Program-made: the position numbers and the translations under genes | Notes under the pieces: model-generated | Database searches by the model: none | What the model was told of the DNA's origin: nothing | The model's input: only the letters and a program-made list of their open reading frames with translations | Origin: Limisphaerales bacterium | GTDB taxonomy: Bacteria; Verrucomicrobiota; Verrucomicrobiia; Limisphaerales; SXTU01 | DNA: 64,000 nucleotides | NCBI GenBank assembly: GCA_009773355.1 | Contig: WRPG01000021.1 | Coordinates: 2,394-66,393 of the forward strand | Direction: 5' to 3' | Part shown: positions 1 to 64,000 of the stretch, piece by piece | Layout of the letters: every line of letters begins with the position of its first letter | Position numbering within the stretch: the stretch's first letter is position 1

Positions 1-1
1 C

Positions 2-892
2 CGCGCCGTCTCCGTCAACCCGATAGACACCTACATCCGCGCCGGGATGGTGAAGATGAACCTGCCTTCGCCGTTCATCATCGGCTGCGATCTCGCGGGC
101 GTCGTTGAGGCCGTCGGCGCGGAGTGCAAGCGCTTCCAGGTTGGCGACCGCGTGTGGTGCTCGAACCAGGGACAGTTCGGCCGTCAGGGCAGCTTCGCCG
201 AGTTCGCGTGCGTCGAGGAGCGCTGGCTGAACGCAACCCCCGCCGGCGTGCGCGATGAGGACGCGGCCGCCATCGCGCTCGTGGGCATCACGGCGCATCT
301 TGGCTTGTTCGCGAAGGCTCGCTTGCAGGCGGGCGAGACGGTCTTCGTCAACGGAGGGGCGGGCGGGGTCGGCTCGATGGTGGTGCAACTCGCGAAGGCG
401 GCGGGCGCGCGCGTCGTCGCCACCGCCGGCAGCGACGAGCGCGTGGCCAAGGCGCGCTCCTTCGGCGCGGACCTCGCGTTGAACCACCGCACGCAGGACG
501 TGGCCGCCGCCGTGAAGGAGTTTGCGCCCGCCGGGGTGAACGTCTTCTGGGAGACGCAGCGCGAGCCGGACTTCGACCGCGCCGTGCCGCTGCTCGCGCC
601 GCGCGGACGCTTCGTGCTGATGGCGGGGCGCGAGGCGCGGCCGGTCTTCCCGGTCGGGCCGTTCTACGTGAAGGACTGCTCGCTGCACGGCTTCGCGATG
701 TTCAACGCCACGCCGGACGAGCAGCGCGTCTGCGCCGCCGACCTGAACCGCTGGCTGGCGGAAGGCAAGGTGCGCGCGAACATTGACCGCGTGCTGCCGC
801 TGGCCGAGGCGGCGCAGGCGCACCGGTTGCAGGAGGAAAGCACGCTCCAGAAATCCGGCGCACTGGCGGGCAAGCTCGTGCTCAAGCCGTGA
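2..892 (+). CDS. NADPH:quinone oxidoreductase-like medium-chain dehydrogenase/reductase; 5' end outside the window
   Basis: Frame is open from base 2 (RAVSVNPIDTYIRAG precedes the listed ATG at 47). Rossmann motif VNGGAGGVGSMVVQLAK. Zeta-crystallin/Qor-like layout ending GKLVLKP. Confidence 0.85.
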   Translation, partial: RAVSVNPIDTYIRAGMVKMNLPSPFIIGCDLAGVVEAVGAECKRFQVGDRVWCSNQGQFGRQGSFAEFACVEERWLNATPAGVRDEDAAAIALVGITAHLGLFAKARLQAGETVFVNGGAGGVGSMVVQLAKAAGARVVATAGSDERVAKARSFGADLALNHRTQDVAAAVKEFAPAGVNVFWETQREPDFDRAVPLLAPRGRFVLMAGREARPVFPVGPFYVKDCSLHGFAMFNATPDEQRVCAADLNRWLAEGKVRANIDRVLPLAEAAQAHRLQEESTLQKSGALAGKLVLKP

Positions 893-895
893 GCG

Positions 896-1038
896 TTTTG
901 GAGTGCGGTGGCAGAGCGCAGCGGCGACACCGCTTTCAATTCCTGCGGAGCGGCGAATGACTTCGGGCAACTTCCGCACGACTCCGCTTCGCGGGACGCC
1001 AAAGCGCCGTCGCGCTCCGCTTGCCGGCGCAGTCCAAG
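896..1038. repeat. Imperfect GC-rich inverted repeat (arms ~896-938 and ~998-1038) in the intergenic gap
   Basis: Left arm ttttggagtgcggtggcagagcgcagcggcgacaccgctttca. Reverse complement of the right arm is cttggactgcgccggcaagcggagcgcgacggcgctttgg. Roughly three quarters of positions pair by eye. Confidence 0.5.
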
Positions 1039-1099
1039 ACGCGCCCGGTCGCAGTTTGGCTTGGGCCGCGCGTCCGCTTGCCGTAGCTTCCGCGCCGAC

Positions 1100-1912
1100 A
1101 TGGCTGCCGTGAACCACCCCGCGCTCGCCGCGTTCTGCGCGGCCATTGGGTCCGAGCTGCTGCTCGCGCAAGTGCTCGTGCGGCGGCAGCCAACGGGCTT
1201 CGAGTTGCGTCATGCCAGCGACCGCGAGGCGGGGGCGGACACGTTGAGGCTCGTCTCGGCCAGCGAACTCCGCGCCCTGGCAAACCACACCGCCGCCGGC
1301 GAGTTCCGCCCCATCAAGGCCGCGCCGAACCTGCGCGCCGGCTGGCTCTGCCGCGTTGCCTCCGACGCGGAACTTGAACTCGCCCTGAACCAGCTTTACC
1401 CCGGCGCGCTCGCCGATTGGTTTGCCATCGCACAAGCGGAGCGCGGGTCAACATCCCGCGCCCCGGTCACGCACTACCGCGAGTTCACCATGCGGCAGAC
1501 CGGGATGTATCGCATCACGACGATGCTGACCGACGCGCAGGCCCAGCAGGTCATCCGCGCGTGCTGCGACGCGCGCTTCTGCCTCAAGCGCCGCCTGTGG
1601 ACGGTGGACGCCCTCGCGCCCGACACGGCGGCGGCCAAGAGCCTCATCCCCTGCCTCGAACCCTGCGCGGTGCTGCTGGAGTTCGCGCGCAAGGCAGTCC
1701 GGGTCGAGCAGGAGGAAGCCAAGGCCACGCTCACGCTCGCGCCGTCGGAAGTCGCGTCGCTGCTGGCGGCGCTGGAAACAGCCGTGGCGCGTCCCCGTGC
1801 CAGCCAGCGCGAGGCCGACTTGGCCGCCGCCGATAATCCGCGCCGCCTGCAACTGCTGCGCGAGAAACTTCAGGGTTTTGCCCCAGTTGCCGGGGCTGAC
1901 GCCAAGGAATAA
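1100..1912 (+). CDS. DR2241-family protein (putative Fe-S cluster domain protein)
   Basis: ATG at 1100 within ORF 908..1912; upstream part of the ORF is R/A/S-rich and overlaps the repeat. Cys cluster RACCDARFCLKRRLW...LIPCLEPCAVLLEF resembles the DR2241 4Fe-4S domain as I recall it. Confidence 0.55.
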   Translation: MAAVNHPALAAFCAAIGSELLLAQVLVRRQPTGFELRHASDREAGADTLRLVSASELRALANHTAAGEFRPIKAAPNLRAGWLCRVASDAELELALNQLYPGALADWFAIAQAERGSTSRAPVTHYREFTMRQTGMYRITTMLTDAQAQQVIRACCDARFCLKRRLWTVDALAPDTAAAKSLIPCLEPCAVLLEFARKAVRVEQEEAKATLTLAPSEVASLLAALETAVARPRASQREADLAAADNPRRLQLLREKLQGFAPVAGADAKE

Positions 1913-1938
1913 CTCTCTGCTCGACACGTCCAAGCCAC

Positions 1939-3011
1939 ATGAAACGAACCGTTCTCCGCGCCTTCGCCACCGCCTTGCTGCTCGCCGCCTTCGCCAGCGG
2001 GAGCGCGCGCGCCCAAGTGACACGCTGCTGGACAGGCTGCAAAAGGCCGCCGAACCGCCCGCCCCGCCCGCCGCGTGGCAGGGCCGCATCCCGACGCCCG
2101 AGGAGCTGGCCGCGTTCCGCGCGAAGCAGGCCGAGGCCGCCATCAAGGCGGCGGACCTCGCGGGCGAGTTTGCCATCCGCTTTCCCACGCACGCCAAGGC
2201 CGCCGAGGTGCGCGAGCAGCGGTATCAGTTGCTTGGCAACGCCGTGCGGCGCGGCGACAAGTCGCGGCTGGAGCAGTTGGAGAAGATCGAGGCCGAACTC
2301 ATCACCGACCCCAAGAAGACCGCGGAGGAGAAGTTCCGCCTGCGGATGCAGTCCGTGGACCGCAAGGCCGGCTTGAAGCAGGCCGAGGGCATGACGGCGA
2401 TGCTGGAGGAGTTCGAGAAGGGCGCGCGCGCCTTGCAGAAGGAGTTCCCCGACCGGAAGGAAGTCTTTGAGATGCTCTACGCCGTGGCGATGCGTTCCGA
2501 AGGGCCGAAGGCCGCCGCGCTGGCGAAGGAGATCGCCGCCAGCGGGGCGGAGCCGCAGGTGAAGGAGGCCGCCGCCGCGCTGCTGAAAAAGTCCGAACGC
2601 CTCGGCAAGGCGCTGGACATCAAATTCACCGCGCTGGACGGGCGCAAGGTCGAGCTGGCCAAGCTCAAGGGCAAGGTCGTGCTGATTGACTTCTGGGCGA
2701 CGTGGTGCGGGCCGTGCGTGGCGGAGATTCCCAACATGAAGGCCGCCTACACGAAGCTGAATCCGAAGGGCTTTGAGATCATCGGCATCAGCCTCGACGA
2801 CGACAAGGCCGCGCTTCAGGCGATGGTGAAGCAGAAGCAGCTTCCCTGGCCGCAGTTCTTCGAGGACCAGGCGGAGAACCGCTACGCCAAGCAGTTCGAC
2901 ATCTCCTCCATCCCGACGATGTGGCTCGTGGACAAGCGGGGCAACCTCGTGGACACCAACGCCCGCGACGGGCTGGAAAAGAAGGTGGAGAAGCTGCTGG
3001 CGGAAAAGTAG
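1939..3011 (+). pseudogene. TlpA/ResA-like periplasmic thiol:disulfide oxidoreductase, apparently frameshifted (or sequencing error) near 2003-2020
   Basis: Signal peptide MKRTVLRAFATALLLAAFASGSARAQ (ATG 1939) is in one frame. The protein-like body DTLLDRLQKAAEPP...VVLIDFWATWCGPCVAEIP...IPTMWLVDKRG continues to 3011 in another frame. That second frame has no ATG/GTG/TTG start upstream of the thioredoxin body. Confidence 0.6.
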
Positions 3012-3086
3012 CAGCCAACGAACCGCCTGGTGATCGTGGCGGACAAACCGACGCGCACGAATCACCCGCTTTCCGACTCGCGACCC

Positions 3087-3968
3087 ATGCACGACCCCAT
3101 CACCAAAGCCGCGACGCTGCTGGAGGCGTTGCCCTACATCCAGAAGTTCAGCCACGCCACGTTCGTCGTGAAATACGGCGGCAGCTTCATGGACTCGCCC
3201 GATTCCGCCGTGCGCAATGGCGTGGCGCGCGACGTGGTGTTCCTCGAAGCGGTGGAGATCAATCCCGTGGTCGTCCACGGCGGCGGCAAGGCCATCACCC
3301 GCGCGATGGACGCCGCCGGCTTGAAGGCGAACTTCATCCAGGGGATGCGCGTGACGGACGAGGCGACGGTCGCGGTCGTGGACCAGGTGCTCTCGCGCGA
3401 GATCAACCCGGAGATCGTCCGCACCATCGAGTCGCTCGGCGGCAAGGCGCGGGGCTTCGCCGGCACGGACATCTTCACCTGCCGCAAGCTGTGGCTCGAC
3501 GACAAGGACAAGCCGGACAGCAAGCTCGACATCGGCTACGTGGGCGAGGTCGTGGGCGTGAACACCGCGCCGTTGCTGGAGTGCATCGCGCAGGGCATCA
3601 CGCCGGTCATCAGCCCGACGGCGCGCGGCGAGGACGGGCAGATTTACAACTGCAACGCCGACGTGGCCGCCGCGCAGGCCGCCATTGCGCTCAAGGCCCG
3701 CCGTCTCGTCTTCATGTCCGACGTGCCCGGCCTCATGCGCGATCCCAAGGACCCGGCGACACTCATCACGCACCTGCGCATCGGCGACGTGCCCGCGCTG
3801 AAAGCAACGGGCGTGGTGGACAAGGGGATGATTCCCAAGGTGGACAGCGCCGTGGCGGCCATCCAGTCCGGCGTGGAGAAGGTGCAGTTTGTGGACGGCC
3901 GGCAGCAGCATTCCGTGCTGCTGGAGATTTTCACGGACGCGGGCGTGGGGACGGAAGTGGTGGCGTAG
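3087..3968 (+). CDS. argB: Acetylglutamate kinase
   Basis: MHDPITKAATLLEALPYIQKFSHATFVVKYGGS...VVVHGGG...YNCNADVAAAQAAIALKARRLVFMSDVPG, the typical ArgB/AAK fold motifs. GTG at 3030 is an alternative start. Confidence 0.9.
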   Translation: MHDPITKAATLLEALPYIQKFSHATFVVKYGGSFMDSPDSAVRNGVARDVVFLEAVEINPVVVHGGGKAITRAMDAAGLKANFIQGMRVTDEATVAVVDQVLSREINPEIVRTIESLGGKARGFAGTDIFTCRKLWLDDKDKPDSKLDIGYVGEVVGVNTAPLLECIAQGITPVISPTARGEDGQIYNCNADVAAAQAAIALKARRLVFMSDVPGLMRDPKDPATLITHLRIGDVPALKATGVVDKGMIPKVDSAVAAIQSGVEKVQFVDGRQQHSVLLEIFTDAGVGTEVVA

Positions 3969-3980
3969 CTGGTGCATTTC

Positions 3981-4015
3981 TTGACACCGCCGCCGTGTCA
4001 GACAATAAGTCAGAC
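3981..4015 (+). promoter_or_regulatory. Possible sigma70-like promoter and operator for the vapBC pair
   Basis: TTGACA (3981-3986), 17-nt spacer, AATAAG (4004-4009). Inverted repeat tgacac-N7-gtgtca (3982-4000). Direct repeat gtcagac at 3997 and 4009, immediately before the ATG at 4016 (leaderless or very short leader). Confidence 0.35.
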
Positions 4016-4264
4016 ATGCAGACGCTCACGGTTCGGGAACTCTCGCGCGAGACGGCGCGGGTGCTCAATACCTGCGACCACGAAGGCCAGGTGGTCATCC
4101 GTCACACGGATGGACGCGAATATGTGCTCGCCCCCACGCAGCCGCGCCGCAAGCGGGGCAAACGCCAGCTTCCCGACTTCGCGAAACGGCGCGAGGCCAT
4201 TTTGGGCAATCAGGTGTTCAGTGAAAAGTTCATCAACGGGATTCTCGACAAGGGCGAACATTGA
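4016..4264 (+). CDS. Type II antitoxin (Phd/YefM- or VapB-like)
   Basis: 82 aa, MQTLTVRELSRETARVLNTCDHEGQVVIRHTDGREYVLAP..., an antitoxin-like N-terminus. Stop overlaps the start of the PIN gene (TTGA at 4261-4264). Confidence 0.7.
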   Translation: MQTLTVRELSRETARVLNTCDHEGQVVIRHTDGREYVLAPTQPRRKRGKRQLPDFAKRREAILGNQVFSEKFINGILDKGEH

Positions 4265-4737
4265 GCGCCTACGCGGACACAAACTTTCTCATCAACCTCT
4301 ACCTGACGCGTCCCCATTCGATGGAAGCGCAGCGCGTGCTGGGGGATTTTTTGCGGCGGCACGATGAGGCGTTGCCGTTCACGCCGCTTCATCGGCTGGA
4401 GTTTCGGAATGCGATCCGCCTGGCGGTGTTTCGCCAGGCCGACCCGGGCGAACGATCACTCGATCGGGGTGCCGCCCGCAGGATACTGGCGGAGCATGAG
4501 GCTGACTTGAATGAGCGCGTATTCATCGAGCATACACCGATAGATTGGACCGAGGCTTTGCGGCAGGCTGAGGTTTTGAGCAAAGCAAGCACCGAGGAGA
4601 AGGGCTTCCGTTCGCTGGATCTGCTGCACGTCGGCACGGCTCTGAGCCTTGGGGCAAAGGAGTTTTTCACTTTTGACCGGGGAGCGGGACAGCTTGCGAA
4701 ACTGGCTGGATTGACAGTCAATCCCGCGCTCCGTTGA
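4261..4737 (+). CDS. vapC: PIN-domain ribonuclease toxin VapC
   Basis: Acidic PIN residues in context: YADTNFLINL, HRLEFRNA, SLDLLHVGTAL, FFTFD. 158 aa. 4-nt overlap with the upstream antitoxin gene. Confidence 0.8.
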   Translation: MSAYADTNFLINLYLTRPHSMEAQRVLGDFLRRHDEALPFTPLHRLEFRNAIRLAVFRQADPGERSLDRGAARRILAEHEADLNERVFIEHTPIDWTEALRQAEVLSKASTEEKGFRSLDLLHVGTALSLGAKEFFTFDRGAGQLAKLAGLTVNPALR

Positions 4738-4755
4738 CTTCACTGCACTTAGAGA

Positions 4756-6054
4756 ATGAAAGAAATCGTTCCGACACCGCCCGCCATCGTTCACAACGAG
4801 CAGCAAGCCGTCCTCGGCCTGTTCCAGAAATACGTCGTGCCCAGCTACGGGCGCTTCGAGCTGGTGCTCGCGCGCGGGCAAGGCAGCCACCTGTGGGACG
4901 TGAACGGCAAGCGCTACCTCGACCTCGGCGGCGGCATCGCGGTCTGCTCGCTCGGCCACGCGAACGCGGAGATCACCGACGCGCTCATCGAGCAGTCGCG
5001 CCGGATGGTCCACATCTCGAACCTCTACTATCACGAGCCGCAGGGCCGGCTGGCGCAACAGATTGTCCGGCACCTCGCGCCGGGCAAGGTGTTCTTCAGC
5101 AACTCCGGCGCAGAGGCGAACGAGGGACTCTACAAAGTCGCGCGCAAGTTCGGCCACGACGAGGGGCGCTTCGAGATCATCACGGCGTGGAACTCGTTCC
5201 ACGGGCGCACGCTGGCGGGCATCGCGGCCACGGGACAGGAGAAGGTGAAGAAGGGGTTCGAGCCGGCGGTGTCCGGCTTCAAGCACGTTCCCTACAACGA
5301 TCTGCAAGCGGTGCGCGATGCCATCTCGCCGGCAACTGCGGCAATTCTCATTGAAGGCGTGCAAGGCGAGGGCGGCATTGCCCCGGCGAGCGCGGACTAT
5401 TTACTTGGGCTGCGACAGCTTTGTGATGAGCGGAGGATGCTGCTGCTCATGGACGAAGTGCAGTGCGGGCATTTCCGCACGGGGCGCTTCCAGAGTTTTC
5501 AGCGGCTGCTCGAAGGCATTCCCGGCGCGGACAAGTTCCTGCCCGACGGCGTTTCCATGGCGAAGTCGCTCGGCGGCGGGTTTCCCATCGGCGCGTTCTG
5601 GGTGCGGGAAGAACATCACGGCGTGAAGCTGTGCGACTTGCTCGGCCCCGGCACCCACGCGACGACCTACGGCGGCACGCCGCTGGGCTGCGCGGTGGCG
5701 AACAAGGTCTTCGAGGTCATCGAGCGCGACCGGCTCGCTGACAATGCTCGTGAGACGGGCGCGTGGATGAAGGCGGAACTGGAGAAGCTCGCCGCGCAGT
5801 TCCCGCAGGTCATCAAAAGCGTGCGCGGCCTCGGCTTCATGCTCGGCATCGAGCTGGCGGAGAACATCCCGGCGTTCGCCAACACCGGCAAGGTCGCCTC
5901 GCTCAACTTCGTCAACCGGCTGCACGACGCGGGCGTGCTCACCGTGCCGAGCGGCACGCACGTCATTCGCTTCCTTCCGGCGCTGAACCTCACCCGGGCC
6001 GAGGCGGCGGAAGGCGTGGCGTTGATTGCTGGCGTGGTGAAGGCCATCGCGTAG
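4756..6054 (+). CDS. argD: Acetylornithine aminotransferase (class III PLP aminotransferase)
   Basis: YLDLGGGIAVCSLGHANAEI, FFSNSGAEANEG, LLMDEVQCGHFRTGRF, SMAKSLGGGFPIGA. Next arginine-pathway gene after argB. Confidence 0.88.
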   Translation: MKEIVPTPPAIVHNEQQAVLGLFQKYVVPSYGRFELVLARGQGSHLWDVNGKRYLDLGGGIAVCSLGHANAEITDALIEQSRRMVHISNLYYHEPQGRLAQQIVRHLAPGKVFFSNSGAEANEGLYKVARKFGHDEGRFEIITAWNSFHGRTLAGIAATGQEKVKKGFEPAVSGFKHVPYNDLQAVRDAISPATAAILIEGVQGEGGIAPASADYLLGLRQLCDERRMLLLMDEVQCGHFRTGRFQSFQRLLEGIPGADKFLPDGVSMAKSLGGGFPIGAFWVREEHHGVKLCDLLGPGTHATTYGGTPLGCAVANKVFEVIERDRLADNARETGAWMKAELEKLAAQFPQVIKSVRGLGFMLGIELAENIPAFANTGKVASLNFVNRLHDAGVLTVPSGTHVIRFLPALNLTRAEAAEGVALIAGVVKAIA

Positions 6055-6063
6055 GCTGCGGCC

Positions 6064-6681
6064 ATGCCTCTCCCGTGGCTCATCGCGGTGGTGCTCTCGG
6101 CTCAAGTGACGCTCGGCATCTCACCCAAGGCCGACCGCCTGACGTGGGCGCTGGAGAATTTCCCCGTGTGGGGCGGCCTGGCCGTGCTGGCCTGGTCGCA
6201 CCGCCGCTTTCCGCTGTCGTCGCTGTGCCTGCACCTGCTGGCCATTCACTCGCTCATCGTCGTGCTGGGCGGGCACTACACTTACGCGAAGGTCCCGCTC
6301 GGCGACTGGGTGCGGGACGCCTTCGGGCTGGCGCGCAACCACTACGACCGCCTCGGTCATTTCGCCCAGGGCTTCATCCCGGCCATCTTCGTGCGCGAGC
6401 TGCTGCTGCGGAAAACTCCGCTGCCGCGTGGCGGCTGGCTGAACTTCCTCGTGATCTGCGTCTGCCTCGCGTTCAGCGCGTGCTACGAGTTCATCGAGTG
6501 GTGGGCCGCCCTGCTGACGGGCGAGGCGGCCACGGACTTCCTCGGCACGCAGGGCGACCCGTGGGACACGCAATGGGACATGTTCCTGGCGACGGTGGGG
6601 GCGACGTGCGCCGTGCTCACCTTGAGCCGCTGGCATGATGCCTCGTTGAAGAAGGTTTACACGCCGCCAGCCGCCTCCTAA
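6064..6681 (+). CDS. DUF2238 (YjdF-like) inner-membrane protein
   Basis: Polytopic membrane protein of 205 aa. NHYDRLGHFAQGFIPA and CYEFIEWWAALL resemble the YjdF/DUF2238 family as I recall it. Confidence 0.55.
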   Translation: MPLPWLIAVVLSAQVTLGISPKADRLTWALENFPVWGGLAVLAWSHRRFPLSSLCLHLLAIHSLIVVLGGHYTYAKVPLGDWVRDAFGLARNHYDRLGHFAQGFIPAIFVRELLLRKTPLPRGGWLNFLVICVCLAFSACYEFIEWWAALLTGEAATDFLGTQGDPWDTQWDMFLATVGATCAVLTLSRWHDASLKKVYTPPAAS

Positions 6682-6690
6682 TTTCGGCGC

Positions 6691-7143
6691 ATGATTCAAG
6701 CGTTGCGGAAGCAAGTCGTTCGCGGAGTCGCGCTGGCGGCGCTGCTGGTTTTCAGCGGGTGCTCCACGTTCAACCGGGATTGGAAGGCGGCGGCGGCGAA
6801 TCCCAGCCCGGCCAGTTCCATCGAAGGCCGGTGGGAAGGCAAGTGGTTGAGCGACCACAACGGGCACAACGGTCGGCTCCGCGCGCTCATCCGCCGGCTC
6901 GACAACGGCCAGTATGAAACGCGCTTCCACGCCGAGTATGGCGGCATCCTCAGCTTCGGGATGCAGGTGAACCTCGATGTGAAGCCGGCGGGCGGGCTGT
7001 GGCAGTTCAGCGGCGAGGAGAACCTGGGAAAGTCCTATGGCATGTATCGCTACGAGGGCAAGGCCTCCGCGACGAATTTCTTCTCGACCTACAAGGCGTC
7101 GTTCGACCACGGCACGTTCCAGATGACGCGGCCCAAGCCGTGA
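6691..7143 (+). CDS. Hypothetical lipoprotein
   Basis: Signal peptide with lipobox LLVFSGC. 150 aa. No recognisable domain. Confidence 0.6.
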   Translation: MIQALRKQVVRGVALAALLVFSGCSTFNRDWKAAAANPSPASSIEGRWEGKWLSDHNGHNGRLRALIRRLDNGQYETRFHAEYGGILSFGMQVNLDVKPAGGLWQFSGEENLGKSYGMYRYEGKASATNFFSTYKASFDHGTFQMTRPKP

Positions 7144-7294
7144 GGCGTGGAGCGCGGCCTTCAGGCCGCAGCAGGCAGCATGGCCACAGCGCTTCCGACC
7201 ACGGGAGTCATCCGCGCGTTTCTGCGGCATGAACGCCGCGCTCCAAAGCCGGCGCTTGCCGCCCCTTGGCCGCTCCGCTACAGGTGAGCATCGT

Positions 7295-8536
7295 ATGAAA
7301 GCCCTCGTCGCAGCCCTGCTCCTGGGCGGCGTTTGCATCATTGTCACCGCCTCGTTCGTCGCCAGCAGGGAGGCCGCGCGGCACCAGACCTTGCTCGCCC
7401 GGCAGCAGGCGCAGTGGGCGGAGGAAAAACTACAGCTCGAAGCCGCGCTCAAGAAGGCGAGGGGCCGGACCGTCGTCCTCGAAACGCCTGCGCCCGGCAC
7501 TTCGGCTCCGTCGGTCGTCACCGTGGCGACGAAGCCCGACCCGGACGCCATCCTCGCGCGACTGCTCGGCTTCAAGTCCGCCGCGCCCGGCCAGAACCAG
7601 CCGCCCAACCGGCAGTTGAAGCGCCTGCTCCACGAGTTCGAGAGCCTCGTGGACGCCGGCGAAGCGGCGCTGCCGGCCATCCGAGCCTTCCTCGCGCGCA
7701 ACGAGGATTTCGAGTTCCAAGGCGGCGTGCTCAAAGGCTCGCGCGACGGCAACGTGCCGACGGACTTCCTCACGCCTCCGTCGCTGCGACTTGGGCTGTT
7801 CGACGCGTTGCGGCGCATCGGCGGCGCGCAGGCCGAGGCCATGCTCGCCGACGTGTTGAAGACCACCGCGCGCGGCGTCGAGGTCGCCTATCTTGCGCGG
7901 GTGCTGGAGGAAATCGCGCCGGGCAGGCACCGCGACACGGCGATTGCCGCCGCGAAGGACCTGCTCGCCAACCCCGTTGCCGAGGCCGCCGCGCTGGACA
8001 AGAACGACCGCAACTACCTCTACGGCGTGCTGGCGTTCTTCAACGACGCCTCGCAGGTCGCTGTCGCGCAGGGACAGTTGCTCGCCGCCAACGGCGGCCT
8101 GGACCGCGCCGCGCTCAAGTATCTCGAGCGCTCGCTCGGCGAGCAGGTCGTGCCGCTCGTCGCGCAGGCGTATCTGGACCCGCGCGTGACCGACCCCGCC
8201 GCGAAGGAGCCGCTGGTCCGTTCGGCGCTCGCGTTCGTCGGCGCGAACGACCAGGCGCTCCAAGTCTTCGGCCAGGCCGTGCGCGACCCGGCGCTGGCCG
8301 GCGAACCCATCCGCAACCTTGTCGAAGACCTGAATCAGGAAGGAATCCGCAACGAGAAGAAGCCAACACCCGAAGACTTGAAACTCATCGCCAACCGCTA
8401 CGCGCTGACGCAGCGGTTCCTCCAGCAGGACTTTGTGTTGAACAACCAAGCCCTCCTCGAAGGCTTCCGCGAGGCGGACAAAGACCTGCGCAACATGCTC
8501 CAAAAGGCCGCCGCCACCGCGCAGCCCAAGCCATGA
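7295..8536 (+). CDS. Hypothetical membrane-anchored protein, helical-repeat (HEAT-like) rich
   Basis: ATG at 7295 gives MKALVAALLLGGVCIIVTASFVA (signal anchor), then a short coiled coil and Leu/Ala-rich helical repeats. ATG at 7229 is less likely. Confidence 0.6.
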   Translation: MKALVAALLLGGVCIIVTASFVASREAARHQTLLARQQAQWAEEKLQLEAALKKARGRTVVLETPAPGTSAPSVVTVATKPDPDAILARLLGFKSAAPGQNQPPNRQLKRLLHEFESLVDAGEAALPAIRAFLARNEDFEFQGGVLKGSRDGNVPTDFLTPPSLRLGLFDALRRIGGAQAEAMLADVLKTTARGVEVAYLARVLEEIAPGRHRDTAIAAAKDLLANPVAEAAALDKNDRNYLYGVLAFFNDASQVAVAQGQLLAANGGLDRAALKYLERSLGEQVVPLVAQAYLDPRVTDPAAKEPLVRSALAFVGANDQALQVFGQAVRDPALAGEPIRNLVEDLNQEGIRNEKKPTPEDLKLIANRYALTQRFLQQDFVLNNQALLEGFREADKDLRNMLQKAAATAQPKP

Positions 8537-8550
8537 CTTCCCGCGCTTCC

Positions 8551-8617
8551 GTAGCCGCAGGCTTCAGCCTGCGCGTGAGGTAACGCTGTTGACGCGCAAC
8601 CTGAAGGTCGCGACTAC
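8551..8617. repeat. Double-hairpin repeat element, copy 1 of 2 (second copy at 39478-39542)
   Basis: gtagccgcaggcttcagcctgcg ... cgcaacctgaaggtcgcgactac. Each arm is itself a small hairpin (gcaggc-ttca-gcctgc and gcaacc-tgaa-ggt(c/t)gc). The same architecture recurs at 39478. Confidence 0.75.
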
Positions 8618-8639
8618 GATTGGAAGCCGAGCCGCAAGG

Positions 8640-11600
8640 TCACTTCGCCTCCGCCTTCTTCGTCGGCAGCAGCATCTCAATCGCCTTGTCGAGCTGCGGG
8701 TCGCGCTGGGTGAGCCAGTCCTCGGGAGTGAGCCAGAGGCGCACGTCGGGCTGCTCGCCCTGGTTCTCCATGTTCGTGCCGTCCATGCGGAAGACGCCGC
8801 CCTGCGGCATCCGCGCGCCGGTGCCGTCGGTCAGGCGCATGGACCACGTCCAGATGACGTAGCCGGGCGTGGGCATGCCGACGATTTTGGCGATGCCACG
8901 CTGGCGCATGGCGTAGGGGAACATCTCGCCGTTGGAGTAGCTGTGCTCGTTCATCAGCACGATGACGGGCTTCTCCCACGAGCGGTTCGGCGCGGCCTCG
9001 GGGCCTTCGTCGCGCGGGCGATACCAGCCGTGCTGCTTGCGCTCGAGCCAGTCAATGAGCGTGTCCGAGATGTTGCCGCCGCGGTTGAAGCGCACGTCAA
9101 TGATCATGCCCTGCTTGCCGCTCATGTATTCGTAGGCCTCGCGCTCGAAGCGCTGCTGGTTCTCGCCGCCCATCGCGCTGATGTGCAGGTAGCCCAGCTT
9201 GCCGCCGGTCTGCTTCTCCACGTAGTTGCGCAGGCGCTCGGTGCGGTTTTGGTAGTTGAGCGCGTCCCACTCAGCGGCGGTGAGGACTTTGTATTTCACC
9301 TTTCGCGCGCCGTCCTTCTTCGGCTCCTTGTTGACGAGGAACTCGAACTCGCGGTCCTGCCGGTCATTGATGAGCTGGTAGAGCTTCTCGTTGAGCGAAA
9401 CGTCCTTCCCGTTGATGGCCAACACATAATCGCCTGGCTTGATTTCGGTCTGCTTGTAGGAACCCGGCGCGCCAATCGGCACCTCGGCCACACGGATGCC
9501 CGGCCCGGTGTGCTTGTAGTCGAAGGTGAACCCCAGGTGCGGCGTAACCGGCTCCGGCGTGCTGCCGGCGGCGGGGGAAACCTCGCTGTGCGACGCCTCC
9601 AGTTCGCCAATCATCATGCCCAGCACGGTGGAGAAGTCGTCGTTCGTCTCGACCGCTTCAAGCAGCGGCTCGTAGCGCTTGCGGATGCCCTCCCAGTCGC
9701 GGCCGTGGAAGTTCGGGTCGTAGAAGTTGTGGTGGTAGCTGCGCCAGAACTGCGTGAAGGCCGCCTTGCGCTCGGCCTTCACATCGCGGTCGAAGTCGGC
9801 GCTGAACGTGACCTTCTCAGGCCCCTTCGAGTCACCGAGCTTGAACTTCCATGCCTCCGCGTTCTGCACATAGAGCGCGGCCTTGCTGTCCGGCAGCACA
9901 CGCAGGCCGCCCTTCCCGCCGCCAGTGGTCTGGCGCTTCGTCTCCTTGCCGTCGTAGCTCACCGTCCACACGTCGCCCTCGGACATGAAGGCAATCGTGC
10001 CGTCCGCCGTGACGAGCAAATCCGCCTGCGGGTTCTGCGACGACAGCTTGCGGATGCGCCGGTGGATGTCCGTGAAATCAATCTCCACCTTCACCTTGTC
10101 CTTGGGCTTCTCGAACTTCAGGTCCGTGTCGGTCGTGCGCGCGCTTTCCGGCTGGAGCGGCAGGACGTAGAGGCCGTTGCCGTCGCGGTCGCTCTGGAAG
10201 AAGATGTATCTGCCGTCCGGCGACCACGTCGGCTGCGTGTGCTGCGCGTTGAGTCGGGTCACGTTCTTCGGCTCGCCGCCCGCCGCCGGCACAATCCAGA
10301 TGTTCCAGCTCCGCGTCTCGCCCTTGCGGGTGTAGGCAATCCACTGCATGTCCGGCGACCACGCGAAGTCCCCGCCGCCCGACGTGCGCCAGTGCGTGCC
10401 GGGCACATGGACGACGCGCTTGGTCGCACCGTCCGCCAGCGCGAGCGTGAAGAGGCCGCCGTCCTTGCCCGCGACCCAGAACGCGAGGTGCTTGCCGTCC
10501 GGGCAGAGCGACAGGCGCGTGATTTCCTCCGGGCGCTGCCAGAGCGATTTCACGGCGAGCGTGGCCAGGTCCATCTCGTAGATGCGCGTGTTGAACTCGC
10601 GGTCGCTGGTGAAATAGAGCTTCTTGCCGTCGCGCGCCCAGATGAAATCCGAGTCGTCGCCGACCCACTCCGTCAGCCGCCGCGCGAACTCCTCGCTCCG
10701 GCCCGCGACGCCCTTGGCCTTCTCCATCGCCACCGTCCAGATGTCGCCGCGCAGGCCAAACGCCAGCGTCTTGCCGTCCGGCGACATCTCGGCCTCGGTC
10801 ACGCCGCTGTTCAGCTTCTCACGCCGCCGCGTGGTCTGCTTCTCGTCCGCGCTTACCACGAGTTTGATTTTCGCCGGCGTCTTGGAGCCGCTCTTGAGCA
10901 GGTAGAGGTCGGGGCCATACTCGAACGCGATGTCGCCGGCCTTGCCCGCGACGCTCGGCCAGCGCACTGCGCCGCCGGTGAACTGCGTGAGCGCCTTGCC
11001 CTTCCCGTCGAGGTCGTAGAGCCAGAGGTTCGGCGTGCGCGCGGGCGAGTCGGCCACCTTGGGAATCGGGTCGTTGAGCTTGCTCGCGGAGGGCGTGACC
11101 TCGCCGACGGTGACGGTGAGCAGGCGCTTGCCGTCCGGCAGGAACTGCGTCCAGAGATGCTGGCGTTCGTCGTTGGTGATGGGCTTGCGGCGGCCGTCGG
11201 CGACGTTGAGCGTCCAGATTTGCGCCGCCGCCGCGCCGGTGTAGCGCGGGCGCGTCCAGTGAAAGCCATAGCGGCCATACACGACGGATTTCCCGTCCGG
11301 CGCGAAGCTGGGGAAGTTCATCGCCGCGTAATCCTCGCAGAGCCGCTCGGTGGCGAGCGTCTTCAGGTCCACGGCGAAGAGCGCGAAGTTCGGCGTGTCG
11401 CGCTTGCTGGCGAAGAGGAGCTGCTTGCCGTCGGGACTCCAGCCGCCGGTCAGTTCCGCGCCGCTGTGCCAGGTGATTTGCTGCGCCGGTCCGCCGTCCG
11501 CCGGCACCACGAACAAGTCCCAGCCGCCGTTGCGCCGGCTGGCGAAGGCGACCCACTGGCCGTCCGGCGAAAAGACCGGATACGCATCCGACTCGACATG

Positions 11601-11813
11601 CGAGGTCAGCGCCGTCGCGCGCCCGCCCTCGCTCGGCGCGACCCAGACATCGCCGCGATAGACGAAGGCGAGGCGTTTGCCGTTGGGACTCAGCGCCGGC
11701 TGCCGCGCACCGATGACCGGCTGCGGCGTGGGCGGCGTGAGCTGGGCGGAGGCGGAGACGGCGGCGGCGAGCAGCGCGGTGAAGGCGCAGGCGGACGAGG
11801 CGCGAATTTTCAT
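8640..11813 (-). CDS. Tricorn-protease-like S41 peptidase with TolB-type beta-propellers and a PDZ domain
   Basis: Signal peptide MKIRASSACAFTALLAAAVSASA. Repeated SPDGK/SPNGK propeller motifs. PDZ-like GDYVLAINGKDV. C-terminal S41 core GMIIDVRFNRGGN...NEHSYSNGEMF. 1057 aa, the typical tricorn-homologue size. Confidence 0.85.
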   Translation of the reverse strand: MKIRASSACAFTALLAAAVSASAQLTPPTPQPVIGARQPALSPNGKRLAFVYRGDVWVAPSEGGRATALTSHVESDAYPVFSPDGQWVAFASRRNGGWDLFVVPADGGPAQQITWHSGAELTGGWSPDGKQLLFASKRDTPNFALFAVDLKTLATERLCEDYAAMNFPSFAPDGKSVVYGRYGFHWTRPRYTGAAAAQIWTLNVADGRRKPITNDERQHLWTQFLPDGKRLLTVTVGEVTPSASKLNDPIPKVADSPARTPNLWLYDLDGKGKALTQFTGGAVRWPSVAGKAGDIAFEYGPDLYLLKSGSKTPAKIKLVVSADEKQTTRRREKLNSGVTEAEMSPDGKTLAFGLRGDIWTVAMEKAKGVAGRSEEFARRLTEWVGDDSDFIWARDGKKLYFTSDREFNTRIYEMDLATLAVKSLWQRPEEITRLSLCPDGKHLAFWVAGKDGGLFTLALADGATKRVVHVPGTHWRTSGGGDFAWSPDMQWIAYTRKGETRSWNIWIVPAAGGEPKNVTRLNAQHTQPTWSPDGRYIFFQSDRDGNGLYVLPLQPESARTTDTDLKFEKPKDKVKVEIDFTDIHRRIRKLSSQNPQADLLVTADGTIAFMSEGDVWTVSYDGKETKRQTTGGGKGGLRVLPDSKAALYVQNAEAWKFKLGDSKGPEKVTFSADFDRDVKAERKAAFTQFWRSYHHNFYDPNFHGRDWEGIRKRYEPLLEAVETNDDFSTVLGMMIGELEASHSEVSPAAGSTPEPVTPHLGFTFDYKHTGPGIRVAEVPIGAPGSYKQTEIKPGDYVLAINGKDVSLNEKLYQLINDRQDREFEFLVNKEPKKDGARKVKYKVLTAAEWDALNYQNRTERLRNYVEKQTGGKLGYLHISAMGGENQQRFEREAYEYMSGKQGMIIDVRFNRGGNISDTLIDWLERKQHGWYRPRDEGPEAAPNRSWEKPVIVLMNEHSYSNGEMFPYAMRQRGIAKIVGMPTPGYVIWTWSMRLTDGTGARMPQGGVFRMDGTNMENQGEQPDVRLWLTPEDWLTQRDPQLDKAIEMLLPTKKAEAK

Positions 11814-11898
11814 GGGCAGCAGCAGATACGGCAGACATTAACCGGACGGCAGGGCGGGGGAAAGCTTCATGGTAGGGACGGACTGGAAGGGTGGACTG

Positions 11899-11939
11899 GC
11901 CTCGGGTGGCACCCGCCAGAGGCGGGTGCCACCCGAGGC
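11899..11939 (-). terminator. Perfect 19-bp stem, 3-nt loop hairpin downstream of the HupE-like gene; no U-tract
   Basis: gcctcgggtggcacccgcc aga ggcgggtgccacccgaggc, 19 nt after the TAA at 11958-11960. Lacks a T-run on either strand, so intrinsic-terminator function is uncertain. Confidence 0.35.
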
Positions 11940-11957
11940 ATTCGACACCGCCACGCT

Positions 11958-13292
11958 TTACGACGCCAGCAGGCGCTCCACCGTCCAGACCACGCCCGCC
12001 AGCGCGATGAGCACGCACGCAGGCCGGCGCACCCACGGACCATACCACGCGCGGTTCTCGCACCACTTCGTCGCGGCGAACGCGAGGGCGATGACGGCGA
12101 ACTGGCCAAGTTCGACACCCACGTTGAAGCAGAGCAGCGCCGTGCCGAGTTGCTCGCGGGGCAAGCCCACTTCACTGAGAACGCCCGCGAAGCCCATGCC
12201 GTGAATCATGCCGAAGCCGAACACCGCCGCCCAGCGCCACGGCGAGACTTCCGTGCGGAACAGGTTCTCAATCGCCACGACCGCGATGGACAGCGCGATG
12301 AGCGGTTCCACCACGCGTCCCGGCAGCGCGAAGATGCCCAGCACGGCGAGCGCGAGCGTGATGGAGTGCGCGAGCGTGAACGCCGTCACCTGCCACAGCA
12401 GCGGCTTGAGCTTCGGGCTGAGGAGGAAGAGGCCGAGGACGAACAGGATGTGGTCGAGGCCCTTGGGCAGGATGTGCGTGAAGCCGAGTTCGATGAACTG
12501 CCACGCCGTGTTCCCACGCACGGGCGCAGGAGTTGTCCCGCTTTTCCCCGGCGGACCGGCCGCAGCATCCGCGCCGCGCGTGTCCTCCTGAAACGCGTCG
12601 AGGTCTATCACCATCGCCTGCCGCGACTGCACGAGTTGCAGGACAGGTGGGACGCCTTGGCCGCGATGAAACAGCACTTCAAACAGCGCGGCGAAACCGA
12701 CGGTGTTGTAGAGCGAGAGGGACAGTTCCAGTTCCTTCGCCGTCGCTGGGATGTCCCAGCGCAGCGTGAGCGGCAACGGCGCGGGAATCACTTCGCCGGG
12801 CCGTTCCTCGCGGGTCAAAGTGAGCTGCGCGGGTGGCCAATTCGAGAGCACGCCGCGCACGGGCGCGTTGGTGTCGAGCGCGAATCGGACGCGCGTCTGG
12901 ACGTAGTCCGCGATGCGCGGCGCGAGCGTTCGCACCTCGGCCTCGGTCATCAGCACGACGGCGTCGTTCGTCCTCGCGTTGAGGAACTGAAGCAGGTCCG
13001 GCTGGTTGAGCTGGAAGGTGAGCGTGAGGGAATTCGTCGTGAGCTGCGCGTCCACGCGCGTGAGCGAGGCGGTGTGAGCGGAGGCGGAGGCCGAAAGAAT
13101 CGAAAAGAGCAGCAAGGCGAACAGCCTGTGCAGCCACCGGTCGGCCGATTTTTTGACTCCCTCTCCCTTTGCGAAGCAAGGGGAGAGGGCCGGGGTGAGG
13201 GGTTGGCTCCTTCGGCGCAAGAGGCCGCTCCCCTCATCCGGCCTTCGGCCACCTTCTCCCCTCGCTCCGCGAAGGGAGAAGGCTCGGATCAT
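11958..13292 (-). CDS. HupE/UreJ-family membrane protein (N-terminal periplasmic domain + HupE_UreJ_2 TM domain); start codon uncertain
   Basis: GFTHILPKGLDHILFVLGLFLL, FGFGMIHGMGFAGVL and CFNVGVELGQ match HupE/UreJ signatures. Likely signal sequence LHRLFALLLFSILSASASA has no ATG/GTG directly upstream. The nearest ATG (13292) lies inside the repeat cluster. Confidence 0.7.
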   Translation of the reverse strand: MIRAFSLRGARGEGGRRPDEGSGLLRRRSQPLTPALSPCFAKGEGVKKSADRWLHRLFALLLFSILSASASAHTASLTRVDAQLTTNSLTLTFQLNQPDLLQFLNARTNDAVVLMTEAEVRTLAPRIADYVQTRVRFALDTNAPVRGVLSNWPPAQLTLTREERPGEVIPAPLPLTLRWDIPATAKELELSLSLYNTVGFAALFEVLFHRGQGVPPVLQLVQSRQAMVIDLDAFQEDTRGADAAAGPPGKSGTTPAPVRGNTAWQFIELGFTHILPKGLDHILFVLGLFLLSPKLKPLLWQVTAFTLAHSITLALAVLGIFALPGRVVEPLIALSIAVVAIENLFRTEVSPWRWAAVFGFGMIHGMGFAGVLSEVGLPREQLGTALLCFNVGVELGQFAVIALAFAATKWCENRAWYGPWVRRPACVLIALAGVVWTVERLLAS

Positions 13293-13455
13293 TGCGCTGC
13301 CTGGACATCTGATGCGTTCTCCCTCACCCCGTCCCTCTCCCGCTGGGAGAGGGAGGATTACAGCCCGCTGCGGCGACAGGTCAGTGCGCTGCGTGAAGAC
13401 GAATGCGCTCGTGGCTGTTCCCTCTCCCGGCGGGAGAGGGTCAGGGTGAGGGGGA
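13159..13455. repeat. Cluster of four GGGAGAGGG-type hairpin repeats (REP-like)
   Basis: ccctctccctttgcgaagcaaggggagaggg+ccggggtgagggg (13159-13203); ccttctcccctcgctccgcgaagggagaagg (13252-13282); ccctcaccccgtccctctcccgctgggagaggga (13321-13354, opposite orientation); tccctctcccggcgggagagggtcagggtgaggggg (13419-13455). Confidence 0.8.
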
Positions 13456-13465
13456 AAGGCCGCGC

Positions 13466-13993
13466 TCATTCGGCTTCAGTTCGCCGAATTGTCTGGAGCG
13501 AATGCTTGGACGCAATGTCCAGAGACTTTTGGAACTGCGTCCGGTCGGACGTAAGCATCCAAACGAAATCCTCGTGCGAGGTTTGGAAGCAATGGCCCCG
13601 GAATGGTTGGGGATAGAAGTAGCCGTCCCAACCATAGTTCATCAACAGAGCCAGGAATCCCGTCAACACGTCCACCTCGTCGGCGAGGAACAAGTGTCCA
13701 CGAGCATCAATCAGGTGCCGGGTTTCTCCACTGGCCCGACGGATCGCTGAGAGAATCGCCATTTCCTCGGGCTTGTAGAATGGCCAATCATCCACCCAGC
13801 ACAGGAGCGACTCGTATGGCCCAAACCACTCCACCATCTCCCGGGCCAGAATCGATTGCATCCGGGCACGTTGCGGAGCGTGAACCATCAACTCGTATTC
13901 GCCGAAGAGATACGGGCTTTCGCCCGGCTTTAGGTCGATGATATTCCGGTCTCGCAGCCAGCCTGAACACTCTTCACCCGTGAAACAGCGCAT
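13466..13993 (-). CDS. Hypothetical protein (orphan, lower GC than its surroundings)
   Basis: 175-aa ORF with protein-like composition (MRCFTGEECSGWLRDRNIIDLKPGESPYLFGEYELMV...). Visibly AT-richer than flanks. 24 nt downstream of the 1028-aa gene on the same strand. Confidence 0.6.
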   Translation of the reverse strand: MRCFTGEECSGWLRDRNIIDLKPGESPYLFGEYELMVHAPQRARMQSILAREMVEWFGPYESLLCWVDDWPFYKPEEMAILSAIRRASGETRHLIDARGHLFLADEVDVLTGFLALLMNYGWDGYFYPQPFRGHCFQTSHEDFVWMLTSDRTQFQKSLDIASKHSLQTIRRTEAE

Positions 13994-14017
13994 CGGCCAA
14001 AGGTGTTCAGTCCATGC

Positions 14018-17000
14018 TCACTTCTTCCGGCTGCGGGCGGCGGAGTCGGAGAGGTTCTTGAGGTATTGCTCGACGAGCGGGCTGTATTCCTCGGGGGCGC
14101 GCTCGGTCTGGCTTTGGAGAATCGCGTTGCGGTCGCGGGCGGGCAGGCCGAGGAAGCCGCTCGCGCCCTTGGCCTGACGCGTCGGGCCGTCCGCGCCGCC
14201 TTCGCCGTTCCAGTTGCCCTGCTTGCCGTCGCCCTGGCCTTCCTTGCTGTTGGCCTGCGGGGTGTTCTGGCCGGGGCCTTGCGCCTGGCCCTTGCCCTGT
14301 TGCTGGCTCTGGCCCTGTCCCTTCTGTCCCTGACCCTGCTGCGCCATCTGCTGGCCGACGCCTTCCTGCGCGAGCGCGAGCGCGGCGGCGGCCTGCGCGA
14401 GCGCGGCCTGCGCGGCCTCGGCGTTGGCTTGCGCGGGCTGGGCCTTGCCGGCCTGCGCCTGCGCGGCGGCCTGCGTGAGCGCCTGCAACGCCTTGTCCAA
14501 GGACATCTGCGCCTGCTGCGGGAGCGGACCGGCCTCACCGGCGGCGATTGGGGCAATGTTCTGCGCGGCGGAGTCGAGCGGCTGCGCGGCCTGCTGCGCG
14601 GCCTGCGACGCGGCGAGCATCTCGGTGAGCGCCTTCACGTCGGCCTGCTGCTTGGCGAGCTGCGCGGGAGAAGGCGTCGGCTTCGCGGCCTGCGGTGAAC
14701 CTTCCGGCTTGCCCTCACCGGGCTGACCTTCGCCGGGTTTGCCCTCGCCCGGTTTTCCTTCTCCGGGCTTGCCTTCACCGGGTTTCGCATCGGCCGGCTT
14801 CGCGTCAGCGGGAGCGCCGTCGGGTTTCTCGCCAGCCGGTTTGCCTTCGGACTGCGCGGCTTCCTGCAAGCCCTTCTGCGCCTTCGCCATCTCACCGACA
14901 GCGGCCTTCAAATCATTCTTGCCGAGCTGCTCGGCGGCTTTCTCAGCAGCCTGCTTCGCTTCGGCGAGCGGCTTGGACTGCGGCTTGGCCTTCGCCTGCT
15001 CGCCGGCGGCGACGGCGATTTCCTGCTGCTTCTGCTTGAGCATCTCCTGCAAGCCGGCGGGCTGGTCGAGCTTCGCGAGCGCCTGATTCACCTGCTGCTG
15101 CGCGGCGGCGACGGCCTCGGAAGCCTTCGCGAGCTGCGGCGTGTTGTTGGGCGGCGGCTGGCCGAGTTCTTTGGCAAGCTCCTGCTTCTTCTGGTCCACG
15201 GCGTTCTTGGCGGCTTGAAGATTCGCCATCGCCTGCGCCTGGTCGGGCCGGGCTTTCGCGGCGTCGGGCTTGTCCAAGTTCGCCTTCGCGGCCTGCATGT
15301 TTTCCTTCGCGGCGTTCAGGTTGCTCGCGGCCTCGGGTGCGACTTCAGCGGCGTCGGCTTTGGCGGCGTCGGTCTGCTTGGCGAGGTCGCCTTGGTCCTT
15401 CGAAGTCTGCGGGGCGGCCTTGTTCTCCGGCTTCTCGGCGGCCTTGGCGGTGTCCATAGAAACCTTCTGCTGCTCCTGCATGATTTTGCCGATTTCCTTG
15501 CCGAGCTTGTCGAGCTTCGCGAGGTCTTCCTTGGCCTTCTCGAGCTTGGCGATTTGCGCGTCGAGCTGCTGCGCGGCCTTGTCGAGCGCGTCCTTCGCGG
15601 CCTGCTGGGCCATCGGCGCGTTGGCCTTGTTCTCCAACGCCTGCTGGGACTTCTCCTGCTGGCGCACGGCCTCGCCGAGGGTCTTGGCGGCGTCCGGCGC
15701 GTTCGCGGCGGCGTCCTGCTGGGTCTGCTGCGTCTCGGCCTTAACGGACTCCTGCTTCGCGGCCTGCTCGGCAAGCTTTTCCGGCTTCTTCTCGGCGGCG
15801 GCGGCTTTCTCGGCTGTCGCAGCGTTCTCCTTCACCTGCTCCTGCTTGGCGGCGAGTTCCTCGACCTTCTTCTTCAATTCCTTCAAATCGGCGAGCTTGT
15901 CCTTGGGCTTCTGCTGCTGGGCCTCGGCCTTCGCGATGAGCTGCTCAAGGGTCTTCTTCGCGTCCTCCATCTTGTTGAGCGCCTGCGCCTGCTTCTCGGT
16001 GGGAGCTGAATCCTTCGAGGTGCGGCGTTGGGCCTGTTCCTGCATCAACGCGCGGGCCTCCTGCTGCTTCTCAACGGCGGCCTTGAGTTCTTCGGCGGCC
16101 TTCGGTGCGGCCTTCTCCACGTCCTCGCGGATGCCGTCGGTCTTGTCCACGACCTCGGCCTGCTTCTTCTCGGCCTCGGTGGCGTCGTCCTTGTTCTTCG
16201 CGGCCTGCTTGGTCTCCTCGATGGCGGCCTTCTGCTCGGGAATGGTCTTCTCCAAATCCCGCAGCGCCTGCTTCATCACTTCGAGGTTGTCGCGCGCGGG
16301 GAGCAGGAGCTTCGCGAGGTCCGACAACACGTCGCGGGCGCGCTTCTCGTTGCCGGCGGCGGAAAGGAGATTCGAGGACTTCAAGTCGCCCGTCGCGGAG
16401 TCCAGCGTCGCGGTCAGGCGCGTGTCCTCGGCCTTCGTCAGCGCCGTGCGGGGACGCTCGGCGGCGGGGCCGTCCATCGAGGCGACGACCTTCGCCAGCT
16501 TCGCGAGGACGATTTTCGCCTCGTCGCCGATGGTGCTCTGCTCGGTCTCCTGCAACTGCAGCGCCACCATGTGCGCCGTCTCGCTGCGGCGGGCGTCGCG
16601 GCCCTTGGTGAGCGTGGCGAGGCCGACGACTTCCTTGAGGTTGTCACCCTGGCGGCGGGCCAGAGCGTTGAAGCGCGCGGCGATTTCCTGCAAGGCCTGC
16701 TGGCGCTGGTATTCGAGCAGCAACGCGCGGAGCTGCACCGTCACCGTCTTCTGGCCGGCGAAGGCGTCGAGCGCGTTGCGGCGGCCGGCGTCGGCGTCCG
16801 TGGTGGTGCGGGTCTGCTGGAGCAGCGTGACGACGCGGGCGATTTCCTTGTCGGTCAGCTTGTCGAGCACGCCGCGGATGGCCTTGAGCACGACCACGTC
16901 GTCGCCTTCGAGGCCGTTGCGCTCGTATTCCTCGATGACCGCGCCGAGCTGCACGCCGACGCGGCTGGTGGTGGCCTTGATTTGCTCCTGCCGCAACTCC

Positions 17001-17104
17001 TGCTGGAGCAGCTTGTCGCCGGCTTTGGCGAGGTCGGCGCGGGCGGGGGTGGTGAACAGGGCGACGGCGGCGACCGCCAGCGCGAGGAAGGATTTGCAGT
17101 TCAT
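14018..17104 (-). CDS. Secreted 1028-aa low-complexity coiled-coil protein (Ala/Lys/Gln/Glu-rich) with a (K/Q)PGEG repeat
   Basis: Signal peptide MNCKSFLALAVAAVALFTTPARA. More ordinary N-terminal ~250 aa. Long AKQE-rich helical region. C-terminus GFLGLPARDRNAILQSQTERAPEEYSPLVEQYLKNLS resembles tails of large PVC/DUF4175-like proteins (tentative). Confidence 0.7.
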   Translation of the reverse strand: MNCKSFLALAVAAVALFTTPARADLAKAGDKLLQQELRQEQIKATTSRVGVQLGAVIEEYERNGLEGDDVVVLKAIRGVLDKLTDKEIARVVTLLQQTRTTTDADAGRRNALDAFAGQKTVTVQLRALLLEYQRQQALQEIAARFNALARRQGDNLKEVVGLATLTKGRDARRSETAHMVALQLQETEQSTIGDEAKIVLAKLAKVVASMDGPAAERPRTALTKAEDTRLTATLDSATGDLKSSNLLSAAGNEKRARDVLSDLAKLLLPARDNLEVMKQALRDLEKTIPEQKAAIEETKQAAKNKDDATEAEKKQAEVVDKTDGIREDVEKAAPKAAEELKAAVEKQQEARALMQEQAQRRTSKDSAPTEKQAQALNKMEDAKKTLEQLIAKAEAQQQKPKDKLADLKELKKKVEELAAKQEQVKENAATAEKAAAAEKKPEKLAEQAAKQESVKAETQQTQQDAAANAPDAAKTLGEAVRQQEKSQQALENKANAPMAQQAAKDALDKAAQQLDAQIAKLEKAKEDLAKLDKLGKEIGKIMQEQQKVSMDTAKAAEKPENKAAPQTSKDQGDLAKQTDAAKADAAEVAPEAASNLNAAKENMQAAKANLDKPDAAKARPDQAQAMANLQAAKNAVDQKKQELAKELGQPPPNNTPQLAKASEAVAAAQQQVNQALAKLDQPAGLQEMLKQKQQEIAVAAGEQAKAKPQSKPLAEAKQAAEKAAEQLGKNDLKAAVGEMAKAQKGLQEAAQSEGKPAGEKPDGAPADAKPADAKPGEGKPGEGKPGEGKPGEGQPGEGKPEGSPQAAKPTPSPAQLAKQQADVKALTEMLAASQAAQQAAQPLDSAAQNIAPIAAGEAGPLPQQAQMSLDKALQALTQAAAQAQAGKAQPAQANAEAAQAALAQAAAALALAQEGVGQQMAQQGQGQKGQGQSQQQGKGQAQGPGQNTPQANSKEGQGDGKQGNWNGEGGADGPTRQAKGASGFLGLPARDRNAILQSQTERAPEEYSPLVEQYLKNLSDSAARSRKK
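14708..14812. repeat. Seven tandem 15-nt units inside the coiled-coil gene
   Basis: cttgccctcaccggg / ctgaccttcgccggg / tttgccctcgcccgg / ttttccttctccggg / cttgccttcaccggg / tttcgcatcggccgg / cttcgcgtcagcggg. Encodes PADAKPADAKPGEGKPGEGKPGEGKPGEGQPGEGK on the minus strand. Confidence 0.9.
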
Positions 17105-17263
17105 GGTTGGAACCCGTTCCGCGCCCGGCGGCTACAGCCACCCGGCGGGGACGGCGACACGGTAAGCAGACGCCGCCGGGAGGCAATGGGATTCAAGTTG
17201 TTGCGTGGGACGGTTGCGATAGGCACAATGCCGACTTGGACACCAATTGACATCCTACAAACC

Positions 17264-17815
17264 ATGAGACTGTCAGACCTTCAACTCCACCTTCGAAATG
17301 TCTCGATGCCTGTCACGTTCGCAATTGCCACGGACGAACGAGAGCGATGGCTTGAGAGCCGCCAGCCTGAACATCACTGCACGGGCTTTGGCGAATACCG
17401 CACACTCGACCACCACCACCTTTTTGTCAGCAGCGCGCACATTGTTGCCGCGCGGCTCTTAAACGACCAGGTTCTCGAAGTGCCGGATGACTACGATGAA
17501 GCGTGGAAGAAACGGGAACAGCCCAACTCTGAAACCATGGAGTTCATTCCAGAATCGTGGCGATTTCGGTTCTGGGTAAACGGTTGCGATGAACCATTCG
17601 AGGTCAGCGATTTGGACGAACATGACTTCGTTACAATCTCGTGTGCTCTGCTGAACTATGAGCACTCCGGAGAATCCTTCGTCACCGTCGTCGATGAGGA
17701 CGGTGAGCCGATTTCGCTACGGATTGCAGACGTGATGCTCGCCGACGGCTTCGATTGCCTAAACTACAAAGTCGAGGAATCTCAACCAGCTTTCGATATT
17801 CGGGTGGTTAAGTGA
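17264..17815 (+). CDS. Hypothetical acidic protein (orphan, lower GC); ATG 17186 is an alternative start
   Basis: Only the 3' part of ORF 16028..17815 is protein-like (MRLSDLQLHLRNVSMPVTFAIATDERERWLES...VVDEDGEPISLRIADVML). That part coincides with an AT-richer segment. The 5' part is antisense to the 1028-aa gene. Confidence 0.55.
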   Translation: MRLSDLQLHLRNVSMPVTFAIATDERERWLESRQPEHHCTGFGEYRTLDHHHLFVSSAHIVAARLLNDQVLEVPDDYDEAWKKREQPNSETMEFIPESWRFRFWVNGCDEPFEVSDLDEHDFVTISCALLNYEHSGESFVTVVDEDGEPISLRIADVMLADGFDCLNYKVEESQPAFDIRVVK

Positions 17816-17859
17816 ACATCACTTGCGGGCGGGCCGCCCGCTTCCCCACACTCCGCCGC

Positions 17860-19119
17860 ATGACTTCGAAGTGGAAGTTCCTCGGGCTGTCTGCCGTGCT
17901 GTGGCTGCTGCTGTTCCTCACCCTGCCGCATTGGCTCGGGGCGCAGACGAACACGAACACCGTCGCCGCCACGAACGCGCCCGCGCGGCCCGCGCCCGCC
18001 ACAAACCTGCTCACCCAGCTCGCCGGCGAACGCGCCGATGTGCTCACCTTCGGCCTCGACCGCTTCGAGCCGCTCCGCACGCCATTCCTCGGCAACCCGC
18101 TGTGGCAATACCTCGCCTCGCTCATCTACATCGTGCTGGCGTTCTACGTGGCGAAGTTCCTCGACTGGCTCACGCGTGTCTGGCTGCGCCAGTTCACCAG
18201 CAAGACGCAGACTTCCCTCGACGACCAGCTCCTTGAGCTGCTCAACGGCCCCATCAAGGTCGTCGCCTTCGTCGTGTTCCTGCACATCGGCCTGAGCATC
18301 TTCCACTGGCCGCCGGCGGCCGAGCTGTGGCTGCACAAGGCGTTCGTCGTCGTCCTCGCCGTCTCGCTCACCTACATGGTGCTCAAGGTCACGGACGTGC
18401 TGGTGGACCTCTGGCGCGAGCGCGGCGCGGACGTGGAGAAGGGCACGAACGACCAGCTCTTCATCGTCATCCGCAAAGGCATCAAGGCGTTCCTCCTCGT
18501 TATCGCCGTGCTGGTCACGATGCAGAACCTCGGCGTGAACGTGACCGCCGCCGTCGCGTCGCTGTCCATCGGCGGCCTCGCGCTCGGCCTCGCGGCGCAG
18601 GACACGCTGGCGAACCTGTTTGGCGCGGTGGCCATCTTCGCGGACAAGCCCTTCCGCGTCGGCGACCGCATCAAGCTCGACGCCGTGGACGGCACCGTCG
18701 AAGGCATCGGCCTGCGCAGCACGCGCGTGCGCAACCTCGACGGCCATCTCGTCACCATCCCGAACAAGACGATGGGCAACGCGACCATCACGAACGTCGC
18801 CGCGCGCCCGAACATCAAGACCGAGATGAACCTCGGCCTCACCTACGACACGCCGGTGGAAAAGGTGCGGCGCGCGACGGCCATCCTGGAAGAAGTCTAT
18901 CGCGCCCATCCGATGACTTCGGATGTGTGGGTGAGCTTCAACCGCTTCGACGCTTCCGCGCTGAATCTCAACGTGACGCACTGGTGGAACGGCGTGGAGC
19001 CAAAGGCGCACCTCGCGGGAATGCAGGAGTTGAACTTGGAAATCAAACGCCGCTTCGAGGCGGAGGGCATCGAGTTCGCGTTCCCAACGCAGACGGTGCA
19101 TGTGCGGACGAAGGGCTAG
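17860..19119 (+). CDS. Mechanosensitive ion channel, MscS family
   Basis: MTSKWKFLGLSAVLWLLLFL signal/TM, several TM helices, MscS core GLAAQDTLANLFGAVAIFADKPFRVGDRIKLDAVDGTVEGIGLRSTRVRNLDGHLVTIPN. Confidence 0.85.
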   Translation: MTSKWKFLGLSAVLWLLLFLTLPHWLGAQTNTNTVAATNAPARPAPATNLLTQLAGERADVLTFGLDRFEPLRTPFLGNPLWQYLASLIYIVLAFYVAKFLDWLTRVWLRQFTSKTQTSLDDQLLELLNGPIKVVAFVVFLHIGLSIFHWPPAAELWLHKAFVVVLAVSLTYMVLKVTDVLVDLWRERGADVEKGTNDQLFIVIRKGIKAFLLVIAVLVTMQNLGVNVTAAVASLSIGGLALGLAAQDTLANLFGAVAIFADKPFRVGDRIKLDAVDGTVEGIGLRSTRVRNLDGHLVTIPNKTMGNATITNVAARPNIKTEMNLGLTYDTPVEKVRRATAILEEVYRAHPMTSDVWVSFNRFDASALNLNVTHWWNGVEPKAHLAGMQELNLEIKRRFEAEGIEFAFPTQTVHVRTKG

Positions 19120-19240
19120 CCCGCCTGGGCGAGCCAGCCGGATCAAGGCCGGGGCGGCCGGTCACCGCACCTGCGCGGAGAGCCTGGAGCAGGCGGTTCC
19201 CGAGGGGACGGCCAAGGCGAGAGCCAACGAGCTGCCAAGG

Positions 19241-19407
19241 TCCGCGATTTCGGCCCTTGAACCTGCCCAGCGGATGGAGCGCGGGACTCCGGCCCGCAGC
19301 GGCCACCTCAACCCGGGGGGCGCTGCGGATATTCGCACGGTGGCTGGCGCAAGTTGCCGCTGCGGCCCGGAGGGCCGCGCTCCGGTTCAGGGGCCGAAAT
19401 CGCGGGA
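19241..19407. repeat. Long imperfect palindrome (~167 nt) in a 400-bp intergenic gap
   Basis: tccgcgatttcggcccttgaacc...gagcgcgggactccggcccgcagcggc pairs with gccgctgcggcccggagggccgcgctccggttcaggggccgaaatcgcggga. About 50 bp of potential stem. Confidence 0.65.
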
Positions 19408-19518
19408 GTTTGGGGATCGTGGATTCTCTCCCCAACCCCCTCCTCCCTCCGAGGGCGGAGCGGAAGTCCACCCGCTGGCGATGGGGCAGGATGCGCCCCG
19501 GTCGGACAGCCGCAACGG

Positions 19519-20382
19519 TCACGGCTTCCGCGCCGGCGCGGTCGCCAAAATCTTCCCGAGGATCTGCCCCATGTCCTCGTTGTGCTGCTTCGAGGCGAGG
19601 GCAAAGGCGCGCACGATGTCGAGGAGGAAGCCGGCGTTGGCGCGGTTGAAGTCGTAGAAGACGGTTTCCTTGGTCCTGGCCGGGCCGGGCGCGCGCGGTT
19701 TGCCATCGGCGGTGAGCGCCTGAGCCATTGGCAGGCAGACATAGACCATCGCCTGGTTGCCGACGCCGCGCTGGCGGGGCTTGAGCTGGATTTGAATCCA
19801 GCCGTGCTCGGTCTCGCGCAGGAACTGCGGCACCTTCTGCGTCCAGCGCGTGAAGCCGTCGGGCAGCGCGCCGCCCCTGGGGTCGAGCGGCGTCCGCTCG
19901 GTCGTGATGCCCTCGCGCTCCTCCAACGTCGCCTCGGCGAGCTTGGCCAGCCGGTCGCGCTCGCGGAGCAGGTCGTTGGTCGAGATGATGCCGAGGCGCA
20001 GCGCGTCCACGAGCAGCTTGCTCAACTCCGCGCCGAACTTCGGCTCGCCCCGGCGCGTGAACTGGATTTCCTTCACGACGTTCGGCGCGTCGGCCTCGCG
20101 GGTGTCGTAGCCGATCTGCCATTCGAGGTAGTGCGTTGCGCCGAGCGCGGTCTTGGTGGGGGCGAGCGGCTCGCCATAGCCGTCGGGCGTGCGCTGCTTG
20201 GGGCGGACCTTGCCGGTCACATCGGTGAGCGGGAGGCGGACCCGGACGGACTGGCCGGCCGGCTCAATGCGAACCAAGCGATACTCCGTGTCGGCGGCGA
20301 AGGCCGGGAGCAGGCCGGCCAGCCCGCAAACCAGCAGCCGGAACAGCGACAGGATGCCGGAGGCGCGCGGTTTGTCTTTCAT
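19519..20382 (-). CDS. Hypothetical secreted protein
   Basis: Signal peptide SGILSLFRLLVCGLAGLLPAFAA. 287 aa. ATGA overlap (20379-20382) with the upstream zinc-ribbon gene. Confidence 0.6.
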   Translation of the reverse strand: MKDKPRASGILSLFRLLVCGLAGLLPAFAADTEYRLVRIEPAGQSVRVRLPLTDVTGKVRPKQRTPDGYGEPLAPTKTALGATHYLEWQIGYDTREADAPNVVKEIQFTRRGEPKFGAELSKLLVDALRLGIISTNDLLRERDRLAKLAEATLEEREGITTERTPLDPRGGALPDGFTRWTQKVPQFLRETEHGWIQIQLKPRQRGVGNQAMVYVCLPMAQALTADGKPRAPGPARTKETVFYDFNRANAGFLLDIVRAFALASKQHNEDMGQILGKILATAPARKP

Positions 20383-21155
20383 TCCTTCTCTCCTTCCAGC
20401 CTGGCCAGCGTCGCGGCGGTGACGGGCGTGGTGCCGATGATGTTGACCTTGAAGGTCGAGCCGACGTTGGCCGGCAGGTTGCGCAAGGTGTCGGTGGCGG
20501 TGTCGCCCGTCCTGCCGCCCTGCCGCGTGAGGTCGAAGGTCAGCTTCACGTTGAAGTATTGCTTCGCCGCGTGGTTGGTCACAACGCCGACGATGTATTG
20601 GAGGTTGCCGTCCTTGGCCTTCTGCACCTCGAAGCCCAGGAGCTGCAAATCGTCGCCCGGCTGGCGCGCGGGCGGCGTGCCTTTCGCAAGGATCACCGAG
20701 GTCGCGGCGGCGACGGGCGCGGGCATCGGCGCGGGTTGGGGAGACTCCGAGGCTGGTTTGGGCTTATCGGGTTTGGGGTCGCCTTGCACAGCCTGGACGA
20801 CCTCCCCGGACCGCCGAAAGTATTTCCAAGCCTTGAGGCCGACGAGGCCGAGCACCAGCAGGCCCGCGAGCACGCTGCCGACGAGGCTGAGAATCTGTTT
20901 GGACTTCGAGCCGGCGGGGGCGGCCGCCACGGGAGCCTTGCTCGCCGAAACGGGGGCGGCCCCGGCGGGCAAGGCGACCGGCCTGGGTGGCGGAGGCGGA
21001 GGCGGGGACGGCGCGGACGTGCCAGCAGGCGCGAGGAGCGTGGTCTCGACACCGCAATGCGGGCAGGTGGTGGTGATGCCGGCGGCATGGGCGGGAAACT
21101 CGATGTGCCCCTGGCAATAGGAGCAGGCGCATTTGAGATAGCCGCTGTCGCTCAT
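20379..21155 (-). CDS. Zinc-ribbon / Pro-rich linker / single-TM protein with a C-terminal beta-rich domain
   Basis: N-terminal CxxC...CxxC ribbon (CSYCQGHIEFPAHAAGITTTCPHCG), PPPPPPP linker, TM ILSLVGSVLAGLLVLGLVGL, then a ~110-aa domain. Confidence 0.65.
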   Translation of the reverse strand: MSDSGYLKCACSYCQGHIEFPAHAAGITTTCPHCGVETTLLAPAGTSAPSPPPPPPPRPVALPAGAAPVSASKAPVAAAPAGSKSKQILSLVGSVLAGLLVLGLVGLKAWKYFRRSGEVVQAVQGDPKPDKPKPASESPQPAPMPAPVAAATSVILAKGTPPARQPGDDLQLLGFEVQKAKDGNLQYIVGVVTNHAAKQYFNVKLTFDLTRQGGRTGDTATDTLRNLPANVGSTFKVNIIGTTPVTAATLARLEGEKE

Positions 21156-21406
21156 GGCAATTGGGACGGGCGGATGATTCGGCCAAGCCGGGGGCGGAGG
21201 CGAGCCAAATGTGGTTCACCGGACGCCACCGGTGCTGCCGCCACGCCGCAGGTCCGCCCCGCCCTCGCGGTTGGTTCGCAAGTCAACGCTTGCCAAGGGC
21301 CGCACTGGCCGGGATTTTAGCGCCATCGTTCGCGCCGAACACAGCTTGAGCTTCGGCAGCCGGGAGGGTTCCCCGGCGCGGTGCTCCCCTGCCCTGCCCC
21401 GACTCC

Positions 21407-24400
21407 ATGAGTGATGCTGAAGCCACGCGGCTGGAGGCGCTCCAGCGTTACCACATCCTCGACACGCCGCCGGAGCCGGCCTTCGACGACCTCGTGCAGC
21501 TCGCGGCGCAGCTCTGCAACACGCCCATCGCGGCGGTCTGCCTGCTGGACGAGAACCGCGTGTGGTTCAAGGCGCGCACGGGCGTGCCGACCGTCGAGGT
21601 GCCGCGCGCGGCTTCGTTCGCGGCGCACACGGCGCAGCAGACCGGGACGCTCGTGGTGCGCGACACGCTGGCGGACGAGCGGTTTCGCGAGCACCCGCTG
21701 GTGAAGGATTCGCCGCCGGTGCGCTTCTACGCGGGCCATCCGCTCATCACCCCGGAGGGCCACGCGGTCGGCGCGCTGTGCGTGATGGACCGCGTGACGC
21801 GCGGGCTGACCGGGCAGCAGGCGCTGGCGCTGCAGCGGTTGAGCCGGCAGGTGCTGACGCAGCTCGAAGTGCGCCGGCACGTCGCGGACCTGGAGCGCGA
21901 AATCAAGAAGCATCAGGAGACGGAGGACGCGCTGCGCTTCACGGAGGCGATGTTCCGCGGCATCTACGAGAACGCGACGGACGGCATCTTCCAGACGACG
22001 CCGGAGGGCAAATTCCTGTCCGCGAACCCGATGCTGGCGAAGATTTACGGCTTCGCCACGCCGGAGGAGCTGGTCACGGCGTTGAGCGACGTGTCGCGGC
22101 AGCTCTACGTGGACCCGGCGCGGCGCGAGGAGTTCGTGCGGCTGATGCGGGAAAAGGAGATCATCCAGAACTTTGAGTCGCAGGTCTTCAACGCGCGCGG
22201 CGAGATCATCTGGATTGCCGAGAACGCGCGGGCCGTGCGGGACGCGGAGGGGCAACTGCGCTATTACGAGGGCACGGTCGAGAACATCACCGAGCGCAAG
22301 CGTGCGGAGATCGCCGTGCGCGAGGCGGAGCGGCGCTTCCGCTCCATCTGGGAGAAATCCGCCGACGGGATGCGGCTCACGGACAAGGACGGCATCCTCC
22401 GCGCGGTCAACCCGGCCTATTGCCGCATCGTGGGCATGAGCGAGGCCGAGGTGATTGGCCAGTGCTACACCGTCAGCTACCAGGACTGCGAGGAGGTGCG
22501 CCGGCTGCACGAGCTTTACAAGGAGAGCTACCGCAGCCGCAGCATCCCGGAGCACCTCGACCGCAACATTCTCTTCCGCAACGGCCGGCGCGCGATTCTT
22601 GAGCTGTCGAACTCGCTGGTCGAAATCGAGGGCCAGGATCCGCTGATCCTGAGCATCCTGCACGACGTGACGGAGAACCGGCGCGCGGAGGAGATGCTGC
22701 GCAACTCCGAGGGCCGCTTCCGCTCGATCTGGGAAAAGTCCGTGGACGGGATGCGGCTCATTGACAAGGACGGCATCACGCGCGCGGTGAACCCCGCCTT
22801 CTGCCGGCTCGTCGGCCTCACGGAGACGGAGCTGCTGGGCCGGCCCTACACCGACCATTACGACCAGGGCGAGGACGCCCAGGCGCGGCTGGAACGCTTC
22901 CGTGCGGGCTATCGCGACCGCAGCATCGCTGAACACATGGAGCGGCGGCTGGCGTTGCGCGATGGCCGGTCAGTCCACGTCGAGCTGTCCATTTCGTTCG
23001 TCGAGGTCGCGGGCGAAGACCCGCTGGTGCTCACGGTTTTCCATGACCTCACCGCGCGCAAGCAGGTCGAGGCCGCGTTGCGCGAGTCGGAGTTCCTCTA
23101 CCACTCGCTCGTGGACAATCTGCCGCAGAACATGTTCCGCAAGGACATCGCCGGCCGGGTCACGTTCGTGAACAACCGCTACTGCCAGGAGATGGGCAAG
23201 CCGCGCGAGGAAATCATCGGCAAGACCGACTTCGACCTCTTCCCCGCCAATCTCGCCGAGAAATACCAGCGCGACGACCAGCGCATCATCGAGTCCCGCA
23301 AGCCCTTCGAGGCGGTCGAGGCGCACTTCACGCCCGAACGCGGCAAGACCTACGTGCAGGTCGTCAAGACGCCGCTCTACGACCGCGACGGCAACGCGCT
23401 GGGCATCCAGGGGATTTTCTGGGACGTGACCGAGCGCAAGCGCATGGAGGAGCAGCTCGCCTTCGAGCGCGACCTGCTGCGCGCGCTGCTCGACAACGTG
23501 CCCGACCGCATCTACTTCAAGGACACGGAGTCGCGCTTCCTCCAGGCGAGCCTCGCGATGGCGAAGCGCCTCGGCCTCAAGGACCCCGCCGAGGTCGTGG
23601 GCAAGACGGACTTCGACTTCCACCCGCCCGAGCTGGCGCGCGAGTTCTTCGCGGATGAGCAGAAAATCCTCCTCACCGGCACGCCCATCATCAACAAGAT
23701 CGAGCGGCAGCTCGCCATTGACGGTTCGGAAATCTGGGCCTCCGTCACGAAGGTTCCATTGCGCAACCGGGCGGGCTTCATCACCGGCATCATCGGCATC
23801 TCGCGCGACATCACCGAAATGAAACGCGTCGAGCGCGAGCTGCAACAGGCGCGCGACACCGCGCTCGAATCCACCCGGCTCAAGTCACAGTTCCTCGCGG
23901 CCATGAGCCACGAGATTCGCACGCCCATGAACGGCGTGGTGGGCATGATTGAACTGCTGCTGGACACGGACCTCGCGCCGCAGCAGCGCGAGTTCGCCGA
24001 GACCGTCCACTCCAGCGCCTACGCGCTCCTGCACATCATCAACGACATCCTCGACTTCTCCAAAATCGAGGCCGGCAAGCTGACGCTGGAGACGACAGAC
24101 TTCGACCTGCGCGAAACCGTCGAGCGCAGCGCCGAGTTGCTCGCACACCGCGCGCAGGCCAAGAACCTGGAAATCGTCTCGTGGATGGCCCCCGACGTGA
24201 CGCCGCACCTGCGCGGCGACCCGGTGCGCATCCAGCAAATCCTCGTCAACCTCATCGGCAACGCGGTGAAGTTCACCGAGCGCGGCGAGGTGGTGCTGCG
24301 CGTGCTCAAGGAGTCCGAGACCGACACGCATGTTACCGCGAAGTTCTCCGTCGAGGACACCGGCATCGGCATCGCCACCGAGGCGCAGGGGAAGATCTTT

Positions 24401-25852
24401 CAAGCGTTCACTCAGGCCGACGGCTCGACGACGCGCAAATACGGCGGCACGGGCCTCGGCTTGTCCATCTCGCGCCAGCTCGTCGAGCTGATGGGCGGCC
24501 GGCTGGAATTGCGCAGCACGCTGGGTGAAGGCTCGACGTTCTGGTTCAGCGTCACGCTGGAGAAGCAGCCGGGCCGCCCGCCGCGCGAGGCCAGCTCCCG
24601 CCTCGCGGGCGCGCGATTGCTCGTGGTCACCGAGAACGCCCACCTGCGCCACGCCTTCGCCAGCATGGCGAACTACCTCGGCATGAGCTGCGCCGGCGTG
24701 CGCAACGGCGACGAGGCGCTCCACGCGCTCCGCGACGCCGCCGCGAGCGTCACGCCGTTCGATGCCGCCGTCCTCGACATCAAGCTCGCCGGCGCGGACG
24801 GACTCACCCTCGCGCAGAACATCAAAGCCGAATCCGACATCGCCGGGACGAAGCTGATTCTCCTCACGCCCCTGGGGCAGAGGCTGGACGTGGAAATCAT
24901 GCGGCTGGCGGGGCTTTCTGGAAGCTTGCTCAAGCCGGTCCGTTTGTCGCGCCTGGAGGAATGTCTGCTCCGCGTGCTCACGCACGACGACCGCTCGCTC
25001 TCGCTGCCCAGCCCGTCGGAAACCGCCTTCCTTCATCGCAGCAAGGTGCCGCCCGGCGAGACCCGCCCGCTCCGCATCCTGCTGGTCGAGGACAACTCGG
25101 TGAACCAGCGCGTCGCGCTGCTCCAGCTCAGGAAACTGGGTTACGAGCCGGACACCGCGCTCAACGGCGAGCAGGCCGTCGCCGCCGTGCAGGCCAACGC
25201 CTACGACGTGGTGCTCATGGACTGCCACATGCCCGTGATGGACGGCTACACCGCCACGCAGCGCATCCGCGAATGGGAGCAGCAGCACAACCGCCCGCGC
25301 GTGCGCATCCTCGCGATGACCGCCGATGCCGGGCGCGGCGACGCGGAGCATTGTTACGCCGCCGGCATGGACGACTTCATCACCAAACCCGTGCATCTTC
25401 CTGAATTGAACGCCGCCCTCGAACGCGTGAACACCGTCGCCAACGCGGTTGAAGCCGGTTCGCCGCCGCCGGCTGAACCGCCCGCCACCCCGTCCGCAGA
25501 CGAGGCCACGCTTGACTTCTCCGTGCTCGCCACGCTGCGCGACCTGAGCGAGCCGGGCCAGCCCGACCCGGTGGTGGAGTTGATTGACCTCTTCATGGAG
25601 GACGCGCCCGACCGCTTGCAGGCCATGCAGACCTCCCTGGACCGCCGCGACACGGAGGCGTTGAAGATCGCCGCGCACTCGCTCAAGGGCAGCGCAAAGA
25701 ACCTCGGCGCGAAGCCGCTGGCGCGCATCTGCGCCGAGTTGGAGCAGCAGGCGCTCGCCACCGACTGGGACAACGCCCTGCTCACGCTGAAAGCCATCGG
25801 CCAGGAGTTCGAGAAGCTCCGCGCCGTCCTCGCGGCGGAGAAACAGCGGTAG
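21407..25852 (+). CDS. Multi-sensor hybrid histidine kinase (GAF, multiple PAS/PAC, HisKA, HATPase_c, two REC, HPt)
   Basis: GAF-like N-terminus. Repeated PAS blocks (RFRSIWEKSADGMRLTDKDG, RFRSIWEKSVDGMRLIDKDG, etc.). H-box FLAAMSHEIRTPMNGV. G-boxes DTGIGI and GGTGLGLSISRQL. REC LRILLVEDNSVNQRV...VLMDCHMPVMDG. HPt HSLKGSAKNLGA. Confidence 0.9.
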   Translation: MSDAEATRLEALQRYHILDTPPEPAFDDLVQLAAQLCNTPIAAVCLLDENRVWFKARTGVPTVEVPRAASFAAHTAQQTGTLVVRDTLADERFREHPLVKDSPPVRFYAGHPLITPEGHAVGALCVMDRVTRGLTGQQALALQRLSRQVLTQLEVRRHVADLEREIKKHQETEDALRFTEAMFRGIYENATDGIFQTTPEGKFLSANPMLAKIYGFATPEELVTALSDVSRQLYVDPARREEFVRLMREKEIIQNFESQVFNARGEIIWIAENARAVRDAEGQLRYYEGTVENITERKRAEIAVREAERRFRSIWEKSADGMRLTDKDGILRAVNPAYCRIVGMSEAEVIGQCYTVSYQDCEEVRRLHELYKESYRSRSIPEHLDRNILFRNGRRAILELSNSLVEIEGQDPLILSILHDVTENRRAEEMLRNSEGRFRSIWEKSVDGMRLIDKDGITRAVNPAFCRLVGLTETELLGRPYTDHYDQGEDAQARLERFRAGYRDRSIAEHMERRLALRDGRSVHVELSISFVEVAGEDPLVLTVFHDLTARKQVEAALRESEFLYHSLVDNLPQNMFRKDIAGRVTFVNNRYCQEMGKPREEIIGKTDFDLFPANLAEKYQRDDQRIIESRKPFEAVEAHFTPERGKTYVQVVKTPLYDRDGNALGIQGIFWDVTERKRMEEQLAFERDLLRALLDNVPDRIYFKDTESRFLQASLAMAKRLGLKDPAEVVGKTDFDFHPPELAREFFADEQKILLTGTPIINKIERQLAIDGSEIWASVTKVPLRNRAGFITGIIGISRDITEMKRVERELQQARDTALESTRLKSQFLAAMSHEIRTPMNGVVGMIELLLDTDLAPQQREFAETVHSSAYALLHIINDILDFSKIEAGKLTLETTDFDLRETVERSAELLAHRAQAKNLEIVSWMAPDVTPHLRGDPVRIQQILVNLIGNAVKFTERGEVVLRVLKESETDTHVTAKFSVEDTGIGIATEAQGKIFQAFTQADGSTTRKYGGTGLGLSISRQLVELMGGRLELRSTLGEGSTFWFSVTLEKQPGRPPREASSRLAGARLLVVTENAHLRHAFASMANYLGMSCAGVRNGDEALHALRDAAASVTPFDAAVLDIKLAGADGLTLAQNIKAESDIAGTKLILLTPLGQRLDVEIMRLAGLSGSLLKPVRLSRLEECLLRVLTHDDRSLSLPSPSETAFLHRSKVPPGETRPLRILLVEDNSVNQRVALLQLRKLGYEPDTALNGEQAVAAVQANAYDVVLMDCHMPVMDGYTATQRIREWEQQHNRPRVRILAMTADAGRGDAEHCYAAGMDDFITKPVHLPELNAALERVNTVANAVEAGSPPPAEPPATPSADEATLDFSVLATLRDLSEPGQPDPVVELIDLFMEDAPDRLQAMQTSLDRRDTEALKIAAHSLKGSAKNLGAKPLARICAELEQQALATDWDNALLTLKAIGQEFEKLRAVLAAEKQR

Positions 25853-25959
25853 CCCAGGAGCCGCCGCTCCATTCTCATGGGCACGCGGCTGAAGCCGGTG
25901 GAAACAGCGGGCTGCAAGGCTGCGCCACGGGCCTGGCAGCTCAGGTTTGGAGTTCGGAC

Positions 25960-27300
25960 TCAACCCCGCTTTGCCGCCTGCCACTCGTTCAAGCCCCGCT
26001 CTCCCGCCGCCGCGTCCAGGCCGAGCAGCTCCATCGCCTCGCCGATGAGGTAGAGCGAGCCTGCAACCAGCGCCCGCGGCTCGTCCGTCAAGGCCGCGAG
26101 CGCGTCCCGGGCCGACTCATGCGCCGTGACCCGCGCCGCCGGATTTGCCCGGCGGCAAAACTCCGCCAGCGCCGCCGGCTCCAGCGACCGGTTGCTGCCC
26201 ACCCGCACCGCCGCGATGCGCCGCGCCAGCGGGGCCAGTTCCCGGCACATGAGTTCGCAGTCCTTGTCCGCCAGCATCCCCACGAGGAGGGCGAAGGGCT
26301 GGCCGCCAAACTCGCCCTTCAGCGCCGTCACCAGTGCGCGAACGCCGTCGGAGTTGTGCGCGCCGTCGAGGAGAAACTCCCTCCCGCCCACCTTCGCCAC
26401 CTGCAAGCGCCCGGCCCACTGAACCGCTTCCAGCCCGCGCCAAAGCGCCGGCTCGCTCACCGGCAGCGTGGCCTGCAACGCCCGCACCACTGCCACCGCG
26501 AGCGCCGCGTTCCGGCGCTGGTGCGCCCCGCGCAACGGCAGCGCGACCGGAGCGCCGGTTTCCAAACCGGCTTTGCGTTCCTCCGCGACGAGCGTGAAGG
26601 GCGCTCCACACCGCTCCGCGGCGTCACGGATCACCGCCACCGCCTCCGGCGCGTCCGTCGCCGTGAGCACCGGCACGCGCGGCTTGATGATGCCCGCCTT
26701 CTCCGCCGCGATCTTCGCCAGCGTGTCCCCGAGCCACTGTTGATGGTCGAAGGCGATGTTCGTGATGACGCTCGCCAGCGGCGTCACGATGTTTGTCGCA
26801 TCCAGCCGCCCACCCAGCCCGGTCTCCCAAATCACCAGATCGCACTTCTGCTCCGCGAAATACTTCAGCGCCATGACCGTGATGAACTCGAAGAGTGTCG
26901 GTGGAGAGTTGGGGGAGTGATTAGTAATTAGTGATTGAGTGTTTGGTGGGGCGGCGGCGGCTGGCTGACTATTTACCAAACACTGATTACTAATTACTTC
27001 TTCCACCAACCGCGCCACGTCCGCCTCGCTGATCAACTCCCGATCCACCTGTATCCGCTCGCGGAACGAAACCAGATGCGGCGATGTGAACAGCCCCACG
27101 CGCAAACCCGCCGTCCGGTAAATGCTCTCCAGCATCGCGCAGGTGGAGCCTTTCCCATTTGTTCCTGCCAAATGGATGAACCGCAGCCGGTCCTGCGGAT
27201 TGCCCAGTGCCGCCGCCAGCCGCCGCGTCGTCTCCAGGCCGAACTGCGCGCCAAAGACGGCCAGCCCGTGCAGGTAATCCAGCGCTTCCGCGTAAGTCAT
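25960..27300 (-). CDS. folC: Bifunctional folylpolyglutamate synthase / dihydrofolate synthase
   Basis: P-loop HLAGTNGKGST, FTSPHLVSFRERI, WETGLGGRLDATNIV, NIAFDHQQWLG. ATG at 27300 (TTG at 27309 is an alternative). Confidence 0.88.
   Translation of the reverse strand: MTYAEALDYLHGLAVFGAQFGLETTRRLAAALGNPQDRLRFIHLAGTNGKGSTCAMLESIYRTAGLRVGLFTSPHLVSFRERIQVDRELISEADVARLVEEVISNQCLVNSQPAAAAPPNTQSLITNHSPNSPPTLFEFITVMALKYFAEQKCDLVIWETGLGGRLDATNIVTPLASVITNIAFDHQQWLGDTLAKIAAEKAGIIKPRVPVLTATDAPEAVAVIRDAAERCGAPFTLVAEERKAGLETGAPVALPLRGAHQRRNAALAVAVVRALQATLPVSEPALWRGLEAVQWAGRLQVAKVGGREFLLDGAHNSDGVRALVTALKGEFGGQPFALLVGMLADKDCELMCRELAPLARRIAAVRVGSNRSLEPAALAEFCRRANPAARVTAHESARDALAALTDEPRALVAGSLYLIGEAMELLGLDAAAGERGLNEWQAAKRG
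26917..26997. repeat. 81-nt AT-rich heptamer-based palindrome embedded in frame in folC
   Basis: gtgattagtaattagtgattgagtgtttggt ... accaaacactgattactaattac (arms differ at about 3 of 24 positions). Encodes ISNQCLVNSQPAAAAPPNTQSLITNHS between conserved FolC blocks. Confidence 0.8.
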
Positions 27301-27321
27301 CGTGCGCAAACCGTGCCCTCC

Positions 27322-28101
27322 TCAAACCCGCTCCAGCAACACCAGAAACTCCTTGTTCCCCGCCGGCCCCAGCAATGGCGATTCCGTCACGCCGCGCCAC
27401 GCGGTGCCCGGCAGGTCGGACTTCACAAACGCTTCCAGCTCCGCCAGCACGCGCGCATGAACCACCGGGTCCGTGATCACGCCCTCGCCCTTGTCCGCCT
27501 CCGCCTTGCCCGCCTCGAACTGCGGCTTCACAAGCGCCACGATGCGCCCGTCGGGAGCCAGCAGCGCCACCGCCGCCGGCAGAATCTTGCGCAGGGAAAT
27601 GAACGAGCAATCCACCACCACCAGCGGGACTGCGAACACGCCTTCATTCCGCATTCCACATTCTGCACTCCGCATTTGACCGAGCCGCTCCGCCGTCAGC
27701 TCCCGGGCATTCGTCTTCTCCAGCACCACCACGCGCGGGTCGTTGCGCAGCTTCCACGCGAGCTGCCCCTGCCCCACGTCCACCGCGAAGACCCGCGCCG
27801 CGCCGCGTTGCAGCAGGCAATCGGTGAAGCCGCCCGTGCTCGCGCCGAGGTCCACCGCCGTCAGCCCGCGCACGTCGAGAGCGAAGTGCTCCAGCGCGTG
27901 CTCCAGCTTGTGCCCGCCCCGGCTCACGAACTTCTCCGTCGCCTCGAGCGCGAGCGTGTCGGCCTCGCGCACGAGATCGCTGGCCTTGCGGGCGACCTGG
28001 CCGTTCACGCGCACCAGTCCGGCCATCACGGCGCGCTTGGCCTTCTCGCGGCTTTCGCAAAGCCCGCGCGCCACCAACGCCTGATCCAGCCGCGAATTCA
28101 T
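27322..28101 (-). CDS. tlyA: TlyA-family rRNA 2'-O-methyltransferase (S4 domain + FtsJ-like MTase)
   Basis: MNSRLDQALVARGLCESREKAKRAVMAGLVRVNG (S4), FVSRGGHKLEHAL, AVDLGASTGGFTDCLLQRGA, DCSFISLRKILP, LVKPQFEAG. Confidence 0.88.
   Translation of the reverse strand: MNSRLDQALVARGLCESREKAKRAVMAGLVRVNGQVARKASDLVREADTLALEATEKFVSRGGHKLEHALEHFALDVRGLTAVDLGASTGGFTDCLLQRGAARVFAVDVGQGQLAWKLRNDPRVVVLEKTNARELTAERLGQMRSAECGMRNEGVFAVPLVVVDCSFISLRKILPAAVALLAPDGRIVALVKPQFEAGKAEADKGEGVITDPVVHARVLAELEAFVKSDLPGTAWRGVTESPLLGPAGNKEFLVLLERV
27645..27679. repeat. Five tandem heptamers (cattccg cattcca cattctg cactccg catttga) inside tlyA
   Basis: 7-nt periodicity read directly from the sequence. Encodes QMRSAECGMRNEG, in a loop that is much shorter in TlyA proteins I recall. 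Confidence 0.7.
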
Positions 28102-28133
28102 AGCCGCGAGCCTGCCGCGAACGCCCGCCCTGA

Positions 28134-28167
28134 CAAAGCCAAAAGCCGCGGGCGATGGCTCGCGGCT
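28134..28167 (-). terminator. Possible intrinsic terminator after the 28217..28972 gene
   Basis: On the minus strand: agccgcg-agccatcgcc-cgcggct followed by tttggctttg. 7-bp GC stem with a partial T-tract. Confidence 0.35.
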
Positions 28168-28216
28168 GCTGCTGCCGTTTGAGTGAAAAGTGCCGGGGCG
28201 CAACCGCGTTGCTCCA

Positions 28217-28972
28217 CTACTTCCCCTGCCCCGTCGGCGGTTTCGCGGCCGGCAGCAAGGTGATGCTCACCTCCACGACCGTGTCCAGCGGCGGCACGTC
28301 CTGTTTGCGCACAACCCAAGTATCGTCCGCATCGCGGTTCGGGCGCGAGTGGTTGAAGACCGCGTCGAGGTCCGTGATGAGCGCGATGACTGAGCCTTCC
28401 GTCTGCGCGATGAATTTGCCCTGCCAGACGCGCGAACCGGTGAAGGTGAACGGCCCCTTGCTCATCGGCTCCTTCGCCCGCTTGTTGAAGACGAGTTCCT
28501 CGATCCGCCGGCGCTGCGGCTTGCCGTCCTGCGTCCACGTCACCTCAACCAACACCGGCTCGCCGGGCAGCGGCGGGTTGCGCTCGCCGGCCGGTGATTG
28601 CGTGATGGGGCCGCCCGCGGGCGCGTTGGTGAGCGGAGCGGCCTGCATCCCCTTCGCGCCGAGGAGGAGCATCGCGACCTGCAAGTGATGCGGCGCGATG
28701 TCCGTCTTGAGCACGCTTTCGTGGAGTTTGCCCTGGCCGGTGACGAGCAGGTATTCGAGCGGGCCGTCGGTCATGTTGAGCTTGGCCGGCAGGGACACGC
28801 GGCGCGCGGCCTTCTCCAGCTTCACGCCGCCGACTTGGAAGACGCCGGGCGAAACTTCGCGGATGCTCGGCGGGGTGGGCGGCTTCTCCGCCGGCAAACC
28901 CGGGGGCTGTTGAGCCGACAGGGAAATCACCAGCGCGCACAACAGCGGCAAGAAGGAGTGCAAGTTCATCAT
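28217..28972 (-). CDS. Secreted protein, YdjY-domain-like (tentative)
   Basis: Signal peptide MMNLHSFLPLLCALVISLSAQ. Block LPAKLNMTDGPLEYLLVTGQGKLHESVL...LQVAMLLLGAKG resembles PVC proteins annotated as YdjY domain-containing (from memory). Confidence 0.5.
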   Translation of the reverse strand: MMNLHSFLPLLCALVISLSAQQPPGLPAEKPPTPPSIREVSPGVFQVGGVKLEKAARRVSLPAKLNMTDGPLEYLLVTGQGKLHESVLKTDIAPHHLQVAMLLLGAKGMQAAPLTNAPAGGPITQSPAGERNPPLPGEPVLVEVTWTQDGKPQRRRIEELVFNKRAKEPMSKGPFTFTGSRVWQGKFIAQTEGSVIALITDLDAVFNHSRPNRDADDTWVVRKQDVPPLDTVVEVSITLLPAAKPPTGQGK

Positions 28973-29029
28973 CGGCCGGACGCCGCCAAGCTACGCAGCC
29001 CGCCGCCGAACGCGAGCGTTTCCTCCGTT

Positions 29030-29106
29030 GGTAGCAGCCGACGTGAGGAGGCTCTGATTCACTGGAGAATCGGATTGAAGTGAGCCTCCTCACGTCGGCT
29101 GCTACC
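29030..29106. repeat. Perfect 25-bp-arm palindrome (family shared with 41622-41692)
   Basis: ggtagcagccgacgtgaggaggctc - 27-nt loop - gagcctcctcacgtcggctgctacc, in the divergent intergenic region. Confidence 0.9.
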
Positions 29107-29178
29107 CGGAAATGCGCGCGCTTGCCCGGCGCGGATTTGCCCTCCACGATTCCGCCAGTTCAAACGTCCATCTCTGCC

Positions 29179-32100
29179 ATGAGCCAACGTCTCTGCCTGT
29201 TCCTCGCCGCGCTTGCCACCGCGCTTCAGCCGCTGCGCGCGCAAGACGCCGCCAAGGAAGCCCAGTTCCTCACCAACACGCGCCAACTCATCTTCGAAGG
29301 CCGGCGCAGCGGCGAAAGCTACTTCTCGGCCGACGGCAAGTTCATGGTCTTTCAGAGCGAGCGCGAGGCGGACAATCCCTTCTACCAGATTTACCTGCTG
29401 AACCTGGAGACCGGCGACGTGAACCGCGTCTCACCCGGCACCGGCAAGACCACCTGCGCCTTCCTCCGCCCCGGCAGCGACGACGTGCTCTTCGCGAGCA
29501 CCCACACCGATCCTGAGGCGAAGACCAAGCAGAAGGCCGAGTTCGAAATCCGCGCTTCCGGCAAGTCCCGCCGCTACGCGTGGGACTACGACGACCGCAT
29601 GGAAATCTTCGTGTCCAAACGCGACGGCTCGAACATCCGCCGGCTCACCGACGCTCCCGGCTACGATGCCGAGGGCAGCTACTCGCCGGACGGCAAGCTC
29701 ATCGTCTTCTGCTCGCTGCGCCATGCCTACACCGGCACGCTCTCGCCCGAGGACAAGAAGAAGCTCGAAGTGGACACCGCCTACTTCGGCGACATCTACC
29801 TGATGAACGCCGACGGCTCGAACGTCCGCCGCCTCACCAGCACCCCCGGCTACGATGGCGGGCCGTTCTTCTCCCCCGACGGCCAGCGTGTCATCTGGCG
29901 GCGATTCAACGAGAAGGGCGACACGGCGGACGTCTACACGATGAAACTCGACGGCTCCGACGTGCGCCGCCTCACCGACTTCGGCGCGATGTCCTGGGCG
30001 CCCTACTTCCACCCGTCCGGCCAATACGTCATCTACACGGCGAACAAGCACGGCTTTGGCAACTTCGAGCTGTTCCTCGTGGACGCTCTCGGCGCGAAGG
30101 AACCCGTGCGCGTGACCCACACCGACGGCTTCGACGGCCTGCCGGTCTTCTCCCCCGACGGCAAGAAACTGGCGTGGACCAGCGGCCGCACGCCGGAGAA
30201 AAACTCGCAGGTCTTCATGGCGGACTGGAACCACACGGCGGCGCTGGCGGCACTGGCACAAGCGCCGAAGCGGAGCGGAACCACGCCGGAGCTGTCACTG
30301 CAGAGAATCAAGGCTCAGGGTTTGATCAGCGTTGGGGCCCTTACCGCAGAGAGTCTTCTTCAACTCCAAAGTTATAATCCGGAAATACGTGAAGCGGATT
30401 TGCGTGGCCATGTTGGGTTTCTCGCCAGCGAGTCACTCCAAGGTCGGCTCACGGGCTCGCTCGGCGCACTAAAAGCCGCTAACTACATAGCCGAAAACTT
30501 CAAGCTCTCCGGCCTTGCTCCACTCCCGTCCGTCAGCGACTTCTTCCAACCCTTCGAGTTCAGCTCCGGCGTCCGAGTGCTGACGAATCAGAATACCGCC
30601 TCGCTCCGTGCCAGCGCTAATGCCACGCCCGCCACGCTTGCACTCGACAAGGACTTCCGCCCCCTTGCCTTCACGGCGAACGGCACCGTGGAGGGGGAAG
30701 TCGTCTTCGCCGGCTACGGCCTCTCCGTGCCTGGCAAGCTCGGGGAAGGCTATGACTCTTACAACGGCCTCGACGTGTCGAACAAGGTCGTGCTCGTGCT
30801 GCGTTACGTGCCGGAGGAAGCCGACGCCAAGCGCCGCCAGGAGCTGAACCGCTACGCCGGCCTGCGCTACAAGGCCCTCATTGCGCGCAATCGCGGCGCG
30901 AAAGCCCTGCTCGTCGTCACCGGCCCCACGTCCCCGAACGCGGGCGAACTGGCGCGGCTGACCTTCGAGACCGGTGCGAGCCACAGCGGCATCGTCTGCG
31001 CCAGCATCGGCGGCGACGTGGCGGCGAAGATGTTCACTGCCGCGGGCAAGGATTTGAAGAAGACGCAGGCCGCGCTCGACAAGGAAGACCCGCACGCGGA
31101 AGGAGCTTTCGCGCTGAAGAACGTCGCCGTGAAGCTCACCGCCGCCGTCGAGCATGTGAAGAAGGCGGACCGTAACGTCCTCGCGCACATCCCGCCTGTC
31201 GGCACCAAGGAGTATGTCATCGTCGGCGCGCATTACGACCACCTCGGCCACGGCGAGACCGGCGGCTTCGCGCGCAAGGACGAGGAAGGCAAGGTCCACC
31301 CCGGCGCGGATGACAACGCCAGCGGCACCGCCGCGCTGCTCGAACTCGCTGGAGCGCTAGCCGAAGAATTTCGGAGCGCAGGTGTCCAACCTGCGTCCGG
31401 TTCCAGCGCGCCGAAAGCCGTGGCAAACGCAGGTTGGACACTTGCGCTCCGGCGCGGCGTGCTCTTCGCCGCCTGGTCTGGCGAGGAAGTCGGCTTGATC
31501 GGCTCCTCGCACTTCGCCGAGAAGCCGCCGCTCCCGCTCTCGAACGTCGTCGCCTACGTGAACTTCGACATGGTCGGCCGCCTGCGCGACAACAAGCTGA
31601 GTCTCCAGGGCATCGGCTCCTCCCCTACGTGGCGGAAGCTGATCGAGAAGCGCAACGTCGCCGCCGGCTTCAATCTGGCCTTGCAGGAAGACCCGTATCT
31701 GCCCACCGACACCACGCCCTTCTATCCGAAGAACGTGCCGGTCATCGCCTTCTTCACCGGCAGTCACGAGGAGTATCACCGGCCCGCCGACAAGCCCGAC
31801 ACGCTGAACTACGACGGCCTCGAACGCATCGCCAAGTTCGCCCGCGCCCTCATCACCGACCTCGCCTCGGGTGCCGAGCGCCCGGCCTACGCGAAGGTCG
31901 AGAAGAAGGACGGCGGCGGCGGCCGCGAGCAGCTCCGCGCCTACCTCGGCACCATCCCCGACTACGCTCAGGAAGTAGCCGGCGTGAAGCTGAGCGGCAC
32001 CCGCGGCGGCAGCCCCGCCGACAAGGCCGGGCTGAAGGGTGGCGACGTCATCGTCGAATTCGCCGGCCAGAAGATTGCCAACATCTACGACTACACCTAT

Positions 32101-32199
32101 GCCATCGAGGCCGTGAAAATCGGCCAACCGGTGAAAATCATCGTCCTCCGCGACGGCAAACGCGTGGAACTCACCGTGACGCCAGAGGTGCGGAAGTGA
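29179..32199 (+). CDS. Secreted TolB-like beta-propeller / M28 aminopeptidase / PDZ fusion protein
   Basis: Signal peptide MSQRLCLFLAALATALQPLRAQ. PD40-type repeats (YFSADGKFMVF, SYSPDGKLIVF, FFSPDGQRVIW, VFSPDGKKLAW). M28 motifs VGAHYDHLGHG, HPGADDNASGTAALLELA, SGEEVGLIGS. C-terminal PDZ GSPADKAGLKGGDVIVEFAG. Confidence 0.85.
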   Translation: MSQRLCLFLAALATALQPLRAQDAAKEAQFLTNTRQLIFEGRRSGESYFSADGKFMVFQSEREADNPFYQIYLLNLETGDVNRVSPGTGKTTCAFLRPGSDDVLFASTHTDPEAKTKQKAEFEIRASGKSRRYAWDYDDRMEIFVSKRDGSNIRRLTDAPGYDAEGSYSPDGKLIVFCSLRHAYTGTLSPEDKKKLEVDTAYFGDIYLMNADGSNVRRLTSTPGYDGGPFFSPDGQRVIWRRFNEKGDTADVYTMKLDGSDVRRLTDFGAMSWAPYFHPSGQYVIYTANKHGFGNFELFLVDALGAKEPVRVTHTDGFDGLPVFSPDGKKLAWTSGRTPEKNSQVFMADWNHTAALAALAQAPKRSGTTPELSLQRIKAQGLISVGALTAESLLQLQSYNPEIREADLRGHVGFLASESLQGRLTGSLGALKAANYIAENFKLSGLAPLPSVSDFFQPFEFSSGVRVLTNQNTASLRASANATPATLALDKDFRPLAFTANGTVEGEVVFAGYGLSVPGKLGEGYDSYNGLDVSNKVVLVLRYVPEEADAKRRQELNRYAGLRYKALIARNRGAKALLVVTGPTSPNAGELARLTFETGASHSGIVCASIGGDVAAKMFTAAGKDLKKTQAALDKEDPHAEGAFALKNVAVKLTAAVEHVKKADRNVLAHIPPVGTKEYVIVGAHYDHLGHGETGGFARKDEEGKVHPGADDNASGTAALLELAGALAEEFRSAGVQPASGSSAPKAVANAGWTLALRRGVLFAAWSGEEVGLIGSSHFAEKPPLPLSNVVAYVNFDMVGRLRDNKLSLQGIGSSPTWRKLIEKRNVAAGFNLALQEDPYLPTDTTPFYPKNVPVIAFFTGSHEEYHRPADKPDTLNYDGLERIAKFARALITDLASGAERPAYAKVEKKDGGGGREQLRAYLGTIPDYAQEVAGVKLSGTRGGSPADKAGLKGGDVIVEFAGQKIANIYDYTYAIEAVKIGQPVKIIVLRDGKRVELTVTPEVRK
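31373..31450. repeat. 78-nt palindrome embedded in frame in the M28 peptidase gene (family shared with 45382-45448)
   Basis: ggagcgcaggtgtccaacctgcgt - loop - acgcaggttggacacttgcgctcc (1 mismatch in 24). Encodes RSAGVQPASGSSAPKAVANAGWTLAL between the conserved ADDNASGTAALLELA and FAAWSGEEVG blocks. Confidence 0.85.
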
Positions 32200-32238
32200 T
32201 TTGACCCGGCACCGGGCTGAACCGCCCTGCCGCGCCGG

Positions 32239-33024
32239 CTACAGCAAGCCCGCTTCCTTCATCGCCGCTTCCAGCCCGTCCGCCACGCCGTGGCCCCAGA
32301 GGCGGTCGCTCACGTAGCCGCCTTCGCGCCAGACGGCCTCCTGCACCTGCGGGATGGCGTTCGCGGGCGCGACCAGCCAGCACGCGTGCTCGTCGCACAG
32401 CATCGGCAGGTCGTTGAAATGGTCGCCCGCCGCGAAGACGCACTCGCGCGTCAGGCCGAGCTGCCGCGTGATCTCCGCGAGCGCCGTGCCCTTGCTGTAG
32501 GCCGTGTGGCTGAAGCGCGCATACACGTCGTTGCGCACCACCGTCAGGTTCGGCACGGACTCGCAGTAATCCTTGAGGTGCGCCTCGATGTCGTCCGCGT
32601 CCGCGTTGGTCCCGGCGATGAGGCAGAAGGGGGAATACACGTCGGAGTAGACCGAGGCGCGGAATTTGCCGTTGACCCACTTGAACAGGCGCGGCAAGTC
32701 CTTCTCCACCGCCTTGAACAGCTCGCGGTGCGCGCGCTCGCAGTCGCCGTTCCACGGTTGCAGCGGGAAGAAGCGCGGCCCCTCGCGGAAATAAATCTCC
32801 CGCTCCACCGTCACCAGCCAGTCCGGCTGCACGCTCAGGTGCGCGCGGCCCAGACCTTCCATCAGGCTCGACAGGTCGCGCCCGGTGTTGATGACCCACT
32901 TCGCGCCGCGCCGCTGCAAGTCGCCGATCAGCTCCTGCAAGCGCTCCGGCACGGGCGGGTTCTCGTGGTCCGCGTGCAGTGTGCCGTCGAAGTCGGTCGA
33001 GATGATTTTGATGGGCAGGTCCAT
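32239..33024 (-). CDS. HAD-superfamily (Cof/IIB-type) phosphatase
   Basis: MDLPIKIISTDFDGTL (DxD motif), VINTGRD, FAAGDHFNDLPML. Confidence 0.75.
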   Translation of the reverse strand: MDLPIKIISTDFDGTLHADHENPPVPERLQELIGDLQRRGAKWVINTGRDLSSLMEGLGRAHLSVQPDWLVTVEREIYFREGPRFFPLQPWNGDCERAHRELFKAVEKDLPRLFKWVNGKFRASVYSDVYSPFCLIAGTNADADDIEAHLKDYCESVPNLTVVRNDVYARFSHTAYSKGTALAEITRQLGLTRECVFAAGDHFNDLPMLCDEHACWLVAPANAIPQVQEAVWREGGYVSDRLWGHGVADGLEAAMKEAGLL

Positions 33025-33034
33025 CGGCGGGGGC

Positions 33035-33129
33035 AGTATTCAGTAATCAGCGTTCAGTTTCCAGTAGGCAGTTTCCTGAGGTCGCACGGCTTGCCGCCAC
33101 TGAACACTGAAAACTGCTTGCTGAATACT
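33035..33129. repeat. Heptamer-periodic hairpin in a divergent promoter region
   Basis: Left arm tattcag taatcag cgttcag tttccag taggcag (NNNNcag x5). Right arm tgaacac tgaaaac tgcttgc tgaatac (tgNNNNc x4; with the preceding c each unit reads ctgNNNN). The arms are imperfectly complementary. Confidence 0.75.
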
Positions 33130-33186
33130 TCCTTGCTGGCCGCTGATTGCTAACCGCTCCCTCCCCGCCTACTCTGCTCACCAGCG

Positions 33187-33645
33187 ATGCCCGACGACCT
33201 CCAGGCCCAATACGACGACGCCATGTTCGCCTTCAGCCAGGGCGACTACGACACCGCCATCGCCGGCCTGCGCGCCGTGCTGGCCGCCGACCCCGCGCAC
33301 TTCGACGCCCAGCTCGCGCTCGGCATGGCCTGGTGTCGCAAGGGCGACTTCGCCACCGCCATCGCCGAGGGCCACAAGGCCGAGCAGATGCGCCCGCACG
33401 AGCAGCTCGTCCACACCAACCTCTCCCTCTTCTACATGAGGGCCGGCGACAAAAAGACCGCCGAGCACCACGGCCTCCAGGCCCGCATCGCCTCGTGGAA
33501 AGACAACCTGGCCGCCCCCGGCGCGACGCCCGCCACCCCCGGCGACCCCGACCTCGAACTCGCCAAGCCCGCCCCGCAGTCCTTCAAGCTCCCCGAGAAA
33601 TTCCCCGACCAGCCGTGGAAGAAGAACAAGCGGGTCGATGGCTAG
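33187..33645 (+). CDS. TPR-repeat protein
   Basis: Two or three TPR-like units (FSQGDYDTAIAGLRAVLAADPAHFDAQLALGMAWCRKGDFATAIAEGHKA) followed by a Pro-rich tail. Confidence 0.7.
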   Translation: MPDDLQAQYDDAMFAFSQGDYDTAIAGLRAVLAADPAHFDAQLALGMAWCRKGDFATAIAEGHKAEQMRPHEQLVHTNLSLFYMRAGDKKTAEHHGLQARIASWKDNLAAPGATPATPGDPDLELAKPAPQSFKLPEKFPDQPWKKNKRVDG

Positions 33646-33762
33646 CCCGTGAAGTATCCCGCCCACAAAACCGAGCCGATGCAGTTGCTTGAGCTTTTCC
33701 CGGAGCGGTGAGCCGCCGGCTGAGACGTGAGCCGGTTGGGATGGGCACGTCCACGCCACGGC

Positions 33763-35838
33763 TTATTTTTCACCACGCAGGTGCCGGTCGAGGAATTCGT
33801 AGGCCACCTTGCGGGCGTCGTCGGGGAAGGCGTGCGGGCCTTTGGGATAGTAGCCGACGAGGTTTCCGGCCTGGCCGTGGAGTTCATACACCTTGCGCGC
33901 GGCGGCGAGCACGTCGCGGACGCCGGACACGTCGAAGTCGGTGTCGCCTTCCGCCGAGCAGGTGAGGAAGGGGCGCGGGGCGAAGGCGGCGACAATTTCC
34001 GGGAAGTCGAAGGGCACGCGCGCGGCGGCGTTGGCGAACTCGGTCTTGATGCGCGGCATATAGACCTTGCCAGTCCAACTCGGCATATCGTCCTTGCGGA
34101 AGGTGGTGAAGCCGCAGCTCGACACTATGACGCGCAGGCGCGGCTCGAAGACGGCGGTGAACATCGCGTTGTGCCCGCCGAGCGAGTGGCCGATGACGCC
34201 GAGGCGCGCGGCGTCCACCTCGGGGAGTGATTCGAGGAGGTCCACGGCGCGGACGTTGTCCCAGATGGCTTTCATGGTGCCGCTGGCGTAGCCGTGGCGC
34301 GGGTCGAAGTCGTATTTGGAATCGCCGAAGCTCGGGTAATCGGGCGCGAAGGTGACGTAGCCGCGCTGCGCGAGGTGGAGGGCGTATTGCTTGGGGTTGT
34401 CCACGAGGCCGGCGGACTCGGCCTTGCCGAGCTTGGTGGTCTGGTGGAGGCAGAGGACGGTGGGGAGCTTCGCCTTCGCGCTGGACTCGGGTAGGAAGAG
34501 ATAGGCGGCGACGCGGTCAGTCGCGTCGCTTTGATAAGTCAATTTTCGCCGGAGCAAGCCGCCTTCGAGCTTCACCTCCTCGAGCACCTTCACGTCGAGG
34601 GCGGCGCGCTTGGCGGGATTGGGAAACGGCCCCATTACACGCTCCAACGCGGCAGCGATGTGCCGGCAGCGCGGCTCCCACTCGGCGGGTGTCTGAGCGT
34701 TCCTGGCTATTCCGCTGGCAGAGGCAACGCGCAGCACGTCGAAGCGGTCAGGATAACCAGGCGACGGCAACGCTGGCTCGAAGCGGCCAACGGGAAAGCC
34801 TTGCGCGTAGGAGATGACATAGACGCCGTCGGTCGTGACGTAGCGGATGTCCTCGCGCCGCTCGAAGTCGGTGGGCGTTTTGCGGTCGAGGGCGTCGGGG
34901 CTGTCGGCGCGGAGGAACTTCCCGGCGACGTGGCCGGGGATGAGCGTGCGGTTGCCGAGCGCGTGGCCGGTGGTGCTGAAGATTTTGCCGTCCACCATCT
35001 CCTTCGTGACCCAGACGGGCGTGATGTCGAGGCCGGCGCGCGTCATGTTGGCGACCATCTCCTGGCCGTCGGCGAGGCAGGTCTTGTCGTCGAGACCGTG
35101 GACGGAAAAAACCTTGGCGGTGGTGCCGAGGCGCTTCATCTCGGCGAGATGCGCGGGGTGGCCGACGAAGCGTATCTCCTGCGCGCCGGGTGAGAGGAAG
35201 TTCGGGCTGGCGGAGTCGCGGCTCCAGCGGGCGTTGAGTCCACCGGCGGCGGGGAGGTTGTAGGCAAGCGCGTCACTGAGCTTCTTCATGCCGCACATGT
35301 CCACGACGGCGGTGAACGTGCGCGGGGCGAGCTTGTTCGCCATGAGCGTCACGTTGCCGCCGCCTGAGCCACCGGTGGCGAAGAGGCGGCCACGGGCGAA
35401 GGGCGTCTTGGTCGTGTCCAGCTCGTTGAACACGAGCCAAAGCGCGCGCAAGGCATCCAGCCCTTGCAGCCAACCGAAGTCATACGGCTCCGGGCCTTCG
35501 ATGGAATCCTTCGGGCCGCTCTGGAGATAGTTCACGCAGAGGGCGACGCAGTTGAACTCGCGGGCGAGGGCTGCAGGGTTCGCGGTGCCCGCGCAGTCGG
35601 TGCCGCCCCAGTTGTGGAGCGTGAGGAAGATGCCCGTGCGCGGCCCGATGCTGGCGCGCGTGCCACCGGGGTAATGCACGAGCACGCGCACCTCGCGCGG
35701 GCCGGGACGGAGCGGCCACTCTTGGGCGGGGATGACAATCGGGCCGTCGCGCTCGGGGAGCTTGGGCCACGGGACTTCGGCGGCGGACAACGCAAGGGCC
35801 GTCAAGGCCAGGGCCACAGCGGCAAGCAGTCGGTGCAT
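33763..35838 (-). CDS. Secreted two-domain alpha/beta-hydrolase (dienelactone hydrolase/esterase-like)
   Basis: Signal peptide MHRLLAAVALALTALALSAA. First half has LFATGGSGGGNV. Second half has nucleophile elbow GVIGHSLGGHNA and the dienelactone-hydrolase-like context VLCLHQTT...GYVTFAPDYP. Confidence 0.7.
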   Translation of the reverse strand: MHRLLAAVALALTALALSAAEVPWPKLPERDGPIVIPAQEWPLRPGPREVRVLVHYPGGTRASIGPRTGIFLTLHNWGGTDCAGTANPAALAREFNCVALCVNYLQSGPKDSIEGPEPYDFGWLQGLDALRALWLVFNELDTTKTPFARGRLFATGGSGGGNVTLMANKLAPRTFTAVVDMCGMKKLSDALAYNLPAAGGLNARWSRDSASPNFLSPGAQEIRFVGHPAHLAEMKRLGTTAKVFSVHGLDDKTCLADGQEMVANMTRAGLDITPVWVTKEMVDGKIFSTTGHALGNRTLIPGHVAGKFLRADSPDALDRKTPTDFERREDIRYVTTDGVYVISYAQGFPVGRFEPALPSPGYPDRFDVLRVASASGIARNAQTPAEWEPRCRHIAAALERVMGPFPNPAKRAALDVKVLEEVKLEGGLLRRKLTYQSDATDRVAAYLFLPESSAKAKLPTVLCLHQTTKLGKAESAGLVDNPKQYALHLAQRGYVTFAPDYPSFGDSKYDFDPRHGYASGTMKAIWDNVRAVDLLESLPEVDAARLGVIGHSLGGHNAMFTAVFEPRLRVIVSSCGFTTFRKDDMPSWTGKVYMPRIKTEFANAAARVPFDFPEIVAAFAPRPFLTCSAEGDTDFDVSGVRDVLAAARKVYELHGQAGNLVGYYPKGPHAFPDDARKVAYEFLDRHLRGEK

Positions 35839-35990
35839 GGCGAGAGATTGAGCCGACTCTCAGCCGTAGGCAAACCGACAGTCAGAGACTCCTCACGTCG
35901 TCTCCTGCGGGGTCGTCACCCGTTCGTAACAAAGTCGTCACCGGCTTGTCGTTGTTTCGTTGGTGGCCGCGTGTTACCCAAGACTCGAAC

Positions 35991-36671
35991 ATGGCAAAGA
36001 TATTGGTCGTGGATGACGAACCGGATGCCGTTGAACTGGTCGAGTTCAACTTGAAGAACGCCGGCTTCGAGGTGGTCACGGCGGCGGATGGCGCAGAGGC
36101 GCTCAAGAAGGCGCGCGCGGCGCTGCCCGATCTCATCGTGCTGGACCTGATGATTCCCGAGGTGGACGGCTTGGAGGTGTGCAAGCTGCTGCGGCGCGAC
36201 GCGGCCACGGCGGGTATCCCCATTCTCATGCTCACGGCGAAGGCGGCGGAGATTGACCGTGTGCTGGGCCTCGAACTCGGCGCGGACGATTACGTGACCA
36301 AGCCGTTCAGCCCGCGCGAGCTGATGCTGCGCATCAAGGGCCTGCTGCGTCGCCGCGAGACGACCGAGGCCAAGGCGGAGCGGATGCAGTTCGGCGACCT
36401 TGTGCTCGACGTGCCCGCGCACAGCCTCACGGTGAACAACAAGCGCGTGGAGCTGACCGCCACGGAGTTCAAGCTGCTCACCATCCTCGCGCAGCGGCGC
36501 GGCCGGGTGCAATCGCGCGACCAGTTGCTCAAGGACGTGTGGGAATACGACAACGTCATAGACACGCGCACCGTGGACACGCACATGCGGCGGCTGCGGG
36601 AGAAGCTGGGCAAGGCGGCGAAGCACTTGGATACCGTGCGAGGGGTCGGCTATCGCTTTGTGGCGGGGTGA
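35991..36671 (+). CDS. OmpR/PhoB-family response regulator
   Basis: MAKILVVDDEPD...DLIVLDLMIPEVDG...LTAK (REC) and winged-helix output LTATEFKLLTILAQRRGRVQSRDQLL...VDTHMRRLREKL...VRGVGYRF. Confidence 0.9.
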   Translation: MAKILVVDDEPDAVELVEFNLKNAGFEVVTAADGAEALKKARAALPDLIVLDLMIPEVDGLEVCKLLRRDAATAGIPILMLTAKAAEIDRVLGLELGADDYVTKPFSPRELMLRIKGLLRRRETTEAKAERMQFGDLVLDVPAHSLTVNNKRVELTATEFKLLTILAQRRGRVQSRDQLLKDVWEYDNVIDTRTVDTHMRRLREKLGKAAKHLDTVRGVGYRFVAG

Positions 36672-36749
36672 GACGTAATGCGTAATGCGTAAAACGTAAG
36701 GGCCACCGGCGCTCGACGCCCTGCTTGGTTACGTTTTACGTTTTACGTC
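36672..36749. repeat. cgtaaNN/NNttacg heptamer hairpin between response regulator and kinase genes
   Basis: cgtaatg cgtaatg cgtaaaa cgtaagg - 25-nt spacer - ggttacg ttttacg ttttacg. Starts 1 nt after the regulator stop codon. Confidence 0.85.
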
Positions 36750-36778
36750 TCCCCTCCTTCCCAGCCATTCTCCACCCG

Positions 36779-37960
36779 ATGTGGCCGACGCTAACCATCC
36801 TTGCCCTGCTGGCGGCAGGCGTTTGCTTCGTCGCGATGCGGCGATGCCGGGAGGAGACGGATGCGGAACGCGAGCGGCAGCAACGGGAGTTCGAATCGCT
36901 CCGTCAGCAGCACGAGCAGGCGCGGGCGCGTGAGCTGGCGCAGCAGCAGGCGCTCTTCAACAGCATGAGCGAGGGCGTGCTGGTGCTCGACGCCGAGGGG
37001 CGCGTGCGGCTCGTCAATCAGGCGCTCGAACGGCTCTTCGGCGTCACGGGCGACATCCGAGGGCGCACGGTGATGGAGGCGCTTCGGCTGCACCAGGTTC
37101 AGGAACTCGTCAACCAGACGCTCGTCAGGGGGCAGGTCGAGGACTTCGAGCTGGAGCTGCCCGGCCTCGATGGCAACCGCAGCCTGCAGGTGAACTCCGC
37201 CGTCGTGCTTGGCTCGGATGGCCGGCAACAGGGCCTGATCCTCGTCTGCCACGATCTCACGCGGCTCAAGCAGTTGGAGAACACCCGCCGCGAGTTCGTC
37301 GCCAACGTCAGCCACGAGCTGCGCACGCCGCTCTCGATGATCAAGGGCTACGTCGAGACGCTCATTGACGGCGCGAAGGACAAGCCCGAGGTCGCGATGA
37401 AGTTCCTTCAGACCATCGAGAAGCACGCGGATCGGCTGACCTACCTCATCGAGGACCTGCTCACCATCTCGCGGCTGGAGTCCGGGCAGATCGTGATGAA
37501 CCTCCAGCGCGCCGAGTTGCGCGGCGTCGCCGAGCACGTCCGCACCGACCTCGAATCCCGCGCCGCTGCCAAGCAGGTAAAGCTGCTCAACGAAATTCCC
37601 GCTGACACCGCCGCGAACGCCGACGCCGAGCGCCTCCAGCAAGTGCTCTTCAACCTCGTGGACAACGCCATCAAGTATGGCCGCGCCGGGGGCTGCGTGA
37701 TCATCGGCGCGCGTGGGAACGACAAGAAGCAGGTGGAACTCTGGGTGCGCGACGACGGCCCCGGCATCCCGCCCGAGGCGCAGACACGCGTCTTCGAGCG
37801 GTTCTACCGCGTGGACAAGGCGCGCTCGCGCGACGCGGGCGGCACCGGCCTCGGCCTCGCCATCGTGAAGCACATCGTGCAGTCGCACGGCGGCGAGGTG
37901 TGGGTGGAGAGCGAGCCGGGCCAGGGAGCGGCTTTCTACTTCACCCTGCCGGCGGCGTGA
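36779..37960 (+). CDS. PhoR-like sensor histidine kinase (TM, PAS, HisKA, HATPase_c)
   Basis: TM MWPTLTILALLAAGVCFVAM. PAS-like SMSEGVLVLDAEGRVRLVNQA. H-box EFVANVSHELRTPLSMIKGY. N/G boxes NLVDNAIKY, DDGPGI, GGTGLGLAIVKHIV. Confidence 0.88.
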   Translation: MWPTLTILALLAAGVCFVAMRRCREETDAERERQQREFESLRQQHEQARARELAQQQALFNSMSEGVLVLDAEGRVRLVNQALERLFGVTGDIRGRTVMEALRLHQVQELVNQTLVRGQVEDFELELPGLDGNRSLQVNSAVVLGSDGRQQGLILVCHDLTRLKQLENTRREFVANVSHELRTPLSMIKGYVETLIDGAKDKPEVAMKFLQTIEKHADRLTYLIEDLLTISRLESGQIVMNLQRAELRGVAEHVRTDLESRAAAKQVKLLNEIPADTAANADAERLQQVLFNLVDNAIKYGRAGGCVIIGARGNDKKQVELWVRDDGPGIPPEAQTRVFERFYRVDKARSRDAGGTGLGLAIVKHIVQSHGGEVWVESEPGQGAAFYFTLPAA

Positions 37961-38039
37961 GGAGCGGCGACTTAAGCCCGCGCCCCGACTTCACCCCGGA
38001 CCTTGCTCAACCCAGCGGCGACACCTCACAAGTTGAGCG

Positions 38040-39377
38040 TCACCTGTTCACCGCCACCTTCCCCGGCTGCCCCGTCTTCGCGTCGAAGAATTGCAGCGTG
38101 CCGTCCAGGCGGCCCACGACGAAGCGGGTGTTGCCGGCGGTGAAGGCCACGGCGGGGGCGAGGTCGGGCTGCGGGTCCAGGTGGCCGCGCTCGACGAGCT
38201 TGGCGGCGTCCCACCACTTCACCGTGCGGTCCTCGGCGCTGGAGAGCAGCGTCGCGCCGTCGCTGGCGAAGACGATGCGCAGCACCGCGCCCTCGTGCGC
38301 GAACTTGGATTCGAGCAACTGGTTCGTGCCCTCCACCGCGCCCGCACTCACGGCGTAGAGGCGGATGCGGTTGTCCACACCGCCCGCCACGAGCCGCCGC
38401 CCATCCGGGCTGAACGCGACGGTGTATTGCTCCTTCGTCGGCTGCGAGAAGGTGTCGAGGCGTTTGCCGGTGGCGACTTCCCAGAGCTTCACCGTGCGGT
38501 CGCCGCTGGCGCTGGCGAGCACCCTGCCATCGGGCCGGAAGGCGAGGCCATAGACCGCGCCGTTGTGGCCGGTAAGCGTGCGGACTTCCTTGCCGGTGGC
38601 GGTGTCCCAGAGCTTGATTTTCTGGTCGTAACTGCCGGTCGCCAGCAGCTTGCCGTCGGGCGAGAGCGCCACGGAGTAGAGCGCGTCGAAGTGCCCCTCG
38701 AACTTCCGCACCAGCCCGCCGTCTGTGACACGCCAGATGGCCGCCTGTCCCTGCAAGCCCGGCTCGCCGCCCGCCGCCGCGACCCACCGGCCGTCAGTGG
38801 AGAAGGCGACGGAGTTCACGTTGCCGCGAATGCCCGTGAGCGTGTGCCGCAACGCGCCGGTCTCGGCGTCGCGCAGCTCGACCTCGCGGTAGCGCGCGAC
38901 GGCGATGACGTTCGGCTGCGCGGCGAACGCGATGGCCTGGATGGATTTCCGGGGCGTGACGCGCGGGGCAATCTTCGGCGTGACCAACTCGCGAACCGGC
39001 TCGGTGGCGATGGCCGGCGGCTTGGCCCCGCCGTCAATCCACGCCTTGATGACGGCAAGTTCGGACGCATCCAGTTTCTTCTTCTTGCCCGGCGGCATGA
39101 TTTTGACTTTGTCGCGCCCTTCGAGGGACTTCATCAGGAGGCTGTCGGCGCTCTTGCCCGGTAACACCGGCACGCCGCCGTCGCCGCCCTTCATGAGCGA
39201 GGCGAAGTTTTCGAGGATGAGATTGTTCTCCGCGTCCGTGACCGAGTGGCACTCGACGCAATGCTTCTTGAAGAGCGCCTGCACCAGCGTGAAGTCCGGC
39301 GCGGCGGACGCGGCGGTGGCCGGGCGCGAGAACGACAAGGCCAGAACCAGCGTGGCGAGGAACGAAACGAGTCTCAT
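38040..39377 (-). CDS. Planctomycete-type cytochrome c (PSCyt1) domain fused to a WD40 beta-propeller
   Basis: Signal peptide MRLVSFLATLVLALSFSRPATA. Heme motif CVECHS with downstream MPPGKKK. WD40 repeats (GHFDALYSVALSPDGKLLATGSYDQKIKLWD, GHNGAVYGLAFRPDGRVLASASGDRTVKLWE). Confidence 0.85.
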   Translation of the reverse strand: MRLVSFLATLVLALSFSRPATAASAAPDFTLVQALFKKHCVECHSVTDAENNLILENFASLMKGGDGGVPVLPGKSADSLLMKSLEGRDKVKIMPPGKKKKLDASELAVIKAWIDGGAKPPAIATEPVRELVTPKIAPRVTPRKSIQAIAFAAQPNVIAVARYREVELRDAETGALRHTLTGIRGNVNSVAFSTDGRWVAAAGGEPGLQGQAAIWRVTDGGLVRKFEGHFDALYSVALSPDGKLLATGSYDQKIKLWDTATGKEVRTLTGHNGAVYGLAFRPDGRVLASASGDRTVKLWEVATGKRLDTFSQPTKEQYTVAFSPDGRRLVAGGVDNRIRLYAVSAGAVEGTNQLLESKFAHEGAVLRIVFASDGATLLSSAEDRTVKWWDAAKLVERGHLDPQPDLAPAVAFTAGNTRFVVGRLDGTLQFFDAKTGQPGKVAVNR

Positions 39378-39477
39378 GCGGTGCGCGACAAAGCTTTGCT
39401 TAAACGTGGTGGAAGCTAGCCCAACCGGCAGGCGACGCGAATGCAAAATACACGCCGGGCCATGCAGGATTCTGCCC

Positions 39478-39542
39478 GCAGTCGCAGGCTTCAGCCTGCG
39501 CTTCCGGAGCGGAGCGATTCGCAACCTGAAGGTTGCGACTAC
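39478..39542. repeat. Double-hairpin repeat element, copy 2 of 2
   Basis: gcagtcgcaggcttcagcctgcg ... cgcaacctgaaggttgcgactac. The TAG stop of the DUF1501 gene (39539-39541) lies inside the terminal gactac. Confidence 0.75.
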
Positions 39543-40978
39543 GCCAATATCCCCTTCACCACTTGGCACGGCTCGACGCCGGTGAGCTTCAAGTCCAAGC
39601 CCTGGAAGCGGACGGAGAGCCGCTCGTGGTCGAGGCCGAGCTGGTGGAGGATGGTCGCTTGCAGGTCGCGGACATGGACGGGGTTTTCGACGATGTGGAA
39701 GCCCAGTTCATCCGTCTGGCCGTAGGTGAGGCCGGGCTTCACGCCGCCGCCGGCCAGCCACATCGAGAAGGCCTGCGGATGGTGGTCGCGCCCGAGGCTG
39801 CGGCCCAGCGCGGCGTTGGATTCCACCATCGGGGTGCGGCCGAACTCGCCGCCCCAGATGACCAGGGTGTCGTCGAGCAGGCCGCGTTGCTTGAGGTCCA
39901 TCACGAGCGCGGCGCTGGCCTGGTCGGTGGTCTTGCAGTTGTTGCGGACGTTGCCCTCGACGTTCGAGTGCGCGTCCCAGCCTTCGTTGTAGATGTTGAT
40001 GAAGCGCACGCCGCGCTCGACCATCCGCCGCGCCAGCAGGCACGAGCGGGCGAAGGAGGGTTTGGCGGGGTCGCAGCCGTAGAGGTCGAGCGTGGCCTTG
40101 CTCTCGCCGCGCAAGTCCATCAAGTCCGGCGCGCTGGTCTGGAGGCGGAAGGCCATTTCGTAGGCAGCAATGCGCGTGGCGATTTCCGGGTCGCCGTCCA
40201 GCGCGAGGCGGCGCTGGTTCAGGCTGCCAATCAAGTCCAACGAGTCGCGCTGAAGCCGCGCGTCCGCGCCCGGCGGGCTGGAGACGTTGAGAATGGGGTC
40301 GCCTTGGTTGCGGAAGCGCACGCCGGTGTAGACGCCCGGCAACGCGCCGCTGCCCCAGCACGCCGAGCCGCCACTGATGCCGCTGCCCGTGCTCATCACG
40401 ACAAACGCCGGCAGGTCGCTCGTCTCCGCGCCGAGGCCGTAGAGCACCCACGAGCCCATGCTGGGCCGCCCCGGCTGGCCGAAGCCGGTGTTGAAGAAAA
40501 TCTGCGCGGGCGCGTGGTTGAACTGGTCCGTCCGCATGGACTTCACGATCGCGATGTCGTCCACAATCTTCGCGAGGTATGGCAGCGTTTCGCCCAGCTC
40601 CGCGCCGCACTGACCGTGTTTGGCGAATTTGAAGCGCGGCCCGAGCACCGCCGCGTCCGACCGGATGAACGCGTAGCGCTGCCCGCCGATGACCTCGGGC
40701 GGGATGGGCTTGCCTTCCAGCTCGGCGAGCTTGGGCTTGTAGTCGAACAGCTCCAACTGGCTCGGCGCGCCGGCCATGAACATGTGAATGACGCGCCTGG
40801 CCTTCGGCGCGAAGTGCGGCGGTTTGATGGGGAAGGGGTTCGCCGGCGCGGCACTGGCGCGGCGAGCGAAGGAGTCAGTCAGCAGGCCCGCGAGGGCGAC
40901 TTTGCCGAGGCCGACGCCGCAGTTGCGGAAGAAGTGGCGCCGCGTGACGGCGAGGCAGTGTTCTTGAAGAGGTGTCAT
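39539..40978 (-). CDS. DUF1501 domain protein (sulfatase-fold, Tat-signal type)
   Basis: N-terminal TRRHFFRNCGVGLGKVALAGLL. NEGWDAHSN and GGEFGRTP blocks typical of DUF1501. 3-nt gap after the upstream DUF1553 gene. Confidence 0.85.
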   Translation of the reverse strand: MTPLQEHCLAVTRRHFFRNCGVGLGKVALAGLLTDSFARRASAAPANPFPIKPPHFAPKARRVIHMFMAGAPSQLELFDYKPKLAELEGKPIPPEVIGGQRYAFIRSDAAVLGPRFKFAKHGQCGAELGETLPYLAKIVDDIAIVKSMRTDQFNHAPAQIFFNTGFGQPGRPSMGSWVLYGLGAETSDLPAFVVMSTGSGISGGSACWGSGALPGVYTGVRFRNQGDPILNVSSPPGADARLQRDSLDLIGSLNQRRLALDGDPEIATRIAAYEMAFRLQTSAPDLMDLRGESKATLDLYGCDPAKPSFARSCLLARRMVERGVRFINIYNEGWDAHSNVEGNVRNNCKTTDQASAALVMDLKQRGLLDDTLVIWGGEFGRTPMVESNAALGRSLGRDHHPQAFSMWLAGGGVKPGLTYGQTDELGFHIVENPVHVRDLQATILHQLGLDHERLSVRFQGLDLKLTGVEPCQVVKGILA

Positions 40979-40981
40979 GGT

Positions 40982-43900
40982 TCAGCCTTTTGCAATCATC
41001 TCGTCGAGGTTCAAAAGCGCGCGGGCGAGGGCGGTCCAGGCGGCGCGGTCGTTGGCGTCGCCATCGCCTTTGCCGGCGAAGTCGGCGGCCTTGAGTTCGC
41101 CGCTGGCGAAGCGGGCGCGTTGGGTCTCGAAGAACTTCACGAGTTGGGCGCGTTCGTTGGCAGTGGGCGGGCGGGTGAGGCAGCGGCGGAAGAGGGTTTC
41201 CACACGGGTCTCGATGCTGCCGGGCTGCGCGGCGAGCTGGCGGCCGAGGGCTTGGGCGGCTTCGAGGATGACGGTGTCATTGAGCAGGGTGAGCGCTTGG
41301 AGCGGCGTGTTCGAGACGTCGCGGCGGGCGACGCAGGCTTCGCCGCTGGGGCCGTCGAAGGTGTTGAACATCGCGTAGGGCGCGGAGCGTTTGGCGAAGG
41401 TGTAGAGGCCGCGGCGGTAGCGGTCTTCGCCCTTGCTCTCGTCCCATGACTTGCCGCCATACACGCCTTCCTGCGTGACGCTCGCGGGCTGCGGCGGGAA
41501 GACGCTCGGCCCGCCAATCTTCGGCGAAAGCAGCCCGCTCGCGCGCAGGACGGAATCGCGGATGAGTTCGGCGTCGAGGCGTGAGCGGGGGAAGCGGGAG
41601 AGCAGGCGGTTGTCGGGGTCGGTAGCCGCCGAGGTGAGGAGGCGGATTGGTGGCGTGGAAGGTTCAGTCCGCCTCCTGACCTCGGCGGCTACAGCGCTGC
41701 TCTGCTGGTAAGTGGCGCTGGTCACGATGAGCTTGTGCAACAGCTTCAGCGACCAGTCATGCTTCATGAACTCCACCGCCAGCCAGTCGAGCAGCTCCGG
41801 GTGCGTCGGCGCGTCGCCTTGCAGACCGAAGTCCTCGGTGGTGCGCACGAGGCCGCGCCCGAAGAACGCGGCCCACTGGCGGTTCACGGTGACGCGCGCA
41901 GTGAGCGGGTTCTCGGGCGAGACGAGCCATTGCGCGAAGCCGAGGCGGTTCTTTGGGGCGGCGGCTGGCAATGGGTTCAAGACGCCGAGCACGGTGGGCG
42001 CGACGGCTTCCTTCGGCGACAGAAACTCGCCGCGATGATGGCGGTGCGTGGGGCGCGGGTTCTCCAGCGGGCGCTCGCGCAAGACGAGGGTGGTCTGGTG
42101 GACGGGCGGTTTGCGCAAGCGCTCGATTTCAGCCCGCGCGGATTTCAGCTCGGGCGCGACGAGGAGGAATTGTTCGCGGAGCTTGGCGCGTTGGGCGGTG
42201 GTGAGTTGCGCCTCGGGCACGCGGAGCAACGCCTCGGCCTCCTCGGTCAACTCACTGGCGGCGGCCTGCGCTTCGGTCGTGGCGGAGAGGCGGAACCGGC
42301 CCAGCGAACAGGCGTAATGGCGGCCAAACTGAAGCAGCACTTCAAGGTCGCCAGTCGCTGCGAGCGGTTGGTCGAAGTGGAAAACCGCGACGTGTCGTTC
42401 GCCAAAGCGCTCGAAGACACCCCAACCCGTTTCGGGGTTGCCATCAATCGCCAGCGCTGCGGACGACCTGTCACCGCCGAGCCAGAGCTTCGCATAGGTC
42501 TGTGATGCCCGGGCGAGCTTCACGGGCTGGCTGGCTGCCTTCACGCGGAATTCACCGAGGAAGAAATCGCCTTTGGGACCTTCGTAATACGCCATGCCTG
42601 GCCCGTGCGCGGGCAGGCGGTCGTCGGGCAAGGCTTCGAGGCGAAGCGCGGCGGTTCCGGCTAGAACGCTCTTGAAGCGAAGTGTGTAAGTGTCGTTCTT
42701 GCTGATGTCTCCGCTCGCGAAGATGGAGCTGTCTGGCTGCACCGTGAGGAGCGGGAGGTTGGACTTGGCTTCGTCGGGGCGGAGTGTCGTCCACGTCACG
42801 ACGCGGGCGCGCTCGGCTTTGAGCCATGTGGCAAATCTCCTTTCCAGATGCTTGGCTCCCGGCACCGGCGGAGTGGAGTTTGTGTCCGCCGGAAACTGTC
42901 TCGGCAGCCCGGCCAGCAGGGTGGCGGCGCGCTCCAGATTCTTGCGGTGCAGTTCATCCAGCGCCGCGTCGGGCAGGTCCTGGTCCGGCTCGTCGGCGTT
43001 GTTGAGGAAGGCCATCACGCCGTAATACTCCGTCTGGGGAATGGGATCGAACTTGTGCGTGTGGCACTGCGCGCACATCAGTGTCAGGCCCAGCCAGGTT
43101 GTGCCGGTGGTGGCCACGCGGTCGGCCATCGCGTAGAAGCGGAACTCCAGCGGGTCAATGCCGCCTTCCTCATTCAGCATCGTGTTTCGGTGGAAGCCCG
43201 TCGCGACGAGCGGGTCCAAACCTTGAACCTTGAACCTTGAACCTTGAACTGCTGGCAAGAGGTCGCCGGCGAGCTGCTGGATGGTGAACTGGTCGAAGGG
43301 AAGGCCCTCGTTCAGCGCGCGGATGACCCAGTCGCGCCAAGGCCAAATGTTGCGCGGGCGGTCTTTCTCGTAGCCGTTGGTGTCGGCGTAGCGGGCGAGG
43401 TCGAGCCACTTGCGCGCCCAGCGTTCGCCGTAGTGCGGGGAGGCGAGCAGTTTGTCCACGAGCGCGGCGATGACCTTCAGCTCACTTTCCCGCCTTCTCA
43501 CCTGCCCACTTTCGCCGGCAGCCGGTGAGAAAGTGGGAGAGCGGGAAAGTGAGAGCTGGCGCACGAAGTCATCGGCTTCCTCCGGCGTCGGCGGCAGGCC
43601 GATGAGGTCGAGGTAAAGGCGGCGGACGAGCGTGTAGTCGTCGGCGGGTGGCGACGGCTTCAAGCCTTCCTTCTCCAGCCGCGCGAGGATGAAGTGGTCA
43701 ATGGCGTTCTGCGGCCAGCCGGCTTGCTTCACCTTCGGCAATGCAGCCTGCTTCGGTTTGATGAACGCCCAGTGCGGCTGGTAATCCGCTCCGGAGGCGA
43801 CCCAGCGGCGGAACGTGTCCATCTCGGCGGGCGTGAGGTGCTTCTTCGTCTCCGGCGGCGGCATGACCTTGTTGTGGTCGGTGCTGGTGATGCGGCGGAC

Positions 43901-44158
43901 GAGTTCGCTCTGGTCGGGCTTGCCGGGGACGAGGGCGCGCTTGCCGGACTTGGCCGGCTTGAGCGCGGCCTCGCGGAGGTCGAGGCGGAGGCCGGCCTTG
44001 CGCGCGTGTTCATCCGGCCCGTGGCAGGCGAAACACTGGCGAGAGAGAATGGGGCGGACATCGCGCTGAAAATCCGGCGCGGGCGCGGCGGCGAAGATTG
44101 GTAGCGCGCCCAGCAGGGCGGCGAAAGCGGTGGCAAATGGTTTCACGCGGCGAATCAC
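40982..44158 (-). CDS. PSCyt1-DUF1549-DUF1553 (PSD1) protein
   Basis: GTG start at 44158 gives MIRRVKPFATAFAALLGALPIFAAAPAP. Heme-like CFACHGPDEH. DUF1549 block LVRRLYLDLIGLPPTPEE. DUF1553 block CAQCHTHKFDPI. The longer ORF to 45046 overlaps the ApbE gene and is R/A/P-rich. Confidence 0.85.
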   Translation of the reverse strand: MIRRVKPFATAFAALLGALPIFAAAPAPDFQRDVRPILSRQCFACHGPDEHARKAGLRLDLREAALKPAKSGKRALVPGKPDQSELVRRITSTDHNKVMPPPETKKHLTPAEMDTFRRWVASGADYQPHWAFIKPKQAALPKVKQAGWPQNAIDHFILARLEKEGLKPSPPADDYTLVRRLYLDLIGLPPTPEEADDFVRQLSLSRSPTFSPAAGESGQVRRRESELKVIAALVDKLLASPHYGERWARKWLDLARYADTNGYEKDRPRNIWPWRDWVIRALNEGLPFDQFTIQQLAGDLLPAVQGSRFKVQGLDPLVATGFHRNTMLNEEGGIDPLEFRFYAMADRVATTGTTWLGLTLMCAQCHTHKFDPIPQTEYYGVMAFLNNADEPDQDLPDAALDELHRKNLERAATLLAGLPRQFPADTNSTPPVPGAKHLERRFATWLKAERARVVTWTTLRPDEAKSNLPLLTVQPDSSIFASGDISKNDTYTLRFKSVLAGTAALRLEALPDDRLPAHGPGMAYYEGPKGDFFLGEFRVKAASQPVKLARASQTYAKLWLGGDRSSAALAIDGNPETGWGVFERFGERHVAVFHFDQPLAATGDLEVLLQFGRHYACSLGRFRLSATTEAQAAASELTEEAEALLRVPEAQLTTAQRAKLREQFLLVAPELKSARAEIERLRKPPVHQTTLVLRERPLENPRPTHRHHRGEFLSPKEAVAPTVLGVLNPLPAAAPKNRLGFAQWLVSPENPLTARVTVNRQWAAFFGRGLVRTTEDFGLQGDAPTHPELLDWLAVEFMKHDWSLKLLHKLIVTSATYQQSSAVAAEVRRRTEPSTPPIRLLTSAATDPDNRLLSRFPRSRLDAELIRDSVLRASGLLSPKIGGPSVFPPQPASVTQEGVYGGKSWDESKGEDRYRRGLYTFAKRSAPYAMFNTFDGPSGEACVARRDVSNTPLQALTLLNDTVILEAAQALGRQLAAQPGSIETRVETLFRRCLTRPPTANERAQLVKFFETQRARFASGELKAADFAGKGDGDANDRAAWTALARALLNLDEMIAKG
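41622..41692. repeat. 25-bp-arm palindrome inside the DUF1553 coding region (same family as 29030-29106)
   Basis: gtagccgccgaggtgaggaggcgga - loop - tccgcctcctgacctcggcggctac (1 mismatch). Translated as AAEVRRRTEPSTPPIRLLTSAAT. Confidence 0.85.
43221..43248. repeat. Four tandem ccttgaa heptamers inside the DUF1549 region
   Basis: ccttgaa x4 read directly. Translated as VQGSRFKVQG just before the conserved ATGFHRN block. Confidence 0.85.
43478..43558. repeat. 81-nt imperfect palindrome inside the DUF1549/DUF1553 gene
   Basis: cagctcactttcccgccttctcacctgcccactttc ... gagaaagtgggagagcgggaaagtgagagctg. ctcactttcccgc pairs with gcgggaaagtgag. Translated as QLSLSRSPTFSPAAGESGQVRRRESEL. Confidence 0.7.
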
Positions 44159-44201
44159 GACGGGAGAATAGACGAGTGGAAGGCGCGAGGGAATGCGTGA
44201 A

Positions 44202-44297
44202 AGTAGGACAGCGCGCCCCGCCTGTCTGTCTGACTGAAAGCTTCCGCTTGAGCGGGCGAAACTAGATGGTAGGTCAGGCGGGACGCGCTGACCTACT
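44202..44297. repeat. ~95-nt palindrome-ended element, copy A of 3
   Basis: agtaggacagcgcgccccgcctgtc...ccgcttgagcgg...gtcaggcgggacgcgctgacctact. The TAG stop of the ApbE gene (44293-44295) lies in the terminal arm. Confidence 0.85.
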
Positions 44298-45372
44298 TGT
44301 CGTAGAAGCGTGCGAAGCTCGGCGACTCCGAGACTTCGACGCGTTCGCCGGGCTTGCGGACGACGCGGGCGGATGCACCGGGCGTGCCGTTCACTAATGC
44401 CAACCCGCGCTCTGGGCCGACTACGCACGTCGTCGTGGAGAGGCTGTTCGCCGTCACGCAATCGCGCGCGATGACCGTCACGAGGCTGTGGTCGGTCATG
44501 CCCAGGCCCGTGTGCGGGTCCACGATGTGGGAGTAGCGCTTGCCGCCCAGCTCGACGTGCTGGAACAAATCGCCGGAGGTCGCGAAGCCGCAGTTGCGGA
44601 GCGAAAGGAACTGCGTGGGCGGGGCACCGGGCGCGTCGAGCGGCGCGAGCTCGATGCGCCAGCCGGTGCGACCCGGCGGCGGGTCGCCGAGAGCCATGTC
44701 GCCGCTGCCGGTGACGAGCGCGCGGGGGATGCCGTGACTGCGTAACTCGCGAAGCGCTTCGTCGAGCGCACGTCCCTTGGCGATGGAGCCGAGGTCGAGG
44801 CGCATTCCTGACACGAGCAGCTTCGCGGTGTGCGCGCGCGGGTCGAGGACAACCTTCTGCCAGCCGACACGGGACTTGGCCTCCGCGATGACTTCGGGCG
44901 TGGGCAGTTCGCGCTGTCGCCGCGCGCGTCGCCAAACTTGCACGAGGGGACCGACGGTGATGTCGAACGCGCCGTCCGACCGTCGCGACATGGTTTCCGC
45001 TATGTTCAGCAGGCGCCATAACTCGTCGCTCACGGGCACAGCGCAACCGCTGCCGGAGCTGCGGGACAGCAGGGTCAACTCGCTGTCATCCTCGTAGTCG
45101 CTGAAGACTTGGTTCAGCTCCGCGACGCGGGCGAAGGCGGCGCGGGCAGCGGCTTCAGCGAGGCTCGGACTCTCCGCATACAACACGATGCGGAAGGGCA
45201 GGCCCATCTGCGGCTGCTCGAACTCGAAGCGTTGGAGTGCCGATGGCGATGTGGTGCGGCAGGCATTCGCGCCAAGCAACGCGAAGGGGAGCAGGAGCAG
45301 GCTGGCGCGGCGTGATTGAAGGTGTGCGTCGGCGTGCGTCTCGGTCCGTCCCCTCACCCCGGCCCTTTCCAT
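44293..45372 (-). CDS. apbE: FAD:protein FMN transferase (ApbE family)
   Basis: AFDITVGPLV, LDLGSIAKGRALD and YSHIVDPHTGLG are ApbE signatures. ATG at 45372 (MERAGVRG...LLLLPFALLGANAC). Confidence 0.85.
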   Translation of the reverse strand: MERAGVRGRTETHADAHLQSRRASLLLLPFALLGANACRTTSPSALQRFEFEQPQMGLPFRIVLYAESPSLAEAAARAAFARVAELNQVFSDYEDDSELTLLSRSSGSGCAVPVSDELWRLLNIAETMSRRSDGAFDITVGPLVQVWRRARRQRELPTPEVIAEAKSRVGWQKVVLDPRAHTAKLLVSGMRLDLGSIAKGRALDEALRELRSHGIPRALVTGSGDMALGDPPPGRTGWRIELAPLDAPGAPPTQFLSLRNCGFATSGDLFQHVELGGKRYSHIVDPHTGLGMTDHSLVTVIARDCVTANSLSTTTCVVGPERGLALVNGTPGASARVVRKPGERVEVSESPSFARFYDK

Positions 45373-45381
45373 GAACCGGAT

Positions 45382-45448
45382 GGAGCGCAGGTGTCCAACC
45401 TGCGCGAGGTAACCGGACACGAACGCGCAGGATGGACTCCTGCGCTCC
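45382..45448. repeat. Palindrome of the ggagcgcagg-gtcca-cctgcg family (intergenic copy)
   Basis: ggagcgcaggtgtccaacctgcgcg - loop - cgcgcaggatggactcctgcgctcc. The first 22 nt are identical to the left arm of the copy inside the M28 peptidase gene (31373). Confidence 0.85.
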
Positions 45449-45594
45449 GGCTCAGGGGCCGAACTCGCGGCCAGCGGCGGGCCGTTGGTTCTCCCCCCCG
45501 GTGGGGGCGAGGGGGAAGAGGCCGGGGGCCGCACAGGGCCGTTTTCCGGCTGGCCGCAAGGCGCGGTGCGGCTATGCTGCCGGGAGGAATTCAT

Positions 45595-46461
45595 ATGAGA
45601 CACTTCACGTTCGCGGTGATTGATACCGAGTTGCTCAACAAAATCACAGAGCAAGGCGTCGCCTTCCTGTTCGACTACGGTCCGAAGCTGCTCGGCGCGG
45701 CCATCATCCTGATTGTCGGCCTGCTGGTCGCCATGCAGGTGGGCAAGGTGTTGCAACGCTGGCTGGGCAAGAAGGATTTGGAGCCGCCCGTCCGCATCCT
45801 TATCGTGCGCGTGGCGCGGCTGATGGTGATGGGGCTGACGTTGATGCTCGTGCTGGAGAAGGTCGGCGTGGCCATCGCGCCCATCATCGCCGGCCTTGGC
45901 GTGGCGGGCGTGGGCGTGGGACTCGCGTTGCAAGGCGTGCTCGGCAACCTCATGGCCGGCCTGCTCATCATTTTCACGAAGCCGTTCCGCGTCGGCGAAT
46001 ACATCGAGATTCACGGCGTTCACGGGCAGGTCCATGCCATCGAGCTGTTCTCGGTCATCCTGGTCCACGCGGACCGGTCGCGCGTGGTCATCCCGAACCG
46101 CAAGGTCATCGGCGAGATTCTGCACAACTACGGCTCCATCCGGCAGCTCGACCTGAGCGTGGGCGTGGCCTACTCGACGGACTTGAACAAGGCGCTCAAC
46201 GCGGTCAACGCCGTGCTGGCGCGGACTCCGACCGTGCTGAAGGAACCGGCTCCGGTCGTGGGCGTCGCGTCGTTCGGTGATTCCGCCGTGAACATTGCTG
46301 TCAAGCCGTGGACGAAAGTCGGGGACTTCGGTCCGGCGGCGGCGGAAGTGAACAAGGCGCTGGCCGAGGAGTTCCGCAAGCAGGGCATCGAGATTCCGTT
46401 CCCACAGAGGGAAATCCGCGTGCTCAACGCGGGCGAGCCGCCGGCCATCCGGGCCGCTTGA
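45595..46461 (+). CDS. Small-conductance mechanosensitive channel (MscS family)
   Basis: Three TM helices, then GVGLALQGVLGNLMAGLLIIFTKPFRVGEYIEIHGVHGQVHAIELFSVILVHADRSRVVIPN. ATG at 45574 is an alternative start. Confidence 0.85.
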   Translation: MRHFTFAVIDTELLNKITEQGVAFLFDYGPKLLGAAIILIVGLLVAMQVGKVLQRWLGKKDLEPPVRILIVRVARLMVMGLTLMLVLEKVGVAIAPIIAGLGVAGVGVGLALQGVLGNLMAGLLIIFTKPFRVGEYIEIHGVHGQVHAIELFSVILVHADRSRVVIPNRKVIGEILHNYGSIRQLDLSVGVAYSTDLNKALNAVNAVLARTPTVLKEPAPVVGVASFGDSAVNIAVKPWTKVGDFGPAAAEVNKALAEEFRKQGIEIPFPQREIRVLNAGEPPAIRAA

Positions 46462-46494
46462 CACAGGAAAGGAACCGCAATGTCGGCACTTTGA

Positions 46495-46588
46495 AGTAGG
46501 ACAGTGCGTCCCGCCTGTCTTTCTGATTTCAGATCCCGCTCAAGCGGTTTCCTTCAAATGGTAGGCAGGCTGGAAGCACTGTCCTACT
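46495..46588. repeat. ~95-nt palindrome-ended element, copy B of 3
   Basis: agtaggacagtgcgtcccgcctgtc...ccgctcaagcgg...ggcaggctggaagcactgtcctact. The TAG stop of the 46584..48002 gene lies in the terminal arm. Confidence 0.85.
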
Positions 46589-48002
46589 TAACGAACGCGT
46601 AGAGTGCCGTGAGCGTGCGGACGTATATCACGTTTTCCACCAGCGCGGGCGAGGCGGAGATGCGTTCGCTGAATTCCGCCTGGTGCAGAATCTTCGGCGC
46701 GTCGCCGCCGGCATCGAGGACCGTGACCTTGCCGTTCAGCGACGCCACGTAGATGCGCCCGTCCGCCGCGACGGGCGACGCGTAGTAGCTGCCGATGGCG
46801 TTGAGCCGCTCCTGCTGGTAGTGGACCTTGCCCGTCTTCGCGTCGAAGCTCGACGCCAGCCCGCCGTCCTTCACAAGGAAGACGCGGCCGCGATAGTGCA
46901 GCGCCGACGGCACGTAGGGCAGGCCGCGCGTCTGCTTCCACGCCAAGGCGTCCTCGCTCAACTCGCCCTTGCCGCCGGGCTTCACGGCCACCAGCACGTT
47001 CTCGCCCTTGGCCATGTTGGCCGCCAGGGCATCCATGTCTTCTTTGGTGATTTTGCCGTCGCGGTTCACGTCCAGCGAGCGGAAGAACGATTCCATCTCC
47101 GTGCCCTTCATCTCGTCCGGCGTGAGCGCGCCGTCCTTGTTTTTGTCCATCTGCGACATCCCGGCCCACGTCGGCATCGTGTTGGCCTCCTTGCCCGGTG
47201 CCCAGCCGGCGAAGAAGAGCAGGCCGTCGCCGACCACCGGAGTTGTGCAGGTGAAGGACGGCAAGCCCGCCAGCGACCACCGTTCCGCGCCGGTCTTGAG
47301 GTCATAGGCCTTGAGCTTGATGGAGCCGGACATGACGACCTCGTCCACGCCCGCGCTCTTCCAGAGAATCGGCGTGCCGAAGCCGGGACCGACATCTGTG
47401 CGCGGGGCTTCCCATGCTTTCTTGCCGGTCTTCAAGTCCACCGCCAGCAGCGAGCAAGGCCCGGCCTGGTCGCGGTTCACGAGCACCACGCCGCCCGCGA
47501 GCACGGGCGAACCGCCGGAGCCGAAGCTGCCGGGCGACTGGATGGTCGGGAGCTTGTGCTGCCAGAGTTCCTTGCCGCTGAAGTCGTGGGCCACCAGCCC
47601 GGACGAGCCGAAGTAACTGATGACGGTCTTGCCATCGGTTGCGGGAGTGGATGCGGCGGGGCTGCCCTCGGTGGCGTGGAATTCTTCAAGCTGCCCGGCG
47701 GGCGCGGGGCGCTTCCAGAGCAGCTTGCCATCGCGCCGCGCGTAGCAGTGCGTCTCCAGCTTCTTGCCGTCGAAGGTCGTGAGGAAAATCCGGTCGCCCC
47801 ACACGCACGGCGAGGACGCGCCCGAGGGCACGATGTTTTTCCAAAGCTGATTCTTGCCAGGGCCGAACTCGACGGGCGGCTTGGCGGTGTCGGAGACGCC
47901 GGACGCGTTTGGCCCGCGGAACTGCGGCCACCAGGTTTCGGCGGCGAAGAGCGCGGTGTGGACAACGAAGCAGAGGGTGAGGAACAGGGTTTTCACTTTC
48001 AT
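46584..48002 (-). CDS. PQQ-like (BamB-type) beta-propeller protein with an inserted EF-hand pair
   Basis: Signal peptide MKVKTLFLTLCFVVHTALFAA. Repeated propeller strands (SSPCVWGDRIFL, GSPVLAGGVVLV, TTPVVGDGLLFF, ASPVAADGRIYV). Canonical Ca-binding loops DKNKDGALTPDE and DVNRDGKITKED. Confidence 0.8.
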   Translation of the reverse strand: MKVKTLFLTLCFVVHTALFAAETWWPQFRGPNASGVSDTAKPPVEFGPGKNQLWKNIVPSGASSPCVWGDRIFLTTFDGKKLETHCYARRDGKLLWKRPAPAGQLEEFHATEGSPAASTPATDGKTVISYFGSSGLVAHDFSGKELWQHKLPTIQSPGSFGSGGSPVLAGGVVLVNRDQAGPCSLLAVDLKTGKKAWEAPRTDVGPGFGTPILWKSAGVDEVVMSGSIKLKAYDLKTGAERWSLAGLPSFTCTTPVVGDGLLFFAGWAPGKEANTMPTWAGMSQMDKNKDGALTPDEMKGTEMESFFRSLDVNRDGKITKEDMDALAANMAKGENVLVAVKPGGKGELSEDALAWKQTRGLPYVPSALHYRGRVFLVKDGGLASSFDAKTGKVHYQQERLNAIGSYYASPVAADGRIYVASLNGKVTVLDAGGDAPKILHQAEFSERISASPALVENVIYVRTLTALYAFVK

Positions 48003-48079
48003 GGCGGCGGGATTATGCGGAAGGACGCGCGGGAGGCAAGTGTGCGGCGGTGGCATGATGGCACTTTTCGAGTTGCTCA

Positions 48080-48174
48080 AGTAGGACAGCACGTCTCGCC
48101 TGTCCCTCTGACTTTCTGTTTCCGCTCAAGCGGGGCGTTTCAAATGGAGGACAGGCTGGAAGCACTGTCCTACT
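48080..48174. repeat. ~95-nt palindrome-ended element, copy C of 3
   Basis: agtaggacagcacgtctcgcctgtc...ccgctcaagcgg...gacaggctggaagcactgtcctact. Ends 1 nt before the TGA stop of the PfkB kinase gene. Confidence 0.85.
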
Positions 48175-48175
48175 T

Positions 48176-49195
48176 TCACGGCAGCAGCAGCTCGCGGATT
48201 TGCGCCACGCTGGCGGTGCCGGTGGTGCCGAGCTGGTGGACGACGACGGATGCGGCGGCGTTCGCCAACTCGATGGCCTCGCGCAGCGTCGCGCCGGCGG
48301 CGAGCGCGGCGGTGAGGTTGGCGGTGACGGAATCGCCCGCGCCGACGATGTCAATCGGCCCACGCAAGGGATGGCAGGGGACGTGTTCCACCTCACCGCT
48401 TGGAGCCGCGCCGAGGATGCCACGCTCGGAGAGGGTGACGAAGACTTCGCGGCCGTTTTGCTTGGCCAGCGCGAGCGTGGATTCGCTGAGGCGACGCAAA
48501 TCCGCGTCGCCGGGCAATCCCGCCAGGCCGCACAACTCGGCGGCGTTCATCTTGAAAGTAACGGGCGGATACCCCCGCAGGCCGCGCCGGCAGTCCGCCA
48601 CGACCGGCGTGCCCGGGTTGCCGTGCGGGAAACCTCCCAACAGAGGCAGGATGCGCGCCGTGATGACGCCGGTGTTCGGCACGTCCACCTGGTCCATCAC
48701 GGCCACGCCGTCCACTTGCAGCCGGAGTTCTTCGATGGACTGCCAGACGCGTCCCTCGACCAACGCAGGCGTCGGTTCCCAGTTCTTGGAATCCAGCCGG
48801 CTGAGTTCCTCCGGTGGCTGGCCGGGGTGCATGAGCAGCGGCTTGCAGTAAGTGAACGTGCGTCGGAGCGGCGTCTGGCGGAAGTGCTCCAAGTCCACTC
48901 CGGGCAAAGCCGCGAGCGCGCGGTGCAGTTCGAAGCCCTCGCCGTCCACGCCGTGGAAACCCACGGGCCAAAGCTTGCCAACGCCCAGCGCGACGAGGTT
49001 GTTCAGGATGGTGCCAGCCGCGCCCGGCTGCGAGCGCACGCGAACGACGTTGTGGACGGGCAGGCCGGTCTCGATGGAGATCTCAGCCCGCGCCGGGTCA
49101 ATCTCCAGATAGCGGTCGAGGCAGAAGTCGCCGACGAGCGCGAGGCGTAACGAGGCGTAGCGGCCGGTAATTTCAGCGAAGCGGGCCGGGGTCAT
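48176..49195 (-). CDS. PfkB-family carbohydrate kinase (RfaE domain I / ribokinase-like)
   Basis: LALVGDFCLDRY, GAAGTILNNLVALG, C-terminal DIVGAGDSVTANLTAAL anion-hole motif. Confidence 0.8.
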   Translation of the reverse strand: MTPARFAEITGRYASLRLALVGDFCLDRYLEIDPARAEISIETGLPVHNVVRVRSQPGAAGTILNNLVALGVGKLWPVGFHGVDGEGFELHRALAALPGVDLEHFRQTPLRRTFTYCKPLLMHPGQPPEELSRLDSKNWEPTPALVEGRVWQSIEELRLQVDGVAVMDQVDVPNTGVITARILPLLGGFPHGNPGTPVVADCRRGLRGYPPVTFKMNAAELCGLAGLPGDADLRRLSESTLALAKQNGREVFVTLSERGILGAAPSGEVEHVPCHPLRGPIDIVGAGDSVTANLTAALAAGATLREAIELANAAASVVVHQLGTTGTASVAQIRELLLP

Positions 49196-49197
49196 GA

Positions 49198-49298
49198 GAC
49201 GGAATGCGTAATGGGTAATGCGTAAAACGTAAGGCGGGCGTTTGAACCCGTGACGCGCGTGGTGACTGGGTTACGCATTACGTTTTACGTTTTACTCC
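49198..49298. repeat. cgtaaNN/NNttacg heptamer hairpin
   Basis: cggaatg cgtaatg ggtaatg cgtaaaa cgtaagg - spacer - ggttacg cattacg ttttacg ttttact. Fills the whole gap between two co-oriented genes. Confidence 0.85.
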
Positions 49299-49299
49299 T

Positions 49300-50478
49300 T
49301 CACCACTTGTAGCGCGGTTCGGGGTTCGGGTCGCCGATGTCGGGGATGTCCTTCGTCGCGGTGCGGCCGTGCAGCGTTTCCAGCTTGTGGAAGAGGTGAT
49401 GGAGGAAGGCCACGTTGTCACACTGCGCGTAGTGCATCGCGCCGCCCATGCGCGAGAAGCTCTTGCAGAAGCGGAGGTAGTAGGCCGGGTTGTCGCGTGG
49501 CGGCTCGCCCTGGGTCCAGTCCCAGTTGCCGCCGTCCTGCAAGTCCACGACGTAGATGCTGTGGCCGCTGACGATGGGGCGGCCCGCTTGCAGGCGGAGG
49601 TTGTTCACGCAACTGATGCTCTTCTCGAATACCTGCGGCCCCATGATGGCCGAGCCGACGCTCAGCACCACGCCGCCATCGAGCTTCTCCACCGAGCCGC
49701 CGAACAGCGCGAAGTCCACGCCCGCCGCGCGACCGATGACGCCGCCGTTGAACCAAGGGTGGTTCGAGATGATGTCGTAGCCGATGCCGGGGTGGACGGT
49801 GAAGGGCACTTCGTGCCGCGCGGCTTGAGCAAGCACGCTGCTGTTGCGGTGCGGGTGCGCGACGATCTGTGGGCCTGGCTTGAGTCCGAAGCGCTGGATG
49901 GCTTGCAGCAAGTCCGCGCGCGCGGGCGTGAGCGGGTGGCCCGGCTCGGCTTGAATTTGCTTTGTCAGCTCGGCCTCGGTCGGGATGAAGCCGCCGTCCT
50001 CGTAGATGAACTTGCCGAGCGATTTGCCGTAGCCGAAGCCGCGCACGCCGCCGAGCAGCAGCGCGAGGTGGATGTAGCGCCCCGTCTCGTCCCAGGTGCC
50101 GAAGCTGCCGGTGGCGACGTTGTCACGCACGCTCTCGGTGGAGCGGCCCAGCCAAGAGAACTCCCAGTCGTGAATCGTTCCGGCACCGTTCGTTGCGAGG
50201 TGAGTGAGGAATCCGCGGTCGAGCATCTGGCCGAGCAGGAGTTGCCCACCGTTCTTCACGAGATGCGCGCCGTAGATGAACATGACCGCCGCGCCACGCT
50301 CGAGCGCGGCCTTGATGTCGCGGGCGCAGCGCTCGATGAGCGCGGCGTTGAAGTCGCTGACGGGCGGTGGCGTGTTCGTCGGCTCGATGAGCACCTCGTC
50401 CACCGTGCTCAGGCTTTTGCGCTGCGCGAGCGGGAACACGCGGACTTTGGAGAGGTCGAGAGGGTCGGGAGATTGCAT
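49300..50478 (-). CDS. Deoxyhypusine-synthase-like family protein (distant, tentative)
   Basis: ATG at 50478 (MQSPDPLDLSKV...). AAVMFIYGAHLVKNGGQLLLGQMLDRGFLTHLATNGAGTIHDWE parallels the DHS block FLGYTSNLISSG...VDVLVTTAGGVEED. VPFTVHPGIGYDII and GVVLSVGSAIMGPQVFE parallel later DHS blocks (from memory). Confidence 0.45.
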   Translation of the reverse strand: MQSPDPLDLSKVRVFPLAQRKSLSTVDEVLIEPTNTPPPVSDFNAALIERCARDIKAALERGAAVMFIYGAHLVKNGGQLLLGQMLDRGFLTHLATNGAGTIHDWEFSWLGRSTESVRDNVATGSFGTWDETGRYIHLALLLGGVRGFGYGKSLGKFIYEDGGFIPTEAELTKQIQAEPGHPLTPARADLLQAIQRFGLKPGPQIVAHPHRNSSVLAQAARHEVPFTVHPGIGYDIISNHPWFNGGVIGRAAGVDFALFGGSVEKLDGGVVLSVGSAIMGPQVFEKSISCVNNLRLQAGRPIVSGHSIYVVDLQDGGNWDWTQGEPPRDNPAYYLRFCKSFSRMGGAMHYAQCDNVAFLHHLFHKLETLHGRTATKDIPDIGDPNPEPRYKW

Positions 50479-50619
50479 TGAGATTAGAAACCTGATCGTT
50501 GCCAACGCCCAAGTTCGGCGAACATCGCCGTCGGCGCGCAGCGGTTGCAAGGGGCGGTCAGGAAGTTCCAGTAGCCATCTACTTGCCAATCGGTGCGGCG
50601 TTTGGTTGTAGCACGCTCG

Positions 50620-50937
50620 TTAGCTCTCATCGTGTGAACAAGCTAAAGCCTCGGCAGCGAGGCCACGAGCAGTATTGATGCTGTCCGTGTGACTGTTGCT
50701 GCCATACTCATGCCAAAATGCTCCTTGCCCGGCTTCCCAGTCAGTGGTGTCCCACCGTTGAGCGTAAACCCGATACAGGTCACTTTGGTCAACCGTTATG
50801 ATGACGCGCTCTCGCTTGGACTCTGAGTAAATCGTCTCGACGATGCGCTCGCTAGGGAACGAAGGCTGGTCTGCCACATCTGGTGGCGGTGTTGGCCCAA
50901 AGTCAGAAAGGAAAAAACGACGAAAGAAGCCGCTCAT
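50620..50937 (-). CDS. Hypothetical small protein (orphan, lower GC), translationally coupled to the upstream HAD gene
   Basis: ATGA overlap at 50934-50937. MSGFFRRFFLSDFGPTPPPDVADQPSFPSERIVETIYSE... has protein-like composition in an AT-richer stretch. Confidence 0.5.
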   Translation of the reverse strand: MSGFFRRFFLSDFGPTPPPDVADQPSFPSERIVETIYSESKRERVIITVDQSDLYRVYAQRWDTTDWEAGQGAFWHEYGSNSHTDSINTARGLAAEALACSHDES

Positions 50938-51767
50938 ACACTGGCACCTAGCAACAAGGGAACCAACTGCTCGTGACACTCATAATCAGGAATCACCAAG
51001 TCCGCCCCCGCCGCGATGAGCTGCGCGCGCTTCAACTCATGCACGCGACCCGAGCCGATCTCCGTCTCGTCGCTCGCCACGGCGACGGCGAGGCCGCCGA
51101 GTTCCTTCGTGTGGTGCAACTCCACTGGGCCGTCGCCGAAGGAGAGCAGTTGCGCGCCGGGGATCCCTTCCTCGCGCAGGATGCGGTCGAAAACCATCTG
51201 CTTCGAGAAGCGCGTGGGATCCTCATGCCCGCCGTGGATGCGGTCGTCGAAGAAGCGCGCAAGCTCAAGCAACGCGGCTTCCTGCCGCACATACGGCTCC
51301 AACGTGCCGCTGAGGATGTAGAGCTTGAGGCCGCGCCCATGCAGCCGTTCCAGCAACGCGCGCGCGCCGGGCACCACGAAGCTGTCCGGTCCGGCTCCCT
51401 CGCGGATGCGCTGCGAGCGGGCGCGGATGGCGCGTTCGAGGCGCAGCGTGTATTCGGCGAGGTAGAACTGCGGCTCGCGGAGCTGCCCGCCACGCTCGGT
51501 CACGCGTTCCGCGAAGCGCACCATCTGGTGGATGGTCTGCCGGCCGTTGTAGGCCAGGACTTCATGGTGCAACTCCGCGTGCAGGGCGGCCTCGTCCTCG
51601 GCCGTGCGGCGGGGGAGAATCTCCAGAAACATCCCGAGCATGATGTCCGGCCAGCCGTGGCGGAGCAGGGAGAGCGTGCCGTCGAAGTCGAAGACCACAT
51701 GCGTGATGCCGGGACGAGGGTCGAATCCGGGGCAAATCTCAATCGGCGTGGCGGCGGTGACAGTCAT
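50934..51767 (-). CDS. HAD-superfamily hydrolase (phosphatase-like)
   Basis: VVFDFDGTLSLLRHGW (DxD motif), LYILSGT, SFGDGPVE. ATG at 51767 (GTG at 51773 is an alternative). Confidence 0.75.
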   Translation of the reverse strand: MTVTAATPIEICPGFDPRPGITHVVFDFDGTLSLLRHGWPDIMLGMFLEILPRRTAEDEAALHAELHHEVLAYNGRQTIHQMVRFAERVTERGGQLREPQFYLAEYTLRLERAIRARSQRIREGAGPDSFVVPGARALLERLHGRGLKLYILSGTLEPYVRQEAALLELARFFDDRIHGGHEDPTRFSKQMVFDRILREEGIPGAQLLSFGDGPVELHHTKELGGLAVAVASDETEIGSGRVHELKRAQLIAAGADLVIPDYECHEQLVPLLLGASV

Positions 51768-51840
51768 CGGCACGGCGGCGAGTTAAAGGCAGCAGACCCA
51801 AGTTGGCAACCCGCGTGAGGCTGGCTGTCCCCGCAAACCG

Positions 51841-51920
51841 CCACACAGATTCAGGCCGGAACACAGATTAAGAAATCGTTCCGCAACGATGAATCGGTGT
51901 TCCGCCCTGAATCTGTGTGG
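51841..51920. repeat. 24-bp-arm palindrome at the 5' end of the MotA-like gene
   Basis: ccacacagattcaggccggaacac - 32-nt loop - gtgttccgccctgaatctgtgtgg (1 mismatch). The listed ATG at 51889 sits in the loop. Confidence 0.85.
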
Positions 51921-53778
51921 GCCTCTGAATTTCGTCTCGCAGCGGCCAGTCAGTCGGAGCACGCTGAAATTGTGGCGCGGGAGCGGAACGGAGTTTTCGG
52001 TCGCGCAGCCCGTCCAATGCCCATTCGTGAACGGCGACGAACATCCCTTCGACCCGACCCGCTGGCGCGCGGTGCGCGCGGCGCGACCGCAGCCGGACGA
52101 GGAGCCGGCGCTGGCAGGGTTGCCGCCGGACTTCCAACGAGTGGCCTTCTTCGCGGTGCTTTCCGGCGTTCTCCTCCTGCTCGGAACTTTGGTGCCGGCG
52201 AACTGGAAGTCGGTTCACCCCGCATTGCTCGAACGCGCGGGTCAGGGGACGCCGACTGCCGCCAGTCTTGGCCTCGCCGCTGTGAATGCACAACGACCGG
52301 GTGTCGCGAACCTCGCGCTCTCGGCGGCGATGACGGTGAAGGATGAGCAGGTCGCGAAGCTGACGGCGGAACTCGCGGCGCTCGAAGCCCAACGCGGCTG
52401 GACGACCTGGGGCGGGCGCGACCCGTTCGTCGAGTCAGTCTTCAAGGACAAGTCGGTCGCCCGGCCCGCAAGCGAAGTCATCCTGCCGTTCTTGCTCACC
52501 GAGACGAACCGTGCGGTATTGCGCGGGTATCTTGCTACATCGCGTTCCCCCGGCGTGCAGGCGATTCTCCAGACTCGTGAGCTGTCCAGCACCACGCAGT
52601 TCGTGCCAGTGAGCCGACCCGGCGGCCAGCCGTTCGAGGCGACGATTCTGCTGACGGCGCTGCTCTATCAGGGGGAACGCTTCTCCGCATTGCTGGCACA
52701 GGACATCCGCGCAGTGGCCGAGAAGGCGAATGAGACGCGGCTCGCGGGCGAGTGGGAAAGCGTCTGCATGGACGTGCTCACGCTGGCCCGGCGGATGGAC
52801 TGGATGCAGCTCTCTGAACTGCTGCGGCAGGTGCCGAGCGCGAAGTCGCTGAATGACTTCGCCCAACTCGCCAAGACCGCCCCGGACAATTTCGCGGTGC
52901 TCTACACTTCATCGTTGCTCACGAAAGCGCCCGACAAAGTCGCCGGCTACCTGCTGCGCTTCGGGAAGACCGGAGCGGACGATTTGACGAAGGCGCTCGC
53001 ACACGGCGAGGGCGCGGTGCGGTTGCTGGTGGAGCGGTCGCTGCCGCTCGGCCCGGCGCGGACGGTGCCGGGCTTCCTCGCGGGCTGGACGCTGGCGGCT
53101 CCGCGCGGGATGCTCACGGCGAAGGTGATTTGCTTTTTGCTGGCGGGATTTGGATTCTTTTTGGTGTGGCGCGAATTGTCACCCGTCCAAACCGGCAGCC
53201 GCTCGACGGCGGGCGCGCGGATGATTCACGGCCAGCGCGCCGTCGTGGCGCTGGCGCTGGGCTTGATGCTGCTGGCGGCGGGTGAACCGTTCCTGCTCAA
53301 GCCGCTTGGCTCGCCGGAATTCCGCCTGCGCTTGAAATTGCCGGTGCTGACCAATTCGCCTGTTCCGACTGACAAAACCGAGACTGCAACTAAAATAAAA
53401 CCGCGTATGGACCTCTCCACCATCCTGAGCGTCGTGCTCTTCGCCGCGCTGCAAGTGGCCGTGTATGCCATCTGCATCATGAAGATCCGCGAGATCGAAA
53501 TGTCCACCGCCTCGCCGCAGCTCAAGATGCGGCTGATGGAGAACGAGGAGAACCTCTTCGACTCCGGCCTCTACGTCGGCATCGCCGGCACCGCCACCGC
53601 GCTCGTGCTGCAAGTGCTGCAAGTCATCGAGGCCAATCTGCTCGCGGCCTACGCCTCGAACCTGTTTGGCATCGTGACGGTGGCGTTCGTGAAGATTCAC
53701 CACGTCCGTGCCGCCAAGCGCCGGCTCATCTTGGAAAGCCAGGCGGAGGCGAACGAGCGGGAGATGGTGGCGGCCTGA
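51889..53778 (+). CDS. Polytopic membrane protein with a MotA/TolQ/ExbB-like C-terminal TM bundle (tentative); start uncertain
   Basis: TM helices at VAFFAVLSGVLLLLGTLV, VICFLLAGFGFFLVW, AVVALALGLMLLAAG. C-terminal trio LSTILSVVLFAALQVAVYAICIM / GLYVGIAGTATALVLQVLQVI / LLAAYASNLFGIVTVAFVKI has spacing and G-x-x-G-T pattern recalling the ExbB/TolQ channel core. ATG 51889 lies inside a palindrome; GTG/TTG starts downstream are possible. Confidence 0.55.
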   Translation: MNRCSALNLCGPLNFVSQRPVSRSTLKLWRGSGTEFSVAQPVQCPFVNGDEHPFDPTRWRAVRAARPQPDEEPALAGLPPDFQRVAFFAVLSGVLLLLGTLVPANWKSVHPALLERAGQGTPTAASLGLAAVNAQRPGVANLALSAAMTVKDEQVAKLTAELAALEAQRGWTTWGGRDPFVESVFKDKSVARPASEVILPFLLTETNRAVLRGYLATSRSPGVQAILQTRELSSTTQFVPVSRPGGQPFEATILLTALLYQGERFSALLAQDIRAVAEKANETRLAGEWESVCMDVLTLARRMDWMQLSELLRQVPSAKSLNDFAQLAKTAPDNFAVLYTSSLLTKAPDKVAGYLLRFGKTGADDLTKALAHGEGAVRLLVERSLPLGPARTVPGFLAGWTLAAPRGMLTAKVICFLLAGFGFFLVWRELSPVQTGSRSTAGARMIHGQRAVVALALGLMLLAAGEPFLLKPLGSPEFRLRLKLPVLTNSPVPTDKTETATKIKPRMDLSTILSVVLFAALQVAVYAICIMKIREIEMSTASPQLKMRLMENEENLFDSGLYVGIAGTATALVLQVLQVIEANLLAAYASNLFGIVTVAFVKIHHVRAAKRRLILESQAEANEREMVAA

Positions 53779-53794
53779 GCCAAATTTCGGAGCC

Positions 53795-55396
53795 ATGAAC
53801 AAGACGCTGCTCCTCATCATCTGCGACTTCCTGTTGCTCAACCTGCTGGCGCTCACGCGCTGGGACAAGGTCGAGCCGGCGGCGACCCGCAAGCCGCCGG
53901 TGCCCGAGGTCAGCGCCAACGCCGCGCGCCAGAACCAGGACCTCGTGGACATGATGAAGCTCGCGTTGGAGCAGGAGCAGGCCACGCGCAACCAGCTTCA
54001 GCAGCGGCTCCAGTTCGCCGAGTCCGACTCGCAGAGCCGGGCGCAGACGCTCGTGCAATTGCAGGCACAGAAGAGCCAGTTGGAGACGAACCTCAAGCAG
54101 TCGCAGACGGCGGCGCAGGACTTGTCCCAGCGCTACGCGGCCGTCGCGAAGCAGGCGGCGGACGCCAAGCAGCAGCAGGACGCGCTCACCGCCGCCATCA
54201 AGAATGTCGAGGCGGAGAAGGCGCAAATGCAGCAGACCGTCGCGGCCAAGCAGGCGGAAATCCAGAAGCAGCAGGTGGCCATCGCGGACTTGGGCAAGCA
54301 ACAGGCCGCCACCGCCCAGCAGGCTTCGAACCTGGCGACCACGGTGCGGGTCGTGCAGGCCGAGAAGGATTTGGTTCGGGAGCAGTTGGAGAAGCAGATG
54401 CAGGCCGCGCTGGCCGCGAAACAGGTGGAGCTGGAGAAGCAGCAGAAGGCGCTCGTCGAGCTGGAGAAGCAGCGGCAGGCCGTGGCCGCGCAGGCCGCGC
54501 AGTTCGCCACCGCCGCGAAGGTCGCCGAGAGCGAGCGCAACCTGCTGCGCGAGAACCTGACCGACTTGAAGAAGGAAGTGGCCGTGGTGCGGCAGGAGAA
54601 AGAGATGCTCCAGTCGCAGACCGCGCGCCTGAGCGAGGGCGTCGGGCAGCTCGCCGCCAAGTCCGGCGAGCTGGCCAAGGAAATCCGCGAGAACACGCCC
54701 ATCAACATGAACCTCATGTTCAGCGAGTTTCTCAGCAACCGCGTGGACGTGGCCGTCTCCGCGCAGCAAAACGTCCTCCTCGGCTCCGGCAACCGGCTCA
54801 AGGAGGTCAAGAGCGTCCTGGTCCACGACGGGCGCACGGTCATGGCCATCGTGCATGTCACCGACACGCCGTTCTCGCTCACCACGCCGCTGGGCATGGA
54901 CCGCGTCATCGCGCGCGTGGCCAAGCCGCCGCAGGTGCTGGGCAGCGGCGCGCTGACCTTCATCACCGCCGACCCGCGCCTCGCCGTCATTCCCGTCAAC
55001 GCGCAGCAGGCGTTGGGGATGGGCGTGAAAATGTATCCGGTGGCGAAGAACCCGTTCAAGTTCACCGAGGCCGTGCTCGTGAACCGCGGCGGCAGGCACT
55101 ACGGCGAGGTCGAGTTCAAGCTCAACGCGGCCACGCCCGGCTACGTGAAGATGCGCAACCGCATCCTCAGCCGCGTGCTGCAAGGCGAGTTCTCCCCCTC
55201 GACCGGCGACATCGTCCTGAGCAAGACCGGCGAGTTCCTCGGCGTGATGGTGAACCCCGATTACTGCGCCGTGCTGCAAACCTTCGAGACGTTGCCCGGC
55301 TACACCTTCGATGAGAAGACCACGACCGACATGGTGCGCAACCGGTTGGTGGAGCTGCAAACACGGGTGGGCCGGCTGCCGTTTTCGCTGCAATGA
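53795..55396 (+). CDS. Single-pass membrane protein with an Asp in the TM helix, ~270-aa coiled coil and beta-rich C-terminal domain
   Basis: MNKTLLLIICDFLLLNLLAL (Asp codon at 53825-53827). Gln/Ala/Lys/Glu-rich heptad region (QRLQFAESDSQSRAQTLVQLQAQKSQLETNLKQ...). C-terminal ~220 aa beta-rich (GDIVLSKTGEFLGVMVNPDYCAVL). Starts 16 nt after the upstream gene. Confidence 0.65.
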   Translation: MNKTLLLIICDFLLLNLLALTRWDKVEPAATRKPPVPEVSANAARQNQDLVDMMKLALEQEQATRNQLQQRLQFAESDSQSRAQTLVQLQAQKSQLETNLKQSQTAAQDLSQRYAAVAKQAADAKQQQDALTAAIKNVEAEKAQMQQTVAAKQAEIQKQQVAIADLGKQQAATAQQASNLATTVRVVQAEKDLVREQLEKQMQAALAAKQVELEKQQKALVELEKQRQAVAAQAAQFATAAKVAESERNLLRENLTDLKKEVAVVRQEKEMLQSQTARLSEGVGQLAAKSGELAKEIRENTPINMNLMFSEFLSNRVDVAVSAQQNVLLGSGNRLKEVKSVLVHDGRTVMAIVHVTDTPFSLTTPLGMDRVIARVAKPPQVLGSGALTFITADPRLAVIPVNAQQALGMGVKMYPVAKNPFKFTEAVLVNRGGRHYGEVEFKLNAATPGYVKMRNRILSRVLQGEFSPSTGDIVLSKTGEFLGVMVNPDYCAVLQTFETLPGYTFDEKTTTDMVRNRLVELQTRVGRLPFSLQ

Positions 55397-55507
55397 CCAG
55401 GCGGCCGGCATCGGGCCGGACCCGCTTGCAAGGCGGTCAATTTATCCCGCGCGTTGGGCAAGCCTTGGGGAGCGGTTCATCGCCGGGCGGGTTAGCCATC
55501 CGTTGGT

Positions 55508-57115
55508 ATGAGCGCAAATGCCAGCTCCGCCGTCGTTTCGCAGGAGCAGTTGCTCCCGTTCCTGCTGGACCCGGACTCGTATCCGCACCGTCCGCGCGCG
55601 GTGCAACTGGTCCAGACCCATGCCTCGCTCGTCTTCATCGCGCCGCCCTACGTGTTCAAGGTCAAGCAGCCGGTCAACTTCGGCTTCCTCGACTTCTCCA
55701 CGCTGGCGCAGCGCCGCCACTTCTGCGAGCGCGAGGTCGCGCTGAACCGCCGGCTGTGTCCGCGCGTGTATCTCGGCGTGGTGCCCATCACGCGGCGGGA
55801 TGGCCGCTTCGCTTTCGGCGGTGACGGCGAGGTGGTGGAATACGCCGTGTGGATGCGCCGGCTGGCGGAGCGCGGCTTTCTCCTGCACCGGCTGCGGCGC
55901 GGGCGGTTGGGGCGCGCGGTGCTGGACCGGCTGGTGACGGTGCTCAAGGCGTTTTACGAGGCGCAGCATCCCACGGCGGAGATCGAGGAGTGGGGGCGCG
56001 TCGTGCGGTTGAAGATCAGCACCGACGAGAACTTCCGGCAGACGCGCAGCTATGTTGGAAAAACCATTTCTCCAGCGGCCTTCAACGCCATCCGCGCGTT
56101 CACGAACGGCTTCTTTCAGACGCGACGGGAGCTGTTCGCGCGGCGCATCCGGGAGCGGTGGATTCGCGACTGCCACGGCGACCTGCACCTCGACCACATC
56201 CACGCCGGCCCGAAGGCGCTTCATGTCTATGACTGCATCGAGTTCAACGACCGGTTCCGTTACGTGGACGTGGCGAGCGACGTGGCGTTCCTGGCGATGG
56301 ACCTCGACTTCCATCACCGGCCCGACCTCGCCGCGCATTTCGCCGAGCGCATCGCCCGCGCGCTCAAGGACCGCGACCAGCCGCGTCTGCTGGACTTCTA
56401 CAAGTGCTACCGCGCCTGTGTGCGCGGCAAGGTGGAAAGCTTCCGCACCAGCGCCGAGGCGGCACCCGGGGCCGGGCGCCGCGAGGCGGCGGAACGCGCC
56501 CGGCGTTACTTCCAGCTCGCGCTGCGCTACGCGGTGGCCGGCTCGCGTCCGCTGGTGTTGCTGGTGATGGGGCGCATCGCCTCGGGCAAGAGCACCTTGG
56601 CGGCGGCGCTGGGTGGGGAGTTGGGCTGGCCGGTGGTGTCGTCCGACCAAGTGCGCAAGGAACTGGCGGGTCTCCCGCTGCACGAGCGGGGTGATGCGGC
56701 GGAGCGGGCGCGGCTCTACTCGCCGGCCATGACACGACGGACTTACGCCACGCTGCTGGCGGCGGCGGCCCGGCACGCGGCGGCGGGCGAGAGCTGCGTG
56801 CTCGATGCCACGTTCGGAAGCGTGGAACTGCGGCGGCAGGCCATCCGTCGGCTGCGGCGGCGCGGCGTCCGGTTTGTGTTTGTGGAATCCTTGGCGACCG
56901 CCGCCTCGCAGCGTCGCCGGCTGGCGGCCCGCGACCGCGCGCCGGGCGGGGTTTCCGATGCGCGACTCGAGGATCGCCGCCGGCTGAATGCCGCCTACAC
57001 GGCTCCGCGCGAACTGCCCGCGGCAGAGCGGATGATGGTGTGCAACGACGGAGCCGTCGGCGGCGCGGTGAGCGACTGCCTCGCCAAGCTGGTGCGCCAG
57101 CGGATGCTGCTTTGA
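55508..57115 (+). CDS. Fusion of an aminoglycoside-phosphotransferase-like kinase domain and a P-loop kinase/AAA domain
   Basis: APH-like catalytic loop IRDCHGDLHLDHI, followed by DCIEFNDRFRYVDVASDVAFL. C-terminal Walker A LVMGRIASGKSTLA. Confidence 0.75.
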   Translation: MSANASSAVVSQEQLLPFLLDPDSYPHRPRAVQLVQTHASLVFIAPPYVFKVKQPVNFGFLDFSTLAQRRHFCEREVALNRRLCPRVYLGVVPITRRDGRFAFGGDGEVVEYAVWMRRLAERGFLLHRLRRGRLGRAVLDRLVTVLKAFYEAQHPTAEIEEWGRVVRLKISTDENFRQTRSYVGKTISPAAFNAIRAFTNGFFQTRRELFARRIRERWIRDCHGDLHLDHIHAGPKALHVYDCIEFNDRFRYVDVASDVAFLAMDLDFHHRPDLAAHFAERIARALKDRDQPRLLDFYKCYRACVRGKVESFRTSAEAAPGAGRREAAERARRYFQLALRYAVAGSRPLVLLVMGRIASGKSTLAAALGGELGWPVVSSDQVRKELAGLPLHERGDAAERARLYSPAMTRRTYATLLAAAARHAAAGESCVLDATFGSVELRRQAIRRLRRRGVRFVFVESLATAASQRRRLAARDRAPGGVSDARLEDRRRLNAAYTAPRELPAAERMMVCNDGAVGGAVSDCLAKLVRQRMLL

Positions 57116-57196
57116 ACCCAAACGCTGGAGTTGAACGGGGTGGCACGGGCCACGAGGGGAGGCAGAAGGCGGAGCGGGGACGCCCGCCCCACCGGT

Positions 57197-58168
57197 TCAA
57201 AGGCGAAACAGCTTCTTCGAGTTCTCGAAGAGAATCTTCCGCTCGACGGTCTTGTTCGCCGCGTATTTGCGGATGGCGGCGATGGTGCCGGCTCCCTGGC
57301 AGCCGGGGCCGCGGCCAATCGTGTCGGCGCAGTCGCTGCCATAGAGGATCTTGTCCTGATGCTTCTCCAGAAACCAGCGGGTGTGCTCCTCGTCGCGGAG
57401 CAGGGAGTTGAGGCCGGAGCCGGCGCTCATGTCGGCGAAGCAGTTCGGATAGTCGGCGAGGTATTGGCTGGTGAGGCCGCCCTTGGCGACGGGGCCGGTG
57501 GGGTAGAGATTTTTCCACTCGTAGTTTGCGTCAATGTTCGCCCACGTCGTCTGCGCGTGCATGATGAAGATGGTCTTGGGGAACTTCTTCAGCATGGCGG
57601 GCAGGCGCTTGAAGCCGGAGTTGTAGGTGCCTTCCTGAAAGTGCAGGAGCATCGGCACGCCGTAATCGGCGGCAAGGCGGTAGAGGACTTGCGATTCCTC
57701 GGAGTCGCACTGCACGCCGAACTTCTGCTCGGCGATGATCTTCGCGCCGAGCTTGAGATACTTTTCGATCTCCCCCTTCGCCTCCGGGAGGTCGGTCACT
57801 TCGTTTGCGCCGAAGAGGAATTCGCCGGGGTGGTTCCTGGCGTATTCCACCACGGCCTCGTTGCCGGTGCAGTTGGCGGCGAGGCCGTTCGAGCGGCCGC
57901 CGTGCGTGGCGGGGCGGACGGTGGGGCGGCCGGCGGGCAGCAGGATCGTGGTGGTCACGCCCATCGCGCGCTGGTGCGCGAGCATCTGCTGGTCGCTGCG
58001 CCCGTGGTAGTGCGTGTGCTGGTGGATGTCTATGATCGGGTCCGGCGGCGGGTTCGGCCTGGAGGTCTCTGCCGCTCCAAGGCCGGCGCACGTTCCGCAT
58101 AGCGCGGCACCGGCGGCGAGGAAGTGGCGACGGGTGAGTGGGGCAGGAGTAAGTTTGCGCGGAGCCAT
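57197..58168 (-). CDS. Tat-secreted metal-dependent amidohydrolase (TIM-barrel, PF04909-like)
   Basis: Twin-arginine signal LTRRHFLAAGAALCG. HxH motif IIDIHQHTH. Later MLLHFQEG and YGSDCAD blocks. Confidence 0.75.
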   Translation of the reverse strand: MAPRKLTPAPLTRRHFLAAGAALCGTCAGLGAAETSRPNPPPDPIIDIHQHTHYHGRSDQQMLAHQRAMGVTTTILLPAGRPTVRPATHGGRSNGLAANCTGNEAVVEYARNHPGEFLFGANEVTDLPEAKGEIEKYLKLGAKIIAEQKFGVQCDSEESQVLYRLAADYGVPMLLHFQEGTYNSGFKRLPAMLKKFPKTIFIMHAQTTWANIDANYEWKNLYPTGPVAKGGLTSQYLADYPNCFADMSAGSGLNSLLRDEEHTRWFLEKHQDKILYGSDCADTIGRGPGCQGAGTIAAIRKYAANKTVERKILFENSKKLFRL

Positions 58169-58425
58169 GTGATGAACGGAGTTGAGACTGGCTTGCGGCG
58201 GAGGGCAATTCATTTTCACCGACGCGCAACGCCCGCTCACCGCCTTATGAATCTTGCTCCGCACTGTATCCATACGATCCGAGCGTCCGTCTCTGTTGGC
58301 CGATGCGTTCGTATGCCTTGCTGCTCAACGACCGGCCCAACAGGTCGGACTCCCCCAGCCGGCCGGCAAGACCTGGCCGGCTTCTGAATAGCCTTCCCGA
58401 GACCTCCGTCAGCCACCCATCCGTT

Positions 58426-61161
58426 ATGCGCCACGCGGCCCTGCTTCTGTTCGGTTCCCTCGTTCTCACCACCACCATCCAGGCGAAGGACGCCCCGCTC
58501 CGCACGCCGGAGCAGCGCTTCGCCAACCTCGCGAAGGCCGAGGAGCCGAGCTTCCGCCGCCACGTCGTGCCGCTCATCAGCCGCGCGGGCTGCAATGGCC
58601 GCGAGTGCCACGGCTCCTTTCAGGGGCGCGGCGGTTTCCAGCTTTCGCTCTTTGGCTACGACTTCGACAAGGACTTGAAGCAGATGACGGTCAACGCGGA
58701 CGGCGACGAGAAGGAGGTCCGCATCAACCGCGAGCAGCCGGAGAAGAGCCTCCTCCTCACCAAGGGCACCAACGAGGAGCCGCACAAGGGCAAGGAGCGC
58801 TACAAGAAAGGCTCTTGGGAATACAACTTGGTGTTGAAGTGGATTCAGGCCGGCGCGAAGGGGGACGTGGAGGCCACCGGTGACTTTGACCGGCTGGAGG
58901 TCAGCCCCCAGGAGATCGTCTTCAGGAAGGCCGGTGACAAGGTGCAGCTCCGCGTGCTGGCGCATTGGAAGGACGGCATCGTCGAGGACGTGACGCAGCT
59001 CACGCGCTTCCGCTCGAACGACGACTCCGTCTCCACCATCTCGCCGGCCGGCGTGGTCGAGGCGAAGGACAAGGGCGACACCCACATCGTTGCCTTCTAT
59101 GACAACGGCGTTCATCCCATCTCCGTGATGCTCCCGGTGTCGGACAAAGTCGGCCCCAAGTATCCCAAGCTCGCGACCGCCTCGAAAGTGGACGAGCACG
59201 TCGTCAGCAAGCTGGCCAAGCTCGGAGTCATCCCCAGCGAGGTTTGCACGGACACCGAGTTTCTGCGCCGCGTCTCGCTGGACCTGACCGGCACGCTGCC
59301 GACGCCGGACCAAATCACCTCCTTCCTGGGCGACAAGTCCGCCGGCAAGCGCGCGGCCAAGGTGGACGAGCTGCTCAAGACGCCGGCTTACGCCGCGTGG
59401 TGGGCCACGAAGTTGAGCGATTTCCTCGGCAACAACCCGCGCGTGCTGCGCGGCAACGGGCAGAACAACTACGGCGATAAGTTCAGCCGCCAGTGGTATG
59501 ACTGGATGAAGGAGCGCATCGCGAAGAACGAGCCTTACGACCAGATGATGGCGGGCATCATCCTCGCGACGGGGCGCACCAAGCCCGGCCAGACTTACGA
59601 GGAGTTTTCCCGCGAGATGTCCGGCTATTTCCGGGCGGAAAACCCGTTGAACTTCGTCGAGCGTCCGAACATGCCTTACTTCTGGCAGCGGCAGAACCTC
59701 CAGAAGGCGGAGGAGAAGGCGCTGGCGTTTTCACACAGCTTCCTCGGCGTCCGCATCGAGTGCGCGCAGTGTCACAAGCACCCGTTCGACCAGTGGACCC
59801 AGAATGACTTCAAGTCGTTCCAGGCGTTCTTCGAGGGCGTGAGCTACAACGGCAACCGGGGCGGCGGTGGAGGCAAGGGCGCTCCGGAGGTTCCGGGCGA
59901 GACCGTGACTTACGCCAGCCTCACGAAGGAAATCCGCGCCGCCGTCCCGCCCGACCCCAAGGGCGGCAACAACCAGAAGGCGCTCGGCGCGGAGTTCGAG
60001 AAGCGCGTGAAGGCGGGCGAGCCGGCCCCGTGGCAGGAGGTTTATGCGACGGTCCGTGACTCGCGGAAGCTCTCCGAGCGCGAGCTTGAGCAGATGAAGA
60101 AGCGCAACCCGAACTTCGACGGGCGCGTGCTCACCCCCCGCGTCCTCGGCGGCGAGGAAGTGATGCTCAAGGAGTATCCCGACCCGCGCGCGCCGTTGAT
60201 GGAGTGGCTGCGCAGCCCGAAGAATCCCTACTTCGCGAAAGCCTGGGTCAACCGCGTCTGGGCGACTTACTTCCACCGCGGCCTCGTCGAGCCGGCGGAC
60301 GACATGAACCTCGCCAACCCGCCGGTGAACGAGGGCTTGATGGACTATCTCGCCGACGGCTTTGTGAAGAGCGGCTACAACCTGGCCTGGCTGCACAAGG
60401 AGGTTCTGAACAGCGCCACCTACCAGCGCTCTTGGAAGCCGAACGACACGAACAAGAACGACGAGAAGAATTTCAGCCGCTTCGTCATCCGCCGGCTGCC
60501 GGCCGAGGTGGTGGTGGACGGCATCACGCAGGCCACGCTCGGCACTGAACGCATCGCCAGTTTCCGCGACGACATCGAAAGCCGCGCCATCGGCCCGAAC
60601 GCCAATGCCGGTCGCGGCGGCAAGGGCGCGTCGAACTACTCGCTGAACATCTTCGGCAAGCCCGTGCGCGAGACCAACTGCGACTGCGAGCGCACCACCG
60701 ACCCGACGCTCCTCCAGACGCTCTTCACGCGCAACGACCCGGAGTTGCTCAACGCGCTGGAGCAGGCCAAGGGCGGGGCCTTCATCGAGGAAATTCGCAA
60801 GGCGACCGGCGGTTCGTCAGGCCGAAACAAAGGCGACGTGGCCCAGATGGAGCAGCTCGTCCGCAAGCTCGAGTCCAAGCTCAAGGCGAATCCCGACCGC
60901 AAGGAGCTTGCCGCCGAACTGAAGCAGGCGAAGGAGAAGCTAGCGAAGCTGCAGCCGAGTCCTGCCACCGAGAAGAGCACCCCGGCCAAGGCTGACGATT
61001 ACATCACCCAGGTCTTCCTCCGCACCGTCAGCCGGCCGCCGACCGCCTCGGAAATCGAAAAGGCCCGCGCCGACCTCGCCGCCGCGAACTCTCCCGCCGA
61101 GGGCGTCCGCGAGCTGCTCTGGGCCATGCTGAACACCCGCGAGTTCATGGTGAACCACTAG
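58426..61161 (+). CDS. DUF1549 / Ig-like / DUF1553 protein (second copy of the family in the window)
   Basis: Signal peptide MRHAALLLFGSLVLTTTIQA. CNGRECHGS. DUF1549 block FLRRVSLDLTGTLPTPDQI. DUF1553 block CAQCHKHPFDQW. C-terminal LWAMLNTREFMVNH. Confidence 0.88.
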   Translation: MRHAALLLFGSLVLTTTIQAKDAPLRTPEQRFANLAKAEEPSFRRHVVPLISRAGCNGRECHGSFQGRGGFQLSLFGYDFDKDLKQMTVNADGDEKEVRINREQPEKSLLLTKGTNEEPHKGKERYKKGSWEYNLVLKWIQAGAKGDVEATGDFDRLEVSPQEIVFRKAGDKVQLRVLAHWKDGIVEDVTQLTRFRSNDDSVSTISPAGVVEAKDKGDTHIVAFYDNGVHPISVMLPVSDKVGPKYPKLATASKVDEHVVSKLAKLGVIPSEVCTDTEFLRRVSLDLTGTLPTPDQITSFLGDKSAGKRAAKVDELLKTPAYAAWWATKLSDFLGNNPRVLRGNGQNNYGDKFSRQWYDWMKERIAKNEPYDQMMAGIILATGRTKPGQTYEEFSREMSGYFRAENPLNFVERPNMPYFWQRQNLQKAEEKALAFSHSFLGVRIECAQCHKHPFDQWTQNDFKSFQAFFEGVSYNGNRGGGGGKGAPEVPGETVTYASLTKEIRAAVPPDPKGGNNQKALGAEFEKRVKAGEPAPWQEVYATVRDSRKLSERELEQMKKRNPNFDGRVLTPRVLGGEEVMLKEYPDPRAPLMEWLRSPKNPYFAKAWVNRVWATYFHRGLVEPADDMNLANPPVNEGLMDYLADGFVKSGYNLAWLHKEVLNSATYQRSWKPNDTNKNDEKNFSRFVIRRLPAEVVVDGITQATLGTERIASFRDDIESRAIGPNANAGRGGKGASNYSLNIFGKPVRETNCDCERTTDPTLLQTLFTRNDPELLNALEQAKGGAFIEEIRKATGGSSGRNKGDVAQMEQLVRKLESKLKANPDRKELAAELKQAKEKLAKLQPSPATEKSTPAKADDYITQVFLRTVSRPPTASEIEKARADLAAANSPAEGVRELLWAMLNTREFMVNH

Positions 61162-61162
61162 G

Positions 61163-61190
61163 CCTTACGTTTTACGCATTACGGATTACC
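61163..61190. repeat. Single arm of the NNttacg heptamer repeat
   Basis: ccttacg ttttacg cattacg gattacc, starting 2 nt after the TAG stop. No complementary arm nearby. Confidence 0.75.
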
Positions 61191-61221
61191 AGTCAGTCGA
61201 AACCACAAACCCGAAATACAC

Positions 61222-62520
61222 ATGTCCACCCACATCACCTGTGACGGAGTCGCCCGCCGCGACTTCCTGCGTGTCGGTGCCCTCGCCGGCGTCGGCCTGA
61301 GCCTCAGTGACTATTTCGCCTTGAGCAGCCGGGGCGCGATCGGTGAAGCCAAAGGTAAGGCCGCCATCTTCGTGCGCCTCGGCGGCGGCCCCAGCCACAT
61401 GGACACCTTCGACCTCAAGCCTGACGCGCCCGAGACACACCGCGGCGAGTTCAAGCCCATCAAGACCAACGCCGACGGCGTGATGATCTCCGAGCACCTG
61501 CCCAAGCTCGCCAAGTGCGCCGACAAGTTCGCGATCCTGCGCGGCGTCAGCCACACGCTGGCCGCCCATGAGCTGGGCTCGCGTTACATGAACACCGGCA
61601 ACCGCCCGTTGCCCTCGCTCAACTACCCGCACTATGGCGCGGTGGTGTCGAAGGAGCTGCGCGGCACCGAGTATCTGCCCAGCTTCGTCGCCGTGCCGAA
61701 CCTCGGCGAGAGCGCCACCGGCTACCTCGGCGTGGAATACGGCCCGTTCGAGACCGGCAGTGCCCCGCAGCCCGGCAAGGCCGTCGAAGTCCGCGGCCTC
61801 GCCCTGCGCAACGGCGTGACCCTCGAGGACGTGGACCGCCGCCAGAACCTCGTGCAGCGCTACGACAACGCCTTCGGCGAATTCGCCAAGGAGGACAAGC
61901 TTCTCGCCGGCATGGACCAGTTCGGCCAGAAGGCTTACGCGATGATGCGTTCCACCAAGGCGCGCGACGCGTTCGACACCAGCAAGGAGTCCGAGAGCAT
62001 CGTGAGCCTGTTCGGCAAGGACCAGTTCTCGCAGAGCTGCCTGCTCGCCACGCGCCTCATCGAGAGCGGCGTGCGCTTCACCAGCGTCAGCCTCGGCGGC
62101 TGGGACACCCACAGCGACAACTTCAACGCGCTCAAGAACCGCAACCTCCCGACGCTCGACGCCGGCCTGAGCGGCCTGTTCAACGCGCTGGCCGCGAAGG
62201 GCCTGCTCGAAACCACCGCCGTCTTTGTGACCGGCGAGTTCGGCCGGACGCCCAAGGTCAACCAGCGCGGCGGTCGCGACCACTATCCGCGCGCCATGTT
62301 CTGCCTCCTCGGCGGCGGCGGCATCCAGGGCGGCCAGGTCGTCGGCGAGTCCGACGCCAAGGGCGAAGGCCCGAAGGACAAGGCCATCACGCCCGATGAC
62401 GTGGCGGCGACGTTCTACCGCGCGCTGGGCATTGACTCGCGCAAGGAATACAACACCCGCACCGGCCGCCCGATCATGATCGTCCGCAACGGCTCGCCGT
62501 TGAAGGAACTGGTTTCCTGA
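61222..62520 (+). CDS. DUF1501 domain protein (Tat signal)
   Basis: ARRDFLRVGALAGVGLSL; LGGWDTHSDNF; TGEFGRTPKVN. Confidence 0.88.
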   Translation: MSTHITCDGVARRDFLRVGALAGVGLSLSDYFALSSRGAIGEAKGKAAIFVRLGGGPSHMDTFDLKPDAPETHRGEFKPIKTNADGVMISEHLPKLAKCADKFAILRGVSHTLAAHELGSRYMNTGNRPLPSLNYPHYGAVVSKELRGTEYLPSFVAVPNLGESATGYLGVEYGPFETGSAPQPGKAVEVRGLALRNGVTLEDVDRRQNLVQRYDNAFGEFAKEDKLLAGMDQFGQKAYAMMRSTKARDAFDTSKESESIVSLFGKDQFSQSCLLATRLIESGVRFTSVSLGGWDTHSDNFNALKNRNLPTLDAGLSGLFNALAAKGLLETTAVFVTGEFGRTPKVNQRGGRDHYPRAMFCLLGGGGIQGGQVVGESDAKGEGPKDKAITPDDVAATFYRALGIDSRKEYNTRTGRPIMIVRNGSPLKELVS

Positions 62521-62543
62521 CCGGACGGGAAAGATTCTCACGC

Positions 62544-62578
62544 AAAAGCCGCGCGGTTCGCTGCGCGGCTTTTCTTTT
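62544..62578 (+). terminator. Canonical rho-independent terminator
   Basis: aaaagccgcgc - ggttcgct - gcgcggctttt followed by cttttg, 24 nt after the DUF1501 stop. Confidence 0.8.
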
Positions 62579-62640
62579 GCTTCGGGTGGCAACCGCCTCC
62601 GGCGGACCGCGTCGTGGCGTCCCGACCGACGCGAGGTGAA

Positions 62641-62719
62641 CGCGTGATGCGTAAGACGTGAAACGTAAAACGTATGGGTGTTGGGCGTCCGCTTACGTTT
62701 TACGCATTACGCATTACGC
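62641..62719. repeat. cgtaaNN/NNttacg heptamer hairpin
   Basis: cgtgatg cgtaaga cgtgaaa cgtaaaa cgtatgg - spacer - gcttacg ttttacg cattacg cattacg. Confidence 0.85.
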
Positions 62720-62771
62720 TCGCCTGCGCTTTCACCTGTCCGCTCCGCGCGCTAGCTGCTTCACTTCCCCC

Positions 62772-64000
62772 ATGCTTTCGCTGAACGAATTGCTCGGCTC
62801 CGAGCGCATCTACCAAATCCGCTCCAAGGCCCCCGGCCCGGCGGGCAAGCTGCCGCTCGACGCGGACATGCTTTTGCACCAGCCCAGCGGCAATCTCTTC
62901 GGCTGGACGCAGAACGCCGGCATGGGTTGGAACCCCGCCGAGCTGGACCGCAAGCAGTTCCTCATCCTCAGCACCGAGGGCGGCCGCCGCGCGCCGGACG
63001 GCTCGCCCATCGCGCTCGGCTATCACACGGGCCATTGGGAAATCGGCCTGCTCGTCGAGGCGGCGGCGAAGGAGTTCAAGCGCCTGCAAGCCATCCCCTT
63101 CGCCGGCTGCGTCTCCGACCCGTGCGACGGACGCACGCAGGGAACCACCGGCATGTTCGACTCACTGCCGTATCGCAACGACGCCGCCATCGTCTTCCGT
63201 CGCCTCATCCGCTCACTGCCCACGCGCAGCGGAGTGCTTGGTGTCGCGACGTGCGACAAGGGCCTGCCCGCGATGATGATGGCGCTCGCCGGAATGCCCG
63301 ATCTCCCCAGCGTGCTCGTTCCCGGCGGCGTCACGCTGCCTCCGAGCAATGGCGAGGATGCGGGCGCGGTGCAGACGCTCGGGGCGCGCTTCTCGCACGG
63401 ACTCGTCTCGCTCGAAGAAGCGGCGGAACTCGGCTGTCGCGCCTGCGGCACGCCGGGCGGCGGCTGCCAGTTCCTCGGCACAGCAGCCACATCGCAAGTC
63501 GTCGGCGAAGCTCTCGGTCTCTCGCTGCCGCACAGCGCGCTCGCGCCCTCCGGCGAGCCGGTCTGGACGGAACTCGCTGTCAGTTCCGCGCGCGCGCTGG
63601 TCGAACTGGAGCAGCGCGGCCTCAAGTCCCGCGACATCCTCACCGACGCCGCGATTCGCAACGCGATGGTTGTCCATGCGGCCTTCGGCGGCTCGACGAA
63701 CTTGCTTCTCCACATCCCCGCCATCGCGCACGCGGCGGGGCTGCGGCGTCCGACCGTCGAGGACTGGATTGCCGTGAACCGCCAGGTGCCGCGCCTCGTG
63801 AGCGTGCTGCCCAACGGCCCGGTTCACCATCCGACCGTCCGCGTGTTCCTCGCGGGCGGCGTGCCCGAGGTCATGCTGCACCTGCGCCGCCTCGGCCTGC
63901 TCGACACCCGCGTGCTCACCGCCAGCGGCGCGACGCTCGACGAGGTGTTGAACTGGTGGGAAACCAGCGAACGCCGCGCGAAGTTCCGCGAACTCCTCCG
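62772..64000 (+). CDS. IlvD/Edd-family dehydratase of the YjhG/YagF (D-xylonate dehydratase) type; 3' end outside the window
   Basis: Absent from the ORF track because no stop is reached. My translation from ATG 62772 gives [55 protein letters not shown]...[25 protein letters not shown]...[13 protein letters not shown]...[15 protein letters not shown]...[17 protein letters not shown]. This closely tracks E. coli YjhG as I remember it. Confidence 0.85.

Follow-up and report, generated by a model that had tools for sequence, protein, structure and literature searches.

The 64,000-nucleotide stretch of Limisphaerales DNA analysed here (the window) carries, between and inside its genes, short hairpins whose arms are strings of 7-nt words, and the question that it raises is whether these elements are a real kind of repeat and, if so, what makes and keeps them. 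The first-pass annotation had described them as a dispersed family and had proposed a comparison with shuffled controls. A tract was defined by at least 16 matches out of 21 at lag 7, with dinucleotide shuffles as the control. The window held nine period-7 tracts against 0.2 in the shuffles, and no tract at any of lags 4, 5, 8, 10, 11 and 13. The pattern CGTAANNCGTAA was matched 13 times in the window against 0.01 expected from the shuffled control, and TCAGN3TCAGN3TCAG, with at most one mismatch, five times against 0.29 expected. Tandem Repeats Finder returned period-7 arrays of 2.6-4.9 copies, the inverted-repeat scan paired arms as I3, I5, I14/15, I19 and I25, and all of the elements that had been named were found, on reading the sequence, at the coordinates given for them. 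These are 7-nt tandem arrays beyond what composition predicts, as in the long simple-sequence repeats (LSSRs) sensu Mrazek 2007, and the period-7 repeats of the window are confirmed as real and non-random.

The data were the window and fragments of its relatives, all of the relatives being metagenome assemblies, while the contigs that match the window exactly had been assembled from sequencing runs. Short-read assembly is prone to errors at palindromes and tandem repeats, which speaks for chance similarity or an assembly artefact, but this explanation is effectively refuted by the counts (5-13 observed against 0.01-0.3 in shuffled controls), by orthologous copies in other samples, by in-frame copies with which long conserved reading frames stay open in over 100 homologues, and by the hairpin at position 33035, which did not differ among six independent assemblies that are 98-100% identical. 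Hypervariability was rejected on the last of these observations, since a hairpin that is invariant among the six assemblies is not a fast contingency locus at that scale.

The arrays consisted of three to five imperfect, AT-rich 7-nt units, each with a constant 4-5-nt core (CGTAA, or TCAG/AGT) and 2-3 variable positions, and most of them were inverted pairs flanking a unique GC-rich spacer, so that either DNA strand or the RNA is able to fold into a long stem broken every seventh position. The GC content was 0.28-0.47 in the arms, 0.66-0.79 in the loops and 0.664 in the window, which agrees with the proposal that the tracts are AT-richer than the genome. The words found in the window were CGTAANN, TNNTCAG/AGTRATT, CATTCCG and AACCTTG, that is at least two word classes (CGTAANN, class B; TNNTCAG/AGTRATT, classes A and A') plus single arrays. 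The elements are therefore several word classes with a common period, and the idea of a single family was not borne out. Class B occupied four loci in the 64 kb and class A/A' two, and the unit types CGTAATG and CGTAAAA were both found at four loci within this distance. Copies at different loci had arms in common but not loops, each loop matching its own orthologue only. The inventory comprised four intergenic hairpins (at 33.0, 36.7, 49.2 and 62.7 kb, none assigned to a strand), one lone arm (61.2 kb) and three in-frame copies (in folC, tlyA and a PSCyt/PSD1 gene).

The class A hairpin at 33028..33136 (repeats 33035-33129; inverted repeat I5, with 34-nt arms that are 79% complementary) lies between divergent genes, assigned by Pfam, for a HAD hydrolase (ATG 33024, minus strand) and a TPR protein (ATG 33187). 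Its left arm (33035-33069) is made of the NNNNCAG units TATTCAG, TAATCAG, CGTTCAG, TTTCCAG and TAGGCAG and its right arm (33099-33129) of the CTGNNNN units ACTGAAC, ACTGAAA, ACTGCTT and GCTGAAT, around a GC-rich loop, and its RNA had a minimum free energy (MFE) of -44.6 kcal/mol (z = -4.71). The class B hairpin at 36665..36757 (repeats 36672-36749; I3 and I21) separates a response-regulator (RR) gene from a histidine-kinase (HK) gene. Its left arm (36672-36699) reads GACGTAA, TGCGTAA, TGCGTAA, AACGTAA and its right arm (36729-36749) TTACGTT, TTACGTT, TTACGTC; its outer GGGG/CCCC clamp overlaps the RR stop codon (TGA 36669-36671), it ends 22 nt before the HK ATG at 36779, and its MFE was -45.0 kcal/mol (z = -4.62). 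A second class B hairpin, at 49196..49300 (repeats 49198-49298; I19; CGTAANN-type arm 49198-49232, NNTTACG-type arm 49271-49296), fills the spacer between the upstream gene on the minus strand (stop 49300-49302) and a PfkB kinase gene (ATG 49193-49195, minus strand). Its MFE was -40.4 kcal/mol on the plus strand against -29.6 kcal/mol on the other, with z = -2.80 on the gene-sense strand.

The remaining class B hairpin, at 62631..62725 (repeats 62641-62719; I14, I15 and I22; arms 62642-62673 and 62693-62719), lies 49 nt upstream of an ilvD/edd-like gene (ATG 62772) and had an MFE of -46.1 kcal/mol (z = -5.47). A segment of about 150 nt that includes this hairpin was missing from three relatives (L131, L133 and L134), which kept the flanking genes. 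Comparison of the filled and empty states, at this one site, gave no convincing target duplication, and the inserted segment held another small palindrome. The lone class B arm (61165..61190, plus strand; NNTTACG x4 tract 61163-61190) reads TTACGTT, TTACGCA, TTACGGA, TTACC, starts 3 nt after the stop of a PSD1 gene (TAG 61159-61161) and ends 31 nt before the ATG of the DUF1501 gene (61222). It had no inverted partner and its fold was unstructured (z = +2.0). L130 and L137 have this arm, L131, L133 and L134 have a degenerate form of it, and more distant relatives lack it. Placement within 1-3 nt of a stop or start codon, which had been claimed for the tracts, was found for the 36672 hairpin, for both ends of the 49198 hairpin and for the lone arm, and not for the 62641 hairpin (121 nt from the preceding stop and 49 nt from the following ATG) or for the right end of the 33035 hairpin (51 nt before an ATG).

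The RNA-fold z-scores of the five hairpins (the four intergenic ones and that of folC) were -4.7, -4.6, -2.8, -5.5 and -5.3, respectively, while lone arms and arrays were unstructured. The plus strand folded better at all five, irrespective of gene orientation, with a total of 29 G-U pairs against 10 in the comparison of plus- and minus-strand folds, and across these hairpins the gene-sense RNA had no fold advantage over the antisense, so that the folds gave no sign of selection at the RNA level. This common orientation points to a polarity at the level of DNA. A role as intrinsic terminators, which had been suggested, was rejected because no U-tract lies 3' of the hairpins: the terminator scan called no site at the 33035 or 36672 hairpins, and its sole match at the 62641 hairpin was a weak 7-pair stem inside the loop, a canonical intrinsic terminator (62544-62573) trailing the DUF1501 gene upstream of that hairpin. 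The Rfam 15 scan of the window gave no match at the gathering threshold, and the tRNA/tmRNA scan of the window detected nothing.

Translation showed that the copies inside genes, which had been noted, are genuine in-frame read-throughs. The class A' hairpin of folC (26905..27005, minus strand; I25) has plus-strand arms at 26916-26943 (beginning AGTGATT, AGTAATT, AGTGATT) and 26974-26998, encodes a segment containing VISNQCLVNSQPAAAAPPNTQSLITNHSPNSPP and folded with z = -5.33. An insert at the same site was present in nearly all of 120 Limisphaerales homologues, with other heptamer words or hairpin families; the shortest FolC homologues were without it, and the T. maritima FolC structure 1o5z is shorter in this region. 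Four perfect TGTTCAG units were found at this site in L128 and one in L129, a difference of 21 nt, and the unit that would give an in-frame TAA reads TGTTTGG instead. In tlyA, a CATTCCG-type array of 4.6 copies without a partner arm (27645..27676, minus strand, in frame; Tandem Repeats Finder and translation) encodes part of a 14-residue insertion (QMRSAECGMRNEGV), at exactly the place of which M. tuberculosis TlyA (7s0s) has a gap. The corresponding site held period-7 tracts of other words in L127 and L129, with AGCGGTC units in the former and AGCTTTC in the latter, the same change being found in successive units. The third copy, a perfect AACCTTG array of 4.4 copies (43219..43249, minus strand; Tandem Repeats Finder, 100% matches), lies in frame within a gene with PSCyt1, PSCyt2 and PSD1 domains (40982 to about 44110, minus strand; translation and Pfam), where it reads TTCAAGG on the coding strand and encodes AVQGSRFKVQG. 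This tract was compared with orthologues, its paralogues being too divergent; the site was of equal length in them, and L212 had a degenerate version there and L211 a CCAAACC array. Together with MetRS, the FolC, TlyA and PSCyt proteins have loops that carry different heptamer hairpins in close relatives. The variable loop of FolC, the gap opposite the TlyA insertion and the TGTTTGG in place of a TAA-frame unit point to a selection filter inside genes, whereas the whole-unit difference in folC and the parallel unit change in tlyA point to slippage and concerted evolution.

Ten related Limisphaerales contigs (178 kb) contained 16 period-7 tracts where 0.8 were expected, and the other non-triplet periods did not exceed chance (0-1 tracts), so that the elements are dispersed beyond the window, as had been proposed. 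Twelve of these 16 tracts lay inside ORFs, in frame, and the tracts are accordingly not mainly the gene-boundary feature that they had been taken for. At a given site, fixed positions persist while the elements there turn over, which we did not find described in the literature searched. The RR-HK spacer, 107-126 nt long in genomes about 85-92% identical, contained a class B hairpin in the window and in L214, class A in L213, class A' in L539-541 and an A' remnant in L215, that is three different heptamer hairpins among five close relatives. Gene identities gave the tree (((win,L539),L213),L214),L215, on which at least two replacements took place. The AGTGATT and AGTAATT words of the L539 hairpin are those of the folC hairpin of the window, and every allele retained the clamp (G4/C4) at the stop codon of the RR gene. 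The class B hairpin of L214 was identical to that of the window at 70 of 76 nt (92%), loop included, while identity was just 64-70% at third codon positions of the flanking genes, and the hairpin was better conserved than the remainder of the spacer; this looks like constraint or recent exchange rather than neutrality. Likewise, the orthologous PfkB spacer of L210, L211 and L212 contained a different hairpin family, whose arms have repeated GCACAAAGAG-like words.

A hairpin may be under selection at the RR-HK spacer, given the repeated replacement at the same nucleotides and the conserved clamp. More generally, the elements might be selected cis-acting hairpins, the interior of which is rebuilt from any heptamer word and which serve in operon punctuation, upstream message stability or translation tuning, or as 7-nt-spaced motifs for an RNA- or ssDNA-binding protein. 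The persistence of a hairpin at the RR-HK, PfkB-upstream and folC sites through changes of sequence family, the clamp, the conservation of the class B hairpin above that of synonymous sites and the positions abutting stop and start codons are all in favour of this reading, as are the constant core and variable spacer positions of the units, which could reflect protein recognition, and the like roles suggested for cyanobacterial repeats (PMC2670836) and for TAACTGA repeats (PMC4679880). Nevertheless, we find it doubtful, given that the settings are so varied (a divergent promoter region, the interior of an operon, the 3' side of a terminator, coding sequence, lone arms), that gene-sense RNA folds no better than antisense, the antisense being much better in two of four cases, that close relatives can do without the 62641 hairpin and the lone arm and that Rfam gives no match. 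The coincidence of coding sites would follow from the small number of loops that tolerate insertions.

The elements might also be local simple-sequence repeats only, grown by slippage on a chance 7-nt duplication and given a template-switched second arm, with no movement and no selection. The many different words in this clade and in other phyla, with periods 5, 8, 10 and 11 rare, the perfect arrays beside degenerate ones, the differences in whole units and the PSCyt site, which is equally long in three orthologues and has both homogenised and degenerate versions, are what such a process would leave, and locus-unique loops, with no target-site duplication or transposase seen, agree with it, as does the polymerase-slippage idea of the literature. 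However, we judge it rather unlikely that this is all. CGTAATG and CGTAAAA recur at four loci and AGTGATT/AGTAATT arms at two unrelated ones; the RR-HK spacer held three unrelated complete hairpins, and its ancestral class B allele is almost unchanged in the most distant carrier. The regrowth of a complementary pair of 4+4 units from nothing, twice, seems improbable, and single-unit steps inside ORFs would be frameshifts.

Beyond Limisphaerales, CGTAANN x4 arrays were found at at least 120 loci in many bacterial phyla, and the first-pass view of such repeats as a kind of heterocystous cyanobacteria was too narrow, many other bacteria being reported to carry them. Among the loci listed, period 7 gave 307 tracts and other periods 0-30, and 35% of the period-7 tracts had an inverted partner, compared with 3-5% in controls. 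Among the 120 loci listed, 62 held 141 period-7 tracts of words other than CGTAA, and periods 5, 8, 10 and 11 were rare. In the window, in the relatives and at these cross-phylum loci alike, the excess, multiples of three set aside, was specific to period 7. A fixed orientation rule was rejected, since both CGTAA-first and TTACG-first pairs occur (14 and 7, respectively, across phyla among the loci listed). In viral contigs, CGTAA was found at 97 loci with period 7, 49 with period 8 and more than 120 with period 6, and a scrambled GCATA at period 7 was found at 56; this weak word and period specificity makes phages no obvious vector.

The unit types CGTAAAA and CGTAATG also occur in Verrucomicrobiota, Planctomycetota, Chloroflexota and others, and it is conceivable, though we regard it as a long shot, that heptamer-arm hairpins are a single cross-phylum class produced by a dedicated process and not by generic slippage. 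Candidates would be a templated extension of both 3' ends of a break by 7-nt units, from which an inverted pair around filler DNA would arise directly, or a hairpin-targeted cassette replacement by an HUH-type enzyme. Such a process, if real, would explain the architecture common to different phyla (AT-rich unit arms, unique GC-rich loop), the third of period-7 tracts that are inverted pairs, and the whole-hairpin swaps at identical nucleotides together with the one strand polarity of the five hairpins.

For elements whose periodicity, fold, dispersal, in-frame copies, turnover at persistent sites and cross-phylum occurrence are matters of observation, the reading that we prefer, and to which we give an even chance of being right, is that they are STRR-like heptanucleotide elements, that is labile, REP-like, near-neutral, slippage-shaped palindromic repeats. 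They would resemble REP/BIME-type repeats in being dispersed, non-coding and selfish or nearly neutral, and would be gained, lost and exchanged over evolutionary time at a limited set of permissive sites, namely short spacers beside stop or start codons and protein surface loops, in which only frame-preserving, stop-free versions would survive. Arrays would change by replication slippage, by any number of units between genes and by multiples of three inside them, new unit variants would spread along an array by concerted evolution, and intrastrand template switching may keep both arms complementary. Any effect is probably of the generic kind that has been suggested for REP and STRR hairpins, protection of the upstream mRNA or damping of the downstream cistron, as in the RR-HK spacer.

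This lineage adds a GC-rich host, against whose background the AT-rich arms are clearly visible, and a natural 'allele series' in the RR-HK spacer and in the FolC, TlyA, MetRS and PSCyt loops, and the cross-phylum sample indicates that the inverted-pair form is common and not exceptional; together these make the question of origin, spread and function testable. In annotation, the repeats account for odd low-complexity inserts in the housekeeping proteins of metagenome-assembled Verrucomicrobia and mark spots where assemblies and gene calls can break.

Among known systems, MITEs are likewise small, non-coding, hairpin-forming, dispersed and variably present between relatives, but in a MITE family the interior is conserved, the terminal inverted repeats are defined and target sites are duplicated, whereas here the loops are unrelated and the termini not sharply conserved. 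The copies share no full-length consensus that includes the interior, and with unique loops and no target-site duplication or sharp termini seen they are unlike a cut-or-copy MITE; a MITE nature was rejected on the unique loops, the lack of a transposase in the window and the lack of a clear duplication at the one filled/empty site. The Rickettsia palindromic elements (RPEs) are also palindromic repeats tolerated in frame in conserved and even essential proteins, to which they add a surface peptide, but they are about 100-150 bp long, with a full-length consensus, without tandem-unit arms, not known outside Rickettsia and unrelated in sequence.

The REPs of E. coli have proposed effects in mRNA 3'-end protection and operon polarity, which would also be the likeliest effects of the elements here. 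REP/BIME/REPIN elements, including the GTAG-tagged REPs that abound in Opitutus terrae, are dispersed extragenic palindromes that fill short spacers, as here, form mosaics with other repeats, recur at intragenic sites, where they are documented, and vary in presence among relatives (PMC3733652). They differ in the length of their palindromes, 20-40 bp, in a conserved tag (GTAG or CGTC) and in a link to RAYT transposases, while the heptamer hairpins are 75-105 nt long, with tandem-unit arms and no tag; neither the window nor the gene tables for about 240 kb of related contigs contained a RAYT or transposase gene. Further hairpins of the window, outside the heptamer set, do start with GTAG. The motif GGGGWSAS, reported for terminal repeats adjoining RAYT-like genes (PMC3733652), flanks the 36672 hairpin on both sides, its left copy being the end of the RR coding sequence; with 11 matches in the window where 18.5 were expected it showed no enrichment, and it is no more than a lead.

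Reports of heptanucleotide repeats go back to the STRR work in cyanobacteria, and the 2007 survey of Mrazek, as summarised in PMC4679880, ranks heptanucleotide LSSRs as the commonest class of long simple repeats in many bacteria and proposes a replication polymerase slippage that favours period 7. The window shares with them the period-specific excess, and they too are mainly intergenic, near starts and stops, and scattered in phylogeny (PMC4679880), but the arrays here are short (3-5 units) and imperfect. TAACTGA repeats are reported from Beggiatoaceae, cyanobacteria and Bacteroidetes, and other repeats from Xanthomonas, where inverted pairs are noted as they are here, and Nostoc (PMC4692102); binding of a post-transcriptional regulator has been suggested for the former (PMC4679880). 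On the other strand and in another register TAACTGA is TTATCAG, one or two changes from the TAATCAG and TATTCAG of the window, and a stop triplet in a 7-nt unit, which is present in CGTAANN here and in TAACTGA according to MacGregor, appears in all three frames of an array. In Beggiatoa, by contrast, one of about 170 sets was an indirect repeat, while most intergenic copies here are inverted pairs, and the GGGAATC / GGGGAYT repeats of Xanthomonas and Nostoc are G-rich and were studied as quadruplex formers, while those of the window are AT-rich without G-tracts.

There is also a close likeness to the STRRs (short tandemly repeated repetitive sequences), whose words are CCCCAGT (STRR1), TTGGTCA and CAACAGT (STRR3). 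The class A words (TNNTCAG, i.e. ..CAGT..) have the CAGT core of STRR1 and STRR3. An STRR is said, in a 1997 title by Vioque, to lie inside a structural RNA gene, which would be a precedent for copies inside genes. The STRRs of heterocystous cyanobacteria (hupS-hupL; hoxW promoter) are, like the elements here, tandem 7-nt units of several word classes that are dispersed and often form hairpins between adjacent genes; their function is described as unknown, roles in transcript stability and translational coupling having been suggested (PMC2670836). The analogy drawn at first pass was therefore apt, and the literature searched contained no description of heptamer repeats for Verrucomicrobia, so that the claim of novelty for this lineage stands. 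The window has the heptanucleotide units that are dispersed, mostly intergenic and often hairpin-forming, as in STRRs. It differs in its host, a member of the Limisphaerales (Verrucomicrobiota) with 66% GC, in its words, which are not those of the STRRs, in its imperfect units with a constant core and 2-3 variable positions, and in the in-frame copies in housekeeping proteins and the allele replacement at fixed sites that are documented here. The elements work like STRRs without being STRRs by word or lineage, and they are the Limisphaerales version of the already known heptanucleotide (STRR-like) repeats.

Tandem Repeats Finder detected period-7 arrays at positions 26916, 27645, 33098, 36673, 36729, 43219, 49203, 49278, 62650 and 62700, and an inverted-repeat scan detected paired arms at 33032-33132, 36661-36767, 49210-49300, 62631-62723 and 26916-26998; every element named in the first-pass annotation was present at its position. 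With tracts defined by at least 16 matches in 21 at a given lag, nine period-7 tracts were observed in the window versus 0.2 in dinucleotide shuffles. Periods 4, 5, 8, 10, 11 and 13 gave no tract in the window under the same lag criterion, and only multiples of three were otherwise raised, reflecting coding repeats. CGTAANNCGTAA occurred 13 times (0.01 expected) and the TCAG-N3 motif five times (0.29 expected). The tracts had been described as AT-rich, and the arms indeed contained 28-47% GC versus 66% for the window, with loops at 66-79%. RNA-fold z-scores for hairpins 33035, 36672, 49198, 62641 and folC were -4.7, -4.6, -2.8, -5.5 and -5.3, respectively. In the stem of 36672 a single mismatch follows each run of at least six pairs, with a period of 7; no structure was obtained for the lone arm at 61165 or for either of the two unpaired arrays. 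The observation of period-7 heptamer hairpins is sound. Hairpin 33035 showed no difference from the window's copy in six assemblies that share 98-100% identity with the window, so heptamer hairpins are not hypermutable at that scale, and we consider it extremely improbable that they are an artefact.

At least two classes of words are present in the window. Class B units consist of CGTAA and two variable bases, nearly always TG or AA (CA or TT on the opposite arm), and form hairpins 36672, 49198 and 62641 and the lone arm 61165. Class A/A' units end in CAG or TAG (TATTCAG, TAATCAG, TAATTAG) and form hairpin 33035 and the hairpin within folC. Single arrays of other words are found in tlyA (CATTCCG type) and in the PSCyt/PSD1 gene (AACCTTG, 4.4 perfect copies). 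The same arms are dispersed to unrelated loci, and the intergenic copies occupy contexts of every kind: 33035 lies between divergent genes, 36672 lies within a response-regulator/histidine-kinase (RR-HK) operon and overlaps a stop codon, 49198 fills a whole spacer from stop to next ATG, 62641 follows a canonical terminator, with the next gene 49 nt further on, and 61165 is three bases past a stop. A role as intrinsic terminators was rejected, none of the intergenic copies having the U-tract of one in the terminator scan.

Ten related Limisphaerales contigs (178 kb) contained 16 period-7 tracts where 0.8 were expected, 12 of them within ORFs according to the gene tables, while other non-triplet periods were no higher than chance in these contigs; the repeats are dispersed, as first proposed, and not confined to the window. 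Sites recur across relatives while the words change, and the RR-HK spacer is the clearest case of a persistent site with turnover of the element. Its class B hairpin is common to the window and L214, with 70 of 76 nt identical, loop included, as against only 64-70% identity at third codon positions in the genes on either side. The spacer carries a class A hairpin in L213 (CAGTATC CAGCAAC ... CTGATCA CTGAACA), a class A' hairpin in L539-L541 (AGTGATT AGTAATT AGTGCTT ..., with the same words as the folC hairpin of the window) and an A' remnant in L215. The tree drawn from gene identities, (((window,L539),L213),L214),L215, indicates that class B is ancestral at this spacer and was replaced at least twice. 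All alleles begin directly 3' of GGGGTGA and finish at a C-run.

Hairpins are also gained, lost and replaced at other permissive sites. Hairpin 62641 and some 55 nt that belong to another small palindrome were both absent in L131, L133 and L134, in which both flanking genes are kept. These roughly 55 nt, in the region 62576-62640, resemble a small perfect palindrome, GCCTCGGGTGGCACCCGCC/GGCGGGTGCCACCCGAGGC, at 11899-11939, so different repeats make up the spacer in mosaic fashion, as they do in BIMEs. L130 and L137 have the lone arm 61165 intact; in L131, L133 and L134 it has decayed, and more distant relatives lack it. The spacer upstream of PfkB contained another hairpin family in L210 (9868-10000), L211 (8144-8255) and L212 (2524-2611), with arms of repeated GCACAAAGAG-like words, so that tandem-unit arms may be a general way of building hairpins in this clade and not only with period 7.

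Translation of the folC, tlyA and PSCyt genes showed that the coding copies are genuine in-frame read-throughs (..VISNQCLVNSQPAAAAPPNTQSLITNHSPNSPP.. over the folC hairpin). The sole folC unit that would bring TAA in frame has TGTTTGG instead, a mark of selection holding the frame open. Going by the names of its close homologues, FolC points to a Limisphaerales bacterium (Verrucomicrobiota) as the source of the window. The protein has an insert at one position in nearly all of 120 homologues, and none in the shortest; in close relatives the arms still translate to ISNQCLVIS...TQSLITNHSP around a variable loop, others have VFSVQCSVFS, the translation of TGTTCAG units, and more distant ones have translations of quite different hairpin repeats. 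The folC DNA of L128 has four perfect TGTTCAG units without a second arm and that of L129 one unit at the left, a 21-nt difference that preserves the frame. The tlyA insertion (14 residues) falls exactly at a gap of M. tuberculosis TlyA (7s0s), and L127 and L129 have shorter tracts there, with units changed in concert (AGCGGTC versus AGCTTTC). A MetRS site has a GGGTCTA-type hairpin in L214 and a lone AACTCTC array in L215, L539 and L540. The PSCyt array encodes AVQGSRFKVQG, and its site is of equal length in orthologues, the array being perfect in the window and degenerate in L212, with a CCAAACC array in L211. Within genes, the elements survive in loops only, and only with the frame kept. 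Change is by whole units, and units change in concert; with the same arms at unrelated loci, purely local slippage is quite an unlikely account of the whole.

At each of the five hairpins the plus strand gave the better fold, irrespective of gene direction (29 versus 10 G-U pairs in total between strands), and in four of the five the left arm was flanked externally on this strand by a G-run and the right arm by a CT-run. As a pattern in five elements, this hints at a polarity of the DNA strand, which may be tied to replication, rather than at selection acting on mRNA. The class B hairpin of the RR-HK spacer is better conserved than synonymous sites, and all RR-HK alleles keep their clamp at the RR stop, both of which count against simple neutrality. 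Selected cis-acting hairpins or protein-binding arrays are judged unlikely. Loops unique to each locus, no evident target duplication at the one site compared in filled and empty form (62641) and no transposase among the ordinary chromosomal genes of the 64-kb window count against simple selfish mobility. We lean, with roughly even confidence, towards REP-like palindromic repeats that are labile and have arms composed of heptanucleotide arrays. In such repeats unit changes would arise by slippage, arm complementarity would be kept by intrastrand template switching, and a new hairpin would reach its site by some presumed route.

The window contains several other hairpins. Those at 29030-29106 (GGTAGCAGCCGACGTGAGGAGGCTC, 25-nt arms, 100% complementary) and 41622-41692 (GTAGCCGCCGAGGTGAGGAGGCGGATTG, 93% complementary) have arms starting with GTAG and resemble the GTAG-tagged REPs of Opitutus terrae (PMC3733652); the PSCyt/PSD1 gene reads through the latter in frame (..VAAEVRRRTEPSTPPIRLLTSAAT..), at a place where the orthologue in L212 has a period-7 tract. 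In the same gene, hairpin 43481-43553 (CTCACTTTCCCGCCTTCTCACCTGCCCAC / GTGAGAAAGTGGGAGAGCGGGAAAGTGAG) adds about 19 residues in frame, which are missing in the orthologues of L211 and L212 and in a paralogue, L212 again having a period-7 tract there. Three copies of a AAGTAGGACAG..CCCGCCTG / CAGGC..CTGTCCTACTT family (44201-44298, 46494-46589, 48079-48175) fill three consecutive spacers of the minus-strand string PfkB, PQQ-repeat, ApbE, PSCyt, every spacer of which has a long hairpin when 49198 is counted; translations of this family (..DRQDACPT..) occur at the FolC insert site of more distant homologues. A GGAGCGC(A/G)GG...CC(T/G)GCGCTCC family is found at 31372-31451, 45382-45448, 7148-7245 and 19276-19383, the copy at 31372 being in frame within the M28 peptidase domain of a tricorn-like protease gene (..RSAGVQPASGSSAPKAVANAGWTLALR..), where it lengthened the Pfam match.

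Nested or adjacent palindromes, made of CCCTCTCCC/GGGAGAGGG and similar words, form clusters at 13159-13456 and 19216-19431. GGGGWSAS, a motif reported for terminal repeats adjoining RAYT-like genes (PMC3733652), occurs in several copies at cluster ends and at both ends of hairpin 36672, with no overall enrichment in the window (11 matches, 18.5 expected). ORF 19519-20763, which adjoins the second cluster, has a C-terminal R.Pab1-like restriction-endonuclease domain (E = 3.5e-11). The minus-strand ORF 14018-17131 (1037 codons, many 12-36-nt tandem repeats, no Pfam match, and a strong AT skew of -0.53 for the bin at 14-16 kb) probably encodes a low-complexity repeat protein. Cumulative GC skew over about 24000-58000 drops to a minimum near 33-34 kb and then rises to about 58 kb; since neither dnaA nor another origin marker was seen in the window, this course may reflect gene orientation only.

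A cross-phylum scan for CGTAANN x4, with one genome per species, gave at least 120 loci in Chloroflexota, Cyanobacteria, Bacteroidota, Acidobacteriota, Planctomycetota, Verrucomicrobiota, deltaproteobacterial groups, Halomonas, Ruminococcus and others. Some of the listed loci, L090, L097, L107, L120 and L121 among them, have unit types in common with the window (CGTAAAA, CGTAATG, ending ..CGTAAGGG). Among the matches listed (856 kb), there were 307 period-7 tracts versus 0-30 for any other period, 141 of the 307 having unrelated words; an inverted partner lay within 200 nt for 126 of 357 tracts (reverse-only control 12, complement-only 16), and both arm orders occurred. Period and word preferences were weak in viral contigs. 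L051, labelled an uncultured Bifidobacteriaceae MAG, has a TTACGAT x4 array and is 79% identical over 3-707 to window 3252-3956; it is probably a mis-binned Verrucomicrobia contig.

According to Mrazek 2007, as cited in PMC4679880, among genomes rich in repeats of 5-11 nt, heptanucleotides are in most cases the commonest long simple repeats, and polymerase slippage was suggested as their cause. The TAACTGA repeats of Beggiatoaceae, also present in cyanobacteria and Bacteroidetes, are directly 5' of start codons, with a few within ORFs, and have spread, 'but no mechanism is evident' (PMC4679880). Xanthomonas has GGGAATC repeats, inverted pairs included (PMC4692102). The verrucomicrobium O. terrae has abundant GTAG-tagged REPs that can occur within genes at recurring sites (PMC3733652). 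The likeness to STRR repeats drawn in the first-pass annotation was correct: cyanobacterial STRR heptamer hairpins lie between hupS and hupL and in the hoxW promoter, and roles in transcript stability or translational coupling were suggested (PMC2670836). Its suggestion of novelty stands for the lineage, the literature searched containing no account of such hairpins from Verrucomicrobia, but not for the kind. The heptamer hairpins described here represent a known kind in a new lineage. What seems to deserve attention is that fixed sites carry series of alleles and that, across phyla, inverted pairs make up a high share of the tracts.

Follow-up and report, generated by a model that had tools for sequence, protein, structure and literature searches.

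How does a single gene come to hold three separate repeats and yet stay open to translation from its start to its end? The gene that raises the question lies in a window of 64,000 nucleotides (the whole stretch of DNA analysed) from a Limisphaerales bacterium, belongs with about 65 paralogues in its genome, and encodes a protein in which Pfam recognizes PSCyt1, PSCyt2 (DUF1549) and PSD1 (DUF1553), the latter two matches being ~30 residues longer than the profile. The original prediction had placed three repeats in the gene and had the frame remaining open through them, and arm search, TRF, folds and the translations as then written bear this out. It had also taken the elements to be separate, and so they are, since each comes from a repeat family of its own, and all have many copies elsewhere in the genome. 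The answer that seems probable is that the gene has been colonised by three families of dispersed repeats, which are read through as protein and kept there by purifying selection.

Three elements in one frame

Table 1. Positions in the window of the host gene, its three repeats and the genes mentioned with it
Feature	Position	Strand	Description
Host gene	40982-44158	minus	1058 codons, GTG start at 44158, frame open throughout
pal1, 71-nt hairpin	arms 41622-41649 / 41665-41692		site F, residues 823-846, reads VAAEVRRRTEPSTPPIRLLTSAAT
Heptamer array	43219-43249		site B, (AACCTTG)x4.4 on the + strand, (CAAGGTT)n on the coding strand, reads VQGSRFKVQGL, residues 304-314
pal2, imperfect 73-nt hairpin	43481-43509 / 43525-43553		site A, residues 202-226, reads LSLSRSPTFSPAAGESGQVRRRESE
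DUF1501 gene	39539..40978	minus	downstream of the host gene (context only)
Paralogue	58303..61161	plus	PSCyt2 and PSD1, without the three inserts

The most readily classified of the three is pal1, whose 28-nt arms, 93% complementary around a 15-nt loop, give an RNA fold of -52.3 kcal/mol (z = -8.0), a stability matched by 0/200 shuffles. It is made up of two copies of a GTAG-tagged REP, joined as an inverted dimer and running GTAGCCGCC...GGCGGCTAC with GTAG...CTAC ends, and each half consists of GTAG, CCGCC, a GAGGTGAGGA-type loop and GGCGG, so presenting a 5-bp internal stem with covariation. GTAG end, short stem-loop units with stems of 5-13 bp, high copy number and inverted dimers, by which GTAG-REPs are known, are all found in pal1. 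It clusters in hairpin family 0, of which 112 hairpins were detected genome-wide, and 255 genomic half-sites match GTAG-N5-GACGTGAGGA-N5 with no more than one substitution allowed. The stem pairs at four or more of its five positions in 245 of these 255; 117 are fully paired, versus 42 with shuffled partners, and the covariation resolves into three stem subfamilies (CAGCC/GGCTC, GAGAC/GTCTC and CCGCC/GGCGG). Family-0 spacers are 15-50 nt long and vary from copy to copy. As to what would be expected of a MITE, pal1 has inverted arms, its flanks (GCAGCGCT and CGACCCCG) are without visible target-site duplication, and the outer flanks of 320 half-sites have a weak C-rich bias.

The hairpin arms of pal2 are in effect 8-base arrays: 29 nt long and 79% complementary, they comprise four 8-nt GAAAGTGG-like units, fold at -49 kcal/mol (z = -4.7), and, in a slightly wider segment (residues 201-227), read QLSLSRSPTFSPAAGESGQVRRRESEL. 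Its family is small, family 20 having 11 hairpins with period-8 arms, 6/11 of them in frame. The heptamer array, by TRF of period 7 with 100% matches, has no RNA structure of its own (z = -0.07). An Rfam scan of the whole window gave zero families at gathering score.

To judge by the reading frame, the inserts would be translated along with the rest of the protein. Peptides that would span the junctions from insert to host protein are ...YQQSSAVAAEVR and ...LLPAVQGSR.

Dispersed repeats and the filter upon them

Repeats of these kinds pervade the genome. Chance is ruled out as their origin by a triplet-shuffled genome, with 10 long hairpins versus the 1007 of the real one, and by shuffled folds. 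The hairpin arms fall into more than 150 families; arrays counted by period number 362 for period 7, 152 for period 6 and 33 for period 8; and seven-base arrays, 658 in the genome, represent 162 canonical units, mostly in 3-5 copies each. The AACCTTG array has hundreds of such counterparts, short like itself and with 3-5 units of seven bases. With a local test of codon-position GC phase as the measure of in-frame status, about 341 elements are in frame, spread over 271 ORFs. About a third of solitary heptamer arrays are in frame within genes, as are 45/112 family-0 hairpins (40%); the latter read V(A/G)(A/D)DVRRLTS... or GSSRREEAPS..., and after that ...QSLLTSAAT or ...EPPHVG(C/G)Y.

Family-0 copies are read in open frames and in no others. 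The in-gene arrays of AATCGGC, AACACGC, AACGCGG and AAACTCC are open on both strands, yet the hydrophilic reading is favoured over the other by 24:1, 7:0, 6:0 and 4:0 respectively, and units with stops on both strands amount to 4.5% versus 12-13% expected. Since in-frame arrays are nearly always in the stop-free hydrophilic orientation, a selection filter of the sort earlier suggested is visible. Surviving copies would be those that keep the frame, contain no stop, encode a hydrophilic peptide and fall in a linker tolerating extra residues, and purifying selection retaining these and no others would be why the elements persist.

The meeting of three elements in one gene is not unique to this one, and the large periplasmic protein that had been offered as an example is not what matters: 17 ORFs have at least three in-frame elements versus 1.7 expected, and the cytoplasmic Mfd, two UvrA, AddB and HrpB carry three each. 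Large multi-domain proteins would have several tolerant linkers, and so would gather several elements. Surface loops, the other part of the original proposal, stand at one site of three. In a good model of the host protein (71-sequence alignment, mean pLDDT 85; 29 close orthologues alone gave a mean of 52) site F is low-confidence coil, at pLDDT 51-56, but the model makes helices of A and B, at pLDDT 73-92. A sequence search for a related solved structure found none, and a PDB fold search yielded nothing at an E of 0.001 or better.

Do the elements still move? Mobilization of REPs such as that of pal1 is commonly attributed to Y1 transposases of the RAYT type, and such movement may have brought pal1 to its site. 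Full-length twins at least 90% identical at another locus exist for 76 hairpins, and two family-0 copies among the twinned hairpins are inside unrelated genes. Identical full-length hairpin copies were not found, 96.6% being the best identity, so that any recent movement would be putative. Three Y1-transposase (Y1_Tnp) genes are present, and one of them (C27:209745-210533) has GTAG family-1 hairpins on both sides; the other RAYT-like proteins are encoded at C114:8352-8813 and, as a C-terminal part, in C27:163952-165748. A search around all three for a family-0 REPtron found no clear one and no dedicated RAYT tied to family 0; the family-0 hairpin nearest to any Y1 gene is 443 nt downstream, with family-2 hairpins closer.

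Fixed sites with changing occupants

Alignment with paralogues and orthologues, as the original prediction had advised, finds the three segments absent or different in homologues. The paralogue in the window is short at A, B and F, with gaps at A and F in the pairwise alignment, and outgroup orthologues likewise have short segments at all three. Within the clade matters are otherwise: some repeat, often a different one, is present at A, B and F in 13/13 orthologues (the window gene included), with no site empty. The claim of insertions accordingly holds in that the elements are dispersed repeats, but not in the sense of entry into a naive gene; as every clade orthologue is already occupied, the events resemble replacements at long-occupied hotspots. 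Arrays may arrive by inserting beside a resident repeat or within it, or may change by slippage and conversion in place.

Random insertion plus a filter does not, by itself, explain the lack of empty sites. Nor does it explain why 12 paralogues, deeply diverged and with diverged flanks, all carry near-identical (CAATCGG)x4.5 immediately ahead of the NPID motif, or why 23/53 CAATCGG arrays belong to the one PSCyt2/PSD1 family. Could one ancient repeat per site, acquired in the clade ancestor, have simply evolved in place by slippage, unequal exchange and conversion, with no new insertions? Several findings favour it. The site-B arrays of all clade orthologues share a length class of 60-72 nt, site A in most has a 72-nt (CAATCGG)x4 array instead of pal2, and changes within arrays are concerted (CATCGGC in three units of L007, CAAACGG in two of L013). 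The window gene and L003 have pal2 in common, its 8-nt units permuted, and their flanks are mutually nearest, though with orthologue flanks 85-93% identical flank similarity resolves little. Against this, the unit types at B and F are discordant with the gene tree, differing between the sister pairs L002/L004, L006/L034 and L003/L007 while recurring in both clades; the same units are also dispersed families genome-wide; and site F switches among mutually unrelated classes (REP dimer, solitary array, heptamer-armed hairpins). Moreover a slip by seven bases throws the gene out of frame, and change in place, one step at a time, would have to pass via null alleles. On this evidence purely in-place evolution is unlikely. 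Across genomes the comparison is blunter: GTTCAAR arrays, with 48 pattern matches in this genome, recur in 14/16 genomes searched, the control pattern in that search being itself a repeat family, and the search therefore cannot separate pool-driven replacement from in-place change.

The opposite extreme would have the hotspots be landing pads for an insertion or recombination machinery that diversifies the loops of a paralogous family. For it speak the 52/63 in-frame elements of PSCyt2/PSD1 paralogues at five homologous positions, the scatter of the 12 CAATCGG-bearing paralogues over the paralogue tree, and a TTC within 7 nt 5' of 27/53 CAATCGG arrays (2/53 on the 3' side; background 8%). Heptamer arrays are nested in 32/93 family-0 spacers versus 0/238 spacers of five other families, and site F of L010 holds a REP half plus an array. 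Yet such exchange would presuppose a hypothetical enzyme and target site, a few tolerant linkers and a long time may yield equal clustering, peptide tolerance alone accounts for the orientation bias, and the TTC may belong to the element; we regard this account as rather improbable. Its wider version, a directed swap of heptamer/octamer cassettes and REP dimers in the PSCyt2/PSD1 family and other multi-domain proteins, is similarly doubtful; candidate entry points would be the single-stranded hairpin loop or spacer of a GTAG-REP, or the position 3' of a short TTC-type target. Far less probable again is that the seven-base arrays are phase-variation switches toggling members of the 65-gene family. 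Gain or loss of one unit would indeed shift the frame, heptanucleotide repeats underlie phase variation in Haemophilus, and the family is large and about five-fold enriched in in-frame elements. But the arrays, at 3-5 units, are short and vary little in size, no PSCyt2/PSD1 locus has an out-of-frame array, no orthologue is frameshifted (truncated ones stop at contig ends), and the same arrays are in essential repair genes. Colonisation by dispersed repeats under purifying selection is the preferred reading, with occupants that would turn over at fixed sites.

Known relatives and what the repeats may mean

Much of this is of a known kind. GTAG-tagged REPs are described as stem-loops, mostly inverted dimers with variable spacers, and are tied to RAYT transposases (Di Nocera, De Gregorio, Rocco 2013, BMC Genomics 14:522; PMC3733652). 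In Opitutus terrae, also of the Verrucomicrobia, that paper reports many of them inside ORFs, adding 20-30 residues, sometimes two per ORF, and often in DNA-repair genes, both uvrA included; neutrality is proposed, because the inserts occupy flexible linkers or loops. To the extent of that account, in-frame GTAG REPs in linkers, several per ORF, make the present finding largely a familiar one, and both UvrA genes here, with their three elements each, are a close parallel. The sequence family is another one, however: the LTSAAT and DVRR motifs are absent from the O. terrae peptides in its Additional file 3. In the present genome 40% of the family-0 hairpins detected are in frame within genes and a third of their spacers contain heptamer arrays, and the passages of the paper that were searched are silent on heptamer/octamer arrays and on turnover at constant positions. 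Less described, then, is that different repeats, heptamer cassettes among them, replace one another at equivalent places in related genes.

Other likenesses are more distant. The RPEs of Rickettsia are dispersed palindromes that keep the frame of the unrelated genes they enter and give each family its own conserved peptide, at positions judged fold-compatible (PMC10969869), and the 45 family-0 copies resemble them in this. RPEs, though, measure ~100-150 bp and occur in Rickettsia alone; those of the present genome span 30-100 nt, are partly tandem 7-/8-base units, come in more than 150 arm families, and reside in a free-living GC-rich organism. The organism being a Verrucomicrobium, the likeness is functional only and not one of membership. 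REPINs are inverted REP doublets in hundreds of copies, in genomes where one Y1 transposase gene, present once, has REPs of its own on its flanks (Bertels and Rainey 2011, PMC3116915); the Y1 gene between family-1 hairpins fits that arrangement. In SBW25 REPINs are almost entirely extragenic, the most abundant 16-mers overlapping genes in 14/1,067 occurrences (PMC3116915), unlike the pal1 family, so often intragenic and with no cognate RAYT assigned.

The heptamer arrays have their own precedent. Heterocystous cyanobacteria carry STRR heptanucleotide repeats, with several families of seven-base units dispersed in each genome and their function unknown. They have been used in fingerprinting (PMC5088731). 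Tandem seven-base units, several unit families and genome-wide dispersal are common to both, but the phylum is another and the present arrays, of few units, often form paired hairpin arms or nest in REP dimers. Literature searches on heptanucleotide repeats in Verrucomicrobia and on the LLTSAAT peptide turned up no report of either.

If colonisation by dispersed repeats is the right reading, a free-living soil or freshwater Verrucomicrobium would read several hundred small repeats as protein, in essential repair enzymes among others, with the survivors sorted by frame, stop codons and peptide character. For annotation, LLTSAAT, IGNRQSAIGN and VQGSRFKVQG peptides would be taken as repeat-derived linkers rather than conserved motifs. 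Were exchange at fixed sites instead to prove directed, it would be a new bacterial route to varying protein loops, and would offer a handle on how heptamer repeats spread, a puzzle ever since those of cyanobacteria were described. And were the sites truly landing pads, the repeats would be more than tolerated junk DNA: they would be a built-in system for loop remodelling.

The host gene and the repeat families it draws on

The original prediction placed three repeats within one DUF1549/DUF1553 gene, and all three are exactly as described, their translations included. They comprise a hairpin (pal1) at site F, an array of the heptamer AACCTTG at site B and an imperfect hairpin (pal2) at site A, and the matches to PSCyt2 and PSD1 each span about 30 residues more of the host protein than of the Pfam profile. 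The mRNA-strand folding energy is -52.3 kcal/mol (z = -8.0) for pal1 and -49 kcal/mol (z = -4.7) for pal2, the array having no RNA structure of its own (z = -0.07); there is no Rfam match in the entire 64-kb window. Elsewhere in the window, hairpins at 26914-27000 (heptamer AGTGATT arms) and 31372-31451 (family 2, GGAGCGCAGGTGTCCAACCTGCG) were both classed as intragenic and in frame, and a further family-2 copy at 45379-45451 lies in a long open frame upstream of an ApbE domain and may precede the true start.

Positions of the principal features (window positions unless a contig or residues of the host protein are named)
Feature	Position	Particulars
Host gene	40982-44158	minus strand; GTG start 44158, stop 40982-40984; 1058 codons
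PSCyt1	residues 41-102	Pfam
PSCyt2/DUF1549	residues 152-388	Pfam
PSD1/DUF1553	residues 736-1008	Pfam
DUF1501 gene	39539-40978	next after host gene
pal1	arms 41622-41649 / 41665-41692	28 nt, 93% complementary
Heptamer array (AACCTTG)x4.4	43219-43249	100% matches
pal2	arms 43481-43509 / 43525-43553	29 nt, 79% complementary
Window paralogue	58303-61158	
Y1 gene, RAYT-like	C27:209745-210533	outside window; GTAG-tagged family-1 hairpins (GTAGCTCGACATTCCAATGTCGAG) on both sides
Y1 domain	~C27:165000-165748	C-terminal end of 599-codon open frame C27:163952-165748; family-2 and family-0 hairpins nearby
Y1 gene	C114:8352-8813	flanked by another palindrome type
UvrA paralogues	C159:52131-55616; C159:55731-58700	three in-frame elements each
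Mfd	C139:20466-24533	three in-frame elements
AddB	C132:34845-38531	three in-frame elements
Paralogue insertion span	residues 125-155	17 in-frame elements
Paralogue insertion span, site A	residues 198-233	8 in-frame elements
Paralogue insertion span, site B	residues 300-316	7 in-frame elements
Paralogue insertion span	residues 728-738	4 in-frame elements
Paralogue insertion span, site F	residues 819-853	16 in-frame elements

Short-query BLAST finds many dispersed copies of each of the three in the genome assembly (6.16 Mb, 162 contigs, 66% GC), whose nearest database proteins carry the labels Limisphaerales or Verrucomicrobia. Clean arrays number 362 with period 7, 152 with period 6 and 33 with period 8; a looser cut gives 658 period-7 arrays, in which 162 units are represented, almost always in 3-5 copies. 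The assembly has 1007 hairpins that pair 18 bases or more, versus 10 in a triplet-shuffled genome, and the 1007 sort into 153 arm families, of which the largest, family 0 (n = 112), includes pal1. Its arm is a small stem-loop in which GTAG is followed by two complementary 5-nt stretches, the stem, on either side of a conserved loop (GACGTGAGGA); at least four of the five stem positions are paired in 245 of the 255 half-sites that fit this pattern, and the stems come in three covarying versions, CAGCC/GGCTC, GAGAC/GTCTC and pal1's own CCGCC/GGCGG. Since its arms fit this pattern, pal1 is an inverted dimer of a GTAG-tagged REP (small stem-loop repeat). The arms of pal2 consist of four 8-nt units (GAAAGTGG-like) and it resembles family 20 (11 hairpins, period-8 scores 0.65-0.86; six lie in frame within genes), while the AACCTTG/GTTCAAR unit has 48 pattern hits, some in solitary arrays and others in the arms of 13 family-18 hairpins.

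How might such elements move? Three genes for Y1 transposases (PF01797) are present, and the RAYT-like one with its flanking hairpins forms a REPtron-like arrangement. Full-length twins at another locus, spacer included and at least 90% identical, exist for 76 of the 1007 hairpins, one pair being two family-0 copies in unrelated genes (94% identity), but no pair among these twins is identical; whole elements were therefore copied, though not very recently. Among family-0 dimers, 32 of 93 (e.g. C75:6432-6524, C68:45072-45177) have a heptamer array in the spacer, with many units represented, as against none of 238 in families 1-4 and 8. The arrays and these REP dimers are thus joined physically into composite elements, with pal1's family as the carrier and the heptamer arrays as its variable cassettes.

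Occupation and probable exchange at fixed sites

The original prediction had proposed alignment with the paralogue and with orthologues as the means of delimiting the insertions. In alignment with the host protein the window paralogue has gaps at sites A and F, and among orthologues (29 proteins of 66-86% identity, and DNA of 18 loci from species-representative genomes) length variation is restricted to a few sites. Contig titles for L001, L002, L003, L006, L009, L013 and L034 include 'Klebsiella sp.', 'Akkermansia muciniphila' and 'Proteobacteria bacterium' despite close orthologues of this Limisphaerales-type gene, and the organism labels of those MAG records look unreliable.

At site B two outgroups, L015 and L044, have 48 nt without a repeat and the third, L035, has 72 nt with (TCAAAAT)x4, while in all 13 clade members the segment is 60-72 nt long and consists of three or four seven-base units of varying sequence: GTTCAAG in the window gene (decayed in L004 and L013), AACTCNA in L002, L009, L012 and L034, TCTCAAA in L003 and L007, CTCTCGA in L001 and L005, and CCAGACN in L006, L008 and L010. 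Site A in most orthologues is 72 nt with (CAATCGG)x4, read as QIGNRQSAIANL, with the 129-nt pal2 version in the window gene and L003 and (GAAAGCGG)x4 in L035. Site F, 69 nt in outgroups, holds in the clade, varying by member, arrays of (CCCCAGA)x4 or (CTCTCGA)x4, or hairpins with CAGTGAA or AAGGGTT arms or a TCGAGAG hairpin; the complete REP dimer occurs only in the window gene among the orthologues compared. In L010 a left REP half (GTAGGAGCCGACGTGAGGAGGCT) is followed by (CAATCGG)x4, the right half being absent, a form that could reflect replacement caught midway or the decay of a composite element. None of the 13 clade members has an empty site A, B or F, and the orthologues thus differ in which repeat is present.

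Some orthologues also have elements at two more sites, C and E, where the window gene has none. Site C of L006, L008, L009, L010, L012 and L034 has a 72-nt in-frame insert, read ...SPSPPSGERAGVRGQ... and formed by a short hairpin (CCCTCTCCCCCATCGGGGGAGAGGG), which resembles family 13, a family not seen within genes of the window's own genome except at their ends. In L005 (also L004, L022 and L036) (TCTGGGG)n at site E and (CCCCAGA)n at site F flank a conserved 20-residue coding segment (WSLKQLHRLIVTSATYQQSS) and together form a split hairpin (195 nt and -98.8 kcal/mol in L005); two arms of one heptamer hairpin can thus occupy different protein loops. Partial forms have the F arm alone (L001) or the E arm alone (L006).

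In a gene tree built on 923 gap-free columns, elements differ within the sister pairs L002/L004, L006/L034 and L003/L007, and the two subclades share element types. Flank similarity does not track element type among the orthologues, with one exception: at site A the nearest flank relative of the window gene is L003, the other pal2 carrier. Some evolution in place also occurs, as concerted changes within arrays attest (CATCGGC in three units of L007, CAAACGG in two of L013).

The paralogues tell a similar tale. At least one in-frame element is present in 36 of about 65 PSCyt2/PSD1 loci, which together hold 63 of the genome's 341 such elements, about five times their share of coding DNA, and 52 of the 63 map to five spans of the protein. 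At residues 125-155, 12 paralogues scattered across the paralogue tree have a near-identical (CAATCGG)x4.5, read IGNRQSAIGN and ending exactly at the conserved NPID motif, between flanks that are well diverged. Of 53 CAATCGG arrays genome-wide (e.g. C159:20212, C52:20701, C28:129671 region), 23 lie in PSCyt2/PSD1 genes and 34 have the same span; in 27 a TTC lies no more than 7 nt 5' of the array, versus a background of 8% (and 2 of 53 on the 3' side). This association is hard to explain by tolerance alone; the TTC is possibly a target or part of the element.

Selection by frame, and the place of the sites in the protein

An element was called intragenic and in frame when codon-position GC phase and strand agreed between its two 180-nt flanks, the phase carried on unchanged through it and the frame lacked stops. 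A first count gave 148 hairpins and 144 solitary heptamer arrays; with ORF tracing the 341 elements fall in 271 ORFs, 31 with two and 17 with at least three. Random placement by gene length (2000 trials) gives a mean of 1.7 genes with at least three, and a maximum of 8, so multi-hit genes are some 10 times too frequent. The host gene belongs to this class, though credited with two elements in the census, pal2 being just below the 80% arm cut-off.

Two explanations had been offered, filtering of insertions by selection or tolerance in surface loops of a large periplasmic protein, and the former is supported. Intragenic family-0 REPs are read in the two or three open frames, the left arm as V(A/G)(A/D)DVRRLTS or GSSRREEAPS and the right as QSLLTSAAT or EPPHVG(C/G)Y, and never in the left-arm frame with TAG and TGA. 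Heptamer units open on both strands have coding copies almost only in the orientation giving a hydrophilic peptide: 24:1 for AATCGGC (NRQSAIG over ADCRLPI), 7:0 for AACACGC (NTQHATR over ACCVLRV), 6:0 for AACGCGG (NAERGTR over PRSAFRV) and 4:0 for AAACTCC (KLQTPNS over GVWSLEF). Arrays whose units have stops on both strands make up 4.5%, where 12-13% is expected.

The second fares less evenly. In an AlphaFold2 model from a 71-sequence alignment (mean pLDDT 85.4, pTM 0.85; no solved structure of a relative was found) the chain at site F (823-846) forms coil and resembles a loose loop: its blocks score pLDDT 56 and 51, with values under 50 at 825-831. Site A (201-227) appears in the model as two helix ends (192-206, 216-238) and their joining turn, with block pLDDT down to 73 at 211-220, and site B (304-314) as a short helix (303-311) and coil at pLDDT 83-88; on the model, 'surface loop' is well supported for site F only. 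Nor is periplasmic location borne out as the key. PSCyt2/PSD1 paralogues provide 7 of the 17 ORFs with at least three elements, and the others include Mfd, two UvrA, AddB and an HrpB-type helicase, which argues that this location is not the determining factor, as well as a class-III aminotransferase, a U32 peptidase, a MauG-like peroxidase and a TPR protein.

Relation to known repeats

GTAG- and CGTC-tagged REPs were defined by Di Nocera et al. [quoted passage not shown] Such inserts, it was suggested, may be neutral owing to flexible linker or loop positions. By its match to the elements in that account pal1 is a new member of an already described type; the O. terrae peptides given there belong to different sequence families from those here, and the three elements in each UvrA gene echo the double inserts reported in both O. 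terrae uvrA genes. Rickettsia RPEs are the classic parallel (PMC10969869), and REPIN-RAYT is the likely model for mobilization, though REPINs themselves are almost wholly extragenic (PMC3116915). The literature searched does not describe in-frame heptamer or octamer arrays, their nesting in GTAG-REP dimers, or the swapping of arrays at set linker positions among orthologues and paralogues.

The picture of separate in-frame elements, selected and tolerated in linkers, was broadly right, but it understated how common they are in this genome and overstated the periplasmic loop. What it missed is the history of the sites: with A, B and F filled in every clade orthologue compared, the sequences point to long-occupied hotspots.

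Follow-up and report, generated by a model that had tools for sequence, protein, structure and literature searches.

An orphan membrane gene pair of Verrucomicrobiota that looks like an ExbB/ExbD-type motor in build and carries an HtrA-like fold

Analyzing a 64,000-nucleotide stretch of a Limisphaerales genome (contig WRPG01000021.1; hereafter the window), we found two adjacent genes of unassigned function that look like an orphan membrane pair, resembling a proton-driven ExbB/ExbD-type motor in build. On our best reading, which is by analogy, the products would form an obligate inner-membrane complex working like the ExbB-ExbD, TolQ-TolR, MotAB, and GldLM stators. We tentatively favor, at a little short of even probability, a stator-like complex, coupled to ions, in which a pseudoprotease on a stalk is moved within the periplasm; it would be analogous to the 5:2 motors rather than a demonstrated member of them. 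The features are as follows.

51841-51920, no strand assigned: imperfect palindrome in a divergent intergenic region, upstream of the conserved leader
51926-52026, + strand: gene 1 leader/promoter region, conserved and non-coding
52027-53778 including stop, + strand: gene 1, GTG start, polytopic membrane protein of 583 aa
52204-53046, + strand: gene 1 soluble domain, residues 60-340, all-alpha
53413-53709, + strand: gene 1 conserved core, residues 463-561 (TM4, amphipathic helix, TM5, TM6)
53779-53794, + strand: spacer of 16 nt, with a GGAG ribosome-binding site just upstream of the ATG at 53795
53795-55396 including stop, + strand: gene 2, ATG start, single-pass membrane protein of 533 aa
53804-53857, + strand: gene 2 transmembrane (TM) helix, residues 4-21; Asp11 invariant, residue 16 polar
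53912-54661, + strand: gene 2 stalk, residues 40-289
54707-55393, + strand: gene 2 head, residues 305-533, HtrA/DegS-like double beta-barrel (trypsin fold) without a PDZ domain

The longest open reading frame of gene 1 spans 51889-53778 (629 aa). However, an alignment of 10 close relatives shows upstream indels of lengths not divisible by three, with in-frame conservation restarting at a GTG/TTG codon, window position 52027, and homologues are mostly 555-600 aa long. These observations place the coding sequence at 52027-53778, and the indels and homologue lengths rule out the ATG at 51889 as the start. Thus, the initial annotation, which described a polytopic protein of roughly 600 aa reaching 53778, was right about its polytopic nature and its end (a TGA at 53776-53778) but not about its start. 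In the leader, the blocks TGAATTTC (51926-51933) and AGTCAG (51948-51953) are invariant among 10 Limisphaerales-type relatives, with indels between them whose lengths are not divisible by three; Opitutales loci do not share the motif, and the matches there fall within def coding sequence. The palindrome previously thought to cover the gene 1 start is real (29-nt arms, 93% complementary; RNA fold dG -48.4 kcal/mol, z = -7.7) but the true start codon lies some 105 nt downstream of it. It occurs once in the window, matches no Rfam family, is missing in most close relatives (partial in one, L009), and probably does not belong to the gene pair.

The two genes travel together, a co-occurrence that had been put forward for checking. 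In 77 of 82 loci, gene 2 directly follows gene 1 on the same strand; the other 5 end at a contig edge, so the pair is adjacent in 77/77 testable genome loci, and adjacency also holds in 8/9 divergent metagenome loci whose gene 1 relatives are 27-35% identical; the exception is the divergent homologue L106, without a partner downstream. The 16-nt distance given earlier is exact by direct sequence reading, related loci likewise have short gaps or overlaps, and the spacer with its GGAG fits an operon of two genes. The pair has no conserved third member, and no other neighbor is kept across orders. As the initial annotation had noted, TonB, Pal, flagellar, and T9SS genes are absent nearby, and no ATPase gene is conserved near the pair. 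A protein 100% identical to gene 2 is on record from a Limisphaerales MAG, and the pair is found across many Verrucomicrobiota, in at least 573 species-level genomes. A profile of the gene 1 core module recovered 460 representative clusters (50% identity), with the same architecture in all 150 core-profile matches listed, short fragments aside. The pair keeps a stable synteny with def in Opitutales (50 loci), which recurs in two divergent marine metagenome loci. Given this breadth and the stable def synteny, the pair looks like core genome.

The AF2 model of gene 1 (pLDDT 78.8) has six TM-length helices, among them TM1 (residues 36-55), TM2 (359-384), and, at 463-492, 513-530, and 539-582, the three C-terminal helices recognized from the start. 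The soluble domain called at roughly 290 aa between earlier TM helices is likewise present, as an interval of about 280 aa between TM1 and TM2 (pLDDT mostly above 90); it is predicted to be periplasmic by the positive-inside rule applied to the sequence, from which the topology of gene 1 is taken, and has no known relatives by Foldseek (best E = 0.34) or Pfam (no match). TM1-3 are poorly conserved, and 21 of the 23 invariant columns among 33 sequences of 27-53% identity fall in the core, with the motifs ENEENLFD in the amphipathic helix, GLYVGIAGTA in TM5 (including T522, codon 53590-53592), and AAYASNLFG...K...HVR in TM6. The helices of this C-terminal module are Gly/Thr/Ser-rich, and the mid-membrane parts of gene 1 helices hold no conserved basic residue to neutralize Asp11 of gene 2. 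In modeled size and predicted out-in-out-in topology, the core resembles a minimal ExbB.

Conservation in gene 2 peaks at its membrane end. The N-terminus reads MNKTLLLIICDFLLLNLLAL, with MNKT invariant in 117 homologues, and Asp11 (codon gac, 53825-53827) is present in 117/117 homologues plus 8/8 partners of divergent gene 1 relatives (125 in total), bearing out the short N-terminus and single TM helix with an embedded Asp that had drawn attention to the pair. Residues 1-23 have a mean conservation of 0.98, with 21/23 positions at 90% or more, compared to 65-71% for the rest of the protein. The helix is conserved on all faces, a pattern that a protein-enclosed helix would show. Moreover, gene 1 position 545 co-varies with gene 2 position 16 in 9/9 pairs (N paired with N or H, and T or S paired with S), which may be a single clade-level event.

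Beyond the membrane, AF2 secondary structure places two long helices (residues 40-162 and 170-289), modeled as a coiled-coil stalk of variable length. The initial annotation had described about 270 aa of uninterrupted coiled coil; the long helical stretch is there, but it breaks at residues 163-169. Stalk profile matches are of coiled-coil type only (e.g., SMC, myosin tail), and in the family alignment the central block varies in length, giving totals of 463 to 594 aa. Its roughly 245 helical residues would span about 36 nm if extended, beyond the usual periplasm, and the stalk may fold back as a hairpin. For the head (AF2 pLDDT about 90), Foldseek returned 46 PDB matches at E<=1e-3 (best DegQ, 1.1e-6), which are HtrA/DegS/DegQ/Deg1-type protease domains except for one sobemovirus serine protease, so that what had been a faint trypsin-fold flavor is now confirmed structurally.

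Homology to known motors was another matter. The C-terminal module of gene 1 had been read as a MotA/ExbB core, yet 0/69 family members matched PF01618 even at E<=10, and NCBIfam and PADLOC gave no MotA/TolQ/ExbB or ExbD/TolR/MotB match to the pair. No ExbB, TolQ, MotA, GldL, or ZorA chain appeared among PDB sequence-profile matches at E<=10 or among the best 50 of 172 Foldseek matches at E<=10 (best E = 0.34), and a purpose-built ExbB/TolQ HMM found none of about 80 gene 1 copies among 7545 ORFs. The best local hhalign match to TolQ (LYVGlgGTV / PYIGLFGTV, P = 0.0055) centers on the GLFGTV motif containing TolQ T145; its score was reached by 0/200 full column shuffles but by 6/200 shuffles keeping local TM composition, and since 3% of the latter equal it, the match may reflect composition alone. 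Relaxed hhalign against TolQ/ExbB is colinear (TM4-TM1, TM5-TM2, TM6-TM3). For the gene 2 helix, comparison with ExbD/TolR detected no similarity (P = 0.24, the shuffle median), and Pfam, NCBIfam, and PADLOC profiles do not recognize gene 2 as ExbD/TolR/MotB. Of the three outcomes named at the start as counting against the idea, a variable Asp and separated genes were not observed, but the third, no significant MotA_ExbB profile or structural similarity, was. Because the Asp and the pairing hold while the homology tests are negative or marginal, the stator analogy stands and a MotA/ExbB core is not demonstrated; the original idea of an ion-powered stator with a long stalk thus survives as an architectural analogy, strengthened by the conservation pattern, but not as homology.

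In the stator-like complex that we favor, a gene 2 helix dimer would be enclosed by several gene 1 cores. Asp11, together with polar T522, S544, and N/T545, would provide the route for protons or Na+, and protonation cycles would make the gene 2 helices rotate or move against gene 1. Through the coiled-coil stalk, this movement would reach the periplasm and the protease-like head, which probably binds peptides or proteins without catalysis and would act there on an envelope target; five-fold gene 1 alpha domains could form a collar around the stalk. A role in envelope maintenance or quality control is our guess. Synteny, invariant Asp11, all-face helix conservation, conservation of the gene 1 core, colinear hhalign, the 545/16 co-variation, and wide distribution argue for this reading, as does a precedent in which TolQ-like pentamers pair directly with non-ExbD partners bearing an Asp transpore helix (PMC12204202). 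It is weakened by the negative profile and structure searches with both genes, the possibly compositional hhalign match, a stalk that, if extended to about 36 nm, would exceed the usual periplasm, the partnerless L106, and the possibly clade-level origin of the co-variation.

The main rival, which we regard as possible if rather doubtful, is a non-motor scaffold-tether complex without ion flux. Here, gene 2 would hold an HtrA-like protease or pseudoprotease at the membrane by way of its stalk, and its polar TM helix (with Asp11 and residue 16) would serve just for docking into gene 1, a polytopic scaffold, sensor, or regulator like those of FtsX-EnvC or MreD-MreC. The head clearly has the HtrA/DegS fold, and DegS itself is anchored by an N-terminal TM helix. 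In the FtsX-EnvC layout, a coiled coil with a degenerate peptidase is bound by the periplasmic domain of the polytopic protein, and MreC combines a TM helix, a coiled coil, and protease-like barrels; the domain order of gene 2 is like both, gene 1 has a large domain predicted to be periplasmic, and some homologues are labeled "septal ring factor EnvC" by JGI annotators. The negative or marginal MotA/ExbB and ExbD tests also suit a scaffold. However, docking leaves unexplained an uncompensated carboxylate invariant in 125/125 and an all-face helix conservation exceeding that of the supposedly functional head; moreover, no FtsX, MreC, MreD, or LytM profile was matched, and no conserved ATPase gene accompanies the pair.

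We consider unlikely a reading of gene 2 as a regulated serine protease that is active through a putative triad H354/D393/S469 and that gene 1 would gate or position, ion-coupled or not, for example in regulated proteolysis of envelope proteins. Consistent with activity, D393 is found in 117/117 homologues, H354 in 116/117, and S469 in 110/117, these residues are mostly retained in divergent partners, their spacing (39 and 76 residues) is near that of HtrA (roughly 30 and 75 in DegP/DegS sequences), and in the AF2 model H354 lies at the end of the third strand, the location of the catalytic His in this fold. However, S469 is N, Q, or A in the other 7 homologues, and H354 is Q in one and Asp in the divergent partner L100. 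In the canonical G-x-S-G, the nucleophile directly precedes the invariant Gly, whereas position 470 of gene 2, preceding invariant G471, carries T (73 sequences), R (21), or A (20), and Pro468 occupies the oxyanion-hole Gly position. Gene 2 has no match to Pfam Trypsin_2, and hhalign against DegP/Q/S is not significant (P = 0.13). Judging from these residues, the head probably lacks a canonical nucleophile and catalytic activity. A Zorya-related anti-phage defense, with a MotAB-like ZorAB sensing envelope perturbation, is highly improbable: the resemblance goes no further than the notion of MotAB-like partners with an extended coiled coil, which in Zorya is a cytoplasmic part of the A subunit, while the PADLOC ZorA/ZorB models are unmatched (only coiled-coil matches to LmuB and JetC), effector genes and mobile-element or defense-island context are absent near the pair, and its spread and def synteny are core-gene-like.

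Compared to known systems, the pair shares with ExbB-ExbD/TolQ-TolR (PF01618 + PF02472) a tightly linked A-then-B gene order. Like the minimal, roughly 150-aa ExbB of Pasteurellaceae, the gene 1 core has three TM helices, predicted out-in/in-out/out-in, and a basic cytoplasmic tail, and like ExbB/TolQ it has G-x-x-G-T in the middle helix and a small/polar residue then G in the last; gene 2 recalls ExbD/TolR in spanning the membrane once, at its N-terminus, with an invariant Asp in the cytoplasmic half of the helix. Unlike them, gene 1 has no profile, HMM, or fold match, adds at its N-terminus TM1, an alpha domain of 280 aa predicted to be periplasmic, and TM2-3, and has a periplasmic loop about 10 residues shorter between its last two helices. 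Gene 2 has a cytoplasmic N-terminus of only 3 residues and bears a coiled coil and an HtrA-fold domain in place of the ExbD/TolR domain, and no TonB, TolA, or Pal partner lies near the pair. The TolQ/vWA system, which occurs in Verrucomicrobia among other phyla, likewise has two components without a separate ExbD/TolR and joins an Asp transpore helix to a periplasmic output domain in one protein, with a recognizable tolQ homologue and a vWA output behind a disordered linker (PMC12204202). In contrast, gene 1 is a sequence orphan and the output of gene 2 is a coiled coil with an HtrA-like domain.

In the GldL-GldM/PorL-PorM motor of type IX secretion and gliding, the B-type subunit starts with very few cytoplasmic residues, crosses the membrane by one TM helix, and conveys motion away from it along a rigid periplasmic extension, a layout like that of gene 2; however, a GldM Arg pairs with a GldL Glu, compared to a TM Asp in gene 2, GldL has two TM helices and a cytoplasmic domain, unlike gene 1, and the pair matches no NCBIfam GldL/GldM model. 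FtsEX-EnvC and MreC-MreD combine a polytopic protein, with a large periplasmic domain in FtsEX-EnvC, and a partner that joins a coiled coil to a catalytically dead peptidase-like domain, and both regulate periplasmic enzymes. The pair is similar in layout, but it has no FtsX, MreC, MreD, or LytM match and no ATPase partner, and gene 2 has an invariant membrane-embedded Asp, unlike EnvC/MreC-type partners. Finally, the C-terminal 230 residues of gene 2 share the double beta-barrel fold of the HtrA family (DegS, DegP, DegQ, HtrA1; MEROPS S1C), and gene 2 is anchored via an N-terminal TM helix as DegS is. It differs from this family in having no PDZ domain or Trypsin_2 profile match, in P-S-[T/R/A]-G-D replacing GNSGG, and in a helical stalk of about 245 residues that separates the anchor from the head.

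Two ORFs in the same direction occupy the region on the forward strand, and the pair that they encode is without any annotation and outside every family model tested (Pfam, NCBIfam, and PADLOC). All source names of both proteins are "hypothetical protein" or coiled-coil mislabels, and no description of the family was found in literature searches. The longest gene 1 ORF starts at ATG 51889; however, an upstream alignment of 10 close relatives corrects the annotated start to 52027. At that position the relatives have a conserved GTG/TTG; the ~110 nt ahead of it contain indels whose lengths are not divisible by three, and conservation in frame sets in only with this codon. Because the frame is conserved only from 52027 and homologues are mostly 555-600 aa, we assign gene 1 to 52027-53778, encoding 583 aa. 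Gene 2 starts at ATG 53795, preceded by GGAG and, as first reported, 16 nt past the gene 1 stop; its MNKT N terminus is invariant in 117 homologues, and the upstream GTG 53708 in the ORF listing is therefore a mechanical extension only. A Limisphaerales MAG (Verrucomicrobiota) has a recorded protein with 100% identity to gene 2.

The gene pair and its surroundings in the window
Upstream of the pair, in order: MscS channel, PQQ/EF-hand propeller, PfkB kinase, HAD hydrolase
51841-51920: palindrome
51926-52026: leader upstream of gene 1, conserved and non-coding
52027-53778, forward strand: gene 1
53795-55396, forward strand: gene 2
Downstream of the pair, in order: AAA_33 kinase, amidohydrolase, DUF1549/DUF1553 protein

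No TonB, Pal, flagellar, or T9SS genes lie in the window neighborhood, in agreement with the initial annotation, and NCBIfam gave no GldL/GldM match. The secreted-looking PQQ/BamB-like beta-propeller (46584-48092, reverse strand; PF13360, 2.5e-32) contains an embedded EF-hand (EF-hand_5, 1.4e-9), which is an unusual domain combination. At E<=1e-3, Pfam matched neither of two reverse-strand ORFs that adjoin the HAD hydrolase gene on its upstream side, 49300-50589 (392 aa as scanned) and 50620-50979 (119 aa). Because of the high G+C, the window also contains long spurious antisense ORFs, including a 561-aa ORF (53726-55411, reverse strand) almost exactly antisense to gene 2 and one of 722 aa opposite the PQQ-propeller gene. 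ORF length by itself is no evidence for a gene in the window.

The palindrome, which had been described as covering the start of gene 1, is a real, very stable element of 80 nt (dG -48.4 kcal/mol) that separates gene 1 from the divergently oriented HAD hydrolase gene. We rejected it as a part of gene 1, since the true start comes after it and relatives do not conserve it. It is present as a single copy in the window, matches no Rfam family, is shared only in part with one relative (locus L009), and may be an operator or an insertion specific to the lineage. Within the leader, TGAATTTC and, 14 nt on, AGTCAG are both invariant in 10 Limisphaerales-type relatives, and after them comes a conserved 5' UTR of ~75 nt that has a GC-rich stem. 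The two blocks resemble an ECF-sigma promoter (GAAT-N18-GTC). This element is not conserved in Opitutales loci, where matches sit within the coding sequence of the peptide deformylase gene (def), and the ECF-type promoter idea has its support only within the Limisphaerales group.

A scan of one genome per species confirmed at least 573 relatives of gene 1, and the 80 loci retained are, by record title, overwhelmingly from Verrucomicrobiota (Limisphaerales and Pedosphaera as well as Opitutaceae, with cultured strains among the last). A few of these loci are from obviously mislabeled MAGs; several public MAGs labeled Klebsiella, Proteobacteria, or Akkermansia muciniphila carry a Verrucomicrobiota-type locus (L007, L008, L010, L011, L012, L015, and L016), and these labels are probably taxonomic errors in the source records. 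With two further loci added to these 80, a homologue of gene 2 sits directly downstream on the same strand in 77 of 82, and in the remaining five the contig ends 0-259 nt past gene 1. The expected co-occurrence of the two genes therefore holds in 77/77 testable loci, and a partner adjoins or overlaps gene 1 in 8/9 of the most divergent members examined. The partners of these eight begin with M-[N/S]-[K/R]-[T/S/P]-x-L-[L/I]-x-x-[C/I/A]-D-F-L-L and, where the contig extends, continue with a coiled coil and then the same C-terminal domain as gene 2. One gene 1 homologue (L106:1199-2968, protein P0299, GCA_964420355.1) has no downstream partner and is followed after 370 nt by an acyltransferase gene on the opposite strand; its partner may be encoded elsewhere or lost. 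No third gene is conserved across lineages, and synteny is lineage limited (def and PhoH/PIN); def lies upstream of the pair throughout Opitutales, while a HAD hydrolase gene takes this position in the window. Other apparent third-gene clusters were rejected as spurious high-GC ORFs.

The AlphaFold2 (AF2) model of gene 1, built from a 36-sequence alignment, has a mean pLDDT of 78.8 and predicts six TM helices.

Features of the gene 1 protein in the AF2 model (residues)
36-55: TM1
About 60-340: all-alpha domain, pLDDT mostly >90
359-384: TM2
394-418: TM3
423-459: disordered linker
463-492: TM4
497-511: amphipathic helix with ENEENLFD motif
513-530: TM5, GLYVGIAGTATAL
539-560 and onward (helix 539-582): TM6, AAYASNLFGIVTVAFVKIHHVR

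By the positive-inside rule, both termini and the TM2-3 and TM4-5 loops are predicted to be cytoplasmic, which would place the alpha domain in the periplasm. This domain has no Pfam match, PDB profile match, or Foldseek relative. Conservation is concentrated in the C-terminal module formed by TM4-TM6 (residues 463-561). Across 33 aligned members, which share only 27-53% identity with the window protein, 23 columns are invariant and 21 of them fall in this module; TM1-3 are poorly conserved. Invariant residues include T522 and S544, position 545 is occupied by N, T, or S, and the loop charges agree with a predicted N-out, C-in three-helix core. EF-hand motifs (Pfam EF-hand_1, best E=4.6e-6) are found in two divergent homologues, including L103:4001-5773 (protein P0378), which hints that some versions of gene 1 may respond to Ca2+.

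The model of gene 2 (pLDDT 76.9) is that of a membrane-anchored stalk with a C-terminal head.

Features of the gene 2 protein in the model (residues)
4-21: TM helix
Between the TM helix and the long helices: low-confidence linker
40-162 and 170-289: two long helices
305-533: beta-rich domain (head), pLDDT around 90

The TM helix is the most conserved stretch of both proteins, with a mean commonest-residue frequency of 0.98 at positions 1-23 of gene 2 homologues versus 0.65 in the coil and 0.71 in the head. The membrane Asp (D11) that had been singled out as a hallmark is indeed invariant, in 117/117 homologues and 8/8 divergent partners, in a single N-terminal TM helix encoded beside gene 1. 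The coiled coil had been described as uninterrupted; a long helical stalk is present, but the model breaks it at residues 163-169. The ~245 helical residues would span ~36 nm if extended, and the break, together with a variable-length central block, is equally compatible with a hairpin of ~18 nm, which would return the head close to the periplasmic domains of gene 1.

The faint trypsin-like flavor noted for the C-terminal domain is borne out by structure comparison: the head has 46 PDB matches at E<=1e-3 with a probability of 1.00 in Foldseek, led by DegQ, Deg2, DegS, HtrA1, and Deg1 (best, 1.1e-6), and its predicted fold is the chymotrypsin-type double beta-barrel of the HtrA family. Foldseek is the sole source of this assignment, since the hhalign comparison with Escherichia coli DegP/Q/S was colinear with P=0.13, below significance. 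Profiles returned coiled-coil noise only for gene 2 (Pfam, NCBIfam, and PADLOC, with Pfam also on 35 members), neither PDZ nor Trypsin_2 matched in the 35 members at E<=10, and in the model the protein ends directly after the barrel domain.

Whether the pair is related to MotA/TolQ/ExbB and ExbD, as the initial annotation had proposed, was addressed by profiles, structures, and profile-profile alignment. PF01618 had no match in the window protein at E<=1 or in 36 + 33 gene 1 members (69) at E<=10, so the MotA/ExbB core assignment failed by profile, and no relevant Pfam, NCBIfam (TolQ/ExbB/MotA models), or PADLOC match was found for gene 1. Profiles from two alignments of gene 1 retrieved nothing but noise from the PDB at E<=10, and the full model gave only non-specific helical or transporter matches in Foldseek, none with E<0.3. 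The C-terminal-module profile was searched against 1.84 billion representatives. Of the clusters, formed at 50% identity, 460 matched with E<=1e-3 (341 with E<=1e-10 and 197 with E<=1e-30), and the matches were saturated by the family itself; the 150 matches listed are either ~550-600-aa proteins with the module at the C terminus or shorter pieces matching the same module, which are probably fragments. Because a tblastn search of the window and 82 loci with E. coli TolQ, ExbB, MotA, TolR, ExbD, MotB, and TolA gave nothing usable for a local profile, we aligned E. coli TolQ and ExbB with 12 diverse plasmid-borne homologues (14 sequences). The resulting HMM, run at E<=100 over 7545 ORFs that include ~80 copies of gene 1, found none of these copies.

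In hhalign, the C-terminal module scored 23.3 against this ExbB/TolQ profile (P=0.0055), and E. coli MotA as a single sequence, the positive control, gave P=6.9e-5. The best local match pairs YvGlgGTVxsLi of gene 1 with fiGLFGTVwGIm of TolQ/ExbB, which contains Thr145, essential in TolQ, and a relaxed alignment is colinear (TM4 with TolQ TM1, TM5 with TM2, and TM6 with TM3). The score was reached by 0/200 full column shuffles versus 6/200 shuffles within 21-column blocks, which keep local TM composition. The similarity of gene 1 to TolQ/ExbB is suggestive at best, and T522, S544, and residue 545 are putative equivalents of ExbB T148/T181 by an alignment below significance. For gene 2, hhalign of the N terminus against those of ExbD/TolR gave P=0.24, equal to the shuffle median, and the proposed match to ExbD/TolR/MotB models (PF02472 and PF13677) did not appear in Pfam, NCBIfam, or PADLOC beyond coiled-coil noise; its periplasmic part is a coiled coil plus HtrA fold, not an ExbD-fold or OmpA-like domain. 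Since all direct tests are negative and hhalign is suggestive at best, membership in known families is not established, and what stands of the original stator interpretation is the analogy, not the homology.

We give an ion-coupled, stator-like mechanism a little less than an even chance. It is favored by the invariant carboxylate in the cytoplasmic half of the single-pass helix of gene 2, which has no conserved basic partner in the mid-membrane stretches of the gene 1 helices: K556, H559, and R561 of gene 1 lie at or past the cytoplasmic end of TM6. Such an uncompensated invariant Asp is what an ion-binding site would show, and not what an anchor would, and the conservation of every face of the helix indicates that it is enclosed by protein. 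Further in favor of the stator reading, the gene 1 core has minimal-ExbB size, predicted topology, and a Gly/Thr-rich middle helix, and the two genes are ordered and tightly coupled as in A-B stator operons. It is also favored by a published precedent, likewise occurring in Verrucomicrobia, in which TolQ-like pentamers are paired directly with a protein that is not ExbD and that inserts its own Asp-bearing transpore helix into the pore (PMC12204202). Residue 545 in TM6 of gene 1 and residue 16 of gene 2 covary in 9/9 pairs (N with N or H; T/S with S), which may represent a single evolutionary event. More tentatively, we propose that the pair is a sequence-orphan class of ion-driven motor, near-universal in Opitutales and Limisphaerales/Pedosphaera-type Verrucomicrobiota, which would have arisen by extreme divergence from ExbB/ExbD or by independent evolution. 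In this proposal, the Asp-bearing axle protein, gene 2, would itself be the force transducer, and its long coiled coil, tipped by an HtrA-derived pseudoprotease, would be a shaft turned or pulled in the periplasm within a collar of gene 1's own periplasmic domains.

The main alternative, a scaffold-tether complex without motor function, comparable to FtsX-EnvC or MreD-MreC, is rather doubtful. It suits the architecture of a coiled coil with a dead peptidase as well as the negative homology tests, but leaves the invariant, uncompensated Asp unexplained. FtsX (PF02687) and LytM had no match in 69 gene 1 and 35 gene 2 members, and no conserved ATPase gene is found near the pair. An active, regulated protease, compatible with either the motor or the scaffold-tether mechanism, is improbable on the residues of the head. 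When the head is read in the canonical G-x-S-G register, the nucleophile position is 470, before the invariant G471; of 117 homologues, 73 have Thr there, 21 have Arg, and 20 have Ala, and Pro468 occupies the oxyanion-hole Gly position. A candidate triad in an alternative register is well conserved (H354 in 116/117, D393 in 117/117, and S469 in 110/117), but seven homologues have N, Q, or A in place of S469, and one homologue has Q and one divergent partner Asp in place of H354. Given these non-canonical positions and triad substitutions, we regard the head as probably non-catalytic. A Zorya-like defense system is highly implausible, being contradicted by the core-genome distribution, by housekeeping neighbors that differ between lineages, and by the lack of a PADLOC ZorA/ZorB match.

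Ion-driven 5:2 motors are the power source of flagella, TonB-dependent uptake, Tol-Pal envelope maintenance, gliding, type IX secretion, and Zorya defense, and each new output module has revealed another way for bacteria to energize a compartment without ATP. If the pair is ion coupled, it would be a stator-like pair with a new output, showing that such motors can be invisible to present profiles and can move a head of protease type mounted on a rigid stalk. This would suggest that proteins are handled or quality-controlled with an energy input in the periplasm of these bacteria, a phylum with poorly known envelope biology. Without motor function, the pair would still be a conserved complex of the envelope with an unusual invariant membrane carboxylate. 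The pair is easy to test, and cultured hosts (Opitutaceae and Nibricoccus) are open to genetics. Compared to known systems, the head of gene 2 has the fold of HtrA proteases without their PDZ or a Trypsin_2 match, and the core of gene 1 has the same predicted layout as a minimal ExbB, the 152-aa protein of Pasteurella.
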